Assembly: GCA_965237675.1 (NCBI GenBank)
Contig: OZ250150.1
Location: forward strand, 1,216,001 to 1,280,000
Reading direction: 5' to 3'
DNA: 64,000 nucleotides
Source: Candidatus Latescibacterota bacterium
Lineage (GTDB): Bacteria > Latescibacterota > UBA2968 > GCA-2709665
Below, piece by piece: positions 1 through 64,000 of the stretch (position 1 is the first letter of the stretch; the number at the start of each line of letters is the position of its first letter). The notes under the pieces are model-generated. The model did no database searches. It was not told the origin of the DNA and saw only the letters and a program-made list of their open reading frames with translations. The position numbers were made by a program, and so were the translations under genes.

Positions 1-1
1 C

Positions 2-106
2 GAGCGCGGTACGGTCGGCGTGAAAGAGCGGGTGAAAATCGTTGCGGGTATGCTGGGAGACGACGCGGGGATTCTGGGTGCGGCAAGATTGGCGAGTGGA
101 GCATGA
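2..106 (+). CDS. C-terminus of ROK-family sugar kinase/regulator (partial, runs off window)
   Basis: Frame 2 reads ...VKIVAGMLGDDAGILGAARLASGA*, the typical ROK C-terminal LGxxAGxxGAA motif. Confidence 0.7.
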   Translation, partial: ERGTVGVKERVKIVAGMLGDDAGILGAARLASGA

Positions 107-109
107 ATC

Positions 110-607
110 GTGAGGTGCAAGGCCTTGTACCGGCGACTTGCGAATCCGGGTTACGGAGGTCCTGCCGCAAAGATTCTGGCGTTCGCGGCAGGAATGGTGC
201 TTTTCGCGTGCGGCGTTCCGGCTGCCGCCGAAGGTCCGGATTCGACGGCCGTGGACAGTGTCCGCGAGGCCCGGCCCGCGCGGGGGGCCTTGTTGCGGTC
301 GCTTGCGCTGCCGGGATGGGGGCAGTTTTATAACCGCCGTCCTATAAAAGGAAGCTTGATCGCCGCCGCGCAGGTGAGTTCCACGGTGGCGTTTTTTGTT
401 CGCCGAGGACAATTGAACCGGCGCCCGCCGGTCGATGGATTCTCGGAACGAAATATCTTTCTGTATACCACGATTGGCCTTATCCTATTCAGTATGGGCG
501 ACGCGTATGTGGATGCGCATCTGGATCAGGTGGACTGGGGAGCGGCTCAATTCCGACCCGGCGAGGAAGGCCTGGAATTTCGTATGCGGTTCCGCGTCAG
601 ATTCTGA
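110..607 (+). CDS. DUF5683-like membrane protein (start uncertain, possibly 194)
   Basis: ALLRSLALPGWGQFYN...KG and DAYVDAHL motifs. Confidence 0.65.
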   Translation: MRCKALYRRLANPGYGGPAAKILAFAAGMVLFACGVPAAAEGPDSTAVDSVREARPARGALLRSLALPGWGQFYNRRPIKGSLIAAAQVSSTVAFFVRRGQLNRRPPVDGFSERNIFLYTTIGLILFSMGDAYVDAHLDQVDWGAAQFRPGEEGLEFRMRFRVRF

Positions 608-646
608 GCGGTCCGACAGAATCTTTGTAGCCACGGAGACCGGATA

Positions 647-1765
647 ATGGACACCGGGTTTCCCCTTACGCGAATTGTTCGCGGCTTGCCCGCATCGGTG
701 CCGTTCGTGGGGCCCGAAGCACTGGAGCGTCGACGCGGAGAGGCTTTCAGAGTGCGGTTGGGGGCAAACGAAAGCGCTTTCGGGATTTCGCCGCTGGCGC
801 GTGAGGCCATGTTTCGGGCGGTTGAGCGGGTGAGTTGGTACAACGACCCTGAAAATTATGAAATCCGTGCCGCAATTGCCGGATTCCACGGGGTTCCGTT
901 TGAAAACGTCAGCGTAGGCAGCGGAATCGACGACCTGCTGGGACTTGTCGTGCGGGTTTTTGTAGAGCCAGGCGAGACGGTCGTGACATCCCTCGGGGCT
1001 TATCCGACGTTCAACTACCACGTGAACGGGTTTGGTGGCCTCTTGCATTTCGTGCCTTACCGGGATGACAGAAATGACCTCGAGGGACTGGCCGGGGCTG
1101 CCACGGAGACCGAAGCCCGGTTGGTATACCTGTCCAATCCGGACAACCCGGCGGGCACCTGGCATACATCGGCGAATATCAGAACATTTGAAAAAACACT
1201 TCCGGAGCGGTGTCTGTTGATTCTGGACGAAGCGTATTCGGAATTTTCGACTCGCGACGCACCACCGCCAACGGCTCCGATCCAGCCACGGGTCATTCGC
1301 ATGCGGACGTTTTCCAAGGCGCACGGGATGGCAGGGGCGCGGATCGGATATGCGATCGCGGATGCGGCCATTGTGGAAGCCATTGAAAAGGTGCGGCACC
1401 ACTATGGTGTGAATCGCGTCGCACAGGCTGGTGCGCTGGCCTCGCTTCAAGATACTGACTTCGTGGCGAACGTGGTGAATTCGGTTGTGGCAGGACGGAG
1501 CGACTATGCGCGGCTCGGGGAGAGCCTCGGTCTGCCCACGTTGCCTTCGGCCACGAATTTTGTGGCGTTCGACGCGGGAACTGCGAAACGTGCGAATACG
1601 ATACTCGAGACACTGCAAAGGCAAGGCGCATTCGTGCGCAAACCGGGTTCGCCGCCCCTGGACAGGTGTTTCAGGGTAACGGTGGGTACACCGGGGGAGC
1701 GGATGTTGTTTGCCGAAATATTGACGTCAGTCCTGGATGAACTGTCGCAGAAGCGAACCTTGTGA
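647..1765 (+). CDS. PLP-dependent aminotransferase class I/II, histidinol-phosphate aminotransferase-like
   Basis: LGANES, NPDNPAG, LDEAY, RTFSKAHGMAGARIGY (PLP lysine). Confidence 0.9.
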   Translation: MDTGFPLTRIVRGLPASVPFVGPEALERRRGEAFRVRLGANESAFGISPLAREAMFRAVERVSWYNDPENYEIRAAIAGFHGVPFENVSVGSGIDDLLGLVVRVFVEPGETVVTSLGAYPTFNYHVNGFGGLLHFVPYRDDRNDLEGLAGAATETEARLVYLSNPDNPAGTWHTSANIRTFEKTLPERCLLILDEAYSEFSTRDAPPPTAPIQPRVIRMRTFSKAHGMAGARIGYAIADAAIVEAIEKVRHHYGVNRVAQAGALASLQDTDFVANVVNSVVAGRSDYARLGESLGLPTLPSATNFVAFDAGTAKRANTILETLQRQGAFVRKPGSPPLDRCFRVTVGTPGERMLFAEILTSVLDELSQKRTL

Positions 1766-2006
1766 TCTGCTGTCGATCCGGAGCACCCTCCTAACTCGGC
1801 CACTGCGCCTTGTGGCGCCGAAGCGTGTCCGGAAAAACACGTGGAACAACAAATGAAATACGGAAACGGTTACCTCGTGTTCTGTCCCGGAAATAGATTG
1901 CCGTAATTCGACCGGCGAGTCGCCCGGCTCGCAAGGCGCTCACGCACGCAGACAGGGACGAATGGTGACCTATTTCCGGGACAGAACACCAGCTGCGGAG
2001 GGAGAA

Positions 2007-2786
2007 ATGGAAGTGCCAGGAACGCTGGAACTCTTTCGGATGGATGGTCGTGCGGCCCTGATTACCGGAGGATCGAAGGGCCTGGGAAGGGAAATGGCGC
2101 TGGCGCTGGCCGAGGCGGGCGCCGCCACGGTCGTCTGTTCGAGAAACGGTGCGGACTGCGAATCGGTTGCGGCAGAGATCGCTGAACAGACGGGACGGGA
2201 AAGCCTGGGTCTGGCCGTCGACGTGACGGTGGACGAGGATGTGGACCGGATGATTCAAGCGGTCAAGGATCGGTTTGGGCGACTGGACGTCCTGATCAAT
2301 TGCGCGGGCATCAACATCCGGCATCCCATAGACCGTTTTCCGGTCGAGGAATTCAAGCAGGTTATCGATACCAATCTGACCGGATCCTGGCTCTGCTGCA
2401 GGGCCGCGGGACCGATAATGACGTCTCAGAAGAGCGGATCGGTGATTAACGTGGGATCGACGCTGAGCGCCGTTGGCCTGGCCGAACGCTCGGCATATTG
2501 TTCGTCCAAGGCCGGGATCGCCGGGTTGACCCGGGCGCTCGCGTTGGAGTGGGCGCCGTTCGGGGTACGGTGCAACGCGCTTTGTCCGGGGCCCTTTCTG
2601 ACGGAGATCAATAGGCCGCTCCTGAAGACACCCGACAAGGTGAGGAGTCTGCTCATCCAGACGGCGTTCGACCGCTGGGGTGAGATGCACGAAATCCGCG
2701 GTGCGGCGTTGTTTCTCGCCAGCGACGCTTCGACCTATGTGACGGGAACATCGTTGTTTGTAGATGGCGGATGGACGGCTCGCTGA
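2007..2786 (+). CDS. SDR family oxidoreductase (gluconate 5-dehydrogenase-like)
   Basis: TGGSKGLG, NCAG, YCSSK catalytic motif; GGAG RBS before ATG 2007. Confidence 0.9.
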   Translation: MEVPGTLELFRMDGRAALITGGSKGLGREMALALAEAGAATVVCSRNGADCESVAAEIAEQTGRESLGLAVDVTVDEDVDRMIQAVKDRFGRLDVLINCAGINIRHPIDRFPVEEFKQVIDTNLTGSWLCCRAAGPIMTSQKSGSVINVGSTLSAVGLAERSAYCSSKAGIAGLTRALALEWAPFGVRCNALCPGPFLTEINRPLLKTPDKVRSLLIQTAFDRWGEMHEIRGAALFLASDASTYVTGTSLFVDGGWTAR

Positions 2787-2854
2787 AACGGGCGTCCGAA
2801 ATCCGGGTTCGGAATCGGTGTATTTCAACAGGCGGATGGAGGATCGGAGAGCCA

Positions 2855-3976
2855 ATGGCATTTTTTCCTGCGAATTTTTCACGATGGGCGGTCGGGCTGG
2901 TTTTGGGAAGCGTGATTCTGGTGGGCGTCCCGAATGCCGGGCAGGGGCCGCCGTTCTACGAGGATAAGATGAATATGCTGGTTTACGTGGAAGCAGAGGG
3001 CAAGGAGCGGGCGATATCGAACGCGGAAGACTGGAAGAATCGACGTGCGCATATTCTGGCGAATATGGAAAAGGTGATGGGACCCCTTCCCGACCGTTCC
3101 AGCCTGCCTGCACTGGACATGGAGGTGGTGGGTACCGAGGACCTGGGCGACGTGATAAGGAAGAAGGTCACGTTTGTGTCGGAACCGGGGGATCGCGTGC
3201 CGGCGTACCTGCTGGTCCCGAAGGGCTTGAATGGAAGGACGCCGGCAATGTTGTGCCTGCATCAGACAACCAAGATCGGCAAGGGAGAACCCGCGGGTGT
3301 GGGTGGGAACCCCGATCTGCACTATGCGCTGGAACTCGCCAGGAGAGGGTATGTAACGCTGGCGCCGGACTATGTGAATTTTGGAGAGTACGAATTCGAC
3401 CCCTATCAAAATGGTTATTCCAGCGCCACGATGAAGGGGATCTGGAACCATATGCGGGCCGTCGACCTGCTTCAGTCGCTTCCTCAGGTGGATGCACGGC
3501 GGGTCGGGTGCATCGGCCATTCGCTGGGCGGACACAATTCCATGTTTCTGTCCGCGTTCGATCCGCGGTTGAAGGTCGTGGCGTCCAGTTGCGGATTTAA
3601 TTCGTTCTTCAAATATTACAAGGGCGACCTGACGGGCTGGAGCCATCGGGGGTATATGCCGCTGATCTCCGAGCGGTACGGCAAAGATCCGAAGCAGATG
3701 CCGTTCGACTTTACCGAGGTGGTTTCCGCGCTTGCGCCGCGGGGGTTTTTCATCAACGCGCCCACGCGAGACGGTAACTTTGAAGTGTCGGGTGTGGAAG
3801 ATTGTGTGCGGGCGGCAGCGCCAGTTTACGCATTGCTGGGCGCCCCCACCCGCCTGTTGGCGGTACACCCGGATGCGGGGCACAGTTTTCCGCCGCACAT
3901 CCGGGAACAGGCATATGCGTTTGTCGACGAAATATTGAAGGCCGGTGATCAGCGGTCGGGGACCCGAGATCACTAG
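2855..3976 (+). CDS. Exported alpha/beta hydrolase (dienelactone hydrolase / acetylxylan esterase-like)
   Basis: GHSLGG nucleophile elbow, C-terminal GHSFP, N-terminal hydrophobic segment. Confidence 0.85.
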   Translation: MAFFPANFSRWAVGLVLGSVILVGVPNAGQGPPFYEDKMNMLVYVEAEGKERAISNAEDWKNRRAHILANMEKVMGPLPDRSSLPALDMEVVGTEDLGDVIRKKVTFVSEPGDRVPAYLLVPKGLNGRTPAMLCLHQTTKIGKGEPAGVGGNPDLHYALELARRGYVTLAPDYVNFGEYEFDPYQNGYSSATMKGIWNHMRAVDLLQSLPQVDARRVGCIGHSLGGHNSMFLSAFDPRLKVVASSCGFNSFFKYYKGDLTGWSHRGYMPLISERYGKDPKQMPFDFTEVVSALAPRGFFINAPTRDGNFEVSGVEDCVRAAAPVYALLGAPTRLLAVHPDAGHSFPPHIREQAYAFVDEILKAGDQRSGTRDH

Positions 3977-4022
3977 GAACGAACCTGATGGTCCCCGGAG
4001 CGTTAACCGCAGGAGAGGAAAA

Positions 4023-5357
4023 ATGGCCGATCTGAAGCTGGAAAGGATTGAACCCTGGGCGCCGCATCCTTCTGCCGCGCCGTTGACGGAGCGGGGCGGG
4101 AAGACGTTTGCGGCGGCGGCCAATGGGACACGGACGTGCGTGGGTGGGTGGCAGGCGGTATTCTCAGGGGTCGAACCGGGACAGACGCTCCGGGCGGTCT
4201 GGGAGGTGGATTACAGGGTGCTTGAACACCCCAGGGACGCACTGCGTTGCAAATCCTATTGGGGAGAGATGCCGGCGGACGACGCGACGGTGCGTACAGG
4301 TGAAATTCGGGGATGGGACTATCTGCTGCCGGAGCGCGCCGGAACCCAGACAATCCGGTTTTCACGGACGTTGACCGCGCCCGAAGGGACCAGCCGGTTG
4401 ACGTTGCGCTGCACGTTCCGGTGGGCAACCGCGGGTGAGTCGGAGTGGCACCTGCCCGAGGTAAAGGTCGTCGAGGCGCCGGAGATACCCACGGCGGTGA
4501 AGGTGGCCGTGGTAACCGGCAGGGCGGGATCGAGGAAGGGGCCTTTTGCCTCGGTTGCCGAGAACATCGACTATTATCTGCCCCTGTGCGAAGCAGCGTG
4601 CAAAACGGGGCCGGATCTGATCGTATTGCCGGAAATTGCCCTTCAATGGGGGATTACTGGAAGCCCCATCGATCTGGCGGTGCCGCTGCCCGGCCCGGAA
4701 ACGGAACCGTTTGCGGATCTGGCCCGCCAACACGGTCTCTACCTGCTGCTGGGCCTGATCGAGCGGGATGGCGACGCGGTTCACAATACGGCGGCGCTGA
4801 TCGCGCCGGACGGCGCGGTGGAAGGCCGGTATCGAAAGGTGCATTTGGCCGTGGGAGGCGAGAGCGAATCCGGAATTTTTCCCGGAGACGGGTTTCCGAT
4901 GTTCGATACCGTGATCGGACGAATTGGATGCAATATCTGCATGGACAGTTCGGCCGCGGAATCCTCACGGATGGTGGGGTTGAGCGGGGCGGACTTCCTC
5001 CTCCTGCCAATCATGGGCGATCACCGCGCCAGCAGGTGGAGTCCCGGATCACCGATCTTCAGCGAGGACCGTTGGAAGGCCATCATGCGTACTCGAGCGA
5101 TGGACAATCAGGTGTGCATGGTGGTTGCACGGAATACAACGCAGGGTAGCTGTGTCGTGGATAGAAAGGGCGACATCCTGGCGTGGAACGAGGGAGACCG
5201 CGACCATATTCTGGCAACGGTGGACCTGGCGGACGGGTATCGAACCTGGAACGGGGGGTGCTTCCGGGAGGTGAACTGGATGCAGCGCCGGCCGCATCTT
5301 TATGAAGCGTACAGCGACGAGTCAAACCGGGGGTCGTTGACAACCGCGGCATATTAG
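4023..5357 (+). CDS. Carbon-nitrogen hydrolase (nitrilase superfamily) with extra N-terminal beta domain
   Basis: E-K-C triad: LPE, YRKVH, NICMD; AGGAGAGG RBS. Confidence 0.85.
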   Translation: MADLKLERIEPWAPHPSAAPLTERGGKTFAAAANGTRTCVGGWQAVFSGVEPGQTLRAVWEVDYRVLEHPRDALRCKSYWGEMPADDATVRTGEIRGWDYLLPERAGTQTIRFSRTLTAPEGTSRLTLRCTFRWATAGESEWHLPEVKVVEAPEIPTAVKVAVVTGRAGSRKGPFASVAENIDYYLPLCEAACKTGPDLIVLPEIALQWGITGSPIDLAVPLPGPETEPFADLARQHGLYLLLGLIERDGDAVHNTAALIAPDGAVEGRYRKVHLAVGGESESGIFPGDGFPMFDTVIGRIGCNICMDSSAAESSRMVGLSGADFLLLPIMGDHRASRWSPGSPIFSEDRWKAIMRTRAMDNQVCMVVARNTTQGSCVVDRKGDILAWNEGDRDHILATVDLADGYRTWNGGCFREVNWMQRRPHLYEAYSDESNRGSLTTAAY

Positions 5358-5437
5358 GTCGTCACCCCCTGTTTCCCTTCTTCCCAATGAGGAATGGGAC
5401 AAGCACCCGTAGAGCCCGGCGGAAGATCCGCCGGGCT

Positions 5438-6223
5438 CTACGGGTGTGGGGCCGGTTCTCTATGTTTGAACAGCAGGATACCCGCGGCAACGGCGATGTT
5501 GAGGGAGTTCGTGCCTTCGGCCATGGGAATCGAGACGGATTGGTGGACGCGTTTCTGGAGTTCCGGGTCAACGCCGAAGGTTTCATTGCCGAACAGAAGG
5601 GCGATACGGCCTTTCTGTCTGATTTCGTAGAATGGCGTACCCCGGAGTTGTGTGGAGAAAATGCGGACACCCCGCTGCCGCAGGTCCCGGATCAGCGTGG
5701 AGAGATCTTCGTTCCGAAAGACGGGAAAACGAAATATGGCCCCGCGAGAGGCGCGAACAACTTTCGAATTGTAGAGTTCGACGGATTCGGGAGACAGGAA
5801 AATGGCGCTCGCTCCGGCGGCTTCGGCGGTGCGGATAACCAGGCCGAGGTTGTTGGGGTCGCGCAGCCGGTCGAAGAGAAGGAGTGGGCCGCCCGCGTCC
5901 AGGGCCCCATCCCGGTTTCGCGCCAGGAATCGTACCACGCCCAGCACGCCTTCGGGATTCTGATGTTCGCCCATATTTTTGATCGCGCGACGGTCTGTTT
6001 GTTGGACGATAATCTTCCGGCGTGTCGCCTCGCGGTGGAACTGCTGCAGGCGTCTGTCGACCTTGAGGGTGTCCCGGTCGAAGATCAGTTGCTCGAACGG
6101 CGCGTCTGACGTGAGTGCTTCTTCGACAAGGCGAATGCCTTCGATCACGAATTGACGTTCGCTTTCTCGCGCCTTGCGATGCCTGATAAGCGAAAGGATT
6201 CTGCGGGCGTTTTTTATGGCCAT
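5438..6223 (-). CDS. TrmH/SpoU-family RNA 2'-O-methyltransferase
   Basis: DPNNLGLVIRTAEAAG, FGNETFG, SIPM...SLNIAVA SPOUT motifs. Confidence 0.9.
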   Translation of the reverse strand: MAIKNARRILSLIRHRKARESERQFVIEGIRLVEEALTSDAPFEQLIFDRDTLKVDRRLQQFHREATRRKIIVQQTDRRAIKNMGEHQNPEGVLGVVRFLARNRDGALDAGGPLLLFDRLRDPNNLGLVIRTAEAAGASAIFLSPESVELYNSKVVRASRGAIFRFPVFRNEDLSTLIRDLRQRGVRIFSTQLRGTPFYEIRQKGRIALLFGNETFGVDPELQKRVHQSVSIPMAEGTNSLNIAVAAGILLFKHREPAPHP

Positions 6224-6269
6224 AGGAAATCTGCGGCGGCGGACAGCGGCCTTCCGGCCGGCGTGCCGT

Positions 6270-6440
6270 CTATTGATGTTCGCCTGAGTCGGTTTCGGTT
6301 TCGCCGCTGCCGATGGATTCACGTAGATCCCGGAGTTCGTTCCATATCTCACGTTCACGGCGGCCGAGGCCCAGGAAATAGATGAGTATCGCCGCCCATA
6401 TTATGCCGTAGGCAGCAGCCATGTATCCGAGGTGTTGCAT
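6270..6440 (-). CDS. ccmD: Heme exporter protein D (56 aa, not in ORF track)
   Basis: Hand translation MQHLGYMAAAYGIIWAAILIYFLGLGRREREIWNELRDL...: single TM with AY..W followed by a charged tail; GGAGG RBS; directly after ccmC. Confidence 0.8.
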   Translation of the reverse strand: MQHLGYMAAAYGIIWAAILIYFLGLGRREREIWNELRDLRESIGSGETETDSGEHQ

Positions 6441-6467
6441 GGGGGTCCTCCGGAAGTTCGAGACAGG

Positions 6468-7181
6468 TCAGCCCGAGATACGCTCCACCGGCGTTGCCGT
6501 AACGCGGATCCTTGCCTTCAGCGATTCGAGTTCGTCGCGGGCAAGCTCGAGGGAGACACGTTTGACCAGAATGGCGCCGAAGAGCAGAATGAACACGGCA
6601 GCGCAGAAGACGAATGCGACCAGCATGTCGGGCGGGAGTCCGATTTTTTCGGCCCGTACAACCTCGGGATGCTGGGTGCGCCACAACCGTGTGGAATAAT
6701 GGATGAGTGGGGCATCGAGAAAGCCGATGATACCCAGTACAGCCCTGAATCTGGCGCTTTGCAGGGGGTCGTCACTGTAGCTCTTCAGCATCATATAGGC
6801 GACGAATATTAGCCAGAGGACCAGAGTGAGGGTCAACTGGGCGTCCCACACCCACCAGGCGCCCCAGACGGGTTTTGCCCAAATGGGGCCGGTGAGAAGC
6901 ACGAGTGTGCAGAAGAGAAGGCCGACTTCGGCGGCGCACGCAGCCCATGTATCCCATCGTTTTTCCTTGCGAACGAGGTACAGGATGCTGAAGACGAAGA
7001 CGAGGAAAAAGGCGGCATACATCGCGAAGGCCGAGGGCACGTGAAAGTAGAAAATTTTCTGGGCGAGACCCATTTGTCTTTCCACGCGCGCGTGGACGAG
7101 GGCAAGGTAGGGCGCAATCAGCATGCCGATCAGCGCCAGGATGCCGAAGATCCGGGACCACAGGTATAGGCGTTTCCCCAT
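6468..7181 (-). CDS. ccmC: Heme exporter / cytochrome c biogenesis protein CcmC
   Basis: YFHVP, WAKPVWGAWWVWD tryptophan-rich motif, QHP. Confidence 0.95.
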   Translation of the reverse strand: MGKRLYLWSRIFGILALIGMLIAPYLALVHARVERQMGLAQKIFYFHVPSAFAMYAAFFLVFVFSILYLVRKEKRWDTWAACAAEVGLLFCTLVLLTGPIWAKPVWGAWWVWDAQLTLTLVLWLIFVAYMMLKSYSDDPLQSARFRAVLGIIGFLDAPLIHYSTRLWRTQHPEVVRAEKIGLPPDMLVAFVFCAAVFILLFGAILVKRVSLELARDELESLKARIRVTATPVERISG

Positions 7182-7182
7182 G

Positions 7183-7863
7183 TTATTCCTCGATCACATA
7201 ATCGAACAAAAGTACGCAGGCCGCCACAAACAGCAGTGCGAATGCCCCGCTGATTTTGATCCACGCGCCGATATCCGAGAGAGAATCGCCCGCGAGCACC
7301 GCCCGGAACGATTCGACGGCTGCCAGGAGGGCCGGAACCAGGACCGGAAGGGTGAGCATTGGCAACAGGGCCTCCTGAAGCCGGGTCTTGAGGGACATCG
7401 CGGCGAACAGCGTGCCGACGGCCGCAAATCCGAGGGTTCCCAGCAGAAGCGGTGGAATCAGGCGGGGCAGGTGTTGCCAGACGGCGATATTCAGAAAGAC
7501 AACCATAAGAGGGAGAAGCATGGCCTCCAGCAACAACATGGCGCCAAGGTTGGCCGCCATTTTGCCAAGATAGATGGCGCCTCTATCCGCGGGAGAAAGC
7601 AGGAGGCCTGTCAGGCAGTCGTTGTCACGTTCCGAGATGAAAGAACGCGTCAGGCCCATGAATCCGGAGAACGTAACGGCTATCCAGAAGATGCCCGGTG
7701 CCGCGTTTCTGATGGTTTCCGAATCGGGTGTAAATGCAAAATTAAAGACGAGAAGCACCAGAAACGCAAAAAAACACATTGCGCTGAGCCGTTCTTTGGT
7801 GCGTACCTCGGTCTTGATATCTTTCCAGAAGACAGCGCACGCCTGATGAAAGAAGATGGCCAT
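7183..7863 (-). CDS. ccmB: Heme exporter permease CcmB
   Basis: KD...E.RT, F..ERDNDCL.GLLLSP, LLP.L.LP.LVP. Confidence 0.9.
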   Translation of the reverse strand: MAIFFHQACAVFWKDIKTEVRTKERLSAMCFFAFLVLLVFNFAFTPDSETIRNAAPGIFWIAVTFSGFMGLTRSFISERDNDCLTGLLLSPADRGAIYLGKMAANLGAMLLLEAMLLPLMVVFLNIAVWQHLPRLIPPLLLGTLGFAAVGTLFAAMSLKTRLQEALLPMLTLPVLVPALLAAVESFRAVLAGDSLSDIGAWIKISGAFALLFVAACVLLFDYVIEE

Positions 7864-7894
7864 GGGCGCTCAAGTTCCCTCGTTGCACAGGATT

Positions 7895-8665
7895 TCAGAA
7901 ATCAGCGGGTTCCTGTCCCGCCTTTATCCTGACGCCGGGGTTAGTGGAAGCGTGTTGGTTAATGGCATTCTCATAGTGCCTTTCCAGCGCTTCGAGCGAC
8001 AGTCCCGCGGTACCTCCCCGCGCAACAAACCGTCCCCGGTTCAAGATCGCGAAACCGTCCGTGAGTGTAAGACCCCGGTGCAGGTCGTGGGTCACCAGAA
8101 TGACCGTACGACCCTCCTGCCGAAGCTGGTGCAACCGATGGCTCAACATGGCGCAGGCGGCGGCATCCAGGCCAGCGAACGGCTCGTCGAGAAGAAGAAT
8201 CTTGGGCTGGTGGAGCGTAGCCCGGGCAATGGCGAGGCGCTGTTTCATGCCCCTGGAAAATCCCCGGACGCGGTCGTGCTCCCTGCCAGAAAGACCAACC
8301 CCTTCCAGAGCCTGCCGCACACGTTCTTTCAGGTTGCGCAGACCGTACAGGCGGCCATAGAAACGCAGGTTTTCACTTGCGGTCAGATCATCGTATAGAA
8401 AGGACTGGTGGGAGATCAGGCCGATATCCGCACGCACGCGTTCCGGTTCCCTGCAGGCGTCGACGCCCCGGATGAAGATCTGCCCCCGCGTGGGTTTGGA
8501 TAGGGTCGCGATAAGCCGCAGGAGCGTCGACTTGCCGGCCCCGTTCGGGCCCAGGAGCGCAAGGGCGCCACCTGGAATGTTGAGGTCGATGCCCTCGAGG
8601 ACGACGAGGGGGCCAAACCGTTTTTCCACGTTCTCGAGAACGATGGCCGGAGCGGGCGAGACCAC
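7895..8665 (-). CDS. ccmA: Heme ABC exporter ATP-binding protein CcmA (GTG start approximate)
   Basis: GPNGAGKST, FSRGMKQR, LLLDEP; upstream of ccmB. Confidence 0.9.
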   Translation of the reverse strand: MVSPAPAIVLENVEKRFGPLVVLEGIDLNIPGGALALLGPNGAGKSTLLRLIATLSKPTRGQIFIRGVDACREPERVRADIGLISHQSFLYDDLTASENLRFYGRLYGLRNLKERVRQALEGVGLSGREHDRVRGFSRGMKQRLAIARATLHQPKILLLDEPFAGLDAAACAMLSHRLHQLRQEGRTVILVTHDLHRGLTLTDGFAILNRGRFVARGGTAGLSLEALERHYENAINQHASTNPGVRIKAGQEPADF

Positions 8666-8670
8666 AACGC

Positions 8671-9765
8671 CTACGCCTCCCCTTCCAATAAACGGGTCAT
8701 TTCGACGAGCTCCGCTTTGAATGCATTTCGTCGGGTCTGGTAATCTTCTTTCAAAAGGCGGCCTTTTTCGTACCGCTCGTCCAGGTCCGCAATCTGATGG
8801 AGCAGGACATTTCTGCGGACTGGAAGACCGGGTTTGCGTTCGGCGGTTGTCCGCGCCGGAGCGCGGGGTTTTCCGGTCGGGCGAAAGAAGATGGCGAGAA
8901 GGGCAAAGCCGATTGCGAGACCCAGCAGTGTCCATTTGATGTCGATACCGGTTAACAGGCCGGATACGGACCATGCCTCCGGTCTTATTCTCAGGTCAAT
9001 TTTGTCTCCCCGGTTAAAGCCGGCACCGGAAAACCTGCGGAAGCTGTGCTGCTCGAAGGTGACTTCGCCCTGGTCCTGAAGCGCACCGCCGGTGATGTCG
9101 GCTCCCGACGGGTGGACGAGGACGTCCACGGCGCCGGTGGGATAACTCAGGGATTGTGACAGACGCCCGGAGGGAGGGAGGTCGAAGGTAAATACCAGTT
9201 GGCTGCGGCCTGGACGTACAGGATCGGGATTCACCAGGATGTCACCGTGCGTGTGCAGCCCCTGGGGGCCGCCCGTGATCTCGGTCACGCCTTCGGGAAG
9301 AAAAACTTCCAGGCCATGTCCATGCCCCTCGCCGGTTTTAAACGTGCGGTTGCCCTCGTTCTGCACGATGAGAATCTGCTCGACTTTCTTCTGGGCGGCA
9401 TCGACAATGATGTGGTGTGCGGCAACGGAGATGGCCGTATCTGAGTCGGTCGTTTCGTAGACGACAATTTCGTTGGGGCCGTCCTCAACCCGTTGGGCGT
9501 AGTTGACGCCCCCATAGGTCGCGGAAAGAAACCAACGCGCGTTGTTGCCATCCTGGACTTGGAACGAGAAACGACCCTGCCCGTCGGTCGTATCCTGACG
9601 GATGGTTTCAGTTTCGGCGTCGTGGCGAATCAGGGAGACCGGGCAGCCCGGCTGAGGTTGCGACCGCGTCTCATTGGTGACATGTCCAATGACAAGGTTA
9701 GCCGCTGCGGCAGGATCCGCAATACCGATCAGAACGAAGGCGACGCAGCAAAGACGTGTGCTCAT
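8671..9765 (-). CDS. Ccm-cluster accessory exported protein: carboxypeptidase-regulatory-like Ig domain, C-terminal TM and CcmI-like helical tail
   Basis: Signal peptide, TTDGQGRFSF motif, TM, LLHQIADLDERYEKG..EDY; ATGA-coupled to the upstream gene. Confidence 0.7.
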   Translation of the reverse strand: MSTRLCCVAFVLIGIADPAAAANLVIGHVTNETRSQPQPGCPVSLIRHDAETETIRQDTTDGQGRFSFQVQDGNNARWFLSATYGGVNYAQRVEDGPNEIVVYETTDSDTAISVAAHHIIVDAAQKKVEQILIVQNEGNRTFKTGEGHGHGLEVFLPEGVTEITGGPQGLHTHGDILVNPDPVRPGRSQLVFTFDLPPSGRLSQSLSYPTGAVDVLVHPSGADITGGALQDQGEVTFEQHSFRRFSGAGFNRGDKIDLRIRPEAWSVSGLLTGIDIKWTLLGLAIGFALLAIFFRPTGKPRAPARTTAERKPGLPVRRNVLLHQIADLDERYEKGRLLKEDYQTRRNAFKAELVEMTRLLEGEA

Positions 9766-10190
9766 TGACGAGGTTCCACGAGGTCTTTGCCGCATTGAGG
9801 ACAGAAATGGGCGCCTGCCGGCGCTGCGGCGCCGCACCCGGTACAACTTCCCGTATCAAATTCTCTGAGGGCGGCGATTTCCTGTTCGATGCGATCCTCG
9901 ATTGCCAACGTGGGGCCGGCGGTTTCCTCGATGGCTCTCATCAGTTCCACGGCCCGATTTTCGTAGCGCGTGCGCGTGGCGCGATAGTCGTCCTCTTCGA
10001 CCTTTCCCATGCGGTAGTCGAAGTCCAGTTCGCGGATGGCGTCATAAAGGGTTTCCCTATCCTGAAGGAGTTGGCTTCCGCGACCGGACCCTGCATTCGC
10101 CTGTCCTACCCGACCTCGCTTGGTCATGAACGGGCGGAAGACAAAGATGAAGACGACCGCGACAATACCGATGCAGACCGCGCCGCTCAC
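9762..10190 (-). CDS. CcmI-like N-terminal membrane protein with C-terminal zinc ribbon
   Basis: TM; IRELDFDYRMGKVEEDDY; CTGC...CPQCG. Confidence 0.75.
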   Translation of the reverse strand: MSGAVCIGIVAVVFIFVFRPFMTKRGRVGQANAGSGRGSQLLQDRETLYDAIRELDFDYRMGKVEEDDYRATRTRYENRAVELMRAIEETAGPTLAIEDRIEQEIAALREFDTGSCTGCGAAAPAGAHFCPQCGKDLVEPRQ

Positions 10191-10747
10191 TGATCTCGCT
10201 CCCTGAGTTCCTGTTCCAGCCTCAATCTATAGGCGTCGTCCGCCTCTGTTTTCGAGACCCGGCTGGCGACGGGAGCGACACGTTGCCGCGACCAGTTGCG
10301 TAATACAGCAAACACCCCAAAGGCGCCAAGTACCAGGACCAAAAAGGGCATGATCCAGGCACTGAGGTTGAAGCCCTCCGCAGGGGGCGTCACAAATATT
10401 TCCAGGCCGAATTCGTCCACAAAACCGGCGACAATGGCCTCCTTATTCTGTCCGGCCTCCAGCGCGTCGGCAATGCGTGCCCGGTTCCGTTTCGCCCAGC
10501 CGCAGGCACACTCGTCCAATGGCCGGCGAGGACAGTCGCCGCAGAGACAGGCGAGACCTTTTGCCACTTCCTTCACCCGATCCGGATTGACTTCGGCCCT
10601 TGCGGAGAATACAGGCGAGAGAAGCAGGAACGCGCAGGCGATCGCCGGCACCTGGAAGATGGAGAACGGAAAGAAGAGGACACCGGCTTTCTTTCGTTTT
10701 CCATGTTTGGTTGATCGTCTCTTGTTTTTCAGGCCGAACCCTTTCAT
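10187..10747 (-). CDS. ccmH: CcmH/NrfF-like cytochrome c biogenesis protein
   Basis: LACLCGDC..LDECACG, G...EAIV..FV..FG, P..GFN..AW..P; ATG overlaps the ccmF stop. Confidence 0.8.
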   Translation of the reverse strand: MKGFGLKNKRRSTKHGKRKKAGVLFFPFSIFQVPAIACAFLLLSPVFSARAEVNPDRVKEVAKGLACLCGDCPRRPLDECACGWAKRNRARIADALEAGQNKEAIVAGFVDEFGLEIFVTPPAEGFNLSAWIMPFLVLVLGAFGVFAVLRNWSRQRVAPVASRVSKTEADDAYRLRLEQELRERDQ

Positions 10748-12726
10748 GACGCGGCAGGAAGCCCGACTGTCCGTCTGCGCCTCTGGCGGTCCCGTCTGTC
10801 TGGCAGGATGGCAATCCCGGTCCCGAGGGTAAGGACCCATGCGCCAATCCAGACCCAAATCACGAGAGGATTGACATAAATTCTGAATAACGCGGCGCCG
10901 TCCGGATCCCGGCCTTCATAGAGAACGTAGAGGTCTTCACGCAGGCTGGACCGGATGGCAACTTCGGTCGTGCGCTGCTGGTCTCTTCGTTTGTAAAATT
11001 TATGCTGTTCGGGCCACATCGTACCCAGGCGTCTGTCACCTTGGTACACGCCAAGCTGCGTCTGGTGAACGATGGTAAGCGGATTCTGGCTCCGGGAATA
11101 GCCTTCGTAGACGACGCGGTATTTGCCGATGTCCACGGACTCGCCATGTTTCAACCCCACCTCGATTTCATGGTTGAAGGCATTGCCGGTGAACCCGAAG
11201 AAGAGCAGCACAACGCCGAAGTGAACGATGTACCCGCCGTAACGACGGCGGTTTCTTACGGTGAGCGCCCAGAGCGCCTTGAGATATGGCTCATTGGAAC
11301 TGCTGCCCCGCGCCCGAGCGCCTCTGTGAAACTCCGTGGCGATCGCGCCGGTAACGAAACCGCAAAAGGCAAAGGAGATCAGCGCGTACGGATCCCGCAC
11401 CCCCAGCCCGAAGGCGATTGCGCTGCAGACAAGCCCGAAGATGCCCGGCCCGGAAAAATGCTTTTTCAGGCTGCGCCCCGACGTCTTGCGCCAGGCCAGC
11501 AGCGGGCCCACGCCCGTCAGCAGAAGGAGCAACAGGCCGATGGGCGTCATGACCGTGTTGAAAAAGGGCGGGCCCACCGTGATTTTGGATCCGGTGACGG
11601 CTTCGGACAGCACCGGAAACATGACGCCCCAGAACACCGCAAATGCGGCTGTCAGGAAGAGCAGGTTATTGAGCAGGAAACCGCCTTCGCGGGAGACGGG
11701 GGATTCATATTCGTTCCTGCTCTTGAGCAACGGGCGCCGCCACCAGAGTATGCCCGCGGAAAAGACCACGATTGCCGCCACAAAATAAAGGAAAACGGTA
11801 CCGATGGGCGACTGAGCAAACGCGTGCACGGAGGAAACCAGGCCGCTGCGGGTCAGGAAGGTACCGTAGATGCACAGGGTAAACGTGAGGATAATCAGCG
11901 CCATGTTCCAGGTTCTGAGCATGCCCTTTTTTTCCTGGATCATGACCGAGTGCAGAAAGGCGGTGCCTGTCAGCCAGGGAAGCAGGGCGGCATTCTCAAC
12001 CGGGTCCCAACCCCAGTACCCGCCCCATCCGAGAACCACGTAGGCCCAGTTACCGCCCAGAAGCTGGCCGGTTCCCAGGAAAAACCAGGCCCATATGGTC
12101 CAGCGCCGGGTCGTGCGAATCCATTCTTCGTCCACCCGTTGGCTCAGAAGCGCGGCCATTGCAAAAGCATAAGGTACGACAAATCCGACGTAACCGAGGT
12201 AAAGCATCGGGGGGTGAATGGCCATGGCCGGATGGACCAGAAGCGGGTTCATGCCCTGGCCGTCGGCCGGCATGAAGTCGAGCTCCCGGAAGGGATTCTC
12301 GTAGTGACCGATGAGGACCAGGAAGAAGACCTGAGTGAGCGACATGACGACCGACGCGTAAGAGGCGAGCGGGCCTCGGAACCTTCGGGTGTTACGCGTG
12401 GCGAAGAAATTGAATCCGGAGAGAATGAAGGCCCATAGCAGGAGCGAACCCTCCATGCCCGACCAGACGGCGGTGAACTTATACGGCACCGGCAGGTCGC
12501 GGCTGGAATGGCCGGCTACGTAGTGGAGATCGAAGCGATCGGTGAGAAAAAAGGACTCAAGCAGGCCGAATGACGCCAGAACCATCAGAAAAGTGGCGCC
12601 AACCGCGCGTTCGGTGCTGAGTGTGAGATCCAGCCTGCCAGTCCGGCCGGCCAGCGAGCCCGACACCGCCGCGTATAAAGAAGTGGCAACGGAGAACCAG
12701 ATGAGGAAATTGCCGAGTTCAGCCAT
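10744..12726 (-). CDS. ccmF: Heme lyase CcmF/NrfE subunit
   Basis: IHPPMLYLGY, WAY..LGWGGYWGWDPVENA, SVHAF. Confidence 0.97.
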   Translation of the reverse strand: MAELGNFLIWFSVATSLYAAVSGSLAGRTGRLDLTLSTERAVGATFLMVLASFGLLESFFLTDRFDLHYVAGHSSRDLPVPYKFTAVWSGMEGSLLLWAFILSGFNFFATRNTRRFRGPLASYASVVMSLTQVFFLVLIGHYENPFRELDFMPADGQGMNPLLVHPAMAIHPPMLYLGYVGFVVPYAFAMAALLSQRVDEEWIRTTRRWTIWAWFFLGTGQLLGGNWAYVVLGWGGYWGWDPVENAALLPWLTGTAFLHSVMIQEKKGMLRTWNMALIILTFTLCIYGTFLTRSGLVSSVHAFAQSPIGTVFLYFVAAIVVFSAGILWWRRPLLKSRNEYESPVSREGGFLLNNLLFLTAAFAVFWGVMFPVLSEAVTGSKITVGPPFFNTVMTPIGLLLLLLTGVGPLLAWRKTSGRSLKKHFSGPGIFGLVCSAIAFGLGVRDPYALISFAFCGFVTGAIATEFHRGARARGSSSNEPYLKALWALTVRNRRRYGGYIVHFGVVLLFFGFTGNAFNHEIEVGLKHGESVDIGKYRVVYEGYSRSQNPLTIVHQTQLGVYQGDRRLGTMWPEQHKFYKRRDQQRTTEVAIRSSLREDLYVLYEGRDPDGAALFRIYVNPLVIWVWIGAWVLTLGTGIAILPDRRDRQRRRRTVGLPAAS

Positions 12727-12773
12727 CGTTGGAACCACGGGGCATCGGATGATCCGGCTTTCCTGTTTGAACC

Positions 12774-13211
12774 TTACCTTTTATAGGCATTCTTGATGTC
12801 TTCGTAAGATTGGCCCTCGTATTTGGAGGGGCATTTCGCCAGCAAGTTATCCGCCCTGAAGAGTCCGTTCGGGCCCACTTTGCCTTCCAGGACCACGTCT
12901 GCTTCGTCTCTGAACGTATCCGGAACAATGCCCGAATATACCACCGAACGTTTGGCGGAGAAGGCTTCTTCTCCCACCGGTTCCCATATCTGAAACTCGA
13001 CGGTTCGATCCGGACTTTTCCGGATGGAACCGGGCGTGACCTTGCCGGCGAGTTTGATGCGTTTGTCCGCAAATTCAGTCTCACGTGCTTCCAGTTCGGA
13101 AACGGTGAGGTAATACATCCCCATCTTCTGGGAACTGGTTACAACCAGCAGAATAAGGCACGCGACAATAACGGCGAATCCAGCGATGAATTTGACTTTT
13201 CGGACCGTCAT
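12774..13211 (-). CDS. ccmE: Heme chaperone CcmE, CxxxY variant
   Basis: N-terminal TM, YSGIVPDTF, LLAKCPSKY; the ORF-track extension to 13886 is spurious. Confidence 0.9.
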   Translation of the reverse strand: MTVRKVKFIAGFAVIVACLILLVVTSSQKMGMYYLTVSELEARETEFADKRIKLAGKVTPGSIRKSPDRTVEFQIWEPVGEEAFSAKRSVVYSGIVPDTFRDEADVVLEGKVGPNGLFRADNLLAKCPSKYEGQSYEDIKNAYKR

Positions 13212-13538
13212 GATCGAAGTTTCCGGCGAGAATACGGCTTCACGAAACCCTCTGGAATCGTCGCTTTCGAGCGTGTCCGGGCCACCGTTTCGCTTCGTTC
13301 TGGAAAGTCGGGACCGGAAGTCCGGGGGTAACCCCGTTTGCGAACGAAATATATAAAAAATCGACACATTATCCACATAAAATCGGAAAGCCGGAAGGAA
13401 CCCGCCGGCCCGAGTCCCGCGGCCGGATCGAAATGACTTGACAGCGTTCGTTCCGGAACCATATTCAGGATCGCCCGGTACCGCCGGGAGATTGCGGGGG
13501 CATTTTTCATTCCGTTCCATTGGATGAGGGAGGACAAC

Positions 13539-14357
13539 ATGGCTGTTTTGGACGCCGAGGCGTTGGATTTCTGGGAGGAGAACGGATACGTTGTCGTGCC
13601 CGAGGCTGTCCCGCCGGAAAACTGCCGCGAGGCCGAACGGGCCGTTTGGAGGTTTCTGGACATGGACTCCGGAGATGCGAGTTCGTGGTACCCGGATCCG
13701 CCGAGGCCCGGAATCATGGTCGAAATGTACCAGCACCAGGCGCTGTGGAACAACCGGCAGCACCCCAGGGTGCACCGTGCGTTTGCACAGATCTGGGGGA
13801 CCGAAGAACTCTGGGTGAGTTTCGACAGGACGAGTCTGAACCCGCCGGAGCGACCGGGTTTTGCGTTCAAGGGACCTTACCTGCACTGGGATATTTCACT
13901 CGAAGATCCATCGCGCTTCATGGTACAGGGCGTGCTGTATCTGTCCGATACAGCGGCCAATCAGGGCGCGTTCACGTGCATACCCGGCTTTCATCGGCGT
14001 ATTGCGGACTGGCTCGAGACGTTATCGGAGGAGGACGACCCAAGGAGCCGGATGCAGGCGGAATTCGGACATCAGGCAAAGCCGATCGCCGGCAAGGAGG
14101 GTGATCTCGTAATCTGGAACAGTCTGTTGCCCCATGGAAGCAGTCCGAACTCGGCCGACCGGCCGCGCATTGCGCAATACATCACGATGACTCCGGCGAA
14201 AGATGACGACGAATCGCATCGGGAAAGCCGTATTGAGGGCTGGCGTGAACGCCTGACTGGGCTGGGGAAGAACCAGAAGGAAAAGGAGCACGTCGAAGGC
14301 GAAACGGCGCAGTTGACGCCGATCGGGCGAAAGCTCCTGGGCCTGGATCGCTGGTAG
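13539..14357 (+). CDS. Phytanoyl-CoA dioxygenase (PhyH) family Fe(II)/2OG enzyme
   Basis: FWEENGYVV, LHWD, GDLVIWNSLLPHGS...PRIAQY. Confidence 0.9.
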   Translation: MAVLDAEALDFWEENGYVVVPEAVPPENCREAERAVWRFLDMDSGDASSWYPDPPRPGIMVEMYQHQALWNNRQHPRVHRAFAQIWGTEELWVSFDRTSLNPPERPGFAFKGPYLHWDISLEDPSRFMVQGVLYLSDTAANQGAFTCIPGFHRRIADWLETLSEEDDPRSRMQAEFGHQAKPIAGKEGDLVIWNSLLPHGSSPNSADRPRIAQYITMTPAKDDDESHRESRIEGWRERLTGLGKNQKEKEHVEGETAQLTPIGRKLLGLDRW

Positions 14358-14440
14358 CCCGGAACGCCGACTGTCGGCAACGTAGGGTCTCCTGCGGACC
14401 GCGGTTCGCTGCGCACCGATTTTCGAAGCCGGGGCGATCT

Positions 14441-14641
14441 ATGGTGTTTCGCCATGAAAATCGCGAGTTTATACTGAATGCCAGATATGACGGCGATTTC
14501 TGGATTGTCGGCGTATTCGAGTGTGTGGATGGGAAGCGGCGCCTGCGGTTCGAGTACAAGTTGAATACACCGTCGGATGAATCGGCGGCGTGTGACCGTG
14601 CGTGGGAACTCTTTTCCGCGCGGAAACTGGAGGGGCGATAA
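14441..14641 (+). CDS. Small hypothetical protein (66 aa)
   Basis: Protein-like composition, fills the gap before the dnaK terminator; no family recognised. Confidence 0.4.
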   Translation: MVFRHENREFILNARYDGDFWIVGVFECVDGKRRLRFEYKLNTPSDESAACDRAWELFSARKLEGR

Positions 14642-14673
14642 ACGATGTAGCCACCCGATAACCATGCGCAAAC

Positions 14674-14711
14674 AAAAAAGCGGAGGCCATCCCCATGGAA
14701 TCGCCTCCGCT
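14674..14711 (-). terminator. Rho-independent terminator of dnaK
   Basis: AGCGGAGGC...GCCTCCGCT stem followed by a T-run on the minus strand. Confidence 0.75.
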
Positions 14712-14730
14712 GTTCATTTGCGATTGTGGA

Positions 14731-16650
14731 TTACTTCTGTTTGTCGTCATCCACGACTTCGTACTCGGCGTCGACAACGCCGTCGTCTTTCTTCTGCTCG
14801 CCGGCGGCCCGCCCGGGATCGCCCGGAGCTCCGGCCTCGGGACCCGCCTGCGAGGCCTGCGCATAGAGTTCGCTGGCCACCTGGTGCCACTCCTGCGTAA
14901 GCGCTTCGGTGGCGGATTTGATTTCTTCCACGTTTTCGCCTTTGAGCGTTTCCTTCACCCGGTCCACCGCGGCCTGCACCTTGGCTTTGGCATCTTCGCT
15001 GATTTTGTCGCCCATTTCACCGAGTTGTTTTTCGGTCTGGTAGACCTGCTGATCCGCCTGGTTGCGAATTTCGATGCCCTCGCGCCGCTTCTTGTCATCC
15101 GCGGCGTTCGCCTTGGCGTCGCCGACCATCCGTTCGATTTCCGTATCGGACAGGCCCGAGGAGGCTTCAATGCGAATGCTCTGCTCCTTATCGGTCCCCA
15201 TGTCTTTGGCGGAGACGTTCATAATTCCGTTGGCGTCGATGTCGAAGCTGACTTCGATCTGTGGTGTGCCTCGGGGCGCGGGCGGAATACCGTCCAGGTG
15301 GAATCGGCCGATGGTACGGTTGTCAACCGCCATATCCCGTTCGCCCTGAAGCACGTGTACCTCGACCGAAGGCTGGCTGTCGGCCGCCGTTGAAAAGACC
15401 TGAGATTTCTTCGTGGGAATGGTGGTGTTGCGATCGATGAGCCTGGTCAACACGCCCCCCAGGGTTTCAATACCGAGAGACAGGGGGGTGACATCGAGCA
15501 GCACGACGTCTTTGACGTCGCCCGAGAGGACACCGGCCTGGATGGCGGCGCCCACCGCGACCACTTCGTCCGGGTTTACGCCCCGGTTCGGCTCTCTTCC
15601 AAAGAGTTCCTTGACCGCCTCCTGAACTTTGGGAATGCGGGTGCTGCCGCCAACCAGAATGACTTCGTTGATCTCCGACGGGGAAAGACCCGCGTCTTTG
15701 ATCGCCTGGATACACGGCCTCTTCGTGCGTTCAACCAGGTCTTCCACGAGTTGCTCGAACTTGGCCCTGGACAGGGTCAGGTTCATATGCTTGGGACCCG
15801 ATGCATCGGCCGTGACAAAGGGCAGATTCACATCGGTTTGCAGTGAACTGGAAAGCTCACACTTGGCTTTTTCGGCGGCTTCCTTCAGACGCTGCAGCGC
15901 CATCGGGTCGTTGCGCAGGTCAATGCTGTTCTCGCGCTGGAATTCCGCCGCGAGCCAGTCGATGATGCGCTGATCGAAGTCGTCCCCGCCCAGGTGGGTA
16001 TCCCCGTTGGTGGACTTGACTTCGAAAACGCCGTCGCCCAATTCCAGAATGGAAATGTCGAACGTACCGCCACCCAGATCGTAGACGGCGATAATCTCGT
16101 CATCTTTCTTGTCCAGGCCATAGGCCAATGACGCCGCCGTGGGTTCGTTGACGATGCGCTTCACGTTCAGGCCGGCGATTTTCCCCGCGTCTGTGGTGGC
16201 TTTGCGCTGGGCGTCGTTAAAGTAAGCCGGGACCGTGATCACGGCGTCCGTAATGGTCTCGCCAAGGTATTCTTCGGCCGTCTGTTTCATTTTCTGGAGG
16301 ACCATGGCCGAGATCTCGGGAGGGGTATACGTCTTGTCGCCCACCCTTATGGTAGCAAGGGCGTTGTTCTCTCTTTTGACTTCGTAGGGCACTTCCCCAA
16401 TTTCATTGGGTACTTCCTCGTAGCGCCTGCCCATAAACCGTTTGATGGAATAGACGGTGTTGTGCGGGTTCGTCACGGCCTGTCGTTTTGCCACCTGACC
16501 GACGAGGCGTTCGTCGTCTTTGGTGAAAGCGATCACCGAAGGCGTCGTGCGCCCGCCTTCGGTATTGGGAATCACGACAGGGTCGCCCCCCTCCATAACA
16601 GCCACGCAGGAGTTGGTCGTTCCCAGATCGATTCCGATAATTTTGCCCAT
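14731..16650 (-). CDS. dnaK: Chaperone DnaK (Hsp70)
   Basis: [34 protein letters not shown]. Confidence 0.99.
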
Positions 16651-16685
16651 TGGTTGAATTCCTTTCTATTGAAACCGGGTCTGTT

Positions 16686-16979
16686 TTATGCCGCCTTTTC
16701 CTTTTTTTTGGACTTGGTATCGCTGCCGCTTTTGTCTTTTGAGTCTTTTTTTGTGTCTTTAGGGGCATCTTTTTTTGCGTCCGCTTTATAACCGTCGCTC
16801 CGGTAGTCGGTAATATAGAATCCCGACCCTTTGAAGAGCAGTCCTGCACCGGCGCCGATGAGCCGTTTCAGCTTTCGTTCGCCGCATTCCGGACATTTGC
16901 GCAGCGGAGACGACGTAATGCTCTGAAAGTGCTCGAATTGATGGCTACACGCTTCACAAACGTAGTCATATGTGGGCAT
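16686..16979 (-). CDS. FmdB-family zinc ribbon protein
   Basis: MPTYDYVCEAC...CPECG...FKGSGFYITDY with Lys-rich tail. Confidence 0.9.
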   Translation of the reverse strand: MPTYDYVCEACSHQFEHFQSITSSPLRKCPECGERKLKRLIGAGAGLLFKGSGFYITDYRSDGYKADAKKDAPKDTKKDSKDKSGSDTKSKKKEKAA

Positions 16980-17237
16980 AAACGGCATCCTTTTCTGTGG
17001 GCTTCGGATTGACGAAAGAACCTACTGTGCATTTGGAGCAACATGAGTACCATAGAAATAGAAATATAGTGAAATATATTAAAAACAAGTAGATATTGAA
17101 TCCATCGCGAGATTTGCACCCGTTCTGATACTGCTAATTCTGCATAATAATGCCAATATGGCACATACAATAAGAGATGACTGCAAAGAATGCAGCGATC
17201 TTGGATGACAGGGTGTCGGTGGTGGCAGGGCAGGCCG

Positions 17238-18425
17238 TCAATCGCTGTGGGCGGGGTCCCGGGCGGCGCCGCGACCCGCTGCCGAAACCGCTTCCGCCGC
17301 TTCTTTCAACTCCCGTGCGACCGTGAATTTCAGATCCGAGTTCTCCAGAATTCTCGCGCCCTCTTCGGCGTTCGTCCCCTGCAGGCGTACCACGATCGGC
17401 AGGTCCACGGAAAAATTCTCGAGTGCCTGGACGACACCCTCGGCGACCCGGTCGCAACGCACGATGCCACCGAAAATATTGATTAGCACGGCCTTGACAC
17501 CGGCGTCAGACAGGAGGATACGGAAGGCGTTCTCTACCCGTTCCACGTTGGCGCCGCCGCCCACGTCCAGGAAATTGGCGGGGGACGATCCTGCATGTTC
17601 GACGATATCCATGGTTGCCATCGCCAAACCGGCGCCGTTGACCATGCAGCCGACCTCGCCGTCGAGTTTGATGTAGTTGAGATCGAATTTGGAGGCATCC
17701 ACTTCCAAAGGGTCTTCCTCATCGGTGTCGCGGAGTTCCCGTATGTCCCGGTGGCGGAAGAGCGCGTTGTCGTCGAAGTTCATTTTGGCGTCCAGAGCCA
17801 CAAGGTTGTCATCTGCGGTGACCACAAGGGGGTTGATCTCGGCCAGGGAACAGTCGGTGCCGATGTAGGCTGCACAGAGCCCGTCGATGAACCGCACCCC
17901 CTGCTTGAACGCTCCGGCTTCCAGGCCCAGGCCAAACGCCAGACGGCGGGCCTGGAAGGGCTGAAGGCCCACTGCCGGATCGACGGTTTCTTTGAGGATT
18001 TTTTCCGGCGTGGCGGCGGCCACTTCTTCAATGTCCACGCCACCTTCCCGGGAAGCCATGATGACCAGTTTGGACTGATCCCGGTCCAATACCACACCCA
18101 GGTAGAGTTCACGAGCGATATCGGTGGCGCTTTCGACCCACACCTGTTTGACGTTCTGCCCTTCAGGACCCGTCTGAGGGGTGACCAGTTTCCGGCCGAT
18201 CATGTCTTTTGCAACTCCGTAAGCCTCGTCCGGATCTTTGGCGAGTCTGATCCCGCCGCCCTTGCCCCGACCGCCGGCGTGGATTTGCGCCTTGACGACG
18301 ACGGCGCCGCCGATTTCCGCCGCCCCGCTTCTGGCTTCGTCGGCCGTTGTGGCCAGACGTCCATCGGGTACGGGTACGTTATACGATTTGAGGATTTCTT
18401 TGGCCTGGTATTCGTGGATCTTCAT
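17238..18425 (-). CDS. sucC: Succinyl-CoA synthetase beta subunit
   Basis: MKIHEYQAK, KAQIHAGGRGKGGG, NGAGLAMATMD, NIFGGIVRCD. Confidence 0.98.
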   Translation of the reverse strand: MKIHEYQAKEILKSYNVPVPDGRLATTADEARSGAAEIGGAVVVKAQIHAGGRGKGGGIRLAKDPDEAYGVAKDMIGRKLVTPQTGPEGQNVKQVWVESATDIARELYLGVVLDRDQSKLVIMASREGGVDIEEVAAATPEKILKETVDPAVGLQPFQARRLAFGLGLEAGAFKQGVRFIDGLCAAYIGTDCSLAEINPLVVTADDNLVALDAKMNFDDNALFRHRDIRELRDTDEEDPLEVDASKFDLNYIKLDGEVGCMVNGAGLAMATMDIVEHAGSSPANFLDVGGGANVERVENAFRILLSDAGVKAVLINIFGGIVRCDRVAEGVVQALENFSVDLPIVVRLQGTNAEEGARILENSDLKFTVARELKEAAEAVSAAGRGAARDPAHSD

Positions 18426-18470
18426 GGGGTCTCCTCGTGGGAGGGTCGCTGAGAGGCCACGGAGCGTGAT

Positions 18471-20048
18471 TCAGTAAACCTCTCTGAGGTCTTTCCCCGT
18501 CATGGCTTCCGGTTTGTGAAGGCCGAGCATGCCCAGAAAGGTGGGGGCCACGTCGCAGAGGCGGCCGCCGTCCCTGAGCCTGCCGTGGAACGCCGGATCG
18601 ACAAGGATAAAGGGCACGGGATTGGCCGTATGGGCGGTATGGGTTTCCCGGGTTTCAGGGTGAATCATCTGTTCTGCATTCCCGTGGTCCGCGGTGACGA
18701 TGGCGGCCCCTCCGACTTCGGCAATGGCCGCCAGGACCTGCCCCAGACATCGATCAACGGTCGTCACGGCGCTGACGGCCGCGTCCAGGACACCGGTGTG
18801 GCCGACCATATCGGGATTTGCGAAATTACAGATGGTGGCGTCGAATGTTCGAGAGTGGATCGCATCGACGAATTCTCGAGCGATGGCGGGCGCGCTCATT
18901 TCGGGTTTGTGGTCGTACGTGGGCACGTCCCTGGGCGACGGGATCAGAACACGCGCTTCGCCTTCGAAGGGATCCTCCTGCTGGCCGTTGAAGAAATAGG
19001 TGACGTGCGCGTACTTCTCGGTTTCGGCGATGCGAAGCTGCCGGAGACCCGCCTCGCTCAACGTCTTCCCGCAGACGTCCGGCAACTCCTGCGACAGATC
19101 TTGGGGCGAAAATGCGATCCCGTCCACGGGCAGGCCGGCTTCGTAACGCGTGAGGCACGTGTAGTGTACCCTTGGGCGGGCCTTCCGCTCAAAGCCGTCG
19201 AAGCCCGGCAGCACAAAGGCGCGGGTGATCTGCCGGCCCCGGTCGCTGCGAAAATTGAAGCAAAGCACGGAGTCGTCGTTCCCGGCGGTCGCCAACGGAT
19301 CCGCATTGGAGCCGGCGATGACGATCGGCTTGACAAACTCGTCGGTCTCGTTTCGATCGTAGGCGTCCCGCAGGGCCTGAAGCGGATCCTTTGCACGTAT
19401 CCCCTCGCCGAGTGTCATGGCGTCGTAGGCCACGCGAACGCGGTCCCAGCGCCGGTCCCTGTCCATGGCGAAGTAGCGGCCGCAAACGGTGGCGATTTTA
19501 CCCACTCCGGCCGACGCGCACATCTCCCGCAGGGCTGCCAGATGACGGATACCGCTTCTGGGAGGTGTGTCACGCCCGTCGAGCCATGCGTGGACGTAGA
19601 CCTGATCCGGTCTCATCCGGCGGCCGGCCGCCATTTTGAGCAGACCGTTGTAATGGTCGGGCCAGGAATGTACCCCGCCGTCGGACACCAGACCGATCAG
19701 ATGGAGGCGCCGATCCGTACCGGCAACCCGGTCCATCGATGCGATCAACGCTTCGTTCCGCTGAAAGCCGCCGTCCTTCACCCTGTCGTCGATCCGGGTG
19801 ACGGCCTGCATGACCACACGTCCCGCGCCAAGGTTGAGATGCCCGACTTCCGAGTTGCCGATCAATCCATCGGGCAGGCCCACGCTGCCTCCGCAGGTCC
19901 GGAGGGTCGTGGACGGGAACGTCGCGCCGATCCGGTCCATCGTAGGCGTATCGGCCAGCGCGACCGCGTTGTGGTCCTCACTGGAAGCCAGGCCCCAACC
20001 GTCGAGAATAATCAGCGCGACAAAACGTCGTTCAGCACGGGTCATCAC
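18471..20048 (-). CDS. gpmI: 2,3-bisphosphoglycerate-independent phosphoglycerate mutase
   Basis: LIILDGWG, GNSEVGH, AETEKYAHVT, DMVGHTG, TADHGN. Confidence 0.97.
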   Translation of the reverse strand: MMTRAERRFVALIILDGWGLASSEDHNAVALADTPTMDRIGATFPSTTLRTCGGSVGLPDGLIGNSEVGHLNLGAGRVVMQAVTRIDDRVKDGGFQRNEALIASMDRVAGTDRRLHLIGLVSDGGVHSWPDHYNGLLKMAAGRRMRPDQVYVHAWLDGRDTPPRSGIRHLAALREMCASAGVGKIATVCGRYFAMDRDRRWDRVRVAYDAMTLGEGIRAKDPLQALRDAYDRNETDEFVKPIVIAGSNADPLATAGNDDSVLCFNFRSDRGRQITRAFVLPGFDGFERKARPRVHYTCLTRYEAGLPVDGIAFSPQDLSQELPDVCGKTLSEAGLRQLRIAETEKYAHVTYFFNGQQEDPFEGEARVLIPSPRDVPTYDHKPEMSAPAIAREFVDAIHSRTFDATICNFANPDMVGHTGVLDAAVSAVTTVDRCLGQVLAAIAEVGGAAIVTADHGNAEQMIHPETRETHTAHTANPVPFILVDPAFHGRLRDGGRLCDVAPTFLGMLGLHKPEAMTGKDLREVY

Positions 20049-20103
20049 AGAGTCGGAAAATACGGGTTTGGCATAAGAAAGGCAAGTTGAAACGGGAATG
20101 AAA

Positions 20104-20991
20104 TCAGCCCGGGCCGGAGAGGTTCGAGGGGATGGTTTTCCTGAGCATCCGGTGGAAAGATCTTACGATAGGACGGGCGAAAGCGGTGCTTCGACCGACA
20201 AGCGCGATCGGCCGTGAGAGCCCGGGATCGGGGAATCGAATAAGCCCCCGTTCGGGAATGCCCAGCGCCCTGGCGATACCCAGCGGCACGAGCCCGTGGC
20301 CGAATCCGCATCGGGCCATCTGGGCGATGCCCGCAAAGGACTGAAGGGTCTGTACGGTTTCGATGTGTATGTTCCATTTCCCTGAGAGGGCCCTGATCCG
20401 CTGTTCCAGGTGGCGCCAGGTCGCGGCATGGGGTTCGATCGTGATGACGGGAAGGGTTGTATCGGGGCGCAGTCGAAACGGCTTCAGACCGGAGGGCACC
20501 AGGACCATGGGCTCGTCAACGAGGGGCTCCGACGTCACGTCGGCGCTGTATTCCCCCAGGTCCGCGCACAGCGCGAGCATGTATTCGCCCGAGCGGACAT
20601 TGTCAATGGCGACCGGGCTTCTGTGGGCATTGATGACGAGTTCAAGCTGCGGGATGGCCTGTACCACGTCGGCCAGGACGCGCGAACCCCAGGAGGACAA
20701 AATGGATTCGGAGATGCCGATCACGAGGCGGCTGCCCTGAACGGGGGACTCGTCCGCCACGGCCTCCCGCAAAGCGGCCATGAACGGCGCGGTTTTTTCC
20801 AGCAGTTGGATGCCCGCGGCCGTGAGCCGGACCCGTCTGCCAACGGGTTCGACGAGTTTCCGCCCCAGCGCATTCTCGAGTGCGTCGATGCGTTTGCTTA
20901 CGGCCGACTGGGAGATACGCAGCCGTGTGCCCGCCTTTGTCATGGTGCCGGCTTCGGAAAGCGCGGCGAGGGTTTCTATGTTGTCGATCAT
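20104..20991 (-). CDS. LysR-family transcriptional regulator, divergent from acnA
   Basis: TKAG..L.ISQSAVSKRI..LE..LG..L...GRRVRLT.AG HTH. Confidence 0.9.
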   Translation of the reverse strand: MIDNIETLAALSEAGTMTKAGTRLRISQSAVSKRIDALENALGRKLVEPVGRRVRLTAAGIQLLEKTAPFMAALREAVADESPVQGSRLVIGISESILSSWGSRVLADVVQAIPQLELVINAHRSPVAIDNVRSGEYMLALCADLGEYSADVTSEPLVDEPMVLVPSGLKPFRLRPDTTLPVITIEPHAATWRHLEQRIRALSGKWNIHIETVQTLQSFAGIAQMARCGFGHGLVPLGIARALGIPERGLIRFPDPGLSRPIALVGRSTAFARPIVRSFHRMLRKTIPSNLSGPG

Positions 20992-21053
20992 AACGCAACG
21001 TCCTCGGTATAGGCAATCCTCCCGCGCCCTCCGGTCCGACGACACCTCGCTAC

Positions 21054-21099
21054 CACTCCCCCTTGAGGGGGAGTCGCCGCCTCCGGCGGCGGTGGGGGG
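21054..21099. repeat. Palindromic intergenic repeat (ACTCCCCC-TTGA-GGGGGAGT type); related copy at 30997-31060
   Basis: Hairpin plus GGCGGCGGTGGGGGG tail shared with 30997-31060. Confidence 0.55.
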
Positions 21100-21214
21100 A
21101 CCCGCCCGTGCGCGCTACGCCTCCTCCCCTGGGAGCGCGGGCACCTGCCCGAGCCGATTTCTGCTCGGCACGAAGGTCCTGCCCGCCCGGGGTTCCGGCT
21201 AGACAGTGACAATC

Positions 21215-21231
21215 TATTCCTATTAGGAATA
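21215..21231. promoter_or_regulatory. Perfect palindrome TATTCCTA-T-TAGGAATA, candidate LysR box
   Basis: 8-bp perfect arms containing T-N11-A in the AT-rich LysR/acnA divergent region. Confidence 0.55.
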
Positions 21232-21438
21232 TTATCTATAACAACGATTCGTTTTTGTATTGTATTGAATTTAGCTAAATTTGATCCGGATGTAAAGAGG
21301 GAACCCGCGAATCGCAAAGGCGGGGGATGGTAACATATTTCTGGGACAGGACACTGAATTTCGGCTTGCAAACTTTAGATAATGTGATATCTTATGTAAG
21401 TATCTCTTTGATTCGATTAGACCGGACGCACGGTATAT

Positions 21439-21463
21439 GTAGGGGCAACCCTTGTGGTTGCCC
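21439..21463 (+). repeat. GTAG-family REP palindrome
   Basis: GTAG-GGGCAACC-CTTGT-GGTTGCCC. Confidence 0.7.
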
Positions 21464-21509
21464 ACATATTGGCGAGGATATCGCTGGTTGGTATCGCTAA
21501 CCGGTGTTA

Positions 21510-21700
21510 GCTGACAGCTGGTAGCTGTTTTTCCAGTAACGAGGGCGACCGGCCGGTCGTCCCTACCAAAATCAGGCATCCGTGAACTGATATCACAATG
21601 CCGAATCGCTAGCCGGTGTTGGCTGACTGCTGATAGCTGACCGCTGATAGCTGTTGTTCCTGACCGCTGACCTCTTTTTCTTCTCACGTCTTACGTCTCT
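21510..21700. repeat. Degenerate heptamer repeats (GCTGAYN and ACGTCTY)
   Basis: GCTGACT-GCTGATA-GCTGACC-GCTGATA at 21622-21649 plus scattered copies. Confidence 0.6.
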
Positions 21701-21729
21701 CTTCTTACCGCCTTTTGAGGATTCCCGTT

Positions 21730-24429
21730 ATGAGCAACGTTAAGGATCCGTTTGGATTACGTGACGTGTTGTCCACTGCCGGCGGTGAGGTCCGGATCTA
21801 TCGCCTGGATCAATTGGAAACGTCCGGCGTCGGAGCGATTTCGCGATTGCCGTTCACCATAAAGGTGTTGCTGGAGGCCGCGCTGCGGAATCTGGACGGT
21901 TATCTGGTAACCGAAGACGACGTGGCGGGGCTGGCCGGATGGAAGGCGGCGGCGCCGACGCAGGCGGAGATCCCTTTCAGGCCGGCGCGCGTGGTGTTGC
22001 AGGATTTTACCGGCGTGCCCTCCCTGGTCGATCTGGCCGCGCTTCGTTCCGCCATGGCCCGGATGGGAAAAGATCCGCGGCGGATCGAGCCGCAGATTCC
22101 GGCCGACCTGGTGATCGACCATTCGGTGCAGGTCGACCGGTTTGCCCGCCATGACGCGCTGCGTATCAACGCGGACATCGAATTTGAACGGAACCGGGAA
22201 CGGTATGAGTTCCTGAGGTGGGGAGCCAATGCGTTCGAGAAGTTTCACGTGGTACCGCCCGCTACGGGAATCGTGCACCAGGTGAACCTGGAATACCTGG
22301 CGAAGGGCGTGGTGCGCCAGCGAGGCGTGGCGTTTCCGGACAGCCTGGTCGGAACCGATTCCCATACCACAATGATCAACGGCCTGGGCGTGTTGGGTTG
22401 GGGCGTTGGCGGGATCGAGGCCGAGGCGGTCATGTTGGGGCAGCCAATTTATATGGCGACGCCCGAGGTGGTGGGCTTCAAGCTGCACGGAAGCCTGCCC
22501 GACGGCGCCACGGCTACCGATCTGGCGCTGACGGTCACCCAGATGCTGCGCGCAAAAGGGGTGGTCGGCAAGTTTGTGGAGTTCTACGGCACGGGGCTGT
22601 CGAGCATCAGCCTTGCCGACCGCGCAACCATCGCCAATATGGCACCGGAATACGGCGCAACCGTGGGTTTCTTTCCTGTAGACGCGGAGACGTTGCGTTA
22701 CCTGGAGCGCACCGCGCGATCGGAGGAGGAAGTCGACCTGGTGGCACAATATACCCGGGCGCAGGGCTTGTTCCGCACGGACGAAACGCCGGAACCCGTG
22801 TTTACGGAAACGCTCGAGATGGACCTGGGCGGCGTGGAACCGAGTCTGGCGGGGCCGAAACGGCCGCAGGACCGCGTGCCGCTGGACGCCATGAAGCGGG
22901 GTTTCGAGCAGGCGTTGGCATCACCCGTCGGTCACAGCGGATTCGGGGTGGACGAGGCCGTCCGCGGGAGGAAGTTGACCGTGGCGGCCAACGGTGGGTC
23001 TCAGATCGGACACGGCGCGGTGGTGATCGCGGCGATTACGAGTTGCACGAACACGAGCAATCCCACGGTGATGGTTGGCGCGGGACTTCTGGCCAGGAAG
23101 GCGGTGGAACGGGGGCTCACGGTGCCGTCCCACGTGAAAACAAGCCTGGCGCCGGGGTCGCGTGTGGTAACGGATTATCTGAATGCGGCGGGGCTGACGC
23201 CCTACCTGGAGCAACTCGGATTCCACACGGTCGGATATGGATGCACCACCTGCATCGGAAACAGCGGCCCGCTGCCGGCGTCCGTGGTGGCGGCAATTGA
23301 CGAAGGCGACCTGGTGGCGGCATCGGTCCTGTCTGGAAACCGGAATTTCGAGGGACGGGTAAACCCTCACGTAAAGGCGAACTACCTGGCGTCTCCGCCC
23401 CTGGTGGTTGCCTACGCGCTGGCGGGCAGGGTTGACGTGGACCTGGCGAACGAGCCTCTGGGCGAGGATGCCGATGGTCATCCGGTAACCCTGAGGGACA
23501 TCTGGCCCACCCAGCAGGAAATCGCCGATACCATTGCAGAGGCCCTGAAACCCGAGATGTTCGCAACGCAGTACAGCAACGTCTTCGACGGGAACGAGAC
23601 GTGGAACGCCATTGTCGGGCAGGAATCGGCGCTCTATTCCTGGAACGAGGGCAGCACCTACGTGCTGGAGCCGCCATTCTTCCGGGACCTGTCGGAAAAA
23701 CCGGCGCCGATTCGGGAAATTCACGGCGCCCGGGTGCTCGTGATGTTGGGCGATTCCGTGACAACCGACCACATTTCACCGGCGGGCAGTATTGCCGTGG
23801 ACAGCCCGGCGGGACGGTACCTGATCGAAAAAGGAGTGGCGCCAAAGGATTTCAACTCGTACGGATCCCGGCGCGGCAATCACGAAGTGATGGTGCGCGG
23901 CACATTTGCAAATATCCGCATCCGAAACTTGCTGGCACCCGGGACGGAAGGCGGCGTCACCGTCCATCTGCCCCGCGGCGAGCAGATGCGAATCTACGAT
24001 GCGGCGACACGCTATGCACAGGAGGGTGTGCCGCTGATTGTCATGGCCGGAAAGGAATACGGAGCGGGTTCGTCACGCGACTGGGCGGCCAAAGGGCCGG
24101 CGCTGCAGGGGGTTCGAGCCGTGATTGCCGAGAGTTACGAACGAATTCACCGCAGCAATCTGGTGGGGATGGGCGTACTGCCGTTACAGTTCAAGCAGGG
24201 CGAAACCGCGGCTTCGCTGGGACTCATGGGACGAGAGGTCTTCGATATCACGGGCATCGGCGACGACCTGCGCCTGCTTCAGGACGCAACGGTCACGGCG
24301 ACCGCCCCGGATGGAACCGTGACGACATTTGCCACCACGGTGCGCATCGACACGCCCGTGGAAATTGACTATTATCGGAACGGAGGCATTCTGCACTCGG
24401 TGCTGAGAACCTATCTGAACGAAACCTGA
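21730..24429 (+). CDS. acnA: Aconitate hydratase A
   Basis: [48 protein letters not shown]. Confidence 0.99.
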
Positions 24430-24556
24430 TCTCCGGCTCAGAACCGGCCAGGGATGAGAAACAGCTCCCCGCCCGGCGGCCCTGAAAAAGAAAAGGGCCG
24501 GATCGTTCAGGTCCCCGGCCGTGTGTAAAATTCGGATGTCAAATCGAAGGCTGTTC

Positions 24557-25480
24557 TCAGAAGGTCAGTTTCCGGACGCTCGATCGAACGGCCTCGGCGG
24601 AGGCCTGAAACGCATTCTGTTCGTCCGGCGTGAGACCGATTTCGATGATCTCCTCTACGCCGGAAGCACCCAGCTTAACGGGCACACCCATAAACAGATC
24701 GTGAATGCCGTATTGGCCGGTGAGCCAGGCAGCGCATGGAAGGATGCGTTTTTTGTCCCGCGCAATGGCCGCCACCATTTCGGCAATGGCGGACGCGGGC
24801 GCATAATAGGCGCTGCCCGTTTTGAGGTGTCCGACAATTTCGGCGCCGCCATTTCGGGTGCGTTCAACCAGCCGGTCGATGGCGGCTTCGTCTAACAGTT
24901 CGGAGAGTGGAATGCCGGCAACGGATGAGTAACGGGGCAGGGGCAGCATGGAATCGCCGTGGCCGCCCAGAACGAATGCGGTCACGTCTTCCACGGAAAC
25001 GTCCAGTTCACCCGCGATGAAATAACGAAACCGCGCGGAATCCAAAATGCCCGCCATGCCAACGACACGTGCGGGCGAAAACTCCGTAACTTTCAGCGCC
25101 ACGTAAGCCATTGCGTCGAGGGGATTGGTTACGACGATAACAATGGCGTCGGGCGCTGTTTCTTTGACACGTTCGCAAACCGAGCCGACGATATCGGCGT
25201 TTGTGGACAGCAGGTCGTCCCGGGTCATGCCGGGCTTACGCGCCAGACCCGCGGTGATGACGACGATGTCGGATCCGGACACGCTGCCTGAATCGCTCGA
25301 ACCGACAACCCGGGTGTCAAAGCGGTCAACCGGCGACGCCTCGGCCAGGTCCAGGGCTTTACCCTGAGGAATTCCCTCGGCGACGTCCAGCAGGATCAGT
25401 TCGCGGGCGAGTTCCCGTTCCGCAATATGCTGAGCGGCGGTCGCTCCCACGTTGCCGGCGCCAACCACTGCGATCTTCAA
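24557..25480 (-). CDS. mdh: Malate dehydrogenase (LDH-like type)
   Basis: [28 protein letters not shown]. Confidence 0.97.
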
Positions 25481-25487
25481 TGCTCGG

Positions 25488-25748
25488 CTACTCCGCCTTG
25501 GGGTAAACGCTGACCTTTTTGTGGCGTTTGTCCACGTTCTGGAAGGTCACAATTCCGTCTGCCAGCGCAAAAAGAGAATCGTCTTTGCCGCGCCTTACCA
25601 TGTCTCCGGGATGGATACGGGTGCCGCGTTGCCGGATAATGATGCTGCCCGCGGTGACAAACTGACCGCCAAAGGCTTTGACGCCCAGGCGCTGTCCCCG
25701 GCTGTCGCGGCCGTTCCGGGAGCTTCCGACCCCTTTTTTGTGGGCCAT
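25488..25748 (-). CDS. rpmA: 50S ribosomal protein L27
   Basis: [22 protein letters not shown]. Confidence 0.99.
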
Positions 25749-25820
25749 TTCGTTGACCTCCTCACCCTGCCTCCGGTGGAATCCGGACTTCCTGAGACCG
25801 TGCGAAAACCAGGGATGGGT

Positions 25821-26132
25821 TTATGCTGAAATGCCGTCGATCCGGAGTTCCGTATAGGGCTGCCGATGGCCGTTTTTCCGCCGGTAGCCCTTTCGACGTT
25901 TCATTTTGAAGACGATGATTTTGTCGTGCTTTCCGTGCCCCAGGACACTGGCCTCCACGGCAGCCCCTTCAACCTGCGGTCTGCCGATGCTGGTTTCGCC
26001 ATCTTTCGATACCAGCAGAACCCGATCCAGGGTGAGTGATTCTCCAGCCTCGGCTTTCAGGCGGGAGACGCGAATGCGATCTCCTTCCTGAACTTTGACC
26101 TGCTGGCCGGCGATTTCGACAACGGCGTACAT
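25821..26132 (-). CDS. rplU: 50S ribosomal protein L21
   Basis: MYAVVEIAGQQ...KRRKGYRRKNGHRQPYT. Confidence 0.98.
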   Translation of the reverse strand: MYAVVEIAGQQVKVQEGDRIRVSRLKAEAGESLTLDRVLLVSKDGETSIGRPQVEGAAVEASVLGHGKHDKIIVFKMKRRKGYRRKNGHRQPYTELRIDGISA

Positions 26133-26219
26133 GAAAAAACCTCCGGAAAACGATTTGGTACATCCGTCCGTTTCAACCGCGAAACGGGCCGGAAACGGTA
26201 ACAAAGACGGGGGGTTTTG

Positions 26220-27761
26220 TCAAGTTTTAAATTTGTCCGTAATGTCCAGGTTTTGTTTCCGGGAATGCATCCGGTAGGCGTCGACCTGCAGATCGGGGTC
26301 ATTTTCCACGTTCAGCCACACCCGCGTGGACCGTCGCAGCCTCTTCAGGCGTTCGCGACGGTTTTCAAGGATGAATTCTCCGACCGTGGGGTTGACGTGC
26401 ACGGTAAGTCTGCGCTCAACCGAGGCGGCCCGGGACCGCTTGAGCCACCGCTCGATGCGGGCAAGGGTGAACTCCCGGCTGGGCACGCGCCCGCTGCCGT
26501 GGCAGTCGGGACAGGATTCGCTGAAGGTGAACATAAGGCTCGGGCGAACCCTCTGGCGGGTCATCTCCATGAGGCCGAACTCGCTGATCTCCGAAAAGCG
26601 GGGCTTGGACCGGTCCCGGCGGACGGCCTGTCGGAATTCAGATTCCACCTTTTTGCGGTTCTGGACAAAGGCCATGTCGATGAAATCGATCACGATGATA
26701 CCACCGATATCGCGCAGGCGAAGCTGCCGTGGGATCTCGCCTGCGGCCTCGAGGTTGATTTTCAACACGTTATCTTCCTGGTTCGACCGGCCGACGAACC
26801 GGCCGCTATTCACGTCGATGGCAAATAAAGCCTCGGTGTGGTCCAGAACCAGGTATCCGCCGCCCTTCAGCCAGACCTTGCGGTCCGAGCATTTCTCAAT
26901 TTCACTTTCGATACCGAAGGCGTCGAAGATGGGTGTGCTGTCTCTGTGGTATTCCACCCGGCTACGGAGATGGGGCGAAGTGGATTTGAGATAAGCCAGT
27001 ATCTTCTTGTATTCCTGTTTTGCGTCAACCACCAGGCGGTCGACGTCGTCGGTAAACAGGTCGCGGATCAGACTGGACGTCATGCCCATTTCTTTGTGTA
27101 AAATGCTGGCCGCATCGGCGTTTCCGTATAGTTTCTGGACGCGCGACCAGACATTCATCAATTGCTTCAGGTCTCGCATCATCTCCCGGTCGCCCTTGCC
27201 GGAGGCTTCGGTCCGCACGATGATGCCAAAACCGTCGGGGCGGATGTCGTGGCCGAGTTCCTTCAGCCTTCGTTTTTCGGAGATGTTGGTGATCTTCCGG
27301 GAAACACCCACCTTCTCCCCGTTGGGCACCAGCACCATAAACCGCCCTGGCAGGGAGGGCACCGCCGTCACCCTGGGCCCTTTGGTGCCGATGGGTTCTT
27401 TCTTGACCTGGACAAGAACGTGCTGGCCCTTCCGGATGAGTTCCTCTATGGGAATGACCGATTTGCCGTTTACGTGGGTCCTGGCGTCGATTTCCTCAAG
27501 GGTTTCTTCATCCAGCCCCACCATTGACCCGGGCGAACCGGGCATATCTGAGGCATGAAGAAAAGCGCTTTTCTCCAGGCCGATATCCACAAAGGCGGCC
27601 TGCATTCCGGGGAGTACCGCAGCAACGGTTCCTTTGTAGATATCGCCGACCATGCGCTCGTTCTCGGCGAATTCGACGAGAATTTCAACCAACTTTCCAT
27701 CTTCCAGGACAGCAATTCGAGATTCGTGAGACCCTACGTTAATAATTATTTCGTTCTTCAC
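26220..27761 (-). CDS. rng: Rne/Rng family ribonuclease
   Basis: GDIYKG.V..VLPGMQAAFVDIG, IDVNSG, LRLRDIGGIIVIDFIDM, CPDCHGSG; GTG start with GAGG RBS. Confidence 0.93.
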   Translation of the reverse strand: MKNEIIINVGSHESRIAVLEDGKLVEILVEFAENERMVGDIYKGTVAAVLPGMQAAFVDIGLEKSAFLHASDMPGSPGSMVGLDEETLEEIDARTHVNGKSVIPIEELIRKGQHVLVQVKKEPIGTKGPRVTAVPSLPGRFMVLVPNGEKVGVSRKITNISEKRRLKELGHDIRPDGFGIIVRTEASGKGDREMMRDLKQLMNVWSRVQKLYGNADAASILHKEMGMTSSLIRDLFTDDVDRLVVDAKQEYKKILAYLKSTSPHLRSRVEYHRDSTPIFDAFGIESEIEKCSDRKVWLKGGGYLVLDHTEALFAIDVNSGRFVGRSNQEDNVLKINLEAAGEIPRQLRLRDIGGIIVIDFIDMAFVQNRKKVESEFRQAVRRDRSKPRFSEISEFGLMEMTRQRVRPSLMFTFSESCPDCHGSGRVPSREFTLARIERWLKRSRAASVERRLTVHVNPTVGEFILENRRERLKRLRRSTRVWLNVENDPDLQVDAYRMHSRKQNLDITDKFKT

Positions 27762-27908
27762 TCGCACCTCATCCTTCTTCACAAATAAACATCTGGTATT
27801 ATTGTATGTTACAGAAATGTAACAAAAACCCGAACGATAGACAAGGAGATTGTTCCAACGCGGCAGCATGAACGCGTGACCAGTCGTTCGATCTGCGGAT
27901 AGGAAACT

Positions 27909-28646
27909 CTACTTTGCGACATCCCGTCTTGGGAAGATGGTGATTTCTTCGACGATCGCCCGGCCGGGTAGCTGCGCGACCATCAGCGCGGCGGCGGCGA
28001 TGTCTTCCGGCGGAAGCGCGGCGGCCCGTTTTTCGTCGGAGACAGGGTTGGGGCGAAGATCCAGGATGGGGGTGTCGACCTCTCCCGGAAAGATGCAACA
28101 CGCCCGGATGCCGGCCTGGCGGAACTCGGCGTTGATGGACTGGTTCAGGGCGGCCATTCCAAATTTGGATGCGCAGTAGGCCACCCCCGCGACCATGCCG
28201 GACCGTTTGCCTGCCATGGAAGAGATATTGATGACCAGGCCGTCGCCCTGTTTCTCCATGTGCGGCATGACGGCCCGAAATGCGTTGAATGCGCCCGTGA
28301 GATTGATATCCACAACCCGATCCCAGTCCTCGTCGGATATATCTCTGAGGCCGCGCTTCAGGGTGTTGATACCGGCGTTGTTCACCAGGATATCGATCCG
28401 CCCGAAACGCTCGATGGCGCGATCCGAGAGGGTTTTGACAGACTCCCGGGAGGTGACGTCGGCCGGTACACACAGCGTCTCTGTTTGGGGATTGCGCGCT
28501 GCGTCGGCGGTTTCTTCCAGGACTTCGGCGCGGCGTCCGGCAACGACGCAATTCATACCTGCATTGGAAAAAGCGACGGCGATGGCGCGGCCGATGCCCG
28601 TGCCGGCGCCCGTGATGATGGCGGTTTTGGGGTCAGTGCCTGTCAT
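27909..28646 (-). CDS. SDR family oxidoreductase
   Basis: TGAGTGIG, NNAG, YCASK. Confidence 0.9.
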   Translation of the reverse strand: MTGTDPKTAIITGAGTGIGRAIAVAFSNAGMNCVVAGRRAEVLEETADAARNPQTETLCVPADVTSRESVKTLSDRAIERFGRIDILVNNAGINTLKRGLRDISDEDWDRVVDINLTGAFNAFRAVMPHMEKQGDGLVINISSMAGKRSGMVAGVAYCASKFGMAALNQSINAEFRQAGIRACCIFPGEVDTPILDLRPNPVSDEKRAAALPPEDIAAAALMVAQLPGRAIVEEITIFPRRDVAK

Positions 28647-29114
28647 GAAGTCTTGAACTCGCAGGAGAGATATGGGATGAGGATTCTGCAACTGGAATGG
28701 GACCGGTGATGATTGCGTGTTGCGGTCCGCCTCGGGGTTTGAGCACATCGGCGGGGTGGCGGCAGCGCGGAATCCACCGTTTTCGACGCTTCACACACGT
28801 GCATAATGTATGCATTCGAAGCGGGAATGTCAAATCACCGACCCTGCAGAACAAGGTTAGCGCGGAATGGGTTAGCGCAGTTGGCAGAAGCCGCGGGCAC
28901 GCATTCGCCTGGCGGCGCGGTTTCCGCGGTATTCACGGGTGTCGGGAGCGCTTTGCCATCGAATCGCGCGGATCCGCGACGTACGTTCGGATGCCGCTTG
29001 ATCCCGATCCGGATCCGGATGGAAGGATTGCATTTGGAAGTGACATTTGCACCGGGTTTTTATATATTTATCCCCTGACGTCGGAAGAATCCGGCGTAAT
29101 GGAGGGGACCACCG

Positions 29115-30341
29115 ATGGATATGATCACCATGGACGAAGCCATTCGCGTCGTCCTGCAACATACGTTCGCCATCGACGGAACCAATGTCAACCTGATGGA
29201 CGCCCTGGGGTGCACGCTCAGGGAGGATGTGCGATCGGACATCGACATGCCGCCGTTCGACAAAGCGACCATGGACGGGTACGCGGTGGTAGGGCAAGAC
29301 GTCGCGGACGCACGCCAGGAAAATCCCGCCGTTCTCGACGTGATCGAAGAGATTCCGGCCGGAACGGTTCCCCGGAAGGTGGTTTCAAGCGGTCAGGCCG
29401 CAAGAATCATGACGGGCGCGCCGATGCCCGATGGCGCGGACACGGTTGTGATGGTGGAAGACACCGTTGCCGAACGGGATGGCCTGGGCGTGCGGGTGCT
29501 GGCCGTGACGGAGGAGGGACGCAATGTTGTCCCTCTCGGCGAAGATGTGAGATGCAATCAGATCGTGCTCGAGGCCGGAACGCTCATTCGCCCGCCGGAA
29601 ATCGGAATTCTGGCGACGGTGGGTGTGGTCAGCGTACCCGTCTATCGCAGGCCGATCGTCGGTGTGGTCGCGACCGGCAGCGAAATCGTGGAACCGGGAA
29701 ACAACCCGGCGGCCGGGCAGATCCGGAACAGCAACGGGTATTCGATGATGGCGCAGGCGCTGCGGTCCGGCGCACAGACGCGGTATCTGGGCATCGTGGA
29801 AGACGACGAAGCCGCACTGAATGCCGTGATTTCCCGCGGTCTCGACGAGTGCGACGTGGTTCTTCTTTCCGGAGGCGTATCGGCCGGCATTTATGACCTG
29901 GTTCAGGGCGCGATGCGGGATTGCGGGGTGGAGATCTTCTTCGATCGGATCCTGATGAAGCCGGGCAAACCGCTCACCTTCGGCGCACTGGGAAAGAAAC
30001 TCGTCTTCGGGTTACCGGGAAATCCGGTCTCGGCGGTGGTGGGTCTTGAACTGCTGGTCCGTCCGGCGGTTCGGAAGATGCAGCGGATGTCGGAGGTTCA
30101 TCGGCCGATGGTCCGGGGAAAATTGGCGCAGGGGTTCCGGCAGTCGCCGGGGCGCAAGCAGTTCGTGCCGGCCCGGTCCGAGGAAGTCAACGGATGCTGG
30201 GAAAGCCGCTGGGTGGGCCACCACGGATCGGCGGATCTCTTTTCTCTTTCACGAGCAAACAGCCTCTTCGTGGTCGAGGCCGAGGTGGAAGCGCTCGACG
30301 CGGGCGCGGAAGTGGACATCGTGTTGCTGGAAGACTGGTAG
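29115..30341 (+). CDS. moeA: Molybdopterin molybdenumtransferase MoeA
   Basis: PPFDKATMDGYA, IMTGAP.P.GAD, SGGVSAG, LPGNPVS. Confidence 0.96.
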   Translation: MDMITMDEAIRVVLQHTFAIDGTNVNLMDALGCTLREDVRSDIDMPPFDKATMDGYAVVGQDVADARQENPAVLDVIEEIPAGTVPRKVVSSGQAARIMTGAPMPDGADTVVMVEDTVAERDGLGVRVLAVTEEGRNVVPLGEDVRCNQIVLEAGTLIRPPEIGILATVGVVSVPVYRRPIVGVVATGSEIVEPGNNPAAGQIRNSNGYSMMAQALRSGAQTRYLGIVEDDEAALNAVISRGLDECDVVLLSGGVSAGIYDLVQGAMRDCGVEIFFDRILMKPGKPLTFGALGKKLVFGLPGNPVSAVVGLELLVRPAVRKMQRMSEVHRPMVRGKLAQGFRQSPGRKQFVPARSEEVNGCWESRWVGHHGSADLFSLSRANSLFVVEAEVEALDAGAEVDIVLLEDW

Positions 30342-30414
30342 CGCGAAACGGTCCTCCATTTGTCTGCGACATGGCCGGATAACCCGCACACCTGAAATGG
30401 TTCGGGCAATTTGT

Positions 30415-30885
30415 ATGTCAAATCTGACCCATATTGCCGAAGATGGATCCGTGCGGATGGTGGACGTCACGGAGAAAGCCGTGACCGACCGCGTGGCGGT
30501 TGCGGGCGGTGAGATTGTCATGGACCCGGAGACAGCCCGTCTGGTTTCCCGGGGCGCGTTGCCCAAGGGAAACGTGCTGGAAACCGCCCGGATTGCGGGG
30601 ATTATGGCGGCGAAACGCACGTGGGAATTGATCCCGCTCTGCCATCCCGTCGATCCCACGGGTATCGAACTCAGCTTTGAGGTGGGACAGGATCGTATCG
30701 AAGCGAAAGCCAGCGTGCGCGTGACGGGCAAGACCGGCGTGGAGATGGAGGCGTTGACGGCCGTGAGCACGGCGCTGCTGACCATCTACGATATGTGCAA
30801 AGCCGTTGACAAGGACATGGCGATACGGAATATTCGCCTCCTGCGGAAAACCGGCGGCCGCAGCGGGGATTATGTCCGAGCCTAG
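30415..30885 (+). CDS. moaC: Cyclic pyranopterin monophosphate synthase MoaC
   Basis: LTH...MVDV..K, LIPLCHP, TGVEMEALT, YDMCKAVD. Confidence 0.97.
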   Translation: MSNLTHIAEDGSVRMVDVTEKAVTDRVAVAGGEIVMDPETARLVSRGALPKGNVLETARIAGIMAAKRTWELIPLCHPVDPTGIELSFEVGQDRIEAKASVRVTGKTGVEMEALTAVSTALLTIYDMCKAVDKDMAIRNIRLLRKTGGRSGDYVRA

Positions 30886-31012
30886 AAATTCATAGCACGC
30901 GTTGCTGTCGTTTTCAGTTTGATCTCGAAAAGATAACTTGCCTCGATTCGTCTAAGACACCGGGCCACCCACCATCGCGCACCGCCACCTCTCAATCACT
31001 CCCCCTCGCCTT

Positions 31013-31037
31013 GTAGCGGCGTCCCTTGTGGGCGCCC
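31013..31037 (+). repeat. GTAG-family REP palindrome nested in the 30997-31060 repeat
   Basis: GTAGC-GGCGTCC-CTTGT-GGGCGCC; same CTTGT loop as 21439. Confidence 0.6.
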
Positions 31038-31125
31038 GGCCTCTGGCGGCGGTGGGGGGCCTGCTTCGTCACGCGGCGAGGCACACTGACGCAGATCGTC
31101 CGATCGTTGCGCCAGGAAAGTCAAT

Positions 31126-31201
31126 GCGCCCATAGCTCAATAGGCAGAGCAGCTGACTCTTAATCAGAAGGTTCGGGGTTCGATTCCCTGTGGGCGCACC
31201 A
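31126..31201 (+). tRNA. tRNA-Lys (anticodon CTT), CCA encoded
   Basis: GCGCCCA/TGGGCGC acceptor stem, D arm GCTC...GAGC, anticodon loop CTCTTAA, T loop TTCGATT, 76 nt. Confidence 0.97.
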
Positions 31202-31238
31202 GATTTTCCGCCGTCTGTTCCGACGGCTCGACGGCGAA

Positions 31239-31276
31239 GACAAGACCCCGATGGACCATCCCGCCGGGGTCTTGTC
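31239..31276 (+). terminator. Hairpin downstream of the tRNA
   Basis: GACAAGACCCCG...CGGGGTCTTGTC 12-bp stem. Confidence 0.55.
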
Positions 31277-31294
31277 GTATCGGTCATCCGTTAC

Positions 31295-31323
31295 GTAGGG
31301 GCAGGTTTGAAACCTGCCCCTGC
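31295..31323 (+). repeat. GTAG-family REP palindrome
   Basis: GTAGGGGCAGGTTT-G-AAACCTGCCCCTGC; near-identical copies at 32179 and 39572. Confidence 0.8.
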
Positions 31324-31363
31324 ATTCAAGGGTGTTTTTGGAAACAGGTTACAGGAAACCGTC

Positions 31364-31792
31364 ATGCAGTTTCGCTATGCCGCCCGGCTTCAACCCGATC
31401 GCTCGGGCGAGATCACCGTCTCATTCCGGGACTTTCCGGAATGTCTCACCTCCGGTGCCGACGAGTCAGCGGCCCTCGTGGAGGCCCGCGACGCGCTCGA
31501 GGAAGCGGTTGCTGGTCGCATTGACGATAACGAGCCCATCCCGGCGCCCAGTCGCCGACGCGCAGGCGAGCAGTACATTGCCGTTCCACCCGATATGGCT
31601 GCGAAGGCCGCGTTCGCCCTCGCGTTCCGGGACAGCGGTCTGTCTCGCCTTGCCTTTGCTCGACGACTCGGCGTCGACGAGAAAGTGGTGCGTCGCATGC
31701 TTGACCCCCGACACCACACCGCCGCCAACCGCATTCACAAGGCCCTGCGGTCGCTCGGACGGGAACTGATCGTGGAGTTCCGCCCGGCGTAG
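31364..31792 (+). CDS. hicB: HicB-family antitoxin (orphan; no hicA)
   Basis: VSFRDFPECLTSG...A..EA.DALEEA...IPAPS plus C-terminal HTH (RRMLDPRHHT). Confidence 0.85.
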   Translation: MQFRYAARLQPDRSGEITVSFRDFPECLTSGADESAALVEARDALEEAVAGRIDDNEPIPAPSRRRAGEQYIAVPPDMAAKAAFALAFRDSGLSRLAFARRLGVDEKVVRRMLDPRHHTAANRIHKALRSLGRELIVEFRPA

Positions 31793-31797
31793 AGTAT

Positions 31798-31986
31798 GTG
31801 AGAGGAGAACCCGTGGCTGAGAACCGCGCGATTAAGCGTCAGAAGCAGCAGACGATCCAAGAGCGACTGGATGTTCTTCGACGGCGTGGGATCCTGGTGC
31901 GATCGGGAGCGTCAAAGCAAACGTTTCAGCCGGTGGCGCGTCGGCCGGGCGCCTTGGGGCGGTTCCTGGCTGAGCGTGGCGAGTAA
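31798..31986 (+). pseudogene. 5'-truncated Phd/YefM antitoxin, paralog of 41366-41644
   Basis: RGEPVAE...ERLD.L.RRG.LVRSGA...RRPGAL.RFLAERG matches the C-terminal two-thirds of the 41366 gene. Confidence 0.8.
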
Positions 31987-32031
31987 GCGCCTCTGATTCA
32001 GAAACCCCTTTTCAGCTATACTATTTACCCT

Positions 32032-32066
32032 GAACAGGCTTGCATAATGCAAGCCTGTTCTTTTTT
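32032..32066 (+). terminator. Intrinsic terminator-like hairpin; homolog at 41843-41877
   Basis: GAACAGGCTTGCA-TAA-TGCAAGCCTGTTC perfect 13-bp stem plus T6. Confidence 0.75.
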
Positions 32067-32178
32067 CTTCCACGTGCGTTATTTATTATCGATTTAAACT
32101 GTTTTCGATAATAATAAACCTCCTTTTCTTCACATGCGAAAACAAGAGAAGGCCTTCGCGCCTGCCGATGCCTCTCCA

Positions 32179-32207
32179 GTAGGGGCAGGTTTCAATCCTG
32201 CCCCTAC
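32179..32207 (+). repeat. GTAG-family REP palindrome
   Basis: GTAGGGGCAGG-TTTCAAT-CCTGCCCCTAC. Confidence 0.8.
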
Positions 32208-32350
32208 ATGCGTCTACCGGGCACTGTTTAGAACGCGAAAAGGCCATTCTCTGTTTTATTGCCATTTTGTGTTATATTGTTAGCGAACTGAACAGGAAAC
32301 GCGTATAGGGGTCGTCGTTATTTGCCCAATCGAAATCGTGGAGCGAACCG

Positions 32351-34504
32351 ATGAATCACAGTGAGATCGTCAGCTTTATCTGGGGCGTTGCGGACCTGAT
32401 CCGCGACAGCTTCAAGCGCGGCAAATACCAGGACGTCATTCTGCCTCTGACCGTGCTGCGCCGTCTTGACTGCGTCCTTGCTCCGACCAAGCAACGAGTG
32501 CTCAAACGCCAGGCGGAGTTGAGAGGTCGCGGCCTTGAAGATCTGAAGGCACAACTGCGCGAAACATCCGGCTTCGCATTCTACAACACTTCACGCTATG
32601 ACTTCGACACTTTGCTGGCCGATGCGCCCCAACTTGCCGCCAACCTGAGAAACTACATCGCCGGCTTCAGCGATAACATGCGCGAGGTGTTGGAACGATT
32701 CGACCTCGACAACACGATCAGCAAGCTCGACGAAGCGGGGCTGCTGTTCCAGGTGCTGGAGCGGTTCAAGAACGTCGACCTGCACCCCGATCTGATCGAC
32801 AACGCGACCATGGGGACGGTCTTCGAAGAGTTGATCCGCAGGTTCAACGAAGCCCTGGATGAGAATCCCGGTGAACACTTCACGCCGCGCGATGTTGTGC
32901 ATCTGATGGTGGATCTCATGCTCGCCGGTGAGAAAGACCGCATCGCCCGACCCGGCGTTGTGCGCAGTGTTTACGACCCGTGCTGCGGCTCCGGCGGCAT
33001 GTTGACCATCGCCAAGGAACACATTACAAGGGGCATGCGAAGCAACGGCGAAATCCTTCGCCCCGCCATCAATCCGGAGGCGGAGATCCACCTCTTCGGC
33101 CAGGAAGTGAACCCGGAGACGTGGGCGGTCTCAAAGTCTGACATGTATATGAAGGATCCGACGGGCCGCGACGCGGACGAAATCGTTTTTGGCAGCACGC
33201 TTTCAAACGATCGCCATGCCAGCCGCCACTTCGATTACCTGATAGCGAATCCGCCCTACGGCAAGGACTGGAAACGCGACAAGGCCGCGGTGGAGTCGGA
33301 ACATGACAGGGGCGCGGCCGGCCGTTTCGGCCCCGGACTCCCGCGCATAAGCGACGGGCAGACACTGTTCCTGCTGCACATGCTCGCTCACGTCCGGGCG
33401 CCGGACCAGGGAGGCGCGCGCATCGCAATCATCATGAACGGTTCGCCCCTGTTTACCGGCGACGCAGGCAGCGGCGAAAGCGAAATTCGCCGATACATCA
33501 TGGAGAACGACCTGCTGGAGGCGTTGATTGCGCTGCCCGAGCAGCTTTTCTACAACACCGGCATTGCAACCTACGTGTGGATTTTGAGTAACCGCAAGGC
33601 CCCGGAACGTCGGGGCAAGGTGCAGCTTATCGACGCCACGACCTTCTGGAAGCCAATGCGCCGGAGCCTGGGAGACAAGCGGCGCGAGATCCCGCCGGAA
33701 AAAGCAGACGAAGTACTGAAACTCCTGCGCGGCTTTCGGGATGGCGAGACGCGGAAGGTCTCCGAAGACGGCGAGGAAGAAGACAAAATCGTCAGCCGTG
33801 TTTTTCCGACCACACGGTTCGGGTATCGGAGAATTACGGTTGAACGGCCGCTACGGCTCAATTTCCAGGCGAACGCGGAACGCATCGCCCGGCTGCGCGA
33901 ACAAACAGGCTTTCAGAATCTGGCCAAATCGAAGAAGCGGGGAGATGCAGGCGCCAGGGAGGAGGCCGAAGGCCGCGCACACCAGCAGGACATTCTGACC
34001 ATGCTGGAGAGGCTGCCCGACACCCTTTACAAAGACCGGGAGGGATTTCTGGCAAGACTCGCGGAAGCGGCGCGGAGAGCCGGCATTAAACTCGCGGCGC
34101 CGGTGCAGAAGGCAATCCTCACGGCTCTTGGCGAGCGCGATGAAACGGCCGCGATCTGCCGGGGAAAGAACGGCGCGCCGGAACCCGACCCGGAGTTGCG
34201 TGACACCGAGCGCGTGCCGCTCGCCGATGGGGCGGACCCCGTGGATGGCGACGGCGTCCCAGCCAGCGTTCGCGCCTTTTTCGAGCGGGAGGTCAAACCT
34301 CACGTTCCCAGTGCCTGGATCGACACGTCCAAGCGCGATCATCGGGATGGAAAGGTCGGCTTTGTCGGCTACGAAATCAACTTCAACCGCTATTTCTATC
34401 GGTACAAGCCACCACGACCGCTCGCGGAGATCGAAGCCGATATCCAGGCTATCGAAAAGGACATAATGGAGATGTTGAAGGATATGTCCGGCGCAACGGC
34501 CTGA
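32351..34504 (+). CDS. hsdM: Type I restriction-modification methyltransferase subunit (N6-adenine)
   Basis: FIWGVADLIR, GEHFTPRDVV, YDPCCGSGGML, ANPPYG, GYEINFNRYFY. Confidence 0.96.
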   Translation: MNHSEIVSFIWGVADLIRDSFKRGKYQDVILPLTVLRRLDCVLAPTKQRVLKRQAELRGRGLEDLKAQLRETSGFAFYNTSRYDFDTLLADAPQLAANLRNYIAGFSDNMREVLERFDLDNTISKLDEAGLLFQVLERFKNVDLHPDLIDNATMGTVFEELIRRFNEALDENPGEHFTPRDVVHLMVDLMLAGEKDRIARPGVVRSVYDPCCGSGGMLTIAKEHITRGMRSNGEILRPAINPEAEIHLFGQEVNPETWAVSKSDMYMKDPTGRDADEIVFGSTLSNDRHASRHFDYLIANPPYGKDWKRDKAAVESEHDRGAAGRFGPGLPRISDGQTLFLLHMLAHVRAPDQGGARIAIIMNGSPLFTGDAGSGESEIRRYIMENDLLEALIALPEQLFYNTGIATYVWILSNRKAPERRGKVQLIDATTFWKPMRRSLGDKRREIPPEKADEVLKLLRGFRDGETRKVSEDGEEEDKIVSRVFPTTRFGYRRITVERPLRLNFQANAERIARLREQTGFQNLAKSKKRGDAGAREEAEGRAHQQDILTMLERLPDTLYKDREGFLARLAEAARRAGIKLAAPVQKAILTALGERDETAAICRGKNGAPEPDPELRDTERVPLADGADPVDGDGVPASVRAFFEREVKPHVPSAWIDTSKRDHRDGKVGFVGYEINFNRYFYRYKPPRPLAEIEADIQAIEKDIMEMLKDMSGATA

Positions 34505-34587
34505 GCTACGAGGTGCGTGTCAGAAGTTCTGGACGCGAAGAAAATTCGATTCGACCCAAAAGCCCGGTGGGTTTGAGGGTGATTTTG

Positions 34588-34654
34588 GTCTGTATCAAGT
34601 GGGGACGAGCCGGATCGCGGCCTCGGGTACGTGGAGATCGTCGTCTATAAATGA
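34588..34654 (+). pseudogene. Frameshifted 3' remnant of HigB toxin
   Basis: VCIKW... then VEIVVYK* in another frame, resembling the HigB C-terminus ICFxW...VEIVDYH; immediately upstream of higA. Confidence 0.55.
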
Positions 34655-34675
34655 TGCCAATCTGAGGTTCGGATT

Positions 34676-34990
34676 ATGGTACGTATTCCAACCGATCGTG
34701 TCCCCACTCATCCGGGTGAGATGTTACTGGAGGAGTTTCTGAATCCGTTGAATTTAACGCAGCGCGAATTGGCGACCGCCATTCATGTTCCCTATCAACG
34801 GGTCAACGAACTGGTGAACGGTCGACGCGGTATCACTCCGAGCACGGCCCTGCGACTGGGGAGGTGTTTCAACGTGTCTGCCGCGTTTTGGCTGAATCTC
34901 CAGCTTCGCTGGGATCTGTATCATGCCACCCGGTCCGAGGTCGAGGTACTGGAGGAGACTTCGCCACGTGACATGGAACTTAGTGCATAA
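34676..34990 (+). CDS. higA: HigA-family addiction module antitoxin
   Basis: PTHPGEMLLEEFL.P..LTQ..LA...RRGITPSTALRL...FWLNLQ. Confidence 0.92.
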   Translation: MVRIPTDRVPTHPGEMLLEEFLNPLNLTQRELATAIHVPYQRVNELVNGRRGITPSTALRLGRCFNVSAAFWLNLQLRWDLYHATRSEVEVLEETSPRDMELSA

Positions 34991-35024
34991 CGAGAATGTC
35001 ACGACGCATTAGACGGATTTTCTG

Positions 35025-35081
35025 TTGACAATTAAGCAAGAATACAATATAATGTCGGCAGTCCTTAATAAGATGCCGACA
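35025..35081 (+). promoter_or_regulatory. Consensus sigma70 promoter with overlapping inverted-repeat operator of abiE
   Basis: TTGACA-N17-TATAAT (35025-35053) followed by TGTCGGCA-N13-TGCCGACA. Confidence 0.85.
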
Positions 35082-35086
35082 ATTTT

Positions 35087-35698
35087 ATGAACATGCCTAC
35101 AATTCAACTCGACAGAGATCGCCTTCACAGCGCCGGCCTCGGTGTCTTCTTTCGTCCGAGCCAGATCAATGCGTTGGGGATCACGTACGACCAACTCCGC
35201 CGTTTGGTCTCAACCGGGGCCGTTGAGCGGGTCAACCGGGGCCTTTATAGGCTCGCCAGTGCGGAGCCGACTGAACATTACACACTCGCTGCCGTATGCG
35301 CACGTGTGCCCAATGCCGTCATTTGCCTGCTTTCGGCGCTCAGCTTTCACGAAATCGGAACTCGGCTGCCACACGAGGTCTGGATTGCGATTCCCCACAA
35401 GGCGAGACCCCCTCGCCTTCCGCAATTCCGAACCCGACTCATCAGGTTCAGCGGCGCCGCCTGGACCTATGGTGTGTCCGACACCGCATTCGAAGGCGTT
35501 CCGGCGCGAATAACCTCGCCCGCTCGCACGATCGTCGATTGTTTCCGATTCGAACACCTGATCGGACGCGAAACTGCTATTGAGGCATTGCAAGACGGTC
35601 TCCGGGGAAAAAAGGTGACGACCGGCGCCCTGCTGCGAACCCTTGAGGAATTGCCTTCGCGCCGGCTGAGCGCGGCCCTGGAAATAGGAATTATATGA
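35087..35698 (+). CDS. abiEi: Type IV TA antitoxin AbiEi
   Basis: G..ERVNRGLYRL, ICLLSALSFHEI, TSPARTIVDCFR. Confidence 0.9.
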   Translation: MNMPTIQLDRDRLHSAGLGVFFRPSQINALGITYDQLRRLVSTGAVERVNRGLYRLASAEPTEHYTLAAVCARVPNAVICLLSALSFHEIGTRLPHEVWIAIPHKARPPRLPQFRTRLIRFSGAAWTYGVSDTAFEGVPARITSPARTIVDCFRFEHLIGRETAIEALQDGLRGKKVTTGALLRTLEELPSRRLSAALEIGII

Positions 35699-36648
35699 TC
35701 ACCGATGTCGCGGCGTCCATCAGATCTCGCCTGTACAATAAGGCGAAAAAAAGTGGCATAGAGTTCCAGTTTTTTCTTGTGCGTTACGCCTGCGAAAGAT
35801 TCCTATACCGCCTCGGCGCCTGTCCAGTACGTGACCGGTTTATACTCAAAGGCGCAACTCTGCTTGCGGTTTGGATGGATGAACCCTACCGTGCTACTCG
35901 CGATATCGATTTGTTGGTGGCCTCCGGTGGCGCTGATGAAACGTCCGTCCGAGAAACCATGAAAACGATCTGCGATGTCCCCTGTCGCGAGGATGGCCTG
36001 GTTTTCGATCTCAATAGCTTGCGGATTTCTTCGATTCAATCGGGGCAAATGTTCCCGAGCCAACGCGCCAAGCTGAACTGTTATCTTGGAAAAGCGAGAA
36101 TTCTCACCCAGGTGGACTTTGGTTTCGGCGATGTCGTCACCTCTGGTGTTGAGCAAGCGAAACTAAAGACACTCATAGACGGTGTCCCCGCGCCCTCGCT
36201 GCTCGTTTATCCACTATCGACAAGCGTCGCCGAGAAGTTCGAAGCTATGGTGCGATTTGGGCATCGCAATAGCCGCATGAAGGACTTCCATGACATTTGG
36301 GCCCTGTCTGATCGGTTTTTCTTTGATGGCGAAAAACTCCGCGAAGCTATCCGGGACTGTTTCAGCCGGCGTGGCACGGATCTAAACTCAGAGCCTCCGG
36401 CTGCTCTCACTTCGTCGTTCTACTCAGACACTGACCGGAATAGGCTGTGGCGCAACTATCGGGTTGAGATGGGGCTTCTGACACCGCCGCCCGATTCTTT
36501 CGAAATCGTAGGTGAGCGCTTGTTGAGATTTCTTGAGCCTATCCGTGAAAGCATCCTGGCGGACAATTCGTTCGAGTTTTGTTGGCCCGCTGGCGGACCT
36601 TGGCGACCCGTTTCGGACAAGGACTGCGAAAACAGAGACCGTGCGTAA
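35695..36648 (+). CDS. abiEii: Type IV TA nucleotidyltransferase toxin AbiEii
   Basis: ERFLYRL, FILKGA, RATRDIDL, AEKFEAM...NSRMKDFHDI; ATGA coupling. Confidence 0.92.
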   Translation: MITDVAASIRSRLYNKAKKSGIEFQFFLVRYACERFLYRLGACPVRDRFILKGATLLAVWMDEPYRATRDIDLLVASGGADETSVRETMKTICDVPCREDGLVFDLNSLRISSIQSGQMFPSQRAKLNCYLGKARILTQVDFGFGDVVTSGVEQAKLKTLIDGVPAPSLLVYPLSTSVAEKFEAMVRFGHRNSRMKDFHDIWALSDRFFFDGEKLREAIRDCFSRRGTDLNSEPPAALTSSFYSDTDRNRLWRNYRVEMGLLTPPPDSFEIVGERLLRFLEPIRESILADNSFEFCWPAGGPWRPVSDKDCENRDRA

Positions 36649-36775
36649 TGCCGTCAGATACAAACATTGGGACGGCGTAACTCAGCGCAAGGAAAACGCC
36701 GCTAGGGCCGGAGCACTGCGGAGGTTGAAACCCAATCCGGCTTACAAGGCCTCGGGCGTCGAATGCCTCGCATAG
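36641..36775 (+). pseudogene. 5' remnant of a second hsdS
   Basis: RRLKPNPAYKASGVECL* resembles the HsdS N-terminus RRFKPYPAYKDSGVEWLG; same motif at the start of the 39728 gene. Confidence 0.7.
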
Positions 36776-36977
36776 ATTCAGTGGTATCGTGACGTCTCTG
36801 CCGGAAATCGGATTGCCTACGTCGCTAACAAACTTGAAATGCTGAAGGGTTTGCGCGAAGAATCGCCTGAGTGACATCATATGTCGGCAGTTACGATGAT
36901 GTGCCGACATTTCGTATAGTTCGCCAGGCTGCAATTCAACTGGCCAAATTCATCTCGCTACGTTAAGTAACGCTATT

Positions 36978-37097
36978 ATGTCCGAACTTGGTGCAACACA
37001 GATTCCCAAGCCTAGCGACGAGCAAGCCTTTGAGCGGTGCAATGTTACGCTTTATCAGAGGAGGATAGACGCTTGGAAGGCGACGTCAGGAGATTGA
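36978..37097 (+). pseudogene. N-terminal remnant of a PD-(D/E)XK (Mrr-like) nuclease-led defence gene
   Basis: MSELGATQIPKPSDEQAFERCNV resembles the IP.P.(D/N)..xFE.xC start of REase-fused defence proteins; similarity is lost after about 25 aa where the next gene begins. Confidence 0.45.
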
Positions 37098-38398
37098 TCG
37101 ACGATCCCCGGTTCCGGGCATACCATCGGGATTTCCTGAAACCAAGGGAATTCAACACCTTCGACGTTCTCCAGTACGCGGACTACGAAATCCGCCACAG
37201 CAACGTGTTGGCGTGGCTGCTCCGGCCCGGCGACACCCACGGTATCGGCGCACGGTTCCTGAAATGGTTTGTGGACCAGATCGATAAAGGGCTCGCGGCG
37301 GCGAATGCAGGGCCTCTTCCCGCAATCGGCTTTGAGGCGTCGAATGTCGCTGTCTGGAGAGAGCGAGACCATGTCGACATCACGGTCTTGTTCAAGAAAG
37401 AGCGGTGTTTGATCGCCATCGAGAATAAGACGGGACCGGCGTCTTCCGAGCATGTTGACCAGGTCAGGGGTTACGAGCGGAAGCTGCGCGGCAAGCACGA
37501 GGGACACACGGTGAAGTGCGTCCTTTTGACCACCTCGCCCGACGGAAGTGTGGACTTCCCAGGCCTTGTCCATGTTGGTTGGAAGTCGGTCCATGAAACC
37601 ATCGACAGTTTCCATTTGGAAGGCAGGTTCCAGTCTTGTGGCGTACGGGCCTTCGTCCTACAGTACCTTGAATTGGTCGAAAGGTGGTTTGGTTCCGCAG
37701 GAGTCGAGGGTTTCAAGAAGCTTCTTGACGACTATCACTCCATCTTGCAGAAGATGCGGCAGGTCCTGGACAAGGACGGCGATGGCGGTGTCCGTGGGAT
37801 GGCGCCGGAGGACCGGGCAGACTACGGCGACGCGCTTGTCATGCTGGTGAAGGCATCGAGACAGGATCCGGTGAAACTGCGACAGGCGGTGGCATATCGC
37901 CTCAGGGGACAAGGCTGCGAGCTCCATTTCACACAGAATAACAGTAACATGACTTATTGGTTGAACTGGCACGATACGGACCTTGCCGATATCGCGCGGA
38001 GACTGGGCTGCGGAAACTTCGCCCTCTCGTGGGGGATGACGTTCACCCATCACGAAGTCCGAGCGGGTTTCTATCTCTATCAAGAGAAGCCAGAGGAGCA
38101 GGCCTCGCTGGACCGGCTCAAGCATTTCCTGAAAGCGACGCCGATCAACAGACGTAAGCCGGACGAATACGTCATGCGGGACAATGGCTTCGGCTGGTAT
38201 CAGGTCTATGACCTGGAGGTCGTTTCCAGGGACGAGCTTGCCGGCATGTCAGGACATGAGGTCAAGGAGGAAGTGATCCGGAGACTGGAGAACTTCATGG
38301 GTTCGGACGACTCGGAGTACAGACGCATCGACGACTACTTCCAATGCCTCGCCTTCACACCCGGCGATTCGGCATCCGCGCGGGAGGATTCGCCATAG
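37073..38398 (+). CDS. PD-(D/E)XK nuclease family protein (PDDEXK_4-like)
   Basis: FNTFDVL...EIRHSNVLAWLL.P..THG...FL, HVDI...IAIENK; TTG start after GAGGAGG. Confidence 0.85.
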   Translation: MEGDVRRLIDDPRFRAYHRDFLKPREFNTFDVLQYADYEIRHSNVLAWLLRPGDTHGIGARFLKWFVDQIDKGLAAANAGPLPAIGFEASNVAVWRERDHVDITVLFKKERCLIAIENKTGPASSEHVDQVRGYERKLRGKHEGHTVKCVLLTTSPDGSVDFPGLVHVGWKSVHETIDSFHLEGRFQSCGVRAFVLQYLELVERWFGSAGVEGFKKLLDDYHSILQKMRQVLDKDGDGGVRGMAPEDRADYGDALVMLVKASRQDPVKLRQAVAYRLRGQGCELHFTQNNSNMTYWLNWHDTDLADIARRLGCGNFALSWGMTFTHHEVRAGFYLYQEKPEEQASLDRLKHFLKATPINRRKPDEYVMRDNGFGWYQVYDLEVVSRDELAGMSGHEVKEEVIRRLENFMGSDDSEYRRIDDYFQCLAFTPGDSASAREDSP

Positions 38399-38494
38399 CG
38401 GTTTGAAACTGCCGCTCCATTGAAGCGCCGAATCGGTGCTATATTGCTTTTGCGGTCTTGCGCGACAACTCGAGATCAAACGCTGGAGGGATCA

Positions 38495-38983
38495 ATGACA
38501 TTCGGATCCGCCGGTTCCCTGGTTTCCGCCGAGAGTAGCGCGGCCTCGGTCGCGCTACTGCTCGCCCTGCTCGCCGCGACCGGCTGCCGTGAATCGACGC
38601 TCGATCCGGATGTCCCCGAAAGCAACGTGGTGGTCGCCGACGACCGCGAACGGGGAGACGACCCCTGCGTCGTGAACTCGGCCGCCATCGGCGGACACCG
38701 GTTGACCATCGAAGTCTCGTACGCCGGCGGCTGCCGGAGGCACGACTTCACGCTGGTAATCTCGAAATCGTTCAGAGAGTCGGATCCAGTGCAACTTCCG
38801 GCCGTGCTCGCCCATAATGCGAACGGCGATCGCTGCGAGGCATGGCTGACCGAGTCCCACGTCTTCGACCTCGCCCTGGTCAGGACGCGCTATCAGCAGT
38901 TATACGGACCCGGTCCGGGCAAGGTCGTCCTTCGAATCGCGGGCGTGCCCGGTGACAACCTCTTGTACGAATTCGACGGATAG
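38495..38983 (+). CDS. Hypothetical lipoprotein
   Basis: Hydrophobic signal ending ATG-C lipobox; VSYAGGC..HDF.L...ESDPVQ...HNANGD.CEA paired-Cys motif. Confidence 0.7.
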   Translation: MTFGSAGSLVSAESSAASVALLLALLAATGCRESTLDPDVPESNVVVADDRERGDDPCVVNSAAIGGHRLTIEVSYAGGCRRHDFTLVISKSFRESDPVQLPAVLAHNANGDRCEAWLTESHVFDLALVRTRYQQLYGPGPGKVVLRIAGVPGDNLLYEFDG

Positions 38984-39016
38984 CACCGGGCGGGTCGCTC
39001 AACTCGAAACCGGCAA

Positions 39017-39518
39017 CTCCTGCTTTCTTCGATTGAACGCGACGAGAGCCCCGATCTGTTCAATTTACAGGCTCTATGTACTTATATCGGTCATACGGGT
39101 GAGGATCTTCAATCGCATACCGCCCTCGGGGCCCAGTTCATTAATGGCCTCTGGGCGAGCGCCCGACCTATTGTCTTGTCCGACGTTCCCGTTGATTCTA
39201 AGACTCAAAAAGCCACGGACCTGGTGTTCCGGGCGTTGATTGGTGATACCAATAAAGACGAGTGGCCCAAAAGGGCGGCTGCGCTCTTCCGCACGCTTGA
39301 CGAAGATCCAGGACGTTATCTTCTCCGCTGGTGCGAGGCGAAATTTCTGCCTGTCGATCAGATTCGAAAGATTCTGCGAGAAGAGATCCATTGAGTGGTC
39401 AATTGGGATTCTTATTGGGCGGGGTAAACCGGGCGAACCTCAATGGTTCGACGTCAGGACAACCGAAATGACATTGCGTGACCTTACAGAATCACAAAGC
39501 CGGCCGCGAAATCGTTGA
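39017..39518 (+). pseudogene. Start-less, frameshifted fragment of an unidentified gene
   Basis: Frame open from 38984 to 39394 without ATG, with protein-like sequence continuing in a second frame to 39518. Confidence 0.35.
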
Positions 39519-39571
39519 GCACAGCCGATAACCGATCATGGCCCTGGCCCCTGTGCACGAAGACACCCACC

Positions 39572-39600
39572 GGAGGGGCAGGTTTGAAACCTGCCCCTCC
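39572..39600 (+). repeat. REP palindrome abutting the RAYT remnant
   Basis: GGAGGGGCAGGTTT-G-AAACCTGCCCCTCC. Confidence 0.8.
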
Positions 39601-39720
39601 GAAGAACACGATATATGGAACCACGCAGCACTTAATCGCATTCGTCAGGGCATCATCGACAACCCGGCGCAATGGCGTGAAGAACCTGAAAATCCAGCGT
39701 TACATGAAGAAAGGCCATAG
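39601..39720 (+). pseudogene. C-terminal remnant of REP-associated tyrosine transposase (RAYT/TnpA-REP)
   Basis: EHDIWNHAALNRIRQGIIDNPAQWREEPENP resembles the RAYT consensus EHIIRNE..L..IRQYIIxNP..W.ED.ENP; the catalytic Tyr position reads Gly. Confidence 0.75.
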
Positions 39721-39727
39721 GGCCGTC

Positions 39728-41185
39728 ATGACACCCGCTCGCCTCCACCCTTACGCTGCATACAAGGACTCCGGCATCGTCTGGCTGAGAAAGATCCCTG
39801 CGCATTGGGTAGTGACGCGGTTGAAGTCGTTTGCCACAGTTCAGCTTAGCAACGTAGACAAGAAGTCCACGGAAGGGCAAGATGCCGTTCAGCTATGCAA
39901 CTATGTGGACGTGTACTACAACGAACGAATTGACGATCGTGTTGATTTCATGTCTGCAACTGCGACGTCGGAACAGGTACGTCGTTTTTCCCTCCAGTCA
40001 GGCGATGTATTAATAACGAAGGATTCGGAGACCTGGACGGACATAGCTGTTCCAGCGGTGGTCTCCGAGGATCTGCCTGGTGTATTATGCGGGTACCACT
40101 TGGCTCACATCCGGCCGGGCCAGCATTGTAATGGCGGTTTCCTTAGCAGATTGTTTGCTGCGATTGGACCCCGAGATCAGTATCACATTTCGGGTAACGG
40201 TATCACACGGTTCGGTCTAACCGGCGATTCCGTTCGTGCCGGAGTGTTTGCACTCCCACCCCTCCCCGAACAACGTGCGATTGTCGCCTTCCTCGACCGC
40301 GAGACGGCCAGGATCGACGCCCTCGTGGCCAAAAAGGAGCCGTTGATCGAGTTGCTCCAGGAAAAGCGCACCGCCCTCATTAGCCACGCCGTCACGAAAG
40401 GCCTTCCTGCCGACGCTGCGGCGCAGGCAGGCCTCGACCCCAACGTGCCAATGAAGGACTCGGGCGTCGAATGGCTGGGGACAATTCCGGCGCATTGGGA
40501 GGTGAAGCGGCTAAAACATCTCGTAATTGCGCCGCTCAAATACGGTGCGAACGAGCCAGCAGTTTACACCGATAATTATCTCCCAATTCGTATTACCGAC
40601 ATACGGGAAGATGGGACATTGCGAGACGACAGCTTTAGGTCGATCCCAGAGGAGATTGCTAAACCCTATCTTCTTGCCGGAGGCGACATTTTGTTTGCAC
40701 GTAGCGGGGCAACCGTCGGAAAGACTTTCCGGTACAACGCCAGTTGGGGCAAAGCAGCACATGCCCGGTATCTGATTCGTGCACGTTTTGATGGATCCGT
40801 CGTTGAGTCTGTTTTCGTTCAGTATTTTACACAAACTCAAAGATACGCTGATTGGCTTCTAAGCAACTTGATTCAAGCCACAATTCAAAATGTGAGCGCC
40901 GAGAGCTACGCATCCCTGAGCGTTCCTTTTCCACCTCTTCCCGAACAACGCGCCATCGCCGACTTCCTTGATCGCGAGACGGCCAGGATCGACACCCTCG
41001 TCCGCAAAGTCCGAGAAGCCATCGACCGTCTTAACGAACTCCGCACGGCACTCATCTCGGCAGCTGTAACAGGCAAGATCGACGTGCGCGAGGCGCCGGC
41101 GCGGGCGCCGGATGAATCCGGGAACAGCACGGCAGACGGCAGCGTCATGCCTGGCGCATCGGGCGACATGGGGCGAGATAGATGA
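39728..41185 (+). CDS. hsdS: Type I RM specificity subunit with two TRDs
   Basis: YKDSG..WL..IPAHW twice; PPLPEQRAI..FLDRETARID.LV twice; ALISAAVTGKIDVR. Confidence 0.93.
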   Translation: MTPARLHPYAAYKDSGIVWLRKIPAHWVVTRLKSFATVQLSNVDKKSTEGQDAVQLCNYVDVYYNERIDDRVDFMSATATSEQVRRFSLQSGDVLITKDSETWTDIAVPAVVSEDLPGVLCGYHLAHIRPGQHCNGGFLSRLFAAIGPRDQYHISGNGITRFGLTGDSVRAGVFALPPLPEQRAIVAFLDRETARIDALVAKKEPLIELLQEKRTALISHAVTKGLPADAAAQAGLDPNVPMKDSGVEWLGTIPAHWEVKRLKHLVIAPLKYGANEPAVYTDNYLPIRITDIREDGTLRDDSFRSIPEEIAKPYLLAGGDILFARSGATVGKTFRYNASWGKAAHARYLIRARFDGSVVESVFVQYFTQTQRYADWLLSNLIQATIQNVSAESYASLSVPFPPLPEQRAIADFLDRETARIDTLVRKVREAIDRLNELRTALISAAVTGKIDVREAPARAPDESGNSTADGSVMPGASGDMGRDR

Positions 41186-41330
41186 AACAAGGCGAAATAG
41201 TCTTTGAGGCGCGCGTGGCCGTCGAAGGTGGTGTCTCGTCAGGCGCGAAGTTGATTCCACGGATACCGCATTGTCCCGCTCAACACTGCCTAACTCACGG
41301 ACACACGGTTCGATAGCGCAAACGATGCGC

Positions 41331-41359
41331 ATGACAGGACTAGTCTGACTAGTTATATT
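41331..41359 (+). promoter_or_regulatory. Promoter with palindromic operator for phd (probably leaderless mRNA)
   Basis: ATGACA-N17-TATATT enclosing ACTAGTC-T-GACTAGT; ATG 6 nt after the -10 box, no RBS. Confidence 0.6.
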
Positions 41360-41365
41360 CACGCC

Positions 41366-41644
41366 ATGACACTGATCTACTCAACCTACGAAGCAAAAGC
41401 GCGGTTTTCGGAGGTCATCCGGCACGTGCGGAAAGGCAAGACCGTCACGGTTTCTTATCGAGGAGAGCCCGTGGCTGAGATCCGCGCGATCCAGCGTCAC
41501 CGGCAGCAGACGATCGAAGAGCGACTGGATGATCTCCAACGACGCGGGGTCTTGGTGCGATCGGGAGCGCCTGAGCAGACGCTTCAGCCAGTGGCGCGTC
41601 GGCCGGGAGCCCTGGCGCGTTTCCTGGCTGAGCGTGGCGATTGA
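41366..41644 (+). CDS. Phd/YefM (prevent-host-death) antitoxin
   Basis: YSTYEAKARFSEVIR.V..G..V.VSYRGEPVAEI. Confidence 0.9.
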   Translation: MTLIYSTYEAKARFSEVIRHVRKGKTVTVSYRGEPVAEIRAIQRHRQQTIEERLDDLQRRGVLVRSGAPEQTLQPVARRPGALARFLAERGD

Positions 41645-41797
41645 GCGTCGCATACGTCGATACGTCGGTGTTGGCCACCATCGCCTTCGACGAACAGAAC
41701 CCCGGGCCAACTCTTGTTCCTCACGCTTGACGACCGACAGAGCGCTGTGGCCACCGCGCTCGGCTTTGTCACTCCGGAGGGACTGTATTCGCCATGA
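41641..41797 (+). pseudogene. PIN/VapC toxin with the central region deleted
   Basis: N-terminus LSVAYVDTSVLATIAFDE joined out of frame to C-terminus FLTLDDRQSAVATALGF. Confidence 0.8.
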
Positions 41798-41842
41798 GGC
41801 TCGCGGTTTCAATAACCTCTTTCCAGTACGCCACTGACCCGG

Positions 41843-41877
41843 GAACTGGCCTGTATCGTGGAAGCCAGTTCTTTTTT
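41843..41877 (+). terminator. Terminator-like hairpin homologous to 32032-32066
   Basis: GAACTGGC...GCCAGTTC plus T6. Confidence 0.65.
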
Positions 41878-42074
41878 CTTGCCCATTTGCATAATATTAT
41901 TAGTGAATTGAAGCAACAGCGCTAACAAGGTTGACTCTTATTTTCCTATGTGCAGACAAGGTACGGTCGTGACATCCGGCACTAATGGGCGACGCCGACC
42001 CCACGGCCGATATTCGACAGACCGAGCGCTCATCATCTGGATTCAGGCGAAGTCGACTGGGCGGGGATGAAAGA

Positions 42075-42115
42075 TTGACATCTCCAATGAGGATGTGTAT
42101 TATTTATACACATCC
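42075..42115 (+). promoter_or_regulatory. sigma70 promoter with operator for the RHH-VapC operon
   Basis: TTGACA-N17-TATTAT; perfect inverted repeat GGATGTGTAT-N5-ATACACATCC over the -10 box. Confidence 0.8.
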
Positions 42116-42139
42116 CGCCGTGAACCAGGAGGTGCACAA

Positions 42140-42415
42140 ATGGCTAGAATTCAACTGGTGTTATCCGACGAGGACCGCGACCGCTTCGTTCATCAGGCGC
42201 GAAGAGAGGGTAAGACCTTAAGCGAGTGGCTGAGAACCGCAGCCCGCCGCCGGCTGGAGGAACAGCAACGGTCCCATCCCTTCGAGTCGCCGGCGGACCT
42301 CGAGGCGTTCTTTCGCGCGTGCGACGCGTTGGATGGTCCCGCGCGAGAACCTGAATGGGATGAGCACCTGGCGGTCATCGAGGAATCCCGCAGAAGGGGT
42401 ATATCCAGCACATGA
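42140..42415 (+). CDS. Ribbon-helix-helix (CopG-like) antitoxin
   Basis: MARIQLVLSDED...AR.EGKTLSEWLR; AGGAGG RBS; coupled to vapC. Confidence 0.85.
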   Translation: MARIQLVLSDEDRDRFVHQARREGKTLSEWLRTAARRRLEEQQRSHPFESPADLEAFFRACDALDGPAREPEWDEHLAVIEESRRRGISST

Positions 42416-42804
42416 TCTTTGTCGACACAAATGTCTTCATGTACGCAGTTGGCATGCCGCATCCGCTCCGGGATACCGCCCGGGGCTTTTTCAACGAGTG
42501 CACTCGAAACCGCACGCCTCTGTGCACGTCGGCGGAAGTGCTGCAGGAGCTGGCGCACGCTTACCTTCCGGTGGCGCGGCTGCAAACGCTCGATGCGGCG
42601 CTTTCGCTGATCGCCAGATCCGGCGTGGAGGTATGGCCGCTCGAAGAAGAAGATGTCATACTGGCGCGGCAGCTCTACGAACAGCATCCCACCCTGGACG
42701 CCAGAGACCTCTGCCACCTGGCCAGCTGCCGGCGGCGCGGCGTACGCGAGGTTTGGACCTTCGATAAGGCCCTGGGTGCCGTTATCGGCGGGACAGCAGG
42801 GTGA
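42412..42804 (+). CDS. vapC: VapC/PIN-domain toxin (intact)
   Basis: IFVDTNVFMY, TSAEVLQE, RDLCHLA, TFD acidic PIN residues. Confidence 0.92.
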   Translation: MIFVDTNVFMYAVGMPHPLRDTARGFFNECTRNRTPLCTSAEVLQELAHAYLPVARLQTLDAALSLIARSGVEVWPLEEEDVILARQLYEQHPTLDARDLCHLASCRRRGVREVWTFDKALGAVIGGTAG

Positions 42805-43020
42805 GAAGGCGCAGTCGGAAAGATATCCTGCAGACCGAAAACCGGCGTTAATCCTGCGATCGTTTGACCCATTTTCCAGACGATATGTCCGGCTCATCAC
42901 AAACTGGGTGTTCCGGATTTGCACACCGAATCACCCCGCAGTCCAAAGCCAGGGGCGGACACCGCATTGTAATCGCCACCAATTTTGAGATAACCCGAAC
43001 CGGAAATTACAAGAGCCGCG

Positions 43021-44385
43021 ATGTCAAATCTAAAGCGTGTTGAATCGTGTTCCCTCGACCGCATTGAGAGGATGAGAAACCTGGTCACGGGGGAGATCAA
43101 GAAGATCGAAGGCCAGTTGGCCGAGGAAGAACGAAAAATCGACCTGATGGCCAGAAGTGCGGACACGGTCGCCCTGAGCAAGCGGCACGGCCATTACGAA
43201 CTGAACCTGGATACGGCCGAATCGCGGATTTCGACGTTGAACGAGGAAAAACAGGAATTGGAGGACAAGGCCCGGATCATCGAGCAGGCCTTCCAGAAGA
43301 AACACCTGATGGATAGGCAGGCCAGCGTATTGGGCAGCGCCTGGCGCGTGAACGTCAAGGACATAATCATCTTTCTTCTCATTCTTTTCCTGATCTCGAT
43401 CCTTGTCGTCGACCTGCTCGGCATCGGTACCAGCGGCGGCGGAGCAGTCGCAAAGGCGGAAGTAGAAAAGGGAAAGATCCGTAAGATTGTCATTCAGAAA
43501 ATGGGCGCCGGGTATGTGCGCGTGAACATAGACATTGTGGACACGGACGGGGCCGGCGCGCTCGTTTCCGGGCATGTGGCCGGAGGAAAATTGACAGGCG
43601 CGGACGTCGTCGATGGCGGGGGAAATTACACGAAACCGGTTGTGGAGGTACATCCTCACTTCGCGGTGAGCACGTTGTGGATCTTCTGGATCATCGACGT
43701 GGTATGCTGCACCATTTTCATGGCCAACTTCTTCTTCGAGCACAAACTTGCCGCTTCCAAGAGGTGGTATTGGAAGAACAACTGGATCGACTTCATCACG
43801 TCCATCCCGCTTCCGCCGGTGCAGGTCATCGCAGCCTCCGGCAACATAGGTGTCGTGCGCCTGGGGCGTCTGCTCCGGGCCGTACGCATTTTGCGGGCGC
43901 TGAGGTTATTTCGCATCGGGCTGTTTTTCTGGCGGGGCATGGACCACCTGAGCACCACGCTGGACGTGCGGCTCCTCAAGCGGTCCCTTCTTTACGGCCT
44001 GTTATCGCTCGTGTTCGGCGCATGTGTTTTTATGGGTCTGGAACGCATGGAGTCCGGTTCGGGATTCTGGGCGAGCCTCTGGTGGAGCTTTACCACGCTT
44101 GTTACGGGTGGTTACGCAGACATCCACAATCCCGAGACCGCTTTCGGCAGAATCCTCACTGTTTTTCTGGTAATAACCGGAATGGTCCTTGTGGGTGTTT
44201 TCACAGCCACGCTGACGAGCATCCTCGTCAAGGACGAGGACTCCTTGAAAGCAGAGGAGCTCGACGAGCAGATCGGGATCGTAACGAAGATCCAGGAAGA
44301 GATAAAAACCACCAACCGGCGCCTGGACAGGCTTGAAGGAAGCGTCCGCGAAATCCGCGACGCCGTTACGGACCGGGAGCAATAG
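43021..44385 (+). CDS. 6-TM voltage-gated-like cation channel with N-terminal coiled coil and S1-S2 repeat insert
   Basis: NWIDFITSIP (S3), RLGRLLRAVRILRALRLFR (S4), WWSFTTLVTGGYAD pore, C-terminal coiled coil. Confidence 0.85.
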   Translation: MSNLKRVESCSLDRIERMRNLVTGEIKKIEGQLAEEERKIDLMARSADTVALSKRHGHYELNLDTAESRISTLNEEKQELEDKARIIEQAFQKKHLMDRQASVLGSAWRVNVKDIIIFLLILFLISILVVDLLGIGTSGGGAVAKAEVEKGKIRKIVIQKMGAGYVRVNIDIVDTDGAGALVSGHVAGGKLTGADVVDGGGNYTKPVVEVHPHFAVSTLWIFWIIDVVCCTIFMANFFFEHKLAASKRWYWKNNWIDFITSIPLPPVQVIAASGNIGVVRLGRLLRAVRILRALRLFRIGLFFWRGMDHLSTTLDVRLLKRSLLYGLLSLVFGACVFMGLERMESGSGFWASLWWSFTTLVTGGYADIHNPETAFGRILTVFLVITGMVLVGVFTATLTSILVKDEDSLKAEELDEQIGIVTKIQEEIKTTNRRLDRLEGSVREIRDAVTDREQ

Positions 44386-44541
44386 CCGATCCACGCATCT
44401 CCGCCGTCTGTCTGCTTCACGTTGGCCCCGGGAAGGGAATTCTCCGGGGCTTGTTGTATCCCTCGGCGGCCGCCTGCGCGTTTGGCCTTCCTGGAGGACG
44501 GACCATTGAACCCGGTACCCAGCAATAGAACCTGAACCGAC

Positions 44542-45819
44542 ATGTCAGTTTCCAGGAAGCACGATCCCTACGCGGCCTTCCGCATCGTCAACTACCGGCG
44601 ATACATCCTGGGCTGGTTTTTCGCCATCGCGGGCAACCAGATCCAGAGCATCGCGATCGGTTGGGAGATTTACCAACGCACCGGTCAGGCGCTCTCCCTT
44701 GGCCTGGTCGGGCTCGCCCAGGCCCTGCCCACCATCATCCTGGCCCTGCCCGCAGGTTACCTGGCGGACAGATTCGACCGCCGCCGGGTGGTCATCTTCA
44801 GCATGCTGGGCACGACCCTGACGTCGCTCGGGCTCCTGGCGCTCTCGCTTTCGGAGGGGCCGGTTCTCCTGATGTACGCCCTGCTGGCGCTGGATGCCGC
44901 GGCCACGTGCCTGGGCCGCCCGGCCAGAACAGCCCTTGTGCCCCTGCTCGTCCGGCGCGAGATCTTTCCGATTGCCGTTACCTGGAACACCAGCCTGATG
45001 CAGATGGCCGGGGTCGTCGGCCCGGCCCTGGGCGGCTTTGTCGTGATGTTCAACGTTCACTCCGCCTACGCGCTCAGTGCGGCGAGCACCCTCGTTTTCG
45101 TCGTCCTGCTCACGCGGGTGGACTTCCGTGCAGAGCCCCAAAGAGCGGAACCCGCTTCGATCGCGACCCTGCTGGCGGGCATCCGCTACGTCTGGCGCAC
45201 CCGCCTGATCCTTTCCCTGATGGCGCTGGACATGTTGGCCGTGTTGCTGGGCGGCGCCGTTTACCTGTTGCCCATCTATGCGGAGGATATTCTCCGCGTC
45301 GGCCCGCAGGGATTCGGCTGGCTTCGCGCCGCCCCGGGCGTCGGCGCCTTCTGCATGGCGCTCCTCCTGGCCTACCTGCCTCCGATGCAGCGCGCCGGCC
45401 GGAACCTCCTGCTGGCCGTGGCGGGATTTGGCGCGGCCACCATCGTCTTCGGCCTCTCTCAATCCTTCTGGCTCTCCCTGGCGATGCTTTTCCTCACCGG
45501 CGCCTTCGACAACGTCAGTATGGTCGTCCGGCACACACTCGTTCAGCTTCTCACAACCAATCGGATGCGAGGCCGCGTGCTGGCGGTCAACTACGTGTTC
45601 ATCGGCGCCTCCAATGAATTGGGCGGCCTGGAATCCGGCCTGGCGGCCCATTGGTTCGGGCCGGTCGTCTCGGTGGTCAGCGGCGGAATCGGAACCGTCC
45701 TCGTGGTTCTCGGCGCCGCAGCCGGCGTTACCGGCCTTCGACGCTTCGGCGCCCTCCACGAAGCCAGGCCGCAGGAAGAGGAGCCGGCAGTGGATGCCTC
45801 CGGGAAGGAGGGACCCTGA
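44542..45819 (+). CDS. MFS transporter (EntS/macrolide efflux-like)
   Basis: About 12 TM segments, GYLADRFDRRR motif A, MRGRV. Confidence 0.92.
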   Translation: MSVSRKHDPYAAFRIVNYRRYILGWFFAIAGNQIQSIAIGWEIYQRTGQALSLGLVGLAQALPTIILALPAGYLADRFDRRRVVIFSMLGTTLTSLGLLALSLSEGPVLLMYALLALDAAATCLGRPARTALVPLLVRREIFPIAVTWNTSLMQMAGVVGPALGGFVVMFNVHSAYALSAASTLVFVVLLTRVDFRAEPQRAEPASIATLLAGIRYVWRTRLILSLMALDMLAVLLGGAVYLLPIYAEDILRVGPQGFGWLRAAPGVGAFCMALLLAYLPPMQRAGRNLLLAVAGFGAATIVFGLSQSFWLSLAMLFLTGAFDNVSMVVRHTLVQLLTTNRMRGRVLAVNYVFIGASNELGGLESGLAAHWFGPVVSVVSGGIGTVLVVLGAAAGVTGLRRFGALHEARPQEEEPAVDASGKEGP

Positions 45820-48800
45820 GCCCGGTATTCGCGTTCCACCGTCCGGATGCGTGGTTCCGGCGGGTGTTGCCGGTTCTGTTTGCGTTCGTCGCAATCTGCA
45901 CCTCGCCCGCGCATGCGCAACGGGTCCCGCCGGACGAGTCGTGGCGCACGTTCGATACGGAACACTTCCGCGTCACCTTCTCCGGACATCTGGAGGACCT
46001 TGCGCGCCGGCTGGCCAGGCAAGCGGAGTGGGCTCACGCCCGCCTGTCCGAACGGTTCATCCCGGGACCCCGTGGGCCTATCGATCTGGTCGTCACCGAT
46101 CACACCGACGTCTCCAACGGCTACGCGACCCCATTGCCTTCGAACCGAATCGTCCTTTTCGCCCGGCCTCCAGTTGACCTCATCGCCCTTGCCTACTTCG
46201 ATGACTGGCTCCAACTTCTGATTGTCCACGAACTGACGCACATATTTCACCTCGACCGGCAGGGCCGTTACAGCGTTCGAGGGCTTTTCGGGCGGATCCC
46301 GTTCCCTGTACTCGGTTTCCCTGCAGCCACAATGCCACGGTGGGTGATCGAGGGCATCGCCACCTGGTATGAATCTGCGCTCACGGGCAAGGGCCGCGTT
46401 CTGGGAACCTACCACGACATGGTGCTGCGAACGGCGGCCCTGAAGGGCCGATTCGAGTCCATGGGCCAGGCGGGGGGATGGTCGCCGCACTGGCCCGGCG
46501 GGACCCGCGTGTACGCGTACGGATCGCTTTTTTTCGAAACCCTCATGCGGAAGTACGGTCGGGACCGGATGGCGGCTTTCGTCCAGGCGGTGGAGGGCCA
46601 GTGGATCCCCTATCGGCTTGGCGCGGCCGGAAGGAACGCCTTCGGCGCCAGCCTGTCGAGCGAGTGGACGACCTGGGCGAAAGCGTGGCGGGATTCAGTG
46701 GCGGGGCTGGATACCCGCCTCGCCCGGTTCGGTGCGGTTTCCGAGCCCGAAAGGCTGACCCATGGCGCCCGCTACGCGCGCCACCCAAAGGTGTCGCCCG
46801 TTGGTTCGGCGCTGGTCTATCTTCGCTCCGATGGCCGTTCGGATCCGAAACTGGTATCCGCCAGGCTGGATGGCGGCGGCGAATCGACCGTCGCGCGGAT
46901 ACGCGGGAACACATTCGCGTTCACACCCGGCGGCGACATCCTCGTCGACCAGTTGGAATTCTCCGGGCGCTACCGGCAATTCAGCGACATTTACCGGGTG
47001 ACGCAGGACGGCGCGGTGCAGCGGTTGACCGCCGGCGCCCGTCTGACCGCCCCGTCGGCCGGCCCCGGGGACTGGGCGGTCGCCGTCGCGGAAGGGGACG
47101 GCACCAACGGACTGGCCCGGGTCAATACCCGTACCGGCGCGGTCGAGACGCTGGTTCACCCCGAAGACGGAGTCTACTGGGCGTTTCCGGCGGTTTCACC
47201 CGATGGGCGTTGGATTGCGGCGACCCGCTGGACAGGCGGGAAACACGATATCGCCATCCTGGATGGGAGCGGCAGCCTCGTCAGCCAGGTCACCCATGAC
47301 CGCGCGCTGGACTTCGCCCCCGCATGGAGCGCCGACGGACGTTGGCTGTTGTGGTCGTCCGACCGCACCGGCATCCTGAACGTTCTCGCGGCAAGAATCG
47401 ACAGCGGACGGACCACACCCCCGGTCATGCTCACGAACGTCCGCACGGGCGCGGCGTGGCCCAGCGTGGATCCGGCGGGGCAATGGCTCTATTTCTCAGG
47501 CTACCACGTCGACGGCTGGGAGATCGAACGGATTCCGTTCGATCCGGTTGCCGCGCCGCCGGCGCCACCCTTCCGCCCTGATTCGACGCGCACCGCGGCC
47601 GGCTTGTCCGCCGCAGGGGTCGTAACCTCAGCAACCGGACCTCCCGCGCGCGCCGGTGCGCCAATACGCGCCTATTCGCCGTGGCCGACCCTCCTTCCCC
47701 GCTACTGGATCCCTATTGGGACTCTATCCTTCTCCGGGGCCGGGAACAGCACAACGCCGCGGACAACGGTGCTTGGCACGTCCGTCGGCGCCTTTACGTC
47801 GGGGGTGGACCTCGTGGGCCGGCACGCGTATAACGTCGGAGCCCGCATCTTCCTTCCAACGGGAGGATACGCGGGCGGAAGAGCGGCGGGTTTTCTGTCC
47901 TATGGGTACGCCGGACTCGGCAACCCCACGTTGGGCCTATCGCTGTCGCAGAACTGGGACGAGGAACTCGTCAGGGTGCGGGAAGAGGGCAGCGACGCCC
48001 CGGCGGACACCACGTTCATTCTTGAACGAAGTCGCCGGGCGGCCGTATCGATGACCCTGGCGCGCCCCAGGGCGTGGAGTTCGTTCTCATACACGCTTTC
48101 CGGCCGGCTGCTTCGGGAGGACCGGGAGGCGCTGGATTCCGCGCTCCAACCAGCGGATCTGTCGAAATACGACAGCCCTCACAGCACCCTGGGTGAAGTG
48201 ACGGCGCGTTTTTCGGCGTCCACCGCCAGGTCGCACGCGTTTCAGATGGGCCGGGCTGCCGGCGCGTCATTCTCCGCCCAGGCCAACCGGCGCGTCGACC
48301 TCGCCGGGGAGTCTACGGACGACCGGTCCGTCGACGCTATCTCTGGCGACTTCAGGACCTACGCGAAACTGCCGGGAGGCAGATTTGCCGCGCCCGTGCT
48401 GGCGCTTCGGGCAAGCGCGGGTGCTGCGCGGGGCCCTGACAGCGGCAGGGGCTACTTTAAGGTTGGCGGTTCCGCCCGGCGGACCTTTCCGGTGCGGGGA
48501 TACGAGAACACCCCGCGATCAGGGCGGCGGGCCTGGTCCGCGTCGCTCGAACTTCGGCTGCCTGCTTCCCTGGCAAACCGCACCCTTGGAACGCCGCTGA
48601 TCCACGTCGACCGCCTCTTTTTCACGCTCTTCGCCGACGCGGGTAACGCCTGGGGCCGTGACAATCTCAGCCAGGAATCGACACCGTCGGCACTCCTTTC
48701 CGCGGGTGCTGAGTTCGTCTACGATTTCGGTATCCTCTATCTTCCATTCCGCTTCCGCATCGGCGCGGCATACGCGTTCACCAGTCCAAAAGGCGCCGTG

Positions 48801-48830
48801 CCCTATCTCCACCTCGGCACGTCGTTTTGA
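45816..48830 (+). CDS. Outer-membrane protein: gluzincin peptidase-like domain, TolB/PD40 beta-propeller and BamA-like barrel (start uncertain: CTG 45816 or GTG 45864)
   Basis: Signal peptide AHA-Q; HELTH plus PRWVIEGIA; SPDGRWIA and WSADGRWL repeats; VRGY; terminal F. Confidence 0.8.
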   Translation: MSPVFAFHRPDAWFRRVLPVLFAFVAICTSPAHAQRVPPDESWRTFDTEHFRVTFSGHLEDLARRLARQAEWAHARLSERFIPGPRGPIDLVVTDHTDVSNGYATPLPSNRIVLFARPPVDLIALAYFDDWLQLLIVHELTHIFHLDRQGRYSVRGLFGRIPFPVLGFPAATMPRWVIEGIATWYESALTGKGRVLGTYHDMVLRTAALKGRFESMGQAGGWSPHWPGGTRVYAYGSLFFETLMRKYGRDRMAAFVQAVEGQWIPYRLGAAGRNAFGASLSSEWTTWAKAWRDSVAGLDTRLARFGAVSEPERLTHGARYARHPKVSPVGSALVYLRSDGRSDPKLVSARLDGGGESTVARIRGNTFAFTPGGDILVDQLEFSGRYRQFSDIYRVTQDGAVQRLTAGARLTAPSAGPGDWAVAVAEGDGTNGLARVNTRTGAVETLVHPEDGVYWAFPAVSPDGRWIAATRWTGGKHDIAILDGSGSLVSQVTHDRALDFAPAWSADGRWLLWSSDRTGILNVLAARIDSGRTTPPVMLTNVRTGAAWPSVDPAGQWLYFSGYHVDGWEIERIPFDPVAAPPAPPFRPDSTRTAAGLSAAGVVTSATGPPARAGAPIRAYSPWPTLLPRYWIPIGTLSFSGAGNSTTPRTTVLGTSVGAFTSGVDLVGRHAYNVGARIFLPTGGYAGGRAAGFLSYGYAGLGNPTLGLSLSQNWDEELVRVREEGSDAPADTTFILERSRRAAVSMTLARPRAWSSFSYTLSGRLLREDREALDSALQPADLSKYDSPHSTLGEVTARFSASTARSHAFQMGRAAGASFSAQANRRVDLAGESTDDRSVDAISGDFRTYAKLPGGRFAAPVLALRASAGAARGPDSGRGYFKVGGSARRTFPVRGYENTPRSGRRAWSASLELRLPASLANRTLGTPLIHVDRLFFTLFADAGNAWGRDNLSQESTPSALLSAGAEFVYDFGILYLPFRFRIGAAYAFTSPKGAVPYLHLGTSF

Positions 48831-49004
48831 GCCGATACGGACGAAACAAAACAGGCGGAACACAAAAGATCCCACGCCAAAAAAAGAGCCCCTGGAGATT
48901 CCTCCACCGGGGGTATGTTTTGCCAGTCTTGGTGTTTATTCGCCTGTGCCGTGCAGCACATTAGCTTCGGATTCTCTGCGCGGATGGTGCCCTCCGCTAG
49001 AAAA

Positions 49005-49271
49005 TCAATCGAATAAATCCGTGTGCCTTCCAGTACGTACAAAAATTAGAGTATCATCCCTCCGCTCCCAGATCAACAGCCAATCCGGTTCGAGGTGGCA
49101 TTCCCAGAAGGAAGACCAATTCCCCGACAAGCGGTGCGGTTTAAGCCGTGGCTGCAGGGGATGCCGTGACAATAGTGTCTCAACCACCTTCCAGAGCTTA
49201 CTTAGGTCTTTTCCCCGCCTCGTGGCGCGCTTCAGGTCCTTCTCGAATCGACTCGTGGTTAGTAGGCGCAC
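49005..49271 (-). CDS. yafQ: YafQ-family mRNA interferase toxin
   Basis: FEKDLKR, HRLSGNW...ECHLEPDWLLIW...RTG.H.DLF. Confidence 0.92.
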   Translation of the reverse strand: MRLLTTSRFEKDLKRATRRGKDLSKLWKVVETLLSRHPLQPRLKPHRLSGNWSSFWECHLEPDWLLIWERRDDTLIFVRTGRHTDLFD

Positions 49272-49274
49272 GGA

Positions 49275-49532
49275 TTAACCATGCTCCGCCTTGAGCGCCT
49301 CCAGGTCGGCGTATTCGTTTAGACCCACTCCCGTACCTGCTTGCCGCATTGCCTCTATGGTCTCGCTATTGGGAACCCTGACCGCGAATGGCAAACCGCC
49401 ATGCAAAGTGACTTGGGCGTAAAATAAGGTTATCGCCTCCGTCGTAGATAGCCCGATCTTGGAGAAGACCTCCTCGGCTCGGTACTTCAACTCAGGTTCC
49501 ACGCGGGCGCGTATGAATTCGGTCTTGGCCAT
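49275..49532 (-). CDS. dinJ: RelB/DinJ antitoxin
   Basis: IRARVEPELK..AE.VF..IGLS..EAI.LFY.QV....GLPF...VPN.ET. Confidence 0.92.
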   Translation of the reverse strand: MAKTEFIRARVEPELKYRAEEVFSKIGLSTTEAITLFYAQVTLHGGLPFAVRVPNSETIEAMRQAGTGVGLNEYADLEALKAEHG

Positions 49533-49657
49533 GTAGACCTCCGCTTTTTTAAAAATGTACCACAAACGGGATACAAACACAACCTCTTTTTGAACGCAGC
49601 CGGAAACCCGACCTCAAGTTTTTCATTCACGGGGGTTTGTCATATCCGTACTGATGT

Positions 49658-50782
49658 TCAGTCACCTGTGCAGGCCGATTTGTACATCCACCCGCTTTTA
49701 AATCCCTGTTGTTCTGCAATTGACATGAGAGGCTTCAAGGTTTTGTGATACACAGATTTCAATTTCTCACAATCGAGCGTTTCATCGGCCTTAATAAACA
49801 GGTCTGTAATATAGGGCTCAACTTCCTTTTCCCATTTCTTGTTGCTCAAGCTGTCCCGTGCGATGGATAGCGCGGCACGCTGGGTTTCAGCCAGGCGGTC
49901 AATGTAAATTTCAGATGGGATGTGGTCGCTCTTAAAACTATTCGCCTGGGAATCAACGGGAATGAGATTCCACAACTGATTGTGCGCTACGAATCTCCAT
50001 GGCAAAAAGTGATCCAATTCATAACCACGTCCCAGCTTCTTCCCTGAGTAAATACAACGGATATCCGTTTTATCAATAGCGATATTCCAGAAGCTTCTCT
50101 GTGCGTTGAGAGACTCCCTCTTGTCTGGCGGGAGCAATTTTCGCGTTACAGCAGGAATACCAGGATTGCGTCGCTGCATATAATCTGCCCAATGCCATAG
50201 CGCCCATCCCTCGAGAATCGATTGATGTTGTTTCAAGTAAGCGATCCAATCCGGATGCAAAAGGATACTTTTCTCGGAATTGTCGAAGCGGAAAAGAGGG
50301 CGTCGTTCATGGAAATGTTCCGCAGCGAGTTTACAAACTTCCCGGTTCACTCTATAATCTCGCATGCCTCTGGTTTCTGCAGAAAAAAAAGAGCGCAAAA
50401 TCCGGTGGGGAACATAACGCGTCAATTTGCAATCCGGTACTTTACCATGAATGGCGAGTTGTTTCCGCAATTTTTCTCGCCCGGTTTTCGACAGGGCATT
50501 TTGATCATCCTTAATGCATTTAGTCGATTCAAAAGCCGAAGCAATTTTGTCCTGCGTGCCGAATGACAATTTAAAAAAGACATGCGGATACCATGCAGTA
50601 ACCAGCATTTCAATCTCAATTTTTCTCAATGGAATACTGTCATCAGTCTCCAATTGCCTGTCCTTTACCAAAGTCATTAACGAGATGAAAAATAAATATT
50701 TGTACGAATTCGTCCTATGCGTGAACAAACTGCTCAGTGCTGCAACATCCAGTTGATCTGAATGTGGTAATTGCTGGGTCAT
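49658..50782 (-). CDS. HNH endonuclease domain protein (AT-rich, foreign composition)
   Basis: TNSYKY N-terminal motif; CIYSG...LDHFLPW...WNLIP....NS.KSD. Confidence 0.85.
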   Translation of the reverse strand: MTQQLPHSDQLDVAALSSLFTHRTNSYKYLFFISLMTLVKDRQLETDDSIPLRKIEIEMLVTAWYPHVFFKLSFGTQDKIASAFESTKCIKDDQNALSKTGREKLRKQLAIHGKVPDCKLTRYVPHRILRSFFSAETRGMRDYRVNREVCKLAAEHFHERRPLFRFDNSEKSILLHPDWIAYLKQHQSILEGWALWHWADYMQRRNPGIPAVTRKLLPPDKRESLNAQRSFWNIAIDKTDIRCIYSGKKLGRGYELDHFLPWRFVAHNQLWNLIPVDSQANSFKSDHIPSEIYIDRLAETQRAALSIARDSLSNKKWEKEVEPYITDLFIKADETLDCEKLKSVYHKTLKPLMSIAEQQGFKSGWMYKSACTGD

Positions 50783-51119
50783 AAAGGTTCAATCCGATTG
50801 GCGAATCTCTTCGACCTCTGCAGAAACAAACCTGTCCATTTGAACCGGCAATTCCTATGTCTCGTGGCGTTTCAAAGCGTTGCGCATGTCGCAAAATGCA
50901 ACATCCCGTACTATCGTACGGCCCAGCAGTGTTGTTGTCAACCCGAATCCTTGCGGAAGTTAAAAAACAAAACCCGATGGGAAAACCAACCCACCGGACT
51001 ATTCATATCGCCGATATCCTGGCGCGGCTTCGCCACGCTCAGCCGCAACCGAAACTGTAACGCTTATATGCGCCGCCGAATCATCCGCAAAATGCGTCCG
51101 TCACACCTGCGCCTACACT

Positions 51120-51386
51120 CTGAGGAAGCCGTCAGGCTGACGAAGCATCTCCTGCTCGCGTCGAATGATGCCCGAGTGCCTGTCGCTGAGCCAGGCCTGC
51201 CAGGCAGCACAACTGCTTTCTCTTCAGGCGCCGGCATCCACGGATGGGCGCCTACGCCCTGAGCCGCTCCCTGAGCTTGTCGAAGGGTCGGCGAAGGGTA
51301 GCCGAAACACGGGCGCTTCGACAAGCTCAACGCACGCAGCGTCCATGTTTCGGTCGGCGCGTTTCGACTACGCTCAGAATGACAGG
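51120..51386. repeat. Cluster of MITE/REP-like palindromic repeats
   Basis: CTGAGGAAGCCG(T/A)CAGGCTGACGAAGCATCTC also at 54108-54139; TGAGCTTGTCGAAG/CTTCGACAAGCTCA 14-bp inverted repeat; TTCGACT.CGCTCAGA.TGACAGG also at 53992-54015. Confidence 0.75.
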
Positions 51387-51787
51387 TCGGCCGATCAGGC
51401 CAGTAAGATCCCTTCAACGATCCCCGGCGCCGCAGGCACGCCGTAAACGCCAGTCCCTACCCTTGACCCTTTATCATTGACACGAATCCCTGAACAAGCC
51501 GTATGAATAATCATGTACCCAATTTGCGTAAAAGTCACACTGTAAGACTCGAAACTATAACTGACGTTTCACAGTATTCAGACAGGCCACACCAAGAGCA
51601 ACCCCCCGACTGCTCGGTCGCCGGAGAGAGTCCCCGAGCGCCTGTTGTCGGGGAATCTTTTTTGTCCCGGGCGGAACTTTGAGGTATATTTAACGCTTTC
51701 TGTTTCGACGTGCCGACTGCAACGCAAAATTGTGGATTTCGGGGCGGCGCCCCTGGAACTTCGGAAGATTGGAGGGATGTTTCGACT

Positions 51788-53047
51788 ATGTCCGACTTGA
51801 TACCGCCTCATGGCGGATTGTCTGCGCCGGTTTGTTGCATGGTTCCGGCCGACGAGAGGGACACTTTCCGCGAGAACGCATCAAAGCTGACGCCGGTTCC
51901 CGTCAGCGACGCCGATCTGTCCACCGTGTACCGTTTTGGCGACGGCGGGCTGAGTCCGCTCACGGGGCCCATGGACGCGTCCACCTACCACAGGGTGCTT
52001 GACGAGAGCGTCATCGCTTCCAACGGAGAAATCTACGCGTGGACCATTCCTTTGGCTTTACCGATAGAGAGCGGCCTGGCCGGGCAACTCGAGGTCGGAC
52101 AGACGGTTGCCCTTGTGCGTCAAGACAGGGAACTCGTGGCCACGCTGGAAATCAGCGACGTCTTCCCCTGGGACAAGCAGGCGTATCTCAAAAGCGTCTA
52201 CCTCACCGAGCGGACCGACCATCCGGGTGCGGATATGGTCCTGAGCGGAGATGCGGACAAGAACCACCTTCTGGGAGGGAAAATCAGGGTTTTGCCGCAG
52301 CCGAAGCACCCTGCGTTCGGTCGTTATATGTATACACCCGCAGCGGTCCGCAGTCTCCTGTCCAAAACGGGCTGGCAGCGGGTGGTTGCGTTTCAGACCC
52401 GAAACCCGCTGCACCGTGCGCACGAATATGCCCTGGTCTACGGACTGGAAACGCTGATTCGGCAGGGGACCAACGCGGGGGCCTGTCTGAACCCTCTGGT
52501 CGGAGAAACCAAGTCGGACGACGTCAACGCGGAGATCCGGATGCGGACCTACGAAGCGCTGATCGAGTCTCGCGGGTTGGGGGAGGGGGATAGCGATGCC
52601 GATTTGTGGAAACCCAGGGGCGAGGCCGTGCCGGACCGGGTGATGCTCATCGGCCTGGATATCAAGATGTTCTACGCCGGTCCCAAAGAGGCGGTTATGC
52701 ACGCCCTATACCGCCAGAATTACGGCTTTACCGATATTATCATCGGCCGCAAACACGCCGATGCGCCCTATCACGACGGCAGTCCGATCTGGGGAGATTT
52801 CGACGCGCAGGAGGTGTTCCGCCATCTGAACGGAAACCTGGAGATCCAGCCGCTGAACGTGGGATTCGCGGCGTTCTACGAGTCGCTGGGGCGGGTGGAT
52901 TTAATGGAGAACCATCCCAGTGAACAACCGGTGTTCATTTCGGGAAAGCAGGTGCGGGATATGCTGATGAGCGGGGAGGCGGTGGATCCGCGGATTATGC
53001 GGCCCGGCACATCCCGGATTCTGAGCGAGGCCATGGCGAGAACGTGA
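51788..53047 (+). CDS. sat: Sulfate adenylyltransferase (Sat type)
   Basis: [49 protein letters not shown]. Confidence 0.93.
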
Positions 53048-53233
53048 GATCCTCCGAATGGGCATGGAACGATGTGCGGGATGCGTCCGTAACCTGTCGC
53101 CCATTTCGTGCCGGCGCCGAATTTGAGGGAATGGCCTTGACAATGATGGGCGTATAGGATAAATTGGGCGGGCTTTGGAAGCTGGCAAACCAGTCGTATA
53201 TTCACGCGTCATCTGTGGGAAGAAGGGGAAGCG

Positions 53234-53857
53234 ATGCACGAGTTCCTGTTGAACGAAGATCCGGAGGAAGAAGAAGAGGAGGAGGAGGCGCAGCCGGGCG
53301 GCCACGGCGGCGAGTTCATCGTCAGAAGCCTGATCAAGGCGCGCACCATTCTGATCTCCGATCCCATCGACCATAAACTGACAACGCGGGTGATTGCCCA
53401 GTTGTTGCTGATGGACAGCGACGATCTTGAAAAACCCATCACGATTTTGATCAACTCGCCGGGGGGCAACGCGGACGACGGGTTCGCAATTTACGACATG
53501 ATTCGCTTCATTCGTCCGCCGGTGAAAATTATCAGTGTGGGATTGTCCGCCAGCGCGGCCACGGTGATTATGCTGGCCGCGGAAAAAGAGTACCGATTCG
53601 CGCTGCCGAACGCACGAATAATGATCCATCAGCCTTCAATGCGGTATATAGGTGTTGCGGAAGACGTAAAACGCACGGCGGAACAGATTCTCAAACTTCG
53701 CGAGCGGATCAACGTACTGTATGCCCAGGAGACCGGGCAGCCACTGGACAAAGTGGTTGAAGATACGGATCGAGACTACTGGATGTCCGCACCGGAAGCG
53801 GTGGAATACGGTCTGATCAGCAGGGTGATTGGGCGTTTCAACGAACTTGACGGTTAG
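53234..53857 (+). CDS. clpP: ATP-dependent Clp protease proteolytic subunit
   Basis: INSPGG, SASAA (catalytic Ser), IMIHQP (His), DRDYWMSA.EA..YGLI. Confidence 0.95.
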   Translation: MHEFLLNEDPEEEEEEEEAQPGGHGGEFIVRSLIKARTILISDPIDHKLTTRVIAQLLLMDSDDLEKPITILINSPGGNADDGFAIYDMIRFIRPPVKIISVGLSASAATVIMLAAEKEYRFALPNARIMIHQPSMRYIGVAEDVKRTAEQILKLRERINVLYAQETGQPLDKVVEDTDRDYWMSAPEAVEYGLISRVIGRFNELDG

Positions 53858-53880
53858 TGGCGCAATGGTTTCGCGATTCA

Positions 53881-54310
53881 GCAGGGGCACAGAACGTCGT
53901 GCCCCTGCTTTGTTTGAATGGGGAGCGGTGCGATCAGGGGCGGGATGAGGATGCGCTTGAAAGCGGAAGTCCCTATTTCTGCGCGAGACGCTTCGACTCC
54001 GCTCAGAGTGACAGGCATGATTGGCGCCAGACGCGACCGGCGGCAATCGCATTGCGGGTTGGCCGAGGGACAGTCCATTAATTCTTGTGTATAAGCATCC
54101 TGTCATGCTGAGGAAGCCGACAGGCTGACGAAGCATCTCTTGCCCGGTCAATCGCAGTGACCGGTTGACCGTCGATGGGATGTGATGGCATCACCTGTCT
54201 AAAGGACGGGAGACGGGAGAGGACTACCCCGCCAACCCCCCGGGCCAGTCACCATTCAGCTATGAGCGGGCAGCGGCACAGCACCATGTGCCCCTGCCCT
54301 GTTTGAATTG
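53881..54310. repeat. Intergenic repeat cluster: two REP-like palindromes (53881-53908, 54270-54297) plus copies of the 51.1-51.4 kb elements
   Basis: GCAG.GGCAC...GTGCCCCTGC followed by TGTTTGAAT in both copies. Confidence 0.7.
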
Positions 54311-54319
54311 AAGGCACAA

Positions 54320-55351
54320 ATGTCCCGAGCCGACCGTTTCCTGAATGCATGCCGCCGCGAGGCGGTGGACGTCACGCCGGTCTGGCTGATGCGCCAGGCG
54401 GGCCGGTACATGCCCGAATACCGGAAGCTGAAGGAAAAATACGCCTTTCTGGAGATGGTGAAGACGCCGGATATCGCCACCGAGGTCACGTTGCAGCCCG
54501 TTGACGCGTTCAATGTGGACGCGGCCATTATTTTTCAGGATATCCTGCCGATCCTGGAGCCGATGGGCCTGGAACTGGAATACGTGGGGGGCGAAGGTCC
54601 CGTGATTCACAACCCGGTTCGGACGCCCGCGGACGTGGAAGCCCTGGCCATTCGTCCCGCTGCGGAAGCCATGGACTTCGCCGCTACAGCCATCCGCCAG
54701 GTCCGGCGTGCGCTGGACGGCAGGGTTCCGCTGATCGGGTTTTCCGGGGCGCCGTTTACGCTGGTCTGTTATGCGGTGGAAGGCGGCGCTTCACGGGACT
54801 ACCGGCTTGCCAAGGGCCTCATGTACGAACAGCCGGAGACCTGGCGGCGCCTGATGGAAAAAATGTCCGTGGCCGTAGGGGACTATCTTCAGGTTCAGGC
54901 GGCGGCCGGGGTCCAGGCGCTGCAACTGTTCGACAGCTGGGCGGGCGCGTTGAGCCCTGCGGATTATGAAACGCACGTGCTGCCCCATACCCGGCGTGTG
55001 ATTGAGATGGTCACGGCAACGTGCGACGTGCCGGTGATCCATTTCGGTACGGGCACGTCCGGCATTCTGCCGCTGTTGAAGCGGGCGGGCGGTGACGTGA
55101 TCGGGGTGGACTGGCGGATTGAACTGGACGAGGCATGGAATCGGTTGGGGCCGGAGGTTGCGGTGCAGGGGAATCTGGATCCGACGGTGCTGTTTGCACC
55201 GGTGCCGGTGATCGAAAGGCAGGCCGCCCGGATCCTGGATCGTGTGCGGGGACGGCGGGGACATATCTTCAATCTCGGCCACGGCATCCTGCAACACACC
55301 CCGGTAGCGCACGTGGCCGCGCTGGTCGATTTCGTACACGCCTGCGGATAG
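54320..55351 (+). CDS. hemE: Uroporphyrinogen decarboxylase
   Basis: PVWLMRQAGRYMPEY, GFSGAPFTL, FNLGHG. Confidence 0.97.
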   Translation: MSRADRFLNACRREAVDVTPVWLMRQAGRYMPEYRKLKEKYAFLEMVKTPDIATEVTLQPVDAFNVDAAIIFQDILPILEPMGLELEYVGGEGPVIHNPVRTPADVEALAIRPAAEAMDFAATAIRQVRRALDGRVPLIGFSGAPFTLVCYAVEGGASRDYRLAKGLMYEQPETWRRLMEKMSVAVGDYLQVQAAAGVQALQLFDSWAGALSPADYETHVLPHTRRVIEMVTATCDVPVIHFGTGTSGILPLLKRAGGDVIGVDWRIELDEAWNRLGPEVAVQGNLDPTVLFAPVPVIERQAARILDRVRGRRGHIFNLGHGILQHTPVAHVAALVDFVHACG

Positions 55352-55357
55352 GGGACA

Positions 55358-56275
55358 ATGAAGAAAAAAGCGGTGTTAATGCTTGCATACGGCAGTCCGG
55401 ATTCTCTGGATGACATGGAGGCGTACCTGAACGACATTCGCGGGGGGCGGCCGATGTCCCGCGAATTTGTGGCGGAATTCAAGAGCCGTTACGCGCAGAT
55501 CGGAGGCCGGTCTCCGCTTAACACAAACACATTTGAACAGGCGGACCGGACGGAGCGGGTGTTGCGGGCTCGCGGGCATGACGTGTGCGTTTACGTGGGA
55601 ATGCGGCACTGGTCTCCGTGGATTGGAGACACGGTCGACCGGATGCACGCCGATGGCGTGGAGGCGGCGGCGGCCATTGTCATGGCGCCGCACTACTCGA
55701 GTCTGAGCATCGAAAGGTACCGGGATGCCATGGATCGCGCCAGGGATGCGGGGGGAAGCGGGATTCGGTTTTCGTTCGTGGATTCGTGGTGGCGGCAACC
55801 CCGGCTGCTGGATGTGCAGGAAGCCCACGTTCGTGCCGCGCTGGCAGCGTTCTCGCGTGCAGACCGAGACAACGCGAAAGTCGTCTTTACGGCGCATAGC
55901 CTGCCGGAACGCCTGTTGAAGATGGGCGATCCGTACGATGAAGAGTTGAAGGGCAACGCGAGAGCCGTGGCGAAACGCCTTGGAGACGTGGACTGGATGT
56001 TTTCCTACCAGAGTGCCGCTCACACGGGAGAGCCATGGCTGGGTCCTCAGATCGAAGACGTGATCCCGGATCTGGCCGACGAAGGGTACCGGCATGTGCT
56101 TGTGGCGCCTATCGGATTCGTCTGCGACCACGTGGAGATCCTGTACGATATCGATATCGGGGTCCAGGCCATCGCGAGGTCGCGGGGCGTGAACGTGAAG
56201 CGCATCGCGTCCATGAACAGCGACCCCGCGTTTATCGAAGCGGTGGCCGACGCGGTGGAAGAGAAGCTGAACTAG
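55358..56275 (+). CDS. hemH: Ferrochelatase (coproporphyrin ferrochelatase-like)
   Basis: LAYGSP, RY..IGG.SPL, FTAHSLP, WLGP, GFVCDHVEILYDID. Confidence 0.95.
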   Translation: MKKKAVLMLAYGSPDSLDDMEAYLNDIRGGRPMSREFVAEFKSRYAQIGGRSPLNTNTFEQADRTERVLRARGHDVCVYVGMRHWSPWIGDTVDRMHADGVEAAAAIVMAPHYSSLSIERYRDAMDRARDAGGSGIRFSFVDSWWRQPRLLDVQEAHVRAALAAFSRADRDNAKVVFTAHSLPERLLKMGDPYDEELKGNARAVAKRLGDVDWMFSYQSAAHTGEPWLGPQIEDVIPDLADEGYRHVLVAPIGFVCDHVEILYDIDIGVQAIARSRGVNVKRIASMNSDPAFIEAVADAVEEKLN

Positions 56276-56343
56276 GTTCTGCCCCGGTATCCGGACGCTT
56301 CCAATCCGCGCACCGACTCCCGGCGCTATGTTGAGGTTCTGAT

Positions 56344-57738
56344 ATGCATGTGACCATCGTTGGCGGGGGAATTGCGGGGTTGGCAACCGCTTTTTATCTG
56401 CAGGAAAAGGCCGAAGCGCACGGGATGGAGGTGGATTACACGCTTGTTGAGGCGGGGGAGCGATGGGGCGGAGAAATTGTGACCGAGCGGATCAACGGGT
56501 TCACCATCGAAGGCGGGCCCGATTTGCTTTTAACGCGAAAACCGTGGGGCATCGGGCTCTGCCTGGACCTGGGGCTTGAGAATCGACTGATTGCGCCCAA
56601 CGAGGAACGGCGGAAGACCTTTCTGGTGCAGGAGGGTGACCTGGTGCCGTTCCCGGAAGATTTCACACTGATTCCCTCACGGTTTGTGCCCGTCGCCCGC
56701 TCCCCGCTGCTTTCGATTCGGGGTAAGCTGCGAATGGGGTTGGACTGGTTTGTCCGACCCCGGGCGACGACGGACGATGAGAGCCTGGCATCGTTTGTCC
56801 GGCGCCGTTTGGGGCAGGAAGCACTCGACAAGATCGGTGGGCCGATGCTGGCGGGCATTCATGGGGCGGACCCGGAGCGGCTGAGCCTGCTGGCCACTTT
56901 TCCGCAGTTTGCGGAAATGGAGCGCAAATACGGGAGCCTGATCAGAGCGGTGCGGGCCGGCCTCAAAAACCGGCCGTCTTCCGGCGATACCAAACCGGCG
57001 CCGCCGATGTTCCAGACCCTGATCGGCGGGCTCGGAGAACTGGTTGAGGCGATCGTGAACCGCCTGCGGGGCGGCCTGCGCACGATGTGTCCGGTAACGG
57101 GACTGGCGCCGGTCCAGCGCGGATTTGAGGTATCGCTGGGCGGGGAGGAGTTGAAGACCGATGTCGTGGTACTGGCCACACCCGCATTTGTAACGGCCGA
57201 TCTGCTGGCGGGTATCGCGCCCCGGTTGTCGGCGCAACTCCGGCGGATCCGTTACGTTTCCTCCGGGACGGTGGCGCTGGCCTACCGGAAGGCGGATGTT
57301 CTGGCGCAGCATGACATCGATGGCTTCGGATTCCTGGTTCCCAAATCGGAGGGCCGCCGGATGACGGGGTGCACCTGGGTGTCGTCCAAGCTTGGCCATC
57401 GGGCGCCGGATGACGGCGTGTTAATCAGGGGATTCGTCGGCGGCGATGCGCAGGAAGAGGTGGTCGAGATGCCCGACGAGGCGCTTGTGCGTGCGGTGCG
57501 TGAAGACCTCGCACACGTGATGGGGCTGACCGCCGAGCCGCTGTTCACCCGGATTCACCGCTGGCGGAAAGGCAGGCCCCAATTCGACGTGGGACACCTG
57601 GATCGCTTAGCGAAGATGGAAACGCTTGCCGATGAGCTTCCGGGGTTGTACCTGACCGGCAGTGCCTATCGGGGTTCCTCTGTACCCGATTGCGTCAGGC
57701 AGGCAATGGAAACCGCGGATCGGATTCTGGGACTGTAA
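56344..57738 (+). CDS. hemY: HemY-type proto/coproporphyrinogen oxidase
   Basis: [33 protein letters not shown]. Confidence 0.93.
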
Positions 57739-57774
57739 ACATCCCGCACGCACGCGGTCCACTCCATGGCAAAG

Positions 57775-57807
57775 GAAAAAGGGGCGAAAGTATCTCGCCC
57801 CTTTTTC
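57775..57807. terminator. Bidirectional intrinsic terminator between hemY and serS
   Basis: GAAAAAGGGGCGA-AAGTATC-TCGCCCCTTTTTC. Confidence 0.8.
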
Positions 57808-57892
57808 TCGTGTTCGGATTTTCAGCGTTCGTTTATGGTCCCGCGCGACGACCCGCCCGGGATTGAAGGAAATTCCCCGGTGGGTTGGCGTT

Positions 57893-59179
57893 CTAGGCTA
57901 CGGGCTCCAGAATCTCCTGGCCGCCCATATACGGGCGAAGTGCTTCCGGAATGATCGCCGTGCCGTCAGGTCGCTGGCTCTGCTCGACAATGGCGGGAAT
58001 CAGACGGCTGGTCGCCAGGCCCGAGGCGTTGAGCGTATGCACAAATTCGTTCCGGGCGGTTTCGGCGCGTTTGAACCGGATGTGGCCGCGCCGGGCCTGG
58101 TAGTCGTGCGCGTTGGATGCCGAACTGACTTCCTTGTATTCCCCCATGCTCGGAATCCAGATCTCGATGTCGTAGGTTTTGGCCATGGATGCGCTGGAAT
58201 CCTGGGCCGCCAGTTTGGAAACACGGTGGTGCAACGCCAGGCCCTGGACGAGGCGTTCGGCCTTTGCGATCAGTTCTTCCAGGGCCCGTTCCGAGTCTTC
58301 GGGACGCGTGAACTGAAAGATCTCGACCTTGTTGAACTGGTGCCCCCGGATCATGCCGCGTTCCTGGGCCCGATAACTGCCGGCCTCTCTGCGGTAGCAG
58401 GGCGTATAGGAAAAGTATTTCCGGGGCAGTTCCGCTTCGTGAAGGATTTCGTCCCGATGGAAGTTGATCAATGCGGTCTCCGACGTCGGCAACAGGAACC
58501 GGGGCTCCTTTTCGCTTTCCCACTTCAGATGAAACACGTCGTCAGCGAATTTGGGAAACTGCCCCGCCGTGTAACCGCATTCATAGGTGAGCAGATGGGG
58601 CGGAAGCACGAATTCGTAGCCGTCGGCGAGGTGCGCGTCGACGAAGTAATTCAGGAGCGCCCACTCGAGCCGGGCGCCGGCGCCCCGGTAGAGCCAGAAT
58701 CCGGCGCCGCCCATTTTGACACCGCGCTCGTAGTCGATCAGCCCCAATGAAGTAACCAGGTCAACGTGGTCCTTGGCCCCCTCGCACAGTTCCGGCCTTT
58801 CGCCCCACGCACGCACGACCTCGTTGTTTTCCTTCCCTCCCGGGGGTACGTCGTCCGCCGGTATATTGGGCAGTTCCTCGAGAAAGCTCCGGATAAGGCG
58901 TTCAACGTTCGATAGTTCCGATTCGAGGGTTCTGATCGTCCCGGAAACCGTCCTCATTTCACTTTGGACATCGGCAGTATCCCGGCCCGCCTTCTTCATC
59001 TGGGGAAATTGCGCGGAAACCTTGTTTCGCCGTTCCCGCAGGCCCCCGATTCTGGCGATGAGAGCTCTCCGGTTCTGATCCCATTGGAGCAGATCCGCAA
59101 AATCCACCGTCTCCATGCGTTTCAGCAGCGCCTTCCGGACGCCCTGGGGATCTCTCCGAATCAGGTTCAGATCCAGCAT
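57893..59179 (-). CDS. serS: Serine-tRNA ligase
   Basis: LPTSET, CYRREAGS, GMIRGHQFNKVE, EVSSASN..DYQARR, TLNASGLA. Confidence 0.98.
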   Translation of the reverse strand: MLDLNLIRRDPQGVRKALLKRMETVDFADLLQWDQNRRALIARIGGLRERRNKVSAQFPQMKKAGRDTADVQSEMRTVSGTIRTLESELSNVERLIRSFLEELPNIPADDVPPGGKENNEVVRAWGERPELCEGAKDHVDLVTSLGLIDYERGVKMGGAGFWLYRGAGARLEWALLNYFVDAHLADGYEFVLPPHLLTYECGYTAGQFPKFADDVFHLKWESEKEPRFLLPTSETALINFHRDEILHEAELPRKYFSYTPCYRREAGSYRAQERGMIRGHQFNKVEIFQFTRPEDSERALEELIAKAERLVQGLALHHRVSKLAAQDSSASMAKTYDIEIWIPSMGEYKEVSSASNAHDYQARRGHIRFKRAETARNEFVHTLNASGLATSRLIPAIVEQSQRPDGTAIIPEALRPYMGGQEILEPVA

Positions 59180-59507
59180 ATCGATACCGCCTCCCGCCTC
59201 CAATACAGCAACCGGGTGAGTCCGGTGAGATCCTTCCGGCTGAACGGACAGTCAGGGGTCGATCAGTCCGTTCAGGTGTACGGGTGGATTTCACCACATT
59301 TTTCACACTGTGTGGCGCAATTGAACACTGTTGTCCCGCGTTCGACGGCTTCTTACTTTCGGCCCGTGCCCTGAAAATGCCCATAAACGCTTAAAAAATG
59401 GAAAACAACTTGTCCATTCCGACACTATGGCACGATATTCGCTGTATATCATGGGTGTTCATCATGACCGTTGTCGTTCTGTCACCCCTTTACGTACGAG
59501 GCCCGAA

Positions 59508-59678
59508 ATGGTTCTCAAAACAGCACTGAATCCACGCGACCGCCTGGCTTTTCTGGCACTATATTACGCGCTCCGGGGCAACGAGAAGCGATCGGAACAG
59601 CTACGTCGTGCGGTACGCCGGCACGATCAGGCCGTGATGGGCCGCCCGCAAGTCCACGGGATGCCGGCGGCCTTTTGA
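59508..59678 (+). CDS. Small hypothetical protein (56 aa)
   Basis: GAGG RBS, helical protein-like sequence, divergent from serS. Confidence 0.4.
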   Translation: MVLKTALNPRDRLAFLALYYALRGNEKRSEQLRRAVRRHDQAVMGRPQVHGMPAAF

Positions 59679-59920
59679 GCTATGGGTCAGGAGCCGCAAA
59701 CCTGTTTGCAGTTAAGCGGACCCGCTCTTCCATTCGTTCCAGATGGCGCGGGAGCGGCGAGACCTCTCCGGTTCGCGCTTCCTGAACCGGGAAATCGCCC
59801 CTTCCGTATCCCTACATCCTCAAAACCGGTGGCATACCGTACGTGACAGGCCATATTTCATGGTCTGTCTTTTTATAGCCACGAATCCCGGCCCCGTCTC
59901 TCCTGGCACCAATGCTGCCG

Positions 59921-60904
59921 CTATGTCAGGAATCTTCGGATGTTGAATTTTTCGTGGGGAAGTGTCTGCCGCGTGATCATATCCGCCAGTAGCCCGGTGC
60001 ACATGAACTGAACGCCCAGCACGGACAGCAGGATTCCCAAAAAAAGAAGCGGATGGCGGTTCTGAATGGTTCCCGTGCGTAACCACAGCAATGCGATAAA
60101 GCCATTCACGGCAACGCCCAATGCGCTCAGGAGTATTCCGATGGTGCCGAACAGGTGCAACGGACGGCCGATGTACCGTCCCAGGTACATCACAGTAAGC
60201 AGATCGAGGAATCCCTTGAGCAGACGCGTCCATCCGTACTTGGTTTCGCCGAAGCGGCGGGGACGGTGCTGGACAACGATTTCGTCGATGCGGTAGCCTT
60301 CCAGGTGGGCGAGAACGGGAATGTACCGATGGAGTTCGCCGTATATCTTGATGTCTCCCACCACTTCACGGCGGAAGGCTTTAAGGCCGCAGTTGAAGTC
60401 ATGGATCGGAATGCCCGAAAGCCGGCCGGTGACCCAGTTGAAGAACTTGGACGGGATGGTTTTGCTCAGGGGATCGAAGCGCTTCTTCTTCCATCCGGAC
60501 ACCAGGTCAGGTCCACTGTCGATTTTTTCGATCAGGCGAGGGATTTCCGCCGGATCGTCCTGAAGGTCGGCATCCATGGTGACAATCATCCGGCCCGCCG
60601 CGATGTCGAATCCCGCGGCGTACGCCGCGGCTTTGCCAAAGTTGCGGCGGAACTGAACGACCTTGACTTCGTCGTGGGCGTCGTAAAGTTGCTCCAGAAC
60701 CTGCATGGAGCCATCTGTGCTTCCATCGTCTATGAAAATGGCTTCAAAACTGCTCCCCGATGCCGCCATGGTCTCCCGGACCTGTTCCATCAGGGGACGA
60801 AGGCTGTCCGCTTCGTTCAGGAGCGGGATGACGATGGAGATATCAACCGTTCCCCCGGTTGGGGTATCGGGTTCGGCCAGGGGGTCGGTATGCGTATCCA
60901 TAGT
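59921..60904 (-). CDS. GT2 glycosyltransferase (ArnC/Dpm1-like polyprenol-phosphate glycosyltransferase)
   Basis: IDDGSTD, RNFGKAAA, DADLQDDP, HDFNCGLK, two C-terminal TMs. Confidence 0.93.
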   Translation of the reverse strand, partial: TMDTHTDPLAEPDTPTGGTVDISIVIPLLNEADSLRPLMEQVRETMAASGSSFEAIFIDDGSTDGSMQVLEQLYDAHDEVKVVQFRRNFGKAAAYAAGFDIAAGRMIVTMDADLQDDPAEIPRLIEKIDSGPDLVSGWKKKRFDPLSKTIPSKFFNWVTGRLSGIPIHDFNCGLKAFRREVVGDIKIYGELHRYIPVLAHLEGYRIDEIVVQHRPRRFGETKYGWTRLLKGFLDLLTVMYLGRYIGRPLHLFGTIGILLSALGVAVNGFIALLWLRTGTIQNRHPLLFLGILLSVLGVQFMCTGLLADMITRQTLPHEKFNIRRFLT

Positions 60905-61117
60905 TTCAAGCCCGCGATCATCGGTCAGCAATTGGCCCCTCCCATCGCCCCGCGGGCGAGAACCGGGAGGGTTGTGGCGCGATGGATTGCCTCTCCCTTC
61001 TCACCTTTCACGTCTCGTCACTTCCCAAGATAGCAAAGAAGGACCCGCTTTTCAAGTCCTGTATCGCCGCGCCGCGGGTTTCGGGGTGCCGGGAGGTTCC
61101 CCTGAAATTCCGGAACG

Positions 61118-63082
61118 TCAGCCGGCACCGTGTTTCAGGTCGACAAAAAAACGTTTTTGATCCCGGTTGCCGACCTCGTCCACAACATCCAGCGTGTGCC
61201 ATCCCCTCGAGAGTTCCGCGGTTTTGACATGCCGGCCACGGCTGCTTCCCAGGTACCGGTCATCCAGGTACCAGTATAGGATCCGATTTCTCTCCCTGTG
61301 AGCCACACGCATCGCAATCTTCTGCCATGCGCCGCCGAAGTCCCTGGGCAGCCATAGCCTGGCGTTCTGTTGCGGATAGATGATCTTCAACGGATAGGGC
61401 TCGTTCCCGGCCGGGCAATCCAATTTGTGCGGCGGAACCCTACCCGGAACATGTCCCCGTTCCTGCAAATATTGCGCGACGTCTGCCGGAAAGACAAGCT
61501 GGCGGACCGGACGGCGGTCCTTCGGTTCCCAGCAGAGCGAGCAGACGCGATGACCCCCGTCCAGCGTCACCTGAAACGTCCGGTGATAGGGACAGGTCCG
61601 AAGGGGCTTCATATGCAACGGCGCTTCAACGGAAACCGGGCGCTCGCAATGCAGACCCGATCGGAATCCGGTATCCGCGCAGAGTTGAAGCGCGCTCAGG
61701 TCGCCAACCGGCGCGTCAATCCAGGCATATTCCCGTTGCTTCGGCAGCATGTTGAATAGATCGAACAGAAGGGGCGCGGCCGCGCTTGCGCCCGTGAGGT
61801 TCGCATTGCCTCGTCCGCCAAAATTGCCTATCCAGACGGCCACCGTCCACTCGGGGCTGACGCCGACCGCCCAGGCGTCCCGCTTTCCGTAGCGAGTTCC
61901 CGTCTTCCAGGCGATCGGCCACTGGTTCTGGTACTGCTCCCAGTAGTATTCCACACCCGGCCGCTTGAGATCCCGAAGCATGTTCAGCGTCAGATAACAC
62001 GCGCCGGGACTGATGAGCGCAGGACCCTCGACATCGGGTGTCCCAGCCAGGTACCTGAGTGGACTGAACCGGCCCCCATTGGCCAGCGCACGGTAGCACA
62101 GCGCCATATCCCACAGACAAACCTCGACCCCGCCGAGAATCATCGGCAGACCGTAATCGCCGGCGGAGCGAAAAAGCGTCGTCAGCCCGGCCGATTTCAG
62201 AAACCTGTAAAACGGATCGACGCCGTACGCGTCCAGCAATCGGACCGCGGGTACGTTGAGAGAACGAACCAGTGCTTCTTTGGCCGATACCAGCCCGCCA
62301 AAGGTTCCATCCGCGTTCCCCGGGGAAAAAGCGCCGTAGTGGGTGGGAAGATCCCGGATCCGCGTCTGCGGCAGTACCAGGCCGTCGTCGATGCCCAGGG
62401 CAAATAGAAACGGTTTGAGCAGAGAACCGGACGACCTTGCGGCCACAACGCCGTCCACCTGGCCCTGGTTTCGGGCGTCGAAGAATTCCTGGGATCCAAC
62501 GTACGCGCGTACCTTCCCCGTACGGGTCTCAGCTACCAGGGCCGCGCCGTTTCGGACCCCCAGACGCTTCATAAAGCCGGCGTGTCGATCAACGAGTTCC
62601 TCGCTTTGTTTCTGAATCGCTCGTTGAATAGTGGTTCGTATATACGTATTCCGGTGCCGGGACTCAAGCCGTCGCGCCAGATGCGGCGCATCCATTGGCA
62701 GCGGCCTGGTGCCGTCCGGCACCACCTCCATCCTCGCCAAACCAAAGGTCTCGTCGTCTATCATCCCTTCGTTCAGCAGCCGGCTCAGAAGCCGGTCGCG
62801 CCGGAGCCGCAGTTTTTCCGGGTTGGCAAGAGGCGATATCAGCCCCGGCGCGTTCGGAAGAACCGCCAATGTGGCGGCCTCTCCCCAGGTCATCCGTTCG
62901 GGCGACTTGCCGAAATATCGATGCGCAGCCGCGCGGTAGCCCACAATATTGCCGCCATAGGGTGCGTGACCCAGATAGAGATTAAGGATCTGTTTCTTGT
63001 CATAATTCAGCTCGATCTTCAATGCCTGGAGCATCTCCAGGGCCTTGTTGATATAGGTCCTCCTCTTGGGCGTCGCGCTCAT
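61118..63082 (-). pseudogene. pbpC: Penicillin-binding protein 1C lacking its N-terminal anchor and most of the transglycosylase domain
   Basis: Begins mid-TG domain (PKRRTY..K..E..QALK.E...APYGGN); TP motifs SLLK, SLN, KTGT; no EDxxFxxH or GxSTITxQ. Confidence 0.85.
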
Positions 63083-64000
63083 CCATATACTCTTCCCGGT
63101 TCAGATTCAGGCGACTCATCCATCGCGGCGCCATCCGATCGGACAGACGCGGGTTGTCGATTTCCCAGCCGGCGGGCAGAACCTGAACCAGCGCAACCTC
63201 TTCGACGTTGCGCGCGACGGTCGGATTGCGAACGCGAAAATGGCCCCAGAAACTCTCTCCCTGAGAAAGTTCGGAGGGATCGACCGGCATTCCGTCGTTG
63301 TTGAGCCAGGCCACCTCCAGCGTCAGCTTGCTGGACGTATCTCCCCCGTCGTCGGTAAGCGGAACGCCGTCCCAGTCCAGGGTTGCAAACGCCCTCTTGA
63401 CGGTCGAGGTAGAATCCAGGAAGACCTCTACTGCCTCGCCAAAGCCCTCTTCGATTTCAAAGTGATACGCCGACCGATCTGTCTCAAACCGCATCTCCCG
63501 TCCGTCCGGAAGACGGATTGTGCCCGCGAGCACGGACGGGCTACCCTCTTCCTGTGAGAGAGACCGGAGGTATTTCCCCATGGCCAGAAGCATAAACCCG
63601 GTGGTCTGGGTGCTGTACCAATTCTGCGACGCGAGCGCCAGTCCCAACTCCGTGGCGACCTCGTCCGCCTCGGACCAGCGTTCGAACAGGACCAGCGCAT
63701 TCAGAATGATCGCCAGATCGCGCCGGCCCGAACCGTAGGTGCCGCCTGGCGCACCTGTTCCAGCGGGGTCTTTTCGCTGAACACGACTCGCCCCGTGTAG
63801 ACCACCCGCCGCGGGTCGTCTTTTTCGATCAACTCAAAATCCGCGTTCAACGAGACAATCTCCCGGCCTGCAACCCGAAACGCAAACAGCAGGGGTTGCA
63901 GGTTATTGCGCTTTGGAAACAAGGCGGCGAGATCCAGGGTGCCCCGGTAGTGCTGCCGGAACGGGAGCGGCGCGTTGGGTTGAAAGAGAAGGGTGCGACG
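63071..64000 (-). pseudogene. Bacterial alpha-2-macroglobulin remnant with internal and 3' deletions
   Basis: TYGS.RRDLA, WYSTQ, LPAGWEIDNPRL, YMDERD C-terminal motifs; frame break near 63745; fused to pbpC. Confidence 0.8.

Follow-up and report, generated by a model that had tools for sequence, protein, structure and literature searches.

The gene P0001 lies in the window, by which we mean the whole 64,000-nucleotide stretch of DNA analysed here. It probably encodes a chromosomal, vertically maintained voltage-sensor cation channel of an uncharacterised bacterial family, one subclade of which carries an Ig-like periplasmic module in the loop between S1 and S2. Phage defence, the role proposed in the earlier note, is probably not its function. 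The case is made by the architecture of the protein, the identity of the repeat in the module, the single gain of that module, the selection acting on the gene, and its surroundings in related genomes.

Architecture of the channel and its pore

The reading frame is real, as seen in the open-reading-frame list and its translation, and spans 454 residues. The features of the gene are the following.

43021..44385, + strand: channel gene P0001 (open-reading-frame list; Pfam Ion_trans and Ion_trans_2)
43021..43350, + strand: cytoplasmic N-terminal helical hairpin, residues 1-110 (AlphaFold2 model)
43351..43422, + strand: S1 transmembrane helix, residues 111-134 (modelled as a hydrophobic helix over 107-133; lines up with S1 of homologues that lack the insert)
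43423..43659, + strand: S1-S2 insert, residues 135-213, a predicted periplasmic six-stranded β module with two repeat units (alignment, insert-only model, phage matches)
43429..43518, + strand: repeat unit 1, residues 137-166 (P0173 repeat HMM, 10.0 bits, i-E 3.3e-5)
43534..43641, + strand: repeat unit 2, residues 172-207 (P0173 repeat HMM, 14.8 bits, i-E 1.1e-6)
43660..43935, + strand: S2-S4 of the voltage sensor, residues 214-305 (S4 arginines, countercharges, dN/dS 0.078)
43936..44235, + strand: S4-S5 linker, S5, pore helix, filter, and S6, residues 306-405 (Pfam Ion_trans_2 at 329-403, dN/dS 0.042, filter tally)
44104-44121, + strand: filter TGGYAD, residues 362-367 (translation)
44236..44382, + strand: cytoplasmic C-terminal helix running on from S6, residues 406-454 (continuous helix 374-453 in the model)

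Judged from its sequence, P0001 is a six-transmembrane, Kv-like voltage-sensor channel of an uncharacterised bacterial family. Residues 220-402 match Pfam Ion_trans (PF00520; 50.9 bits, cut-off 25), and residues 329-403 match Ion_trans_2 (PF07885; 42.2 bits, cut-off 22.5). A Foldseek search of the PDB with the full model returned 55 matches at E ≤ 1e-3, led by 7ukf_A (E 2.4e-5), and among the matches listed (the best 45 of the 55) every one is a Kv channel. Kv4.2, Kv2.1, KCNQ2, and Kv1.2 were all matched, at E values from 2.4e-5 to 6e-4. The listed matches have low TM scores (0.17-0.23), a consequence of the extended shape of the monomer model.

In the AlphaFold2 model, the N-terminus folds into two helices (residues 12-45 and 62-104) with a β-hairpin (52-61) between them, at a block pLDDT of 61-90, and the alignment shows this region to be conserved in the wider channel family. 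The earlier note had described a coiled coil of about 100 residues at this position. A helical hairpin of that length is indeed predicted, but the coiled coil itself finds no footing in Pfam, where the hairpin belongs to no family and the coiled-coil entries are non-significant (E 0.15-0.58). At the other end of the protein, the C-terminal helix is a putative tetramerising coiled coil.

The voltage sensor is complete. S4 carries seven arginines, one at every third position (280, 283, 286, 289, 292, 295, and 298), in line with the S4 arginine repeat first noticed from the sequence, and its acidic partners are D226 and E240 in S2 and D257 in S3. In a family alignment of 65 sequences, the S4 arginines and these three acidic residues are either invariant or at least 90% conserved. 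Model confidence is low for the S3-S4 region and S4 (AlphaFold2 pLDDT 47-65).

The pore string WWSFTTLVTGGYAD corresponds to residues 354-367 of P0001. Its filter reads T-G-G-Y-A-D (residues 362-367) and departs from the K+ signature T-[VI]-G-[YF]-G-D. The canonical TVGYGD is kept in 30 more distant relatives found in the representative search, so the exchanges of Val for Gly and of the second Gly for Ala are real changes with respect to canonical K+ channels, and the earlier observation of two altered signature residues is borne out. Among 121 close homologues, 117 have TGGYAD and four have TGGYPD, while insert-less representatives carry TGGFGD (33), TGGFAD (23), or TGGYAD (6), and the family as a whole ranges over TGG[FY][GAPST]D. 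Since the same variants occur in insert-less members, the filter change is not tied to the insert, and the odd filter TGG[FY][GA]D is a family-wide trait that is independent of it. W354, W355, T362, G363, G364, and D367 are invariant or nearly so in the 65-sequence alignment, and the pore is the most constrained part of P0001 across 11 orthologues. The series T-G-G-[F/Y]-[G/A/P]-D represents a natural set of substitutions at two classic positions of the K+ signature and could inform studies of selectivity.

The S1-S2 insert and its phage-like repeat

Aligned with insert-less homologues, P0001 has about 79 additional residues placed exactly between S1 and S2 (residues 135-213; 43423-43659), in agreement with the insert of about 75 residues first proposed. 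The insert consists of two copies of a 37-residue repeat. An HMM of this repeat, for which the phage-like giant protein P0173 with its 56 copies was the only training material, scores the two units at 10.0 and 14.8 bits and the insert at 24.3 bits together, whereas the best of 1000 shuffled inserts reached 11.3 bits. The earlier description of two similar units therefore stands as far as both are recognised by the P0173 HMM; their mutual likeness is weak, with identity at 9 of 31 aligned positions and not one off-diagonal match in a self-BLAST of the whole protein, even at E 100.

Within its own genome, the insert is the sole significant match to the P0173 HMM among 62,952 six-frame segments (E 7.8e-5; next 0.21). 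A second, weak match to the insert in the same genome (E 0.006, with an internal TGA) was not supported by the repeat HMM and was set aside. Pfam and NCBIfam hold no family for the repeat: P0173 matches no family in either, and residues 135-213 of P0001 are left uncovered.

The insert-only model has a pLDDT of 90.6. A sequence search of solved structures with the single insert gave no matches, and Foldseek of the insert model against the PDB gave a best E value of 0.66, with generic Ig-like sandwiches at noise level; these matches establish no solved relative, from which it does not follow that the fold is new. In the ESM Atlas, the best score was 0.83, under the lead level. Across 13 diverse inserts, the only invariant positions are Gly, Ala, and Tyr, so that a candidate binding site could not be located.

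The resemblance to phage structural repeats pointed out in the earlier note holds up. PHROG profiles of baseplate-wedge and virion-structural proteins match residues 135-211 (E 3.1e-6, 1.2e-5, 1.4e-5, and 2.7e-4). With the insert as query, tblastn retrieved structural genes of T4-like cyanophages only (11/11 records, E 6e-4 to 9e-3). Foldseek of the insert model against BFVD, with a limit of E ≤ 1e-3, returned 21 viral proteins whose TM scores reach 0.85, both sides of this comparison being predictions. The more specific likeness to tail-sheath proteins fell away, with one weak row so named (E 0.021).

The repeat is not confined to phages. It occurs in 17 of 301 Verrucomicrobiota genomes, in open frames of 655-9178 residues, one of which also contains Big_7 and He_PIG domains and adjoins a secretin gene, and in phage-like giant frames in two MAGs of the same class as the present genome (G093 and G118). 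Because giant bacterial frames also carry the repeat, the proposal that the insert is a captured phage module is unsupported. A phage origin of the whole channel was considered separately and rejected: of 50,697 phage records, three match the core (Lactobacillus phages, in the pore only, at 32-34% identity), and the eight IMG/VR loci found, at 27-31% identity, do not reach the insert.

Family history, genomic context and competing explanations

The channel family counts 4159 representatives when E ≤ 1e-3 is required and 416 when the limit is E ≤ 1e-10; most members are 360-410 residues long and have no insert. When the tree is computed from S2-S6 alone, a single clade of 24 rows (SH-aLRT 93) takes in all 21 repeat-positive rows, which shows that the family gained the insert essentially once. 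The insert is conserved across channels of Verrucomicrobiota and of MAGs whose titles read Latescibacterota or Gemmatimonadota. Within the genus, 14 of 15 genomes contain a full-length orthologue; the gene is missing from the 97% complete genome G007 and is thus dispensable there. Distribution across the phylum is patchy, with the channel in 13 of 21 genomes of family f1 (all of one genus), 36 of 76 of f4, and none of 31 of f2, a pattern that fits some horizontal transfer and would be unusual for a strictly housekeeping gene. Over 11 orthologues, dN/dS is 0.19 for the insert and 0.16 for the whole gene, compared with 0.078 for S2-S4 and 0.042 for the pore. The insert is thus under purifying selection with no signal of diversification, these being gene-wide pairwise estimates from which a few positively selected sites would escape.

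The surroundings of the gene include the following features.

31126..31201, + strand: tRNA-Lys(CTT), the proximal border of the variable region (ARAGORN)
31802..41880, no strand assigned: variable defence cassette with type I M and S subunits, AbiEi/AbiEii, and a PDC-S26-like nuclease (PADLOC, Pfam, direct repeats)
42095..42804, + strand: VapB-like open frame and PIN toxin gene, between the cassette and the channel (Pfam PIN, E 5.3e-18)
44542..45819, + strand: MFS_3/EntS-like transporter, a conserved downstream neighbour in the genus (Pfam MFS_3, E 5.4e-36)

The cassette is bracketed by two pairs of direct repeats (31802-31989 with 41460-41647, and 32032-32069 with 41843-41880), and the channel gene lies outside it. 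Cassette content differs among ten relatives. Upstream of the channel, a VapB-like match is present in six of the ten and a PIN match in one. PADLOC assigns the neighbouring genes to MTase_I, AbiEi, AbiEii, PDC-S26, and Specificity_I, and PADLOC-DB 2.0, which covers systems described up to 2023, matches the channel to no family. As an observation that counts against reading the channel as a core gene, it directly adjoins toxin-antitoxin (TA), restriction-modification (RM), and Abi genes, and the edges of variable regions can hold defence genes.

Downstream, the order channel-MFS-PD40 is fixed in all ten relatives, with the channel always at its head and variable content upstream; in nine of them, the channel and MFS matches are 6-18 nt apart. 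The NCBIfam EntS match of the MFS gene falls under its cut-off. The PD40/TolB-like neighbour is a protein of 1059 residues whose repeats suggest a periplasmic location. Farther out, MoeA, MoaC, and tRNA-Lys flank one side, and ATP-sulfurylase, ClpP, and URO-D the other. Four metatranscriptome runs, all from a single study, yielded RNA-library contigs that span 43789-44397 and run on into the MFS gene. Such contigs are not proof of transcription; none covers 42000-43788, an interval over which they cannot show absence. A scan of 42700-44700 found no promoter-like and one terminator-like element, the latter on the minus strand, under the shuffle mean.

In other lineages, the insert-bearing loci that were examined show no recognised defence genes next to the channel; the neighbours annotated there either serve metabolism or have no known function (sulfatase, DUF1501, Zn-ADH, formate-THF ligase, PLP decarboxylase, TonB receptor, ribosome hibernation factor, and similar). 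Orthologues of 74% identity in other genera lie between formate-THF ligase and PLP decarboxylase, and the neighbours of the Verrucomicrobiota members differ again. The one ambiguous neighbour is an SF1 helicase, at locus L064. The earlier note had placed the channel in a defence island and suggested a neighbourhood analysis of its homologues. The island reading comes down to adjacency, and the housekeeping contexts of the homologues take support away from a defence role. Guilt by association does not make the channel an island member, as it is fixed while its upstream region varies and defence genes do not recur beside it at the loci examined elsewhere.

Several other explanations bear on these data. 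One is that the pore is not that of a K+ channel, either because Gly for Val, with the second Gly replaced by Ala (by Pro in some relatives), makes it pass Na+ or Ca2+ or renders it non-selective, or because the protein is mainly a voltage-sensing scaffold. We regard this as possible, though unlikely: the T-V-G-Y-G signature is unmet, both by TGGYAD here and by TGGYPD in four close homologues, and the strings TGGFGD, TGGYAD, and TGGYGD were absent from the literature searched, with TGGFAD in one unrelated paper only, but conservation is strongest at the pore helix and filter, which argues for a working conduction pathway, and the Thr, central Gly, aromatic residue, and Asp of the K+-channel motif are all retained. 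Quite unlikely is a genus-specific envelope unit, in which the channel is tethered through its periplasmic module to either the MFS exporter or the PD40/TolB-like protein and ion flux is coupled to export or another envelope process. The fixed gene order and close spacing, the contigs bridging channel and MFS gene in four runs, and the predicted periplasmic location of the PD40 protein would all suit such a unit; the linkage is nevertheless limited to one genus, with other neighbours in the 74%-identity orthologues and the Verrucomicrobiota members, and in the S2-S6 tree the insert is far older than this gene order.

The earlier note had made P0001 a candidate single-gene anti-phage sensor-effector in which the insert gates a non-selective channel. 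In such a scheme, the module would recognise a phage part, for instance by pairing with baseplate repeats, and open a poorly selective pore, so that depolarisation aborts the infection. That the module truly is a repeat of phage baseplate and virion proteins, that phage-like giant frames bearing it exist in MAGs of the same class, that the gene borders on TA, RM, and Abi genes, deviates from the K+ signature in its filter, and can be dispensed with by one genome of its genus all fit this scheme. We nonetheless consider it very unlikely, since the gene stands outside the repeat-bracketed cassette in a housekeeping synteny shared by ten of ten relatives, recognised defence genes are missing beside the insert-bearing channels at the loci examined from other lineages, PADLOC gives no match, and insert-less members share the filter variants. 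The insert also evolves at a dN/dS of 0.19 with invariant positions that are merely structural (Gly, Ala, and Tyr), and the complete voltage sensor has been retained, which a phage-gated pore would not need. Still less likely is a variant in which the channel is a chromosomally fixed abortive-infection switch, its repeats acting as a periplasmic decoy or detector that pairs with identical baseplate or tail repeats, such that binding at S1-S2 opens the sensor and a weakly selective pore collapses the membrane potential.

The layout of the family begins with a helical hairpin in the cytoplasm, at the N-terminus, and goes on with six transmembrane helices, whose voltage sensor has its full set of S4 and countercharge residues, a K+-type pore with T-G-G-[F/Y]-[G/A]-D, and a C-terminal helix. 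Under the favoured reading of P0001 as a core voltage-sensor cation channel, four subunits would assemble around the pore, with the C-terminal helix aiding assembly. Depolarisation would move S4 and open S6, and the altered filter would pass monovalent cations, probably K+ with weakened selectivity. The module, predicted as an Ig-like β fold of about 80 residues made of two 37-residue repeats of the kind present in phage baseplate and virion proteins and in giant bacterial frames, would sit in four periplasmic copies atop the peripheral voltage sensors. There, the modules may bind an envelope component, such as a glycan or partner protein, or may shield or tune the S3-S4 paddle. The physiological role would then be ion or membrane-potential homeostasis rather than phage defence.

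To our knowledge, folded extracellular domains in the S1-S2 loop of a voltage sensor have not been described for prokaryotic channels. P0001 offers a natural test case of how a voltage sensor can be tuned or anchored by a module that faces outwards. It also provides a first cellular setting, tethered to a membrane, for the repeat with which giant phage structural proteins of unknown function are filled. For the discovery of phage defence systems it carries a caution: despite its phage-like domain and its place bordering a tRNA hot spot, the gene is best read as a core gene.

Comparison with known systems

RexB of RexAB and ZorAB of Zorya are membrane-depolarising anti-phage effectors. The likeness of P0001 to these, and to the CARF-linked pores Csx23 and Chp1, is conceptual only: a membrane protein able to dissipate the potential is encoded beside defence genes. 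Unlike P0001, the RexAB, Zorya, and Csx23/Chp1 systems use separate sensors or else second-messenger domains, and none is known to be a voltage-sensor K+-type channel.

The insert shares its repeat with phage structural proteins. By sequence, the repeat is that of PHROGs 2885, 438, and 708 (all baseplate wedge subunit) and 701, 19630, and 4406 (all virion structural protein), at E 3e-6 to 3e-4, and in tblastn it shares 32-36% identity over about 75 residues with cyanomyovirus genes annotated as structural protein, gp8, or VrlC. In predicted fold, the ten best rows give TM scores of 0.73-0.85 and an rmsd of about 1-3 Å over 77-90 aligned columns, and the glycine pattern and G-x-G-Y motif are common to the insert and the phage repeats. 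Unlike the phage proteins, P0001 has two units in a non-virion membrane channel, whereas the phage-like giant P0173 has 56. In the available portions of two papers, VrlC is placed at double-layered baseplates without an established function (PMC4621102, PMC7029224), and those portions do not describe the 37-residue repeat. The Ig-like insertion domain D3* of Dpo31, the tail-spike depolymerase of the marine podovirus Carin-1 (PDB 28lx, 28mg, 8ck1), matches the insert non-significantly (E 0.068) and is not among the 50 best Foldseek rows for it; this domain has about 100 residues and a function that is only speculated to be carbohydrate-related (PMC13317679).

The channel itself compares with Kv1.2, Kv2.1, Kv4.2, and KCNQ2, with which it shares six helices, an arginine-rich S4 (seven in P0001), acidic partners in S2 and S3, and a pore helix followed by a T-x-G-aromatic-x-D filter, even though identity to solved Kv chains is only 18-25%. 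It differs from them in having TGGYAD in place of TVGYGD, and an N-terminal helical hairpin and a C-terminal helix instead of a T1 domain. It also differs in its S1-S2 loop, which is predicted to hold a folded β module of about 80 residues.

Channel architecture and filter

The channel, P0001, is encoded by a single gene:

43021-44385 (+): channel gene, ORF encoding 454 residues

Pfam places Ion_trans on residues 220-402 (50.9 bits against a cut-off of 25) and Ion_trans_2 on residues 329-403. S4 carries seven arginines, one at every third position across residues 280-298, and the acidic residues of the sensor are D226 and E240 in S2 and D257 in S3. A 65-sequence family alignment shows each of these residues invariant or conserved to at least 90%, and the voltage sensor is complete. 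An AlphaFold2 model built with this alignment (mean pLDDT 76.5; S3-S4 and S4 are its low-confidence parts, pLDDT 47-65) begins with a helical hairpin in which a small beta-hairpin links helices 12-45 and 62-104. S1 (107-133), six beta strands within residues 143-213 and the other helices follow, and a single long helix (374-453) runs from S6 to the C-terminus. Foldseek matched the full model to Kv4.2, Kv2.1, KCNQ2, Kv1.2 and Kv3.1 in the PDB (E 2.4e-5 to 6e-4); the monomer model is extended, which keeps the TM scores low. The channel is a member of the six-transmembrane voltage-gated superfamily. Loop charges give no clear sidedness: the S2-S3 loop holds four lysines and arginines, but the stretch before S1 holds only two against one acidic residue. 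We infer a periplasmic position for the insert from its place between S1 and S2 in a sensor of Kv type.

Residues 354-367 hold the pore string on which the earlier note based an altered filter; the filter itself is TGGYAD. The alteration is real, but it is not tied to the insert. When 1.84 billion representatives were searched exhaustively with HMMER, 4159 proteins passed E<=1e-3 and 416 of them E<=1e-10. Most near relatives have 360-410 residues and lack the S1-S2 insert, sharing with the channel the N-terminal hairpin, six helices and C-terminal helix. Insert-less representatives carry TGGFGD (n=33), TGGFAD (n=23) or TGGYAD (n=6), while 117 of 121 close homologues have TGGYAD and four have TGGYPD. 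The altered filter thus marks the family as a whole, with Val uniformly replaced by Gly and the second Gly able to vary to Ala, Pro, Ser or Thr. Canonical TVGYGD occurs in 30 more distant matches. In P0119-P0121 and one more close homologue, proline takes the place of the second filter glycine, a naturally occurring change that is extreme for a K+-type filter. Two insert-less family paralogues share an 8-kb MAG contig of a Candidatus Poseidoniia archaeon (L101, 1650-2800 and 5346-6390).

The channel lacks the K+ signature, so we file it as a Kv-like cation channel with no ion preference assigned. That the pore is not K+-selective seems to us rather doubtful, and would be compatible with a housekeeping role. 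Of the strings TGGFGD, TGGYAD, TGGYGD and TGGFAD, the first three were absent from the 8.4 million papers and preprints searched and TGGFAD appeared only in an unrelated chemistry paper. A narrow literature search turned up neither this channel family nor any prokaryotic channel with a folded S1-S2 domain.

The insert and its 37-residue repeat

Alignment with insert-less relatives delimits the insert to residues 135-213. Its halves are weakly alike (9/31 positions identical in register), and whole-protein self-BLAST gave no off-diagonal match between them. The representative search with the channel also found P0173, a protein of 3161 residues with 23 matching stretches. P0173 matches phrog_701 'virion structural protein' (E 1.4e-126) as well as baseplate-wedge, tail-fibre and head-closure PHROG families, and from these profile matches is phage-like. 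It contains 56 copies of a 37-residue unit. An HMM trained on nothing but these copies detects two units in the channel, at 137-166 and 172-207 (24.3 bits in total; the best of 1000 shuffled inserts reached 11.3 bits), which assigns both halves to one repeat family despite their weak mutual likeness. Among 62,952 six-frame segments of the organism's genome, the channel is the only significant repeat match (E 7.8e-5; next 0.21).

The earlier note likened the insert to phage tail-sheath and baseplate repeats. The likeness to baseplate and structural proteins held up by three routes, whereas tail sheath appeared in one row only, at E 0.021. Baseplate-wedge and virion structural PHROG profiles match residues 135-211 (E 3.1e-6, 1.2e-5, 1.4e-5 and 2.7e-4). 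A tblastn search of 50,697 phage records returned 11, all T4-like Synechococcus phages (32-36% identity, E 6e-4 to 9e-3), in genes annotated as structural protein, gp8 baseplate wedge or VrlC. Modelled confidently by itself (pLDDT 90.6, pTM 0.78), the insert superimposed on predicted viral proteins with 21 matches at E<=1e-3, TM up to 0.85 and a best rmsd of ~1 A; those with names are cyanophage structural proteins, a 'baseplate wedge initiator', a neck protein and a Stenotrophomonas phage protein. In both sequence and fold, the insert matches the phage 37-residue repeat. For a solved relative, a sequence search with the single insert gave 0 matches and Foldseek against the PDB a best E of 0.66.

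The insert profile matches 50/168 genomes of the phylum, with 49 matches in channel-sized frames and two in giant frames (genomes G093 and G118). Both giant frames match virion-structural PHROGs, and an endolysin gene lies near one. The loci, in MAGs of the window's class, are L122, the whole 5.3-kb contig G093:C272, and L123:1-3468 in G118:C1, whose contig also carries the endolysin-like gene (L123 7814-8467). They may be phages or prophages of this lineage.

The repeat did not prove specific to phages. Among 301 Verrucomicrobiota genomes the profile matches 18, one through a channel and 17 through frames of 655-9178 residues, the 9178-aa frame being in G269. Four such loci were examined (L125-L128, in G434, G350, G341 and G419; frames of 2092-4278 aa with 3-10 repeat copies): a 3142-residue frame also holds Big_7, He_PIG and PD40 domains and adjoins a secretin gene, and another has tail-fibre-like neighbours. 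Found in phage proteins and giant bacterial frames, the repeat counts as a general extracellular building block, common to phage virion proteins and probably also to giant bacterial surface proteins.

Genomic neighbourhood

Gene order around the channel
MoeA, then MoaC
31126-31201: tRNA-Lys(CTT)
HicB-like ORF
32351-34504: type I methyltransferase
AbiEi/AbiEii, then PDC-S26-like PD-(D/E)XK protein
39515-41185: type I specificity subunit
Phd/YefM-like ORF, then VapB-like ORF and PIN
channel
MFS_3 transporter, then 1059-residue PD40/TolB-like protein
HNH protein, ATP sulfurylase, ClpP, URO-D

The AbiE and PDC-S26-like nuclease genes separate the methyltransferase from the specificity subunit, and no HsdR-like ORF was found among those scanned at 31.2-43 kb. 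The 9.7-kb RM/AbiE/PDC-S26 cassette is bracketed by 188-nt direct repeats (31802-31989 and 41460-41647, 86% identical) and again by terminator-like hairpin copies (32032-32069 and 41843-41880). It looks like an insertion by recombination between duplicated TA-locus sequence. The distal 188-nt copy overlaps the Phd/YefM-like antitoxin ORF (41366-41644). A 31-nt palindromic element, possibly REP-like, occurs three times in and around the island (31295-31325, 32179-32209 and 39572-39602; 87-100% identical).

A full-length channel is present in 14/15 genomes of the genus and in none of 26 other genomes of the same search. MFS and PD40 genes follow it in 10/10 relatives examined, with channel and MFS matches 6-18 nt apart in 9/10, while the content between the MoaC/tRNA side and the channel varies, being AbiEi alone in some, HsdS alone in others, or else fragments or nothing. 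The conserved block thus opens with the channel and borders a tRNA-Lys hot spot. The HNH_4-domain ORF downstream of PD40 (49658-50782, -; 374 aa) is conserved in 6/10 relatives at 71-81% identity, and so belongs to the core block and not to the island.

Metatranscriptome contigs from four runs of one study (95-99% identical) cover 43789-44397 and join 44397 to 44551, inside the MFS gene, skipping 153 nt (44398-44550) that are single-copy in the genome. The junction fits the tight channel-MFS spacing of relatives, and the skipped segment looks like a strain-level indel that also shifts the MFS start. These RNA-library contigs hint at channel expression, proving neither transcription nor a single transcript.

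Evolution, selection and proposed working

A maximum-likelihood tree of 87 rows, computed on S2-S6 alone without the insert columns, places all 21 repeat-positive rows inside one 24-row clade (SH-aLRT 93). The clade's other members are P0123, repeat-negative with a diverged insert in the family alignment, and P0126/L090, two identical Roseibacillus persicicus sequences that have no insert and whose genome the insert profile does not match. The pattern is explained by one gain and one loss. Insert-bearing loci come from MAGs labelled Candidatus Latescibacterota or Gemmatimonadota (70-86% identity), one Pseudomonadota MAG (53%) and Verrucomicrobiota (42-47%). Within the phylum, the insert-bearing channel occurs in 13/14 genomes of one genus of family f1 and 0/7 of its other genera, in 36/76 genomes of f4 and in 0/31 of f2, a patchiness that suggests transfer between families or repeated loss.

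Across 11 orthologues of the genus, dN/dS was 0.161 for the whole gene: 0.042 in the pore, 0.078 in S2-S4, 0.171 in S1, 0.191 in the insert and 0.26-0.27 in the terminal helices. Only Gly, Ala and Tyr are invariant across 13 diverse inserts, and purifying selection on the scaffold maintains the module. The protein combines a highly constrained K+-type pore, its filter family-specific, with terminal helical domains and a folded, conserved S1-S2 module.

We consider a housekeeping channel the likely identity of this protein. The earlier note had proposed instead a single-gene anti-phage sensor-effector, in which a captured phage module gates a non-selective channel. The phage-like repeat and the adjacent RM/AbiE cassette speak for this proposal; however, no PADLOC model matched the channel, it does not co-vary with the island, and gene-wide dN/dS in the 11 orthologues gave no sign of an arms race. 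We regard a defence role as very unlikely. That the channel forms a genus-specific unit together with the MFS and PD40 genes agrees with their fixed order in relatives, and strikes us as improbable, if slightly less so. Orthologues 74% identical in other genera adjoin formate-THF ligase, PLP decarboxylase and TonB receptor genes. Neighbours in Verrucomicrobiota and Planctomycetota include sulfatases, DUF1501, PSD1/PSCyt proteins, Zn-dehydrogenase, 3-keto-disaccharide hydrolase, a GluR0-like channel and DUF2201, and those in the Pseudomonadota MAG are a ribosome hibernation factor, DUF2339 and, at a single locus, an SF1 helicase. The GluR0-like ligand-gated channel gene (SBP_bac_3 and Lig_chan; L072:7374-8234, +), in a Verrucomicrobia single-cell assembly, lies directly upstream of an insert-bearing homologue (8244-9650).

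As a housekeeping channel, the subunits would form a tetramer that opens on depolarisation and passes monovalent cations, with Gly363 and Ala366 probably loosening selectivity. The four modules, on the peripheral sensors, may bind an envelope glycan or partner; alternatively, they could cover the S3-S4 paddle and tune gating. What suggests glycan binding is the Ig-like shape together with a parallel in Dpo31, a marine podovirus tail-spike. Against solved structures, the profile of 13 diverse inserts makes a single match, suggestive though non-significant (E 0.068), to Dpo31 residues 440-506, where both G-x-G-Y motifs fall in register.
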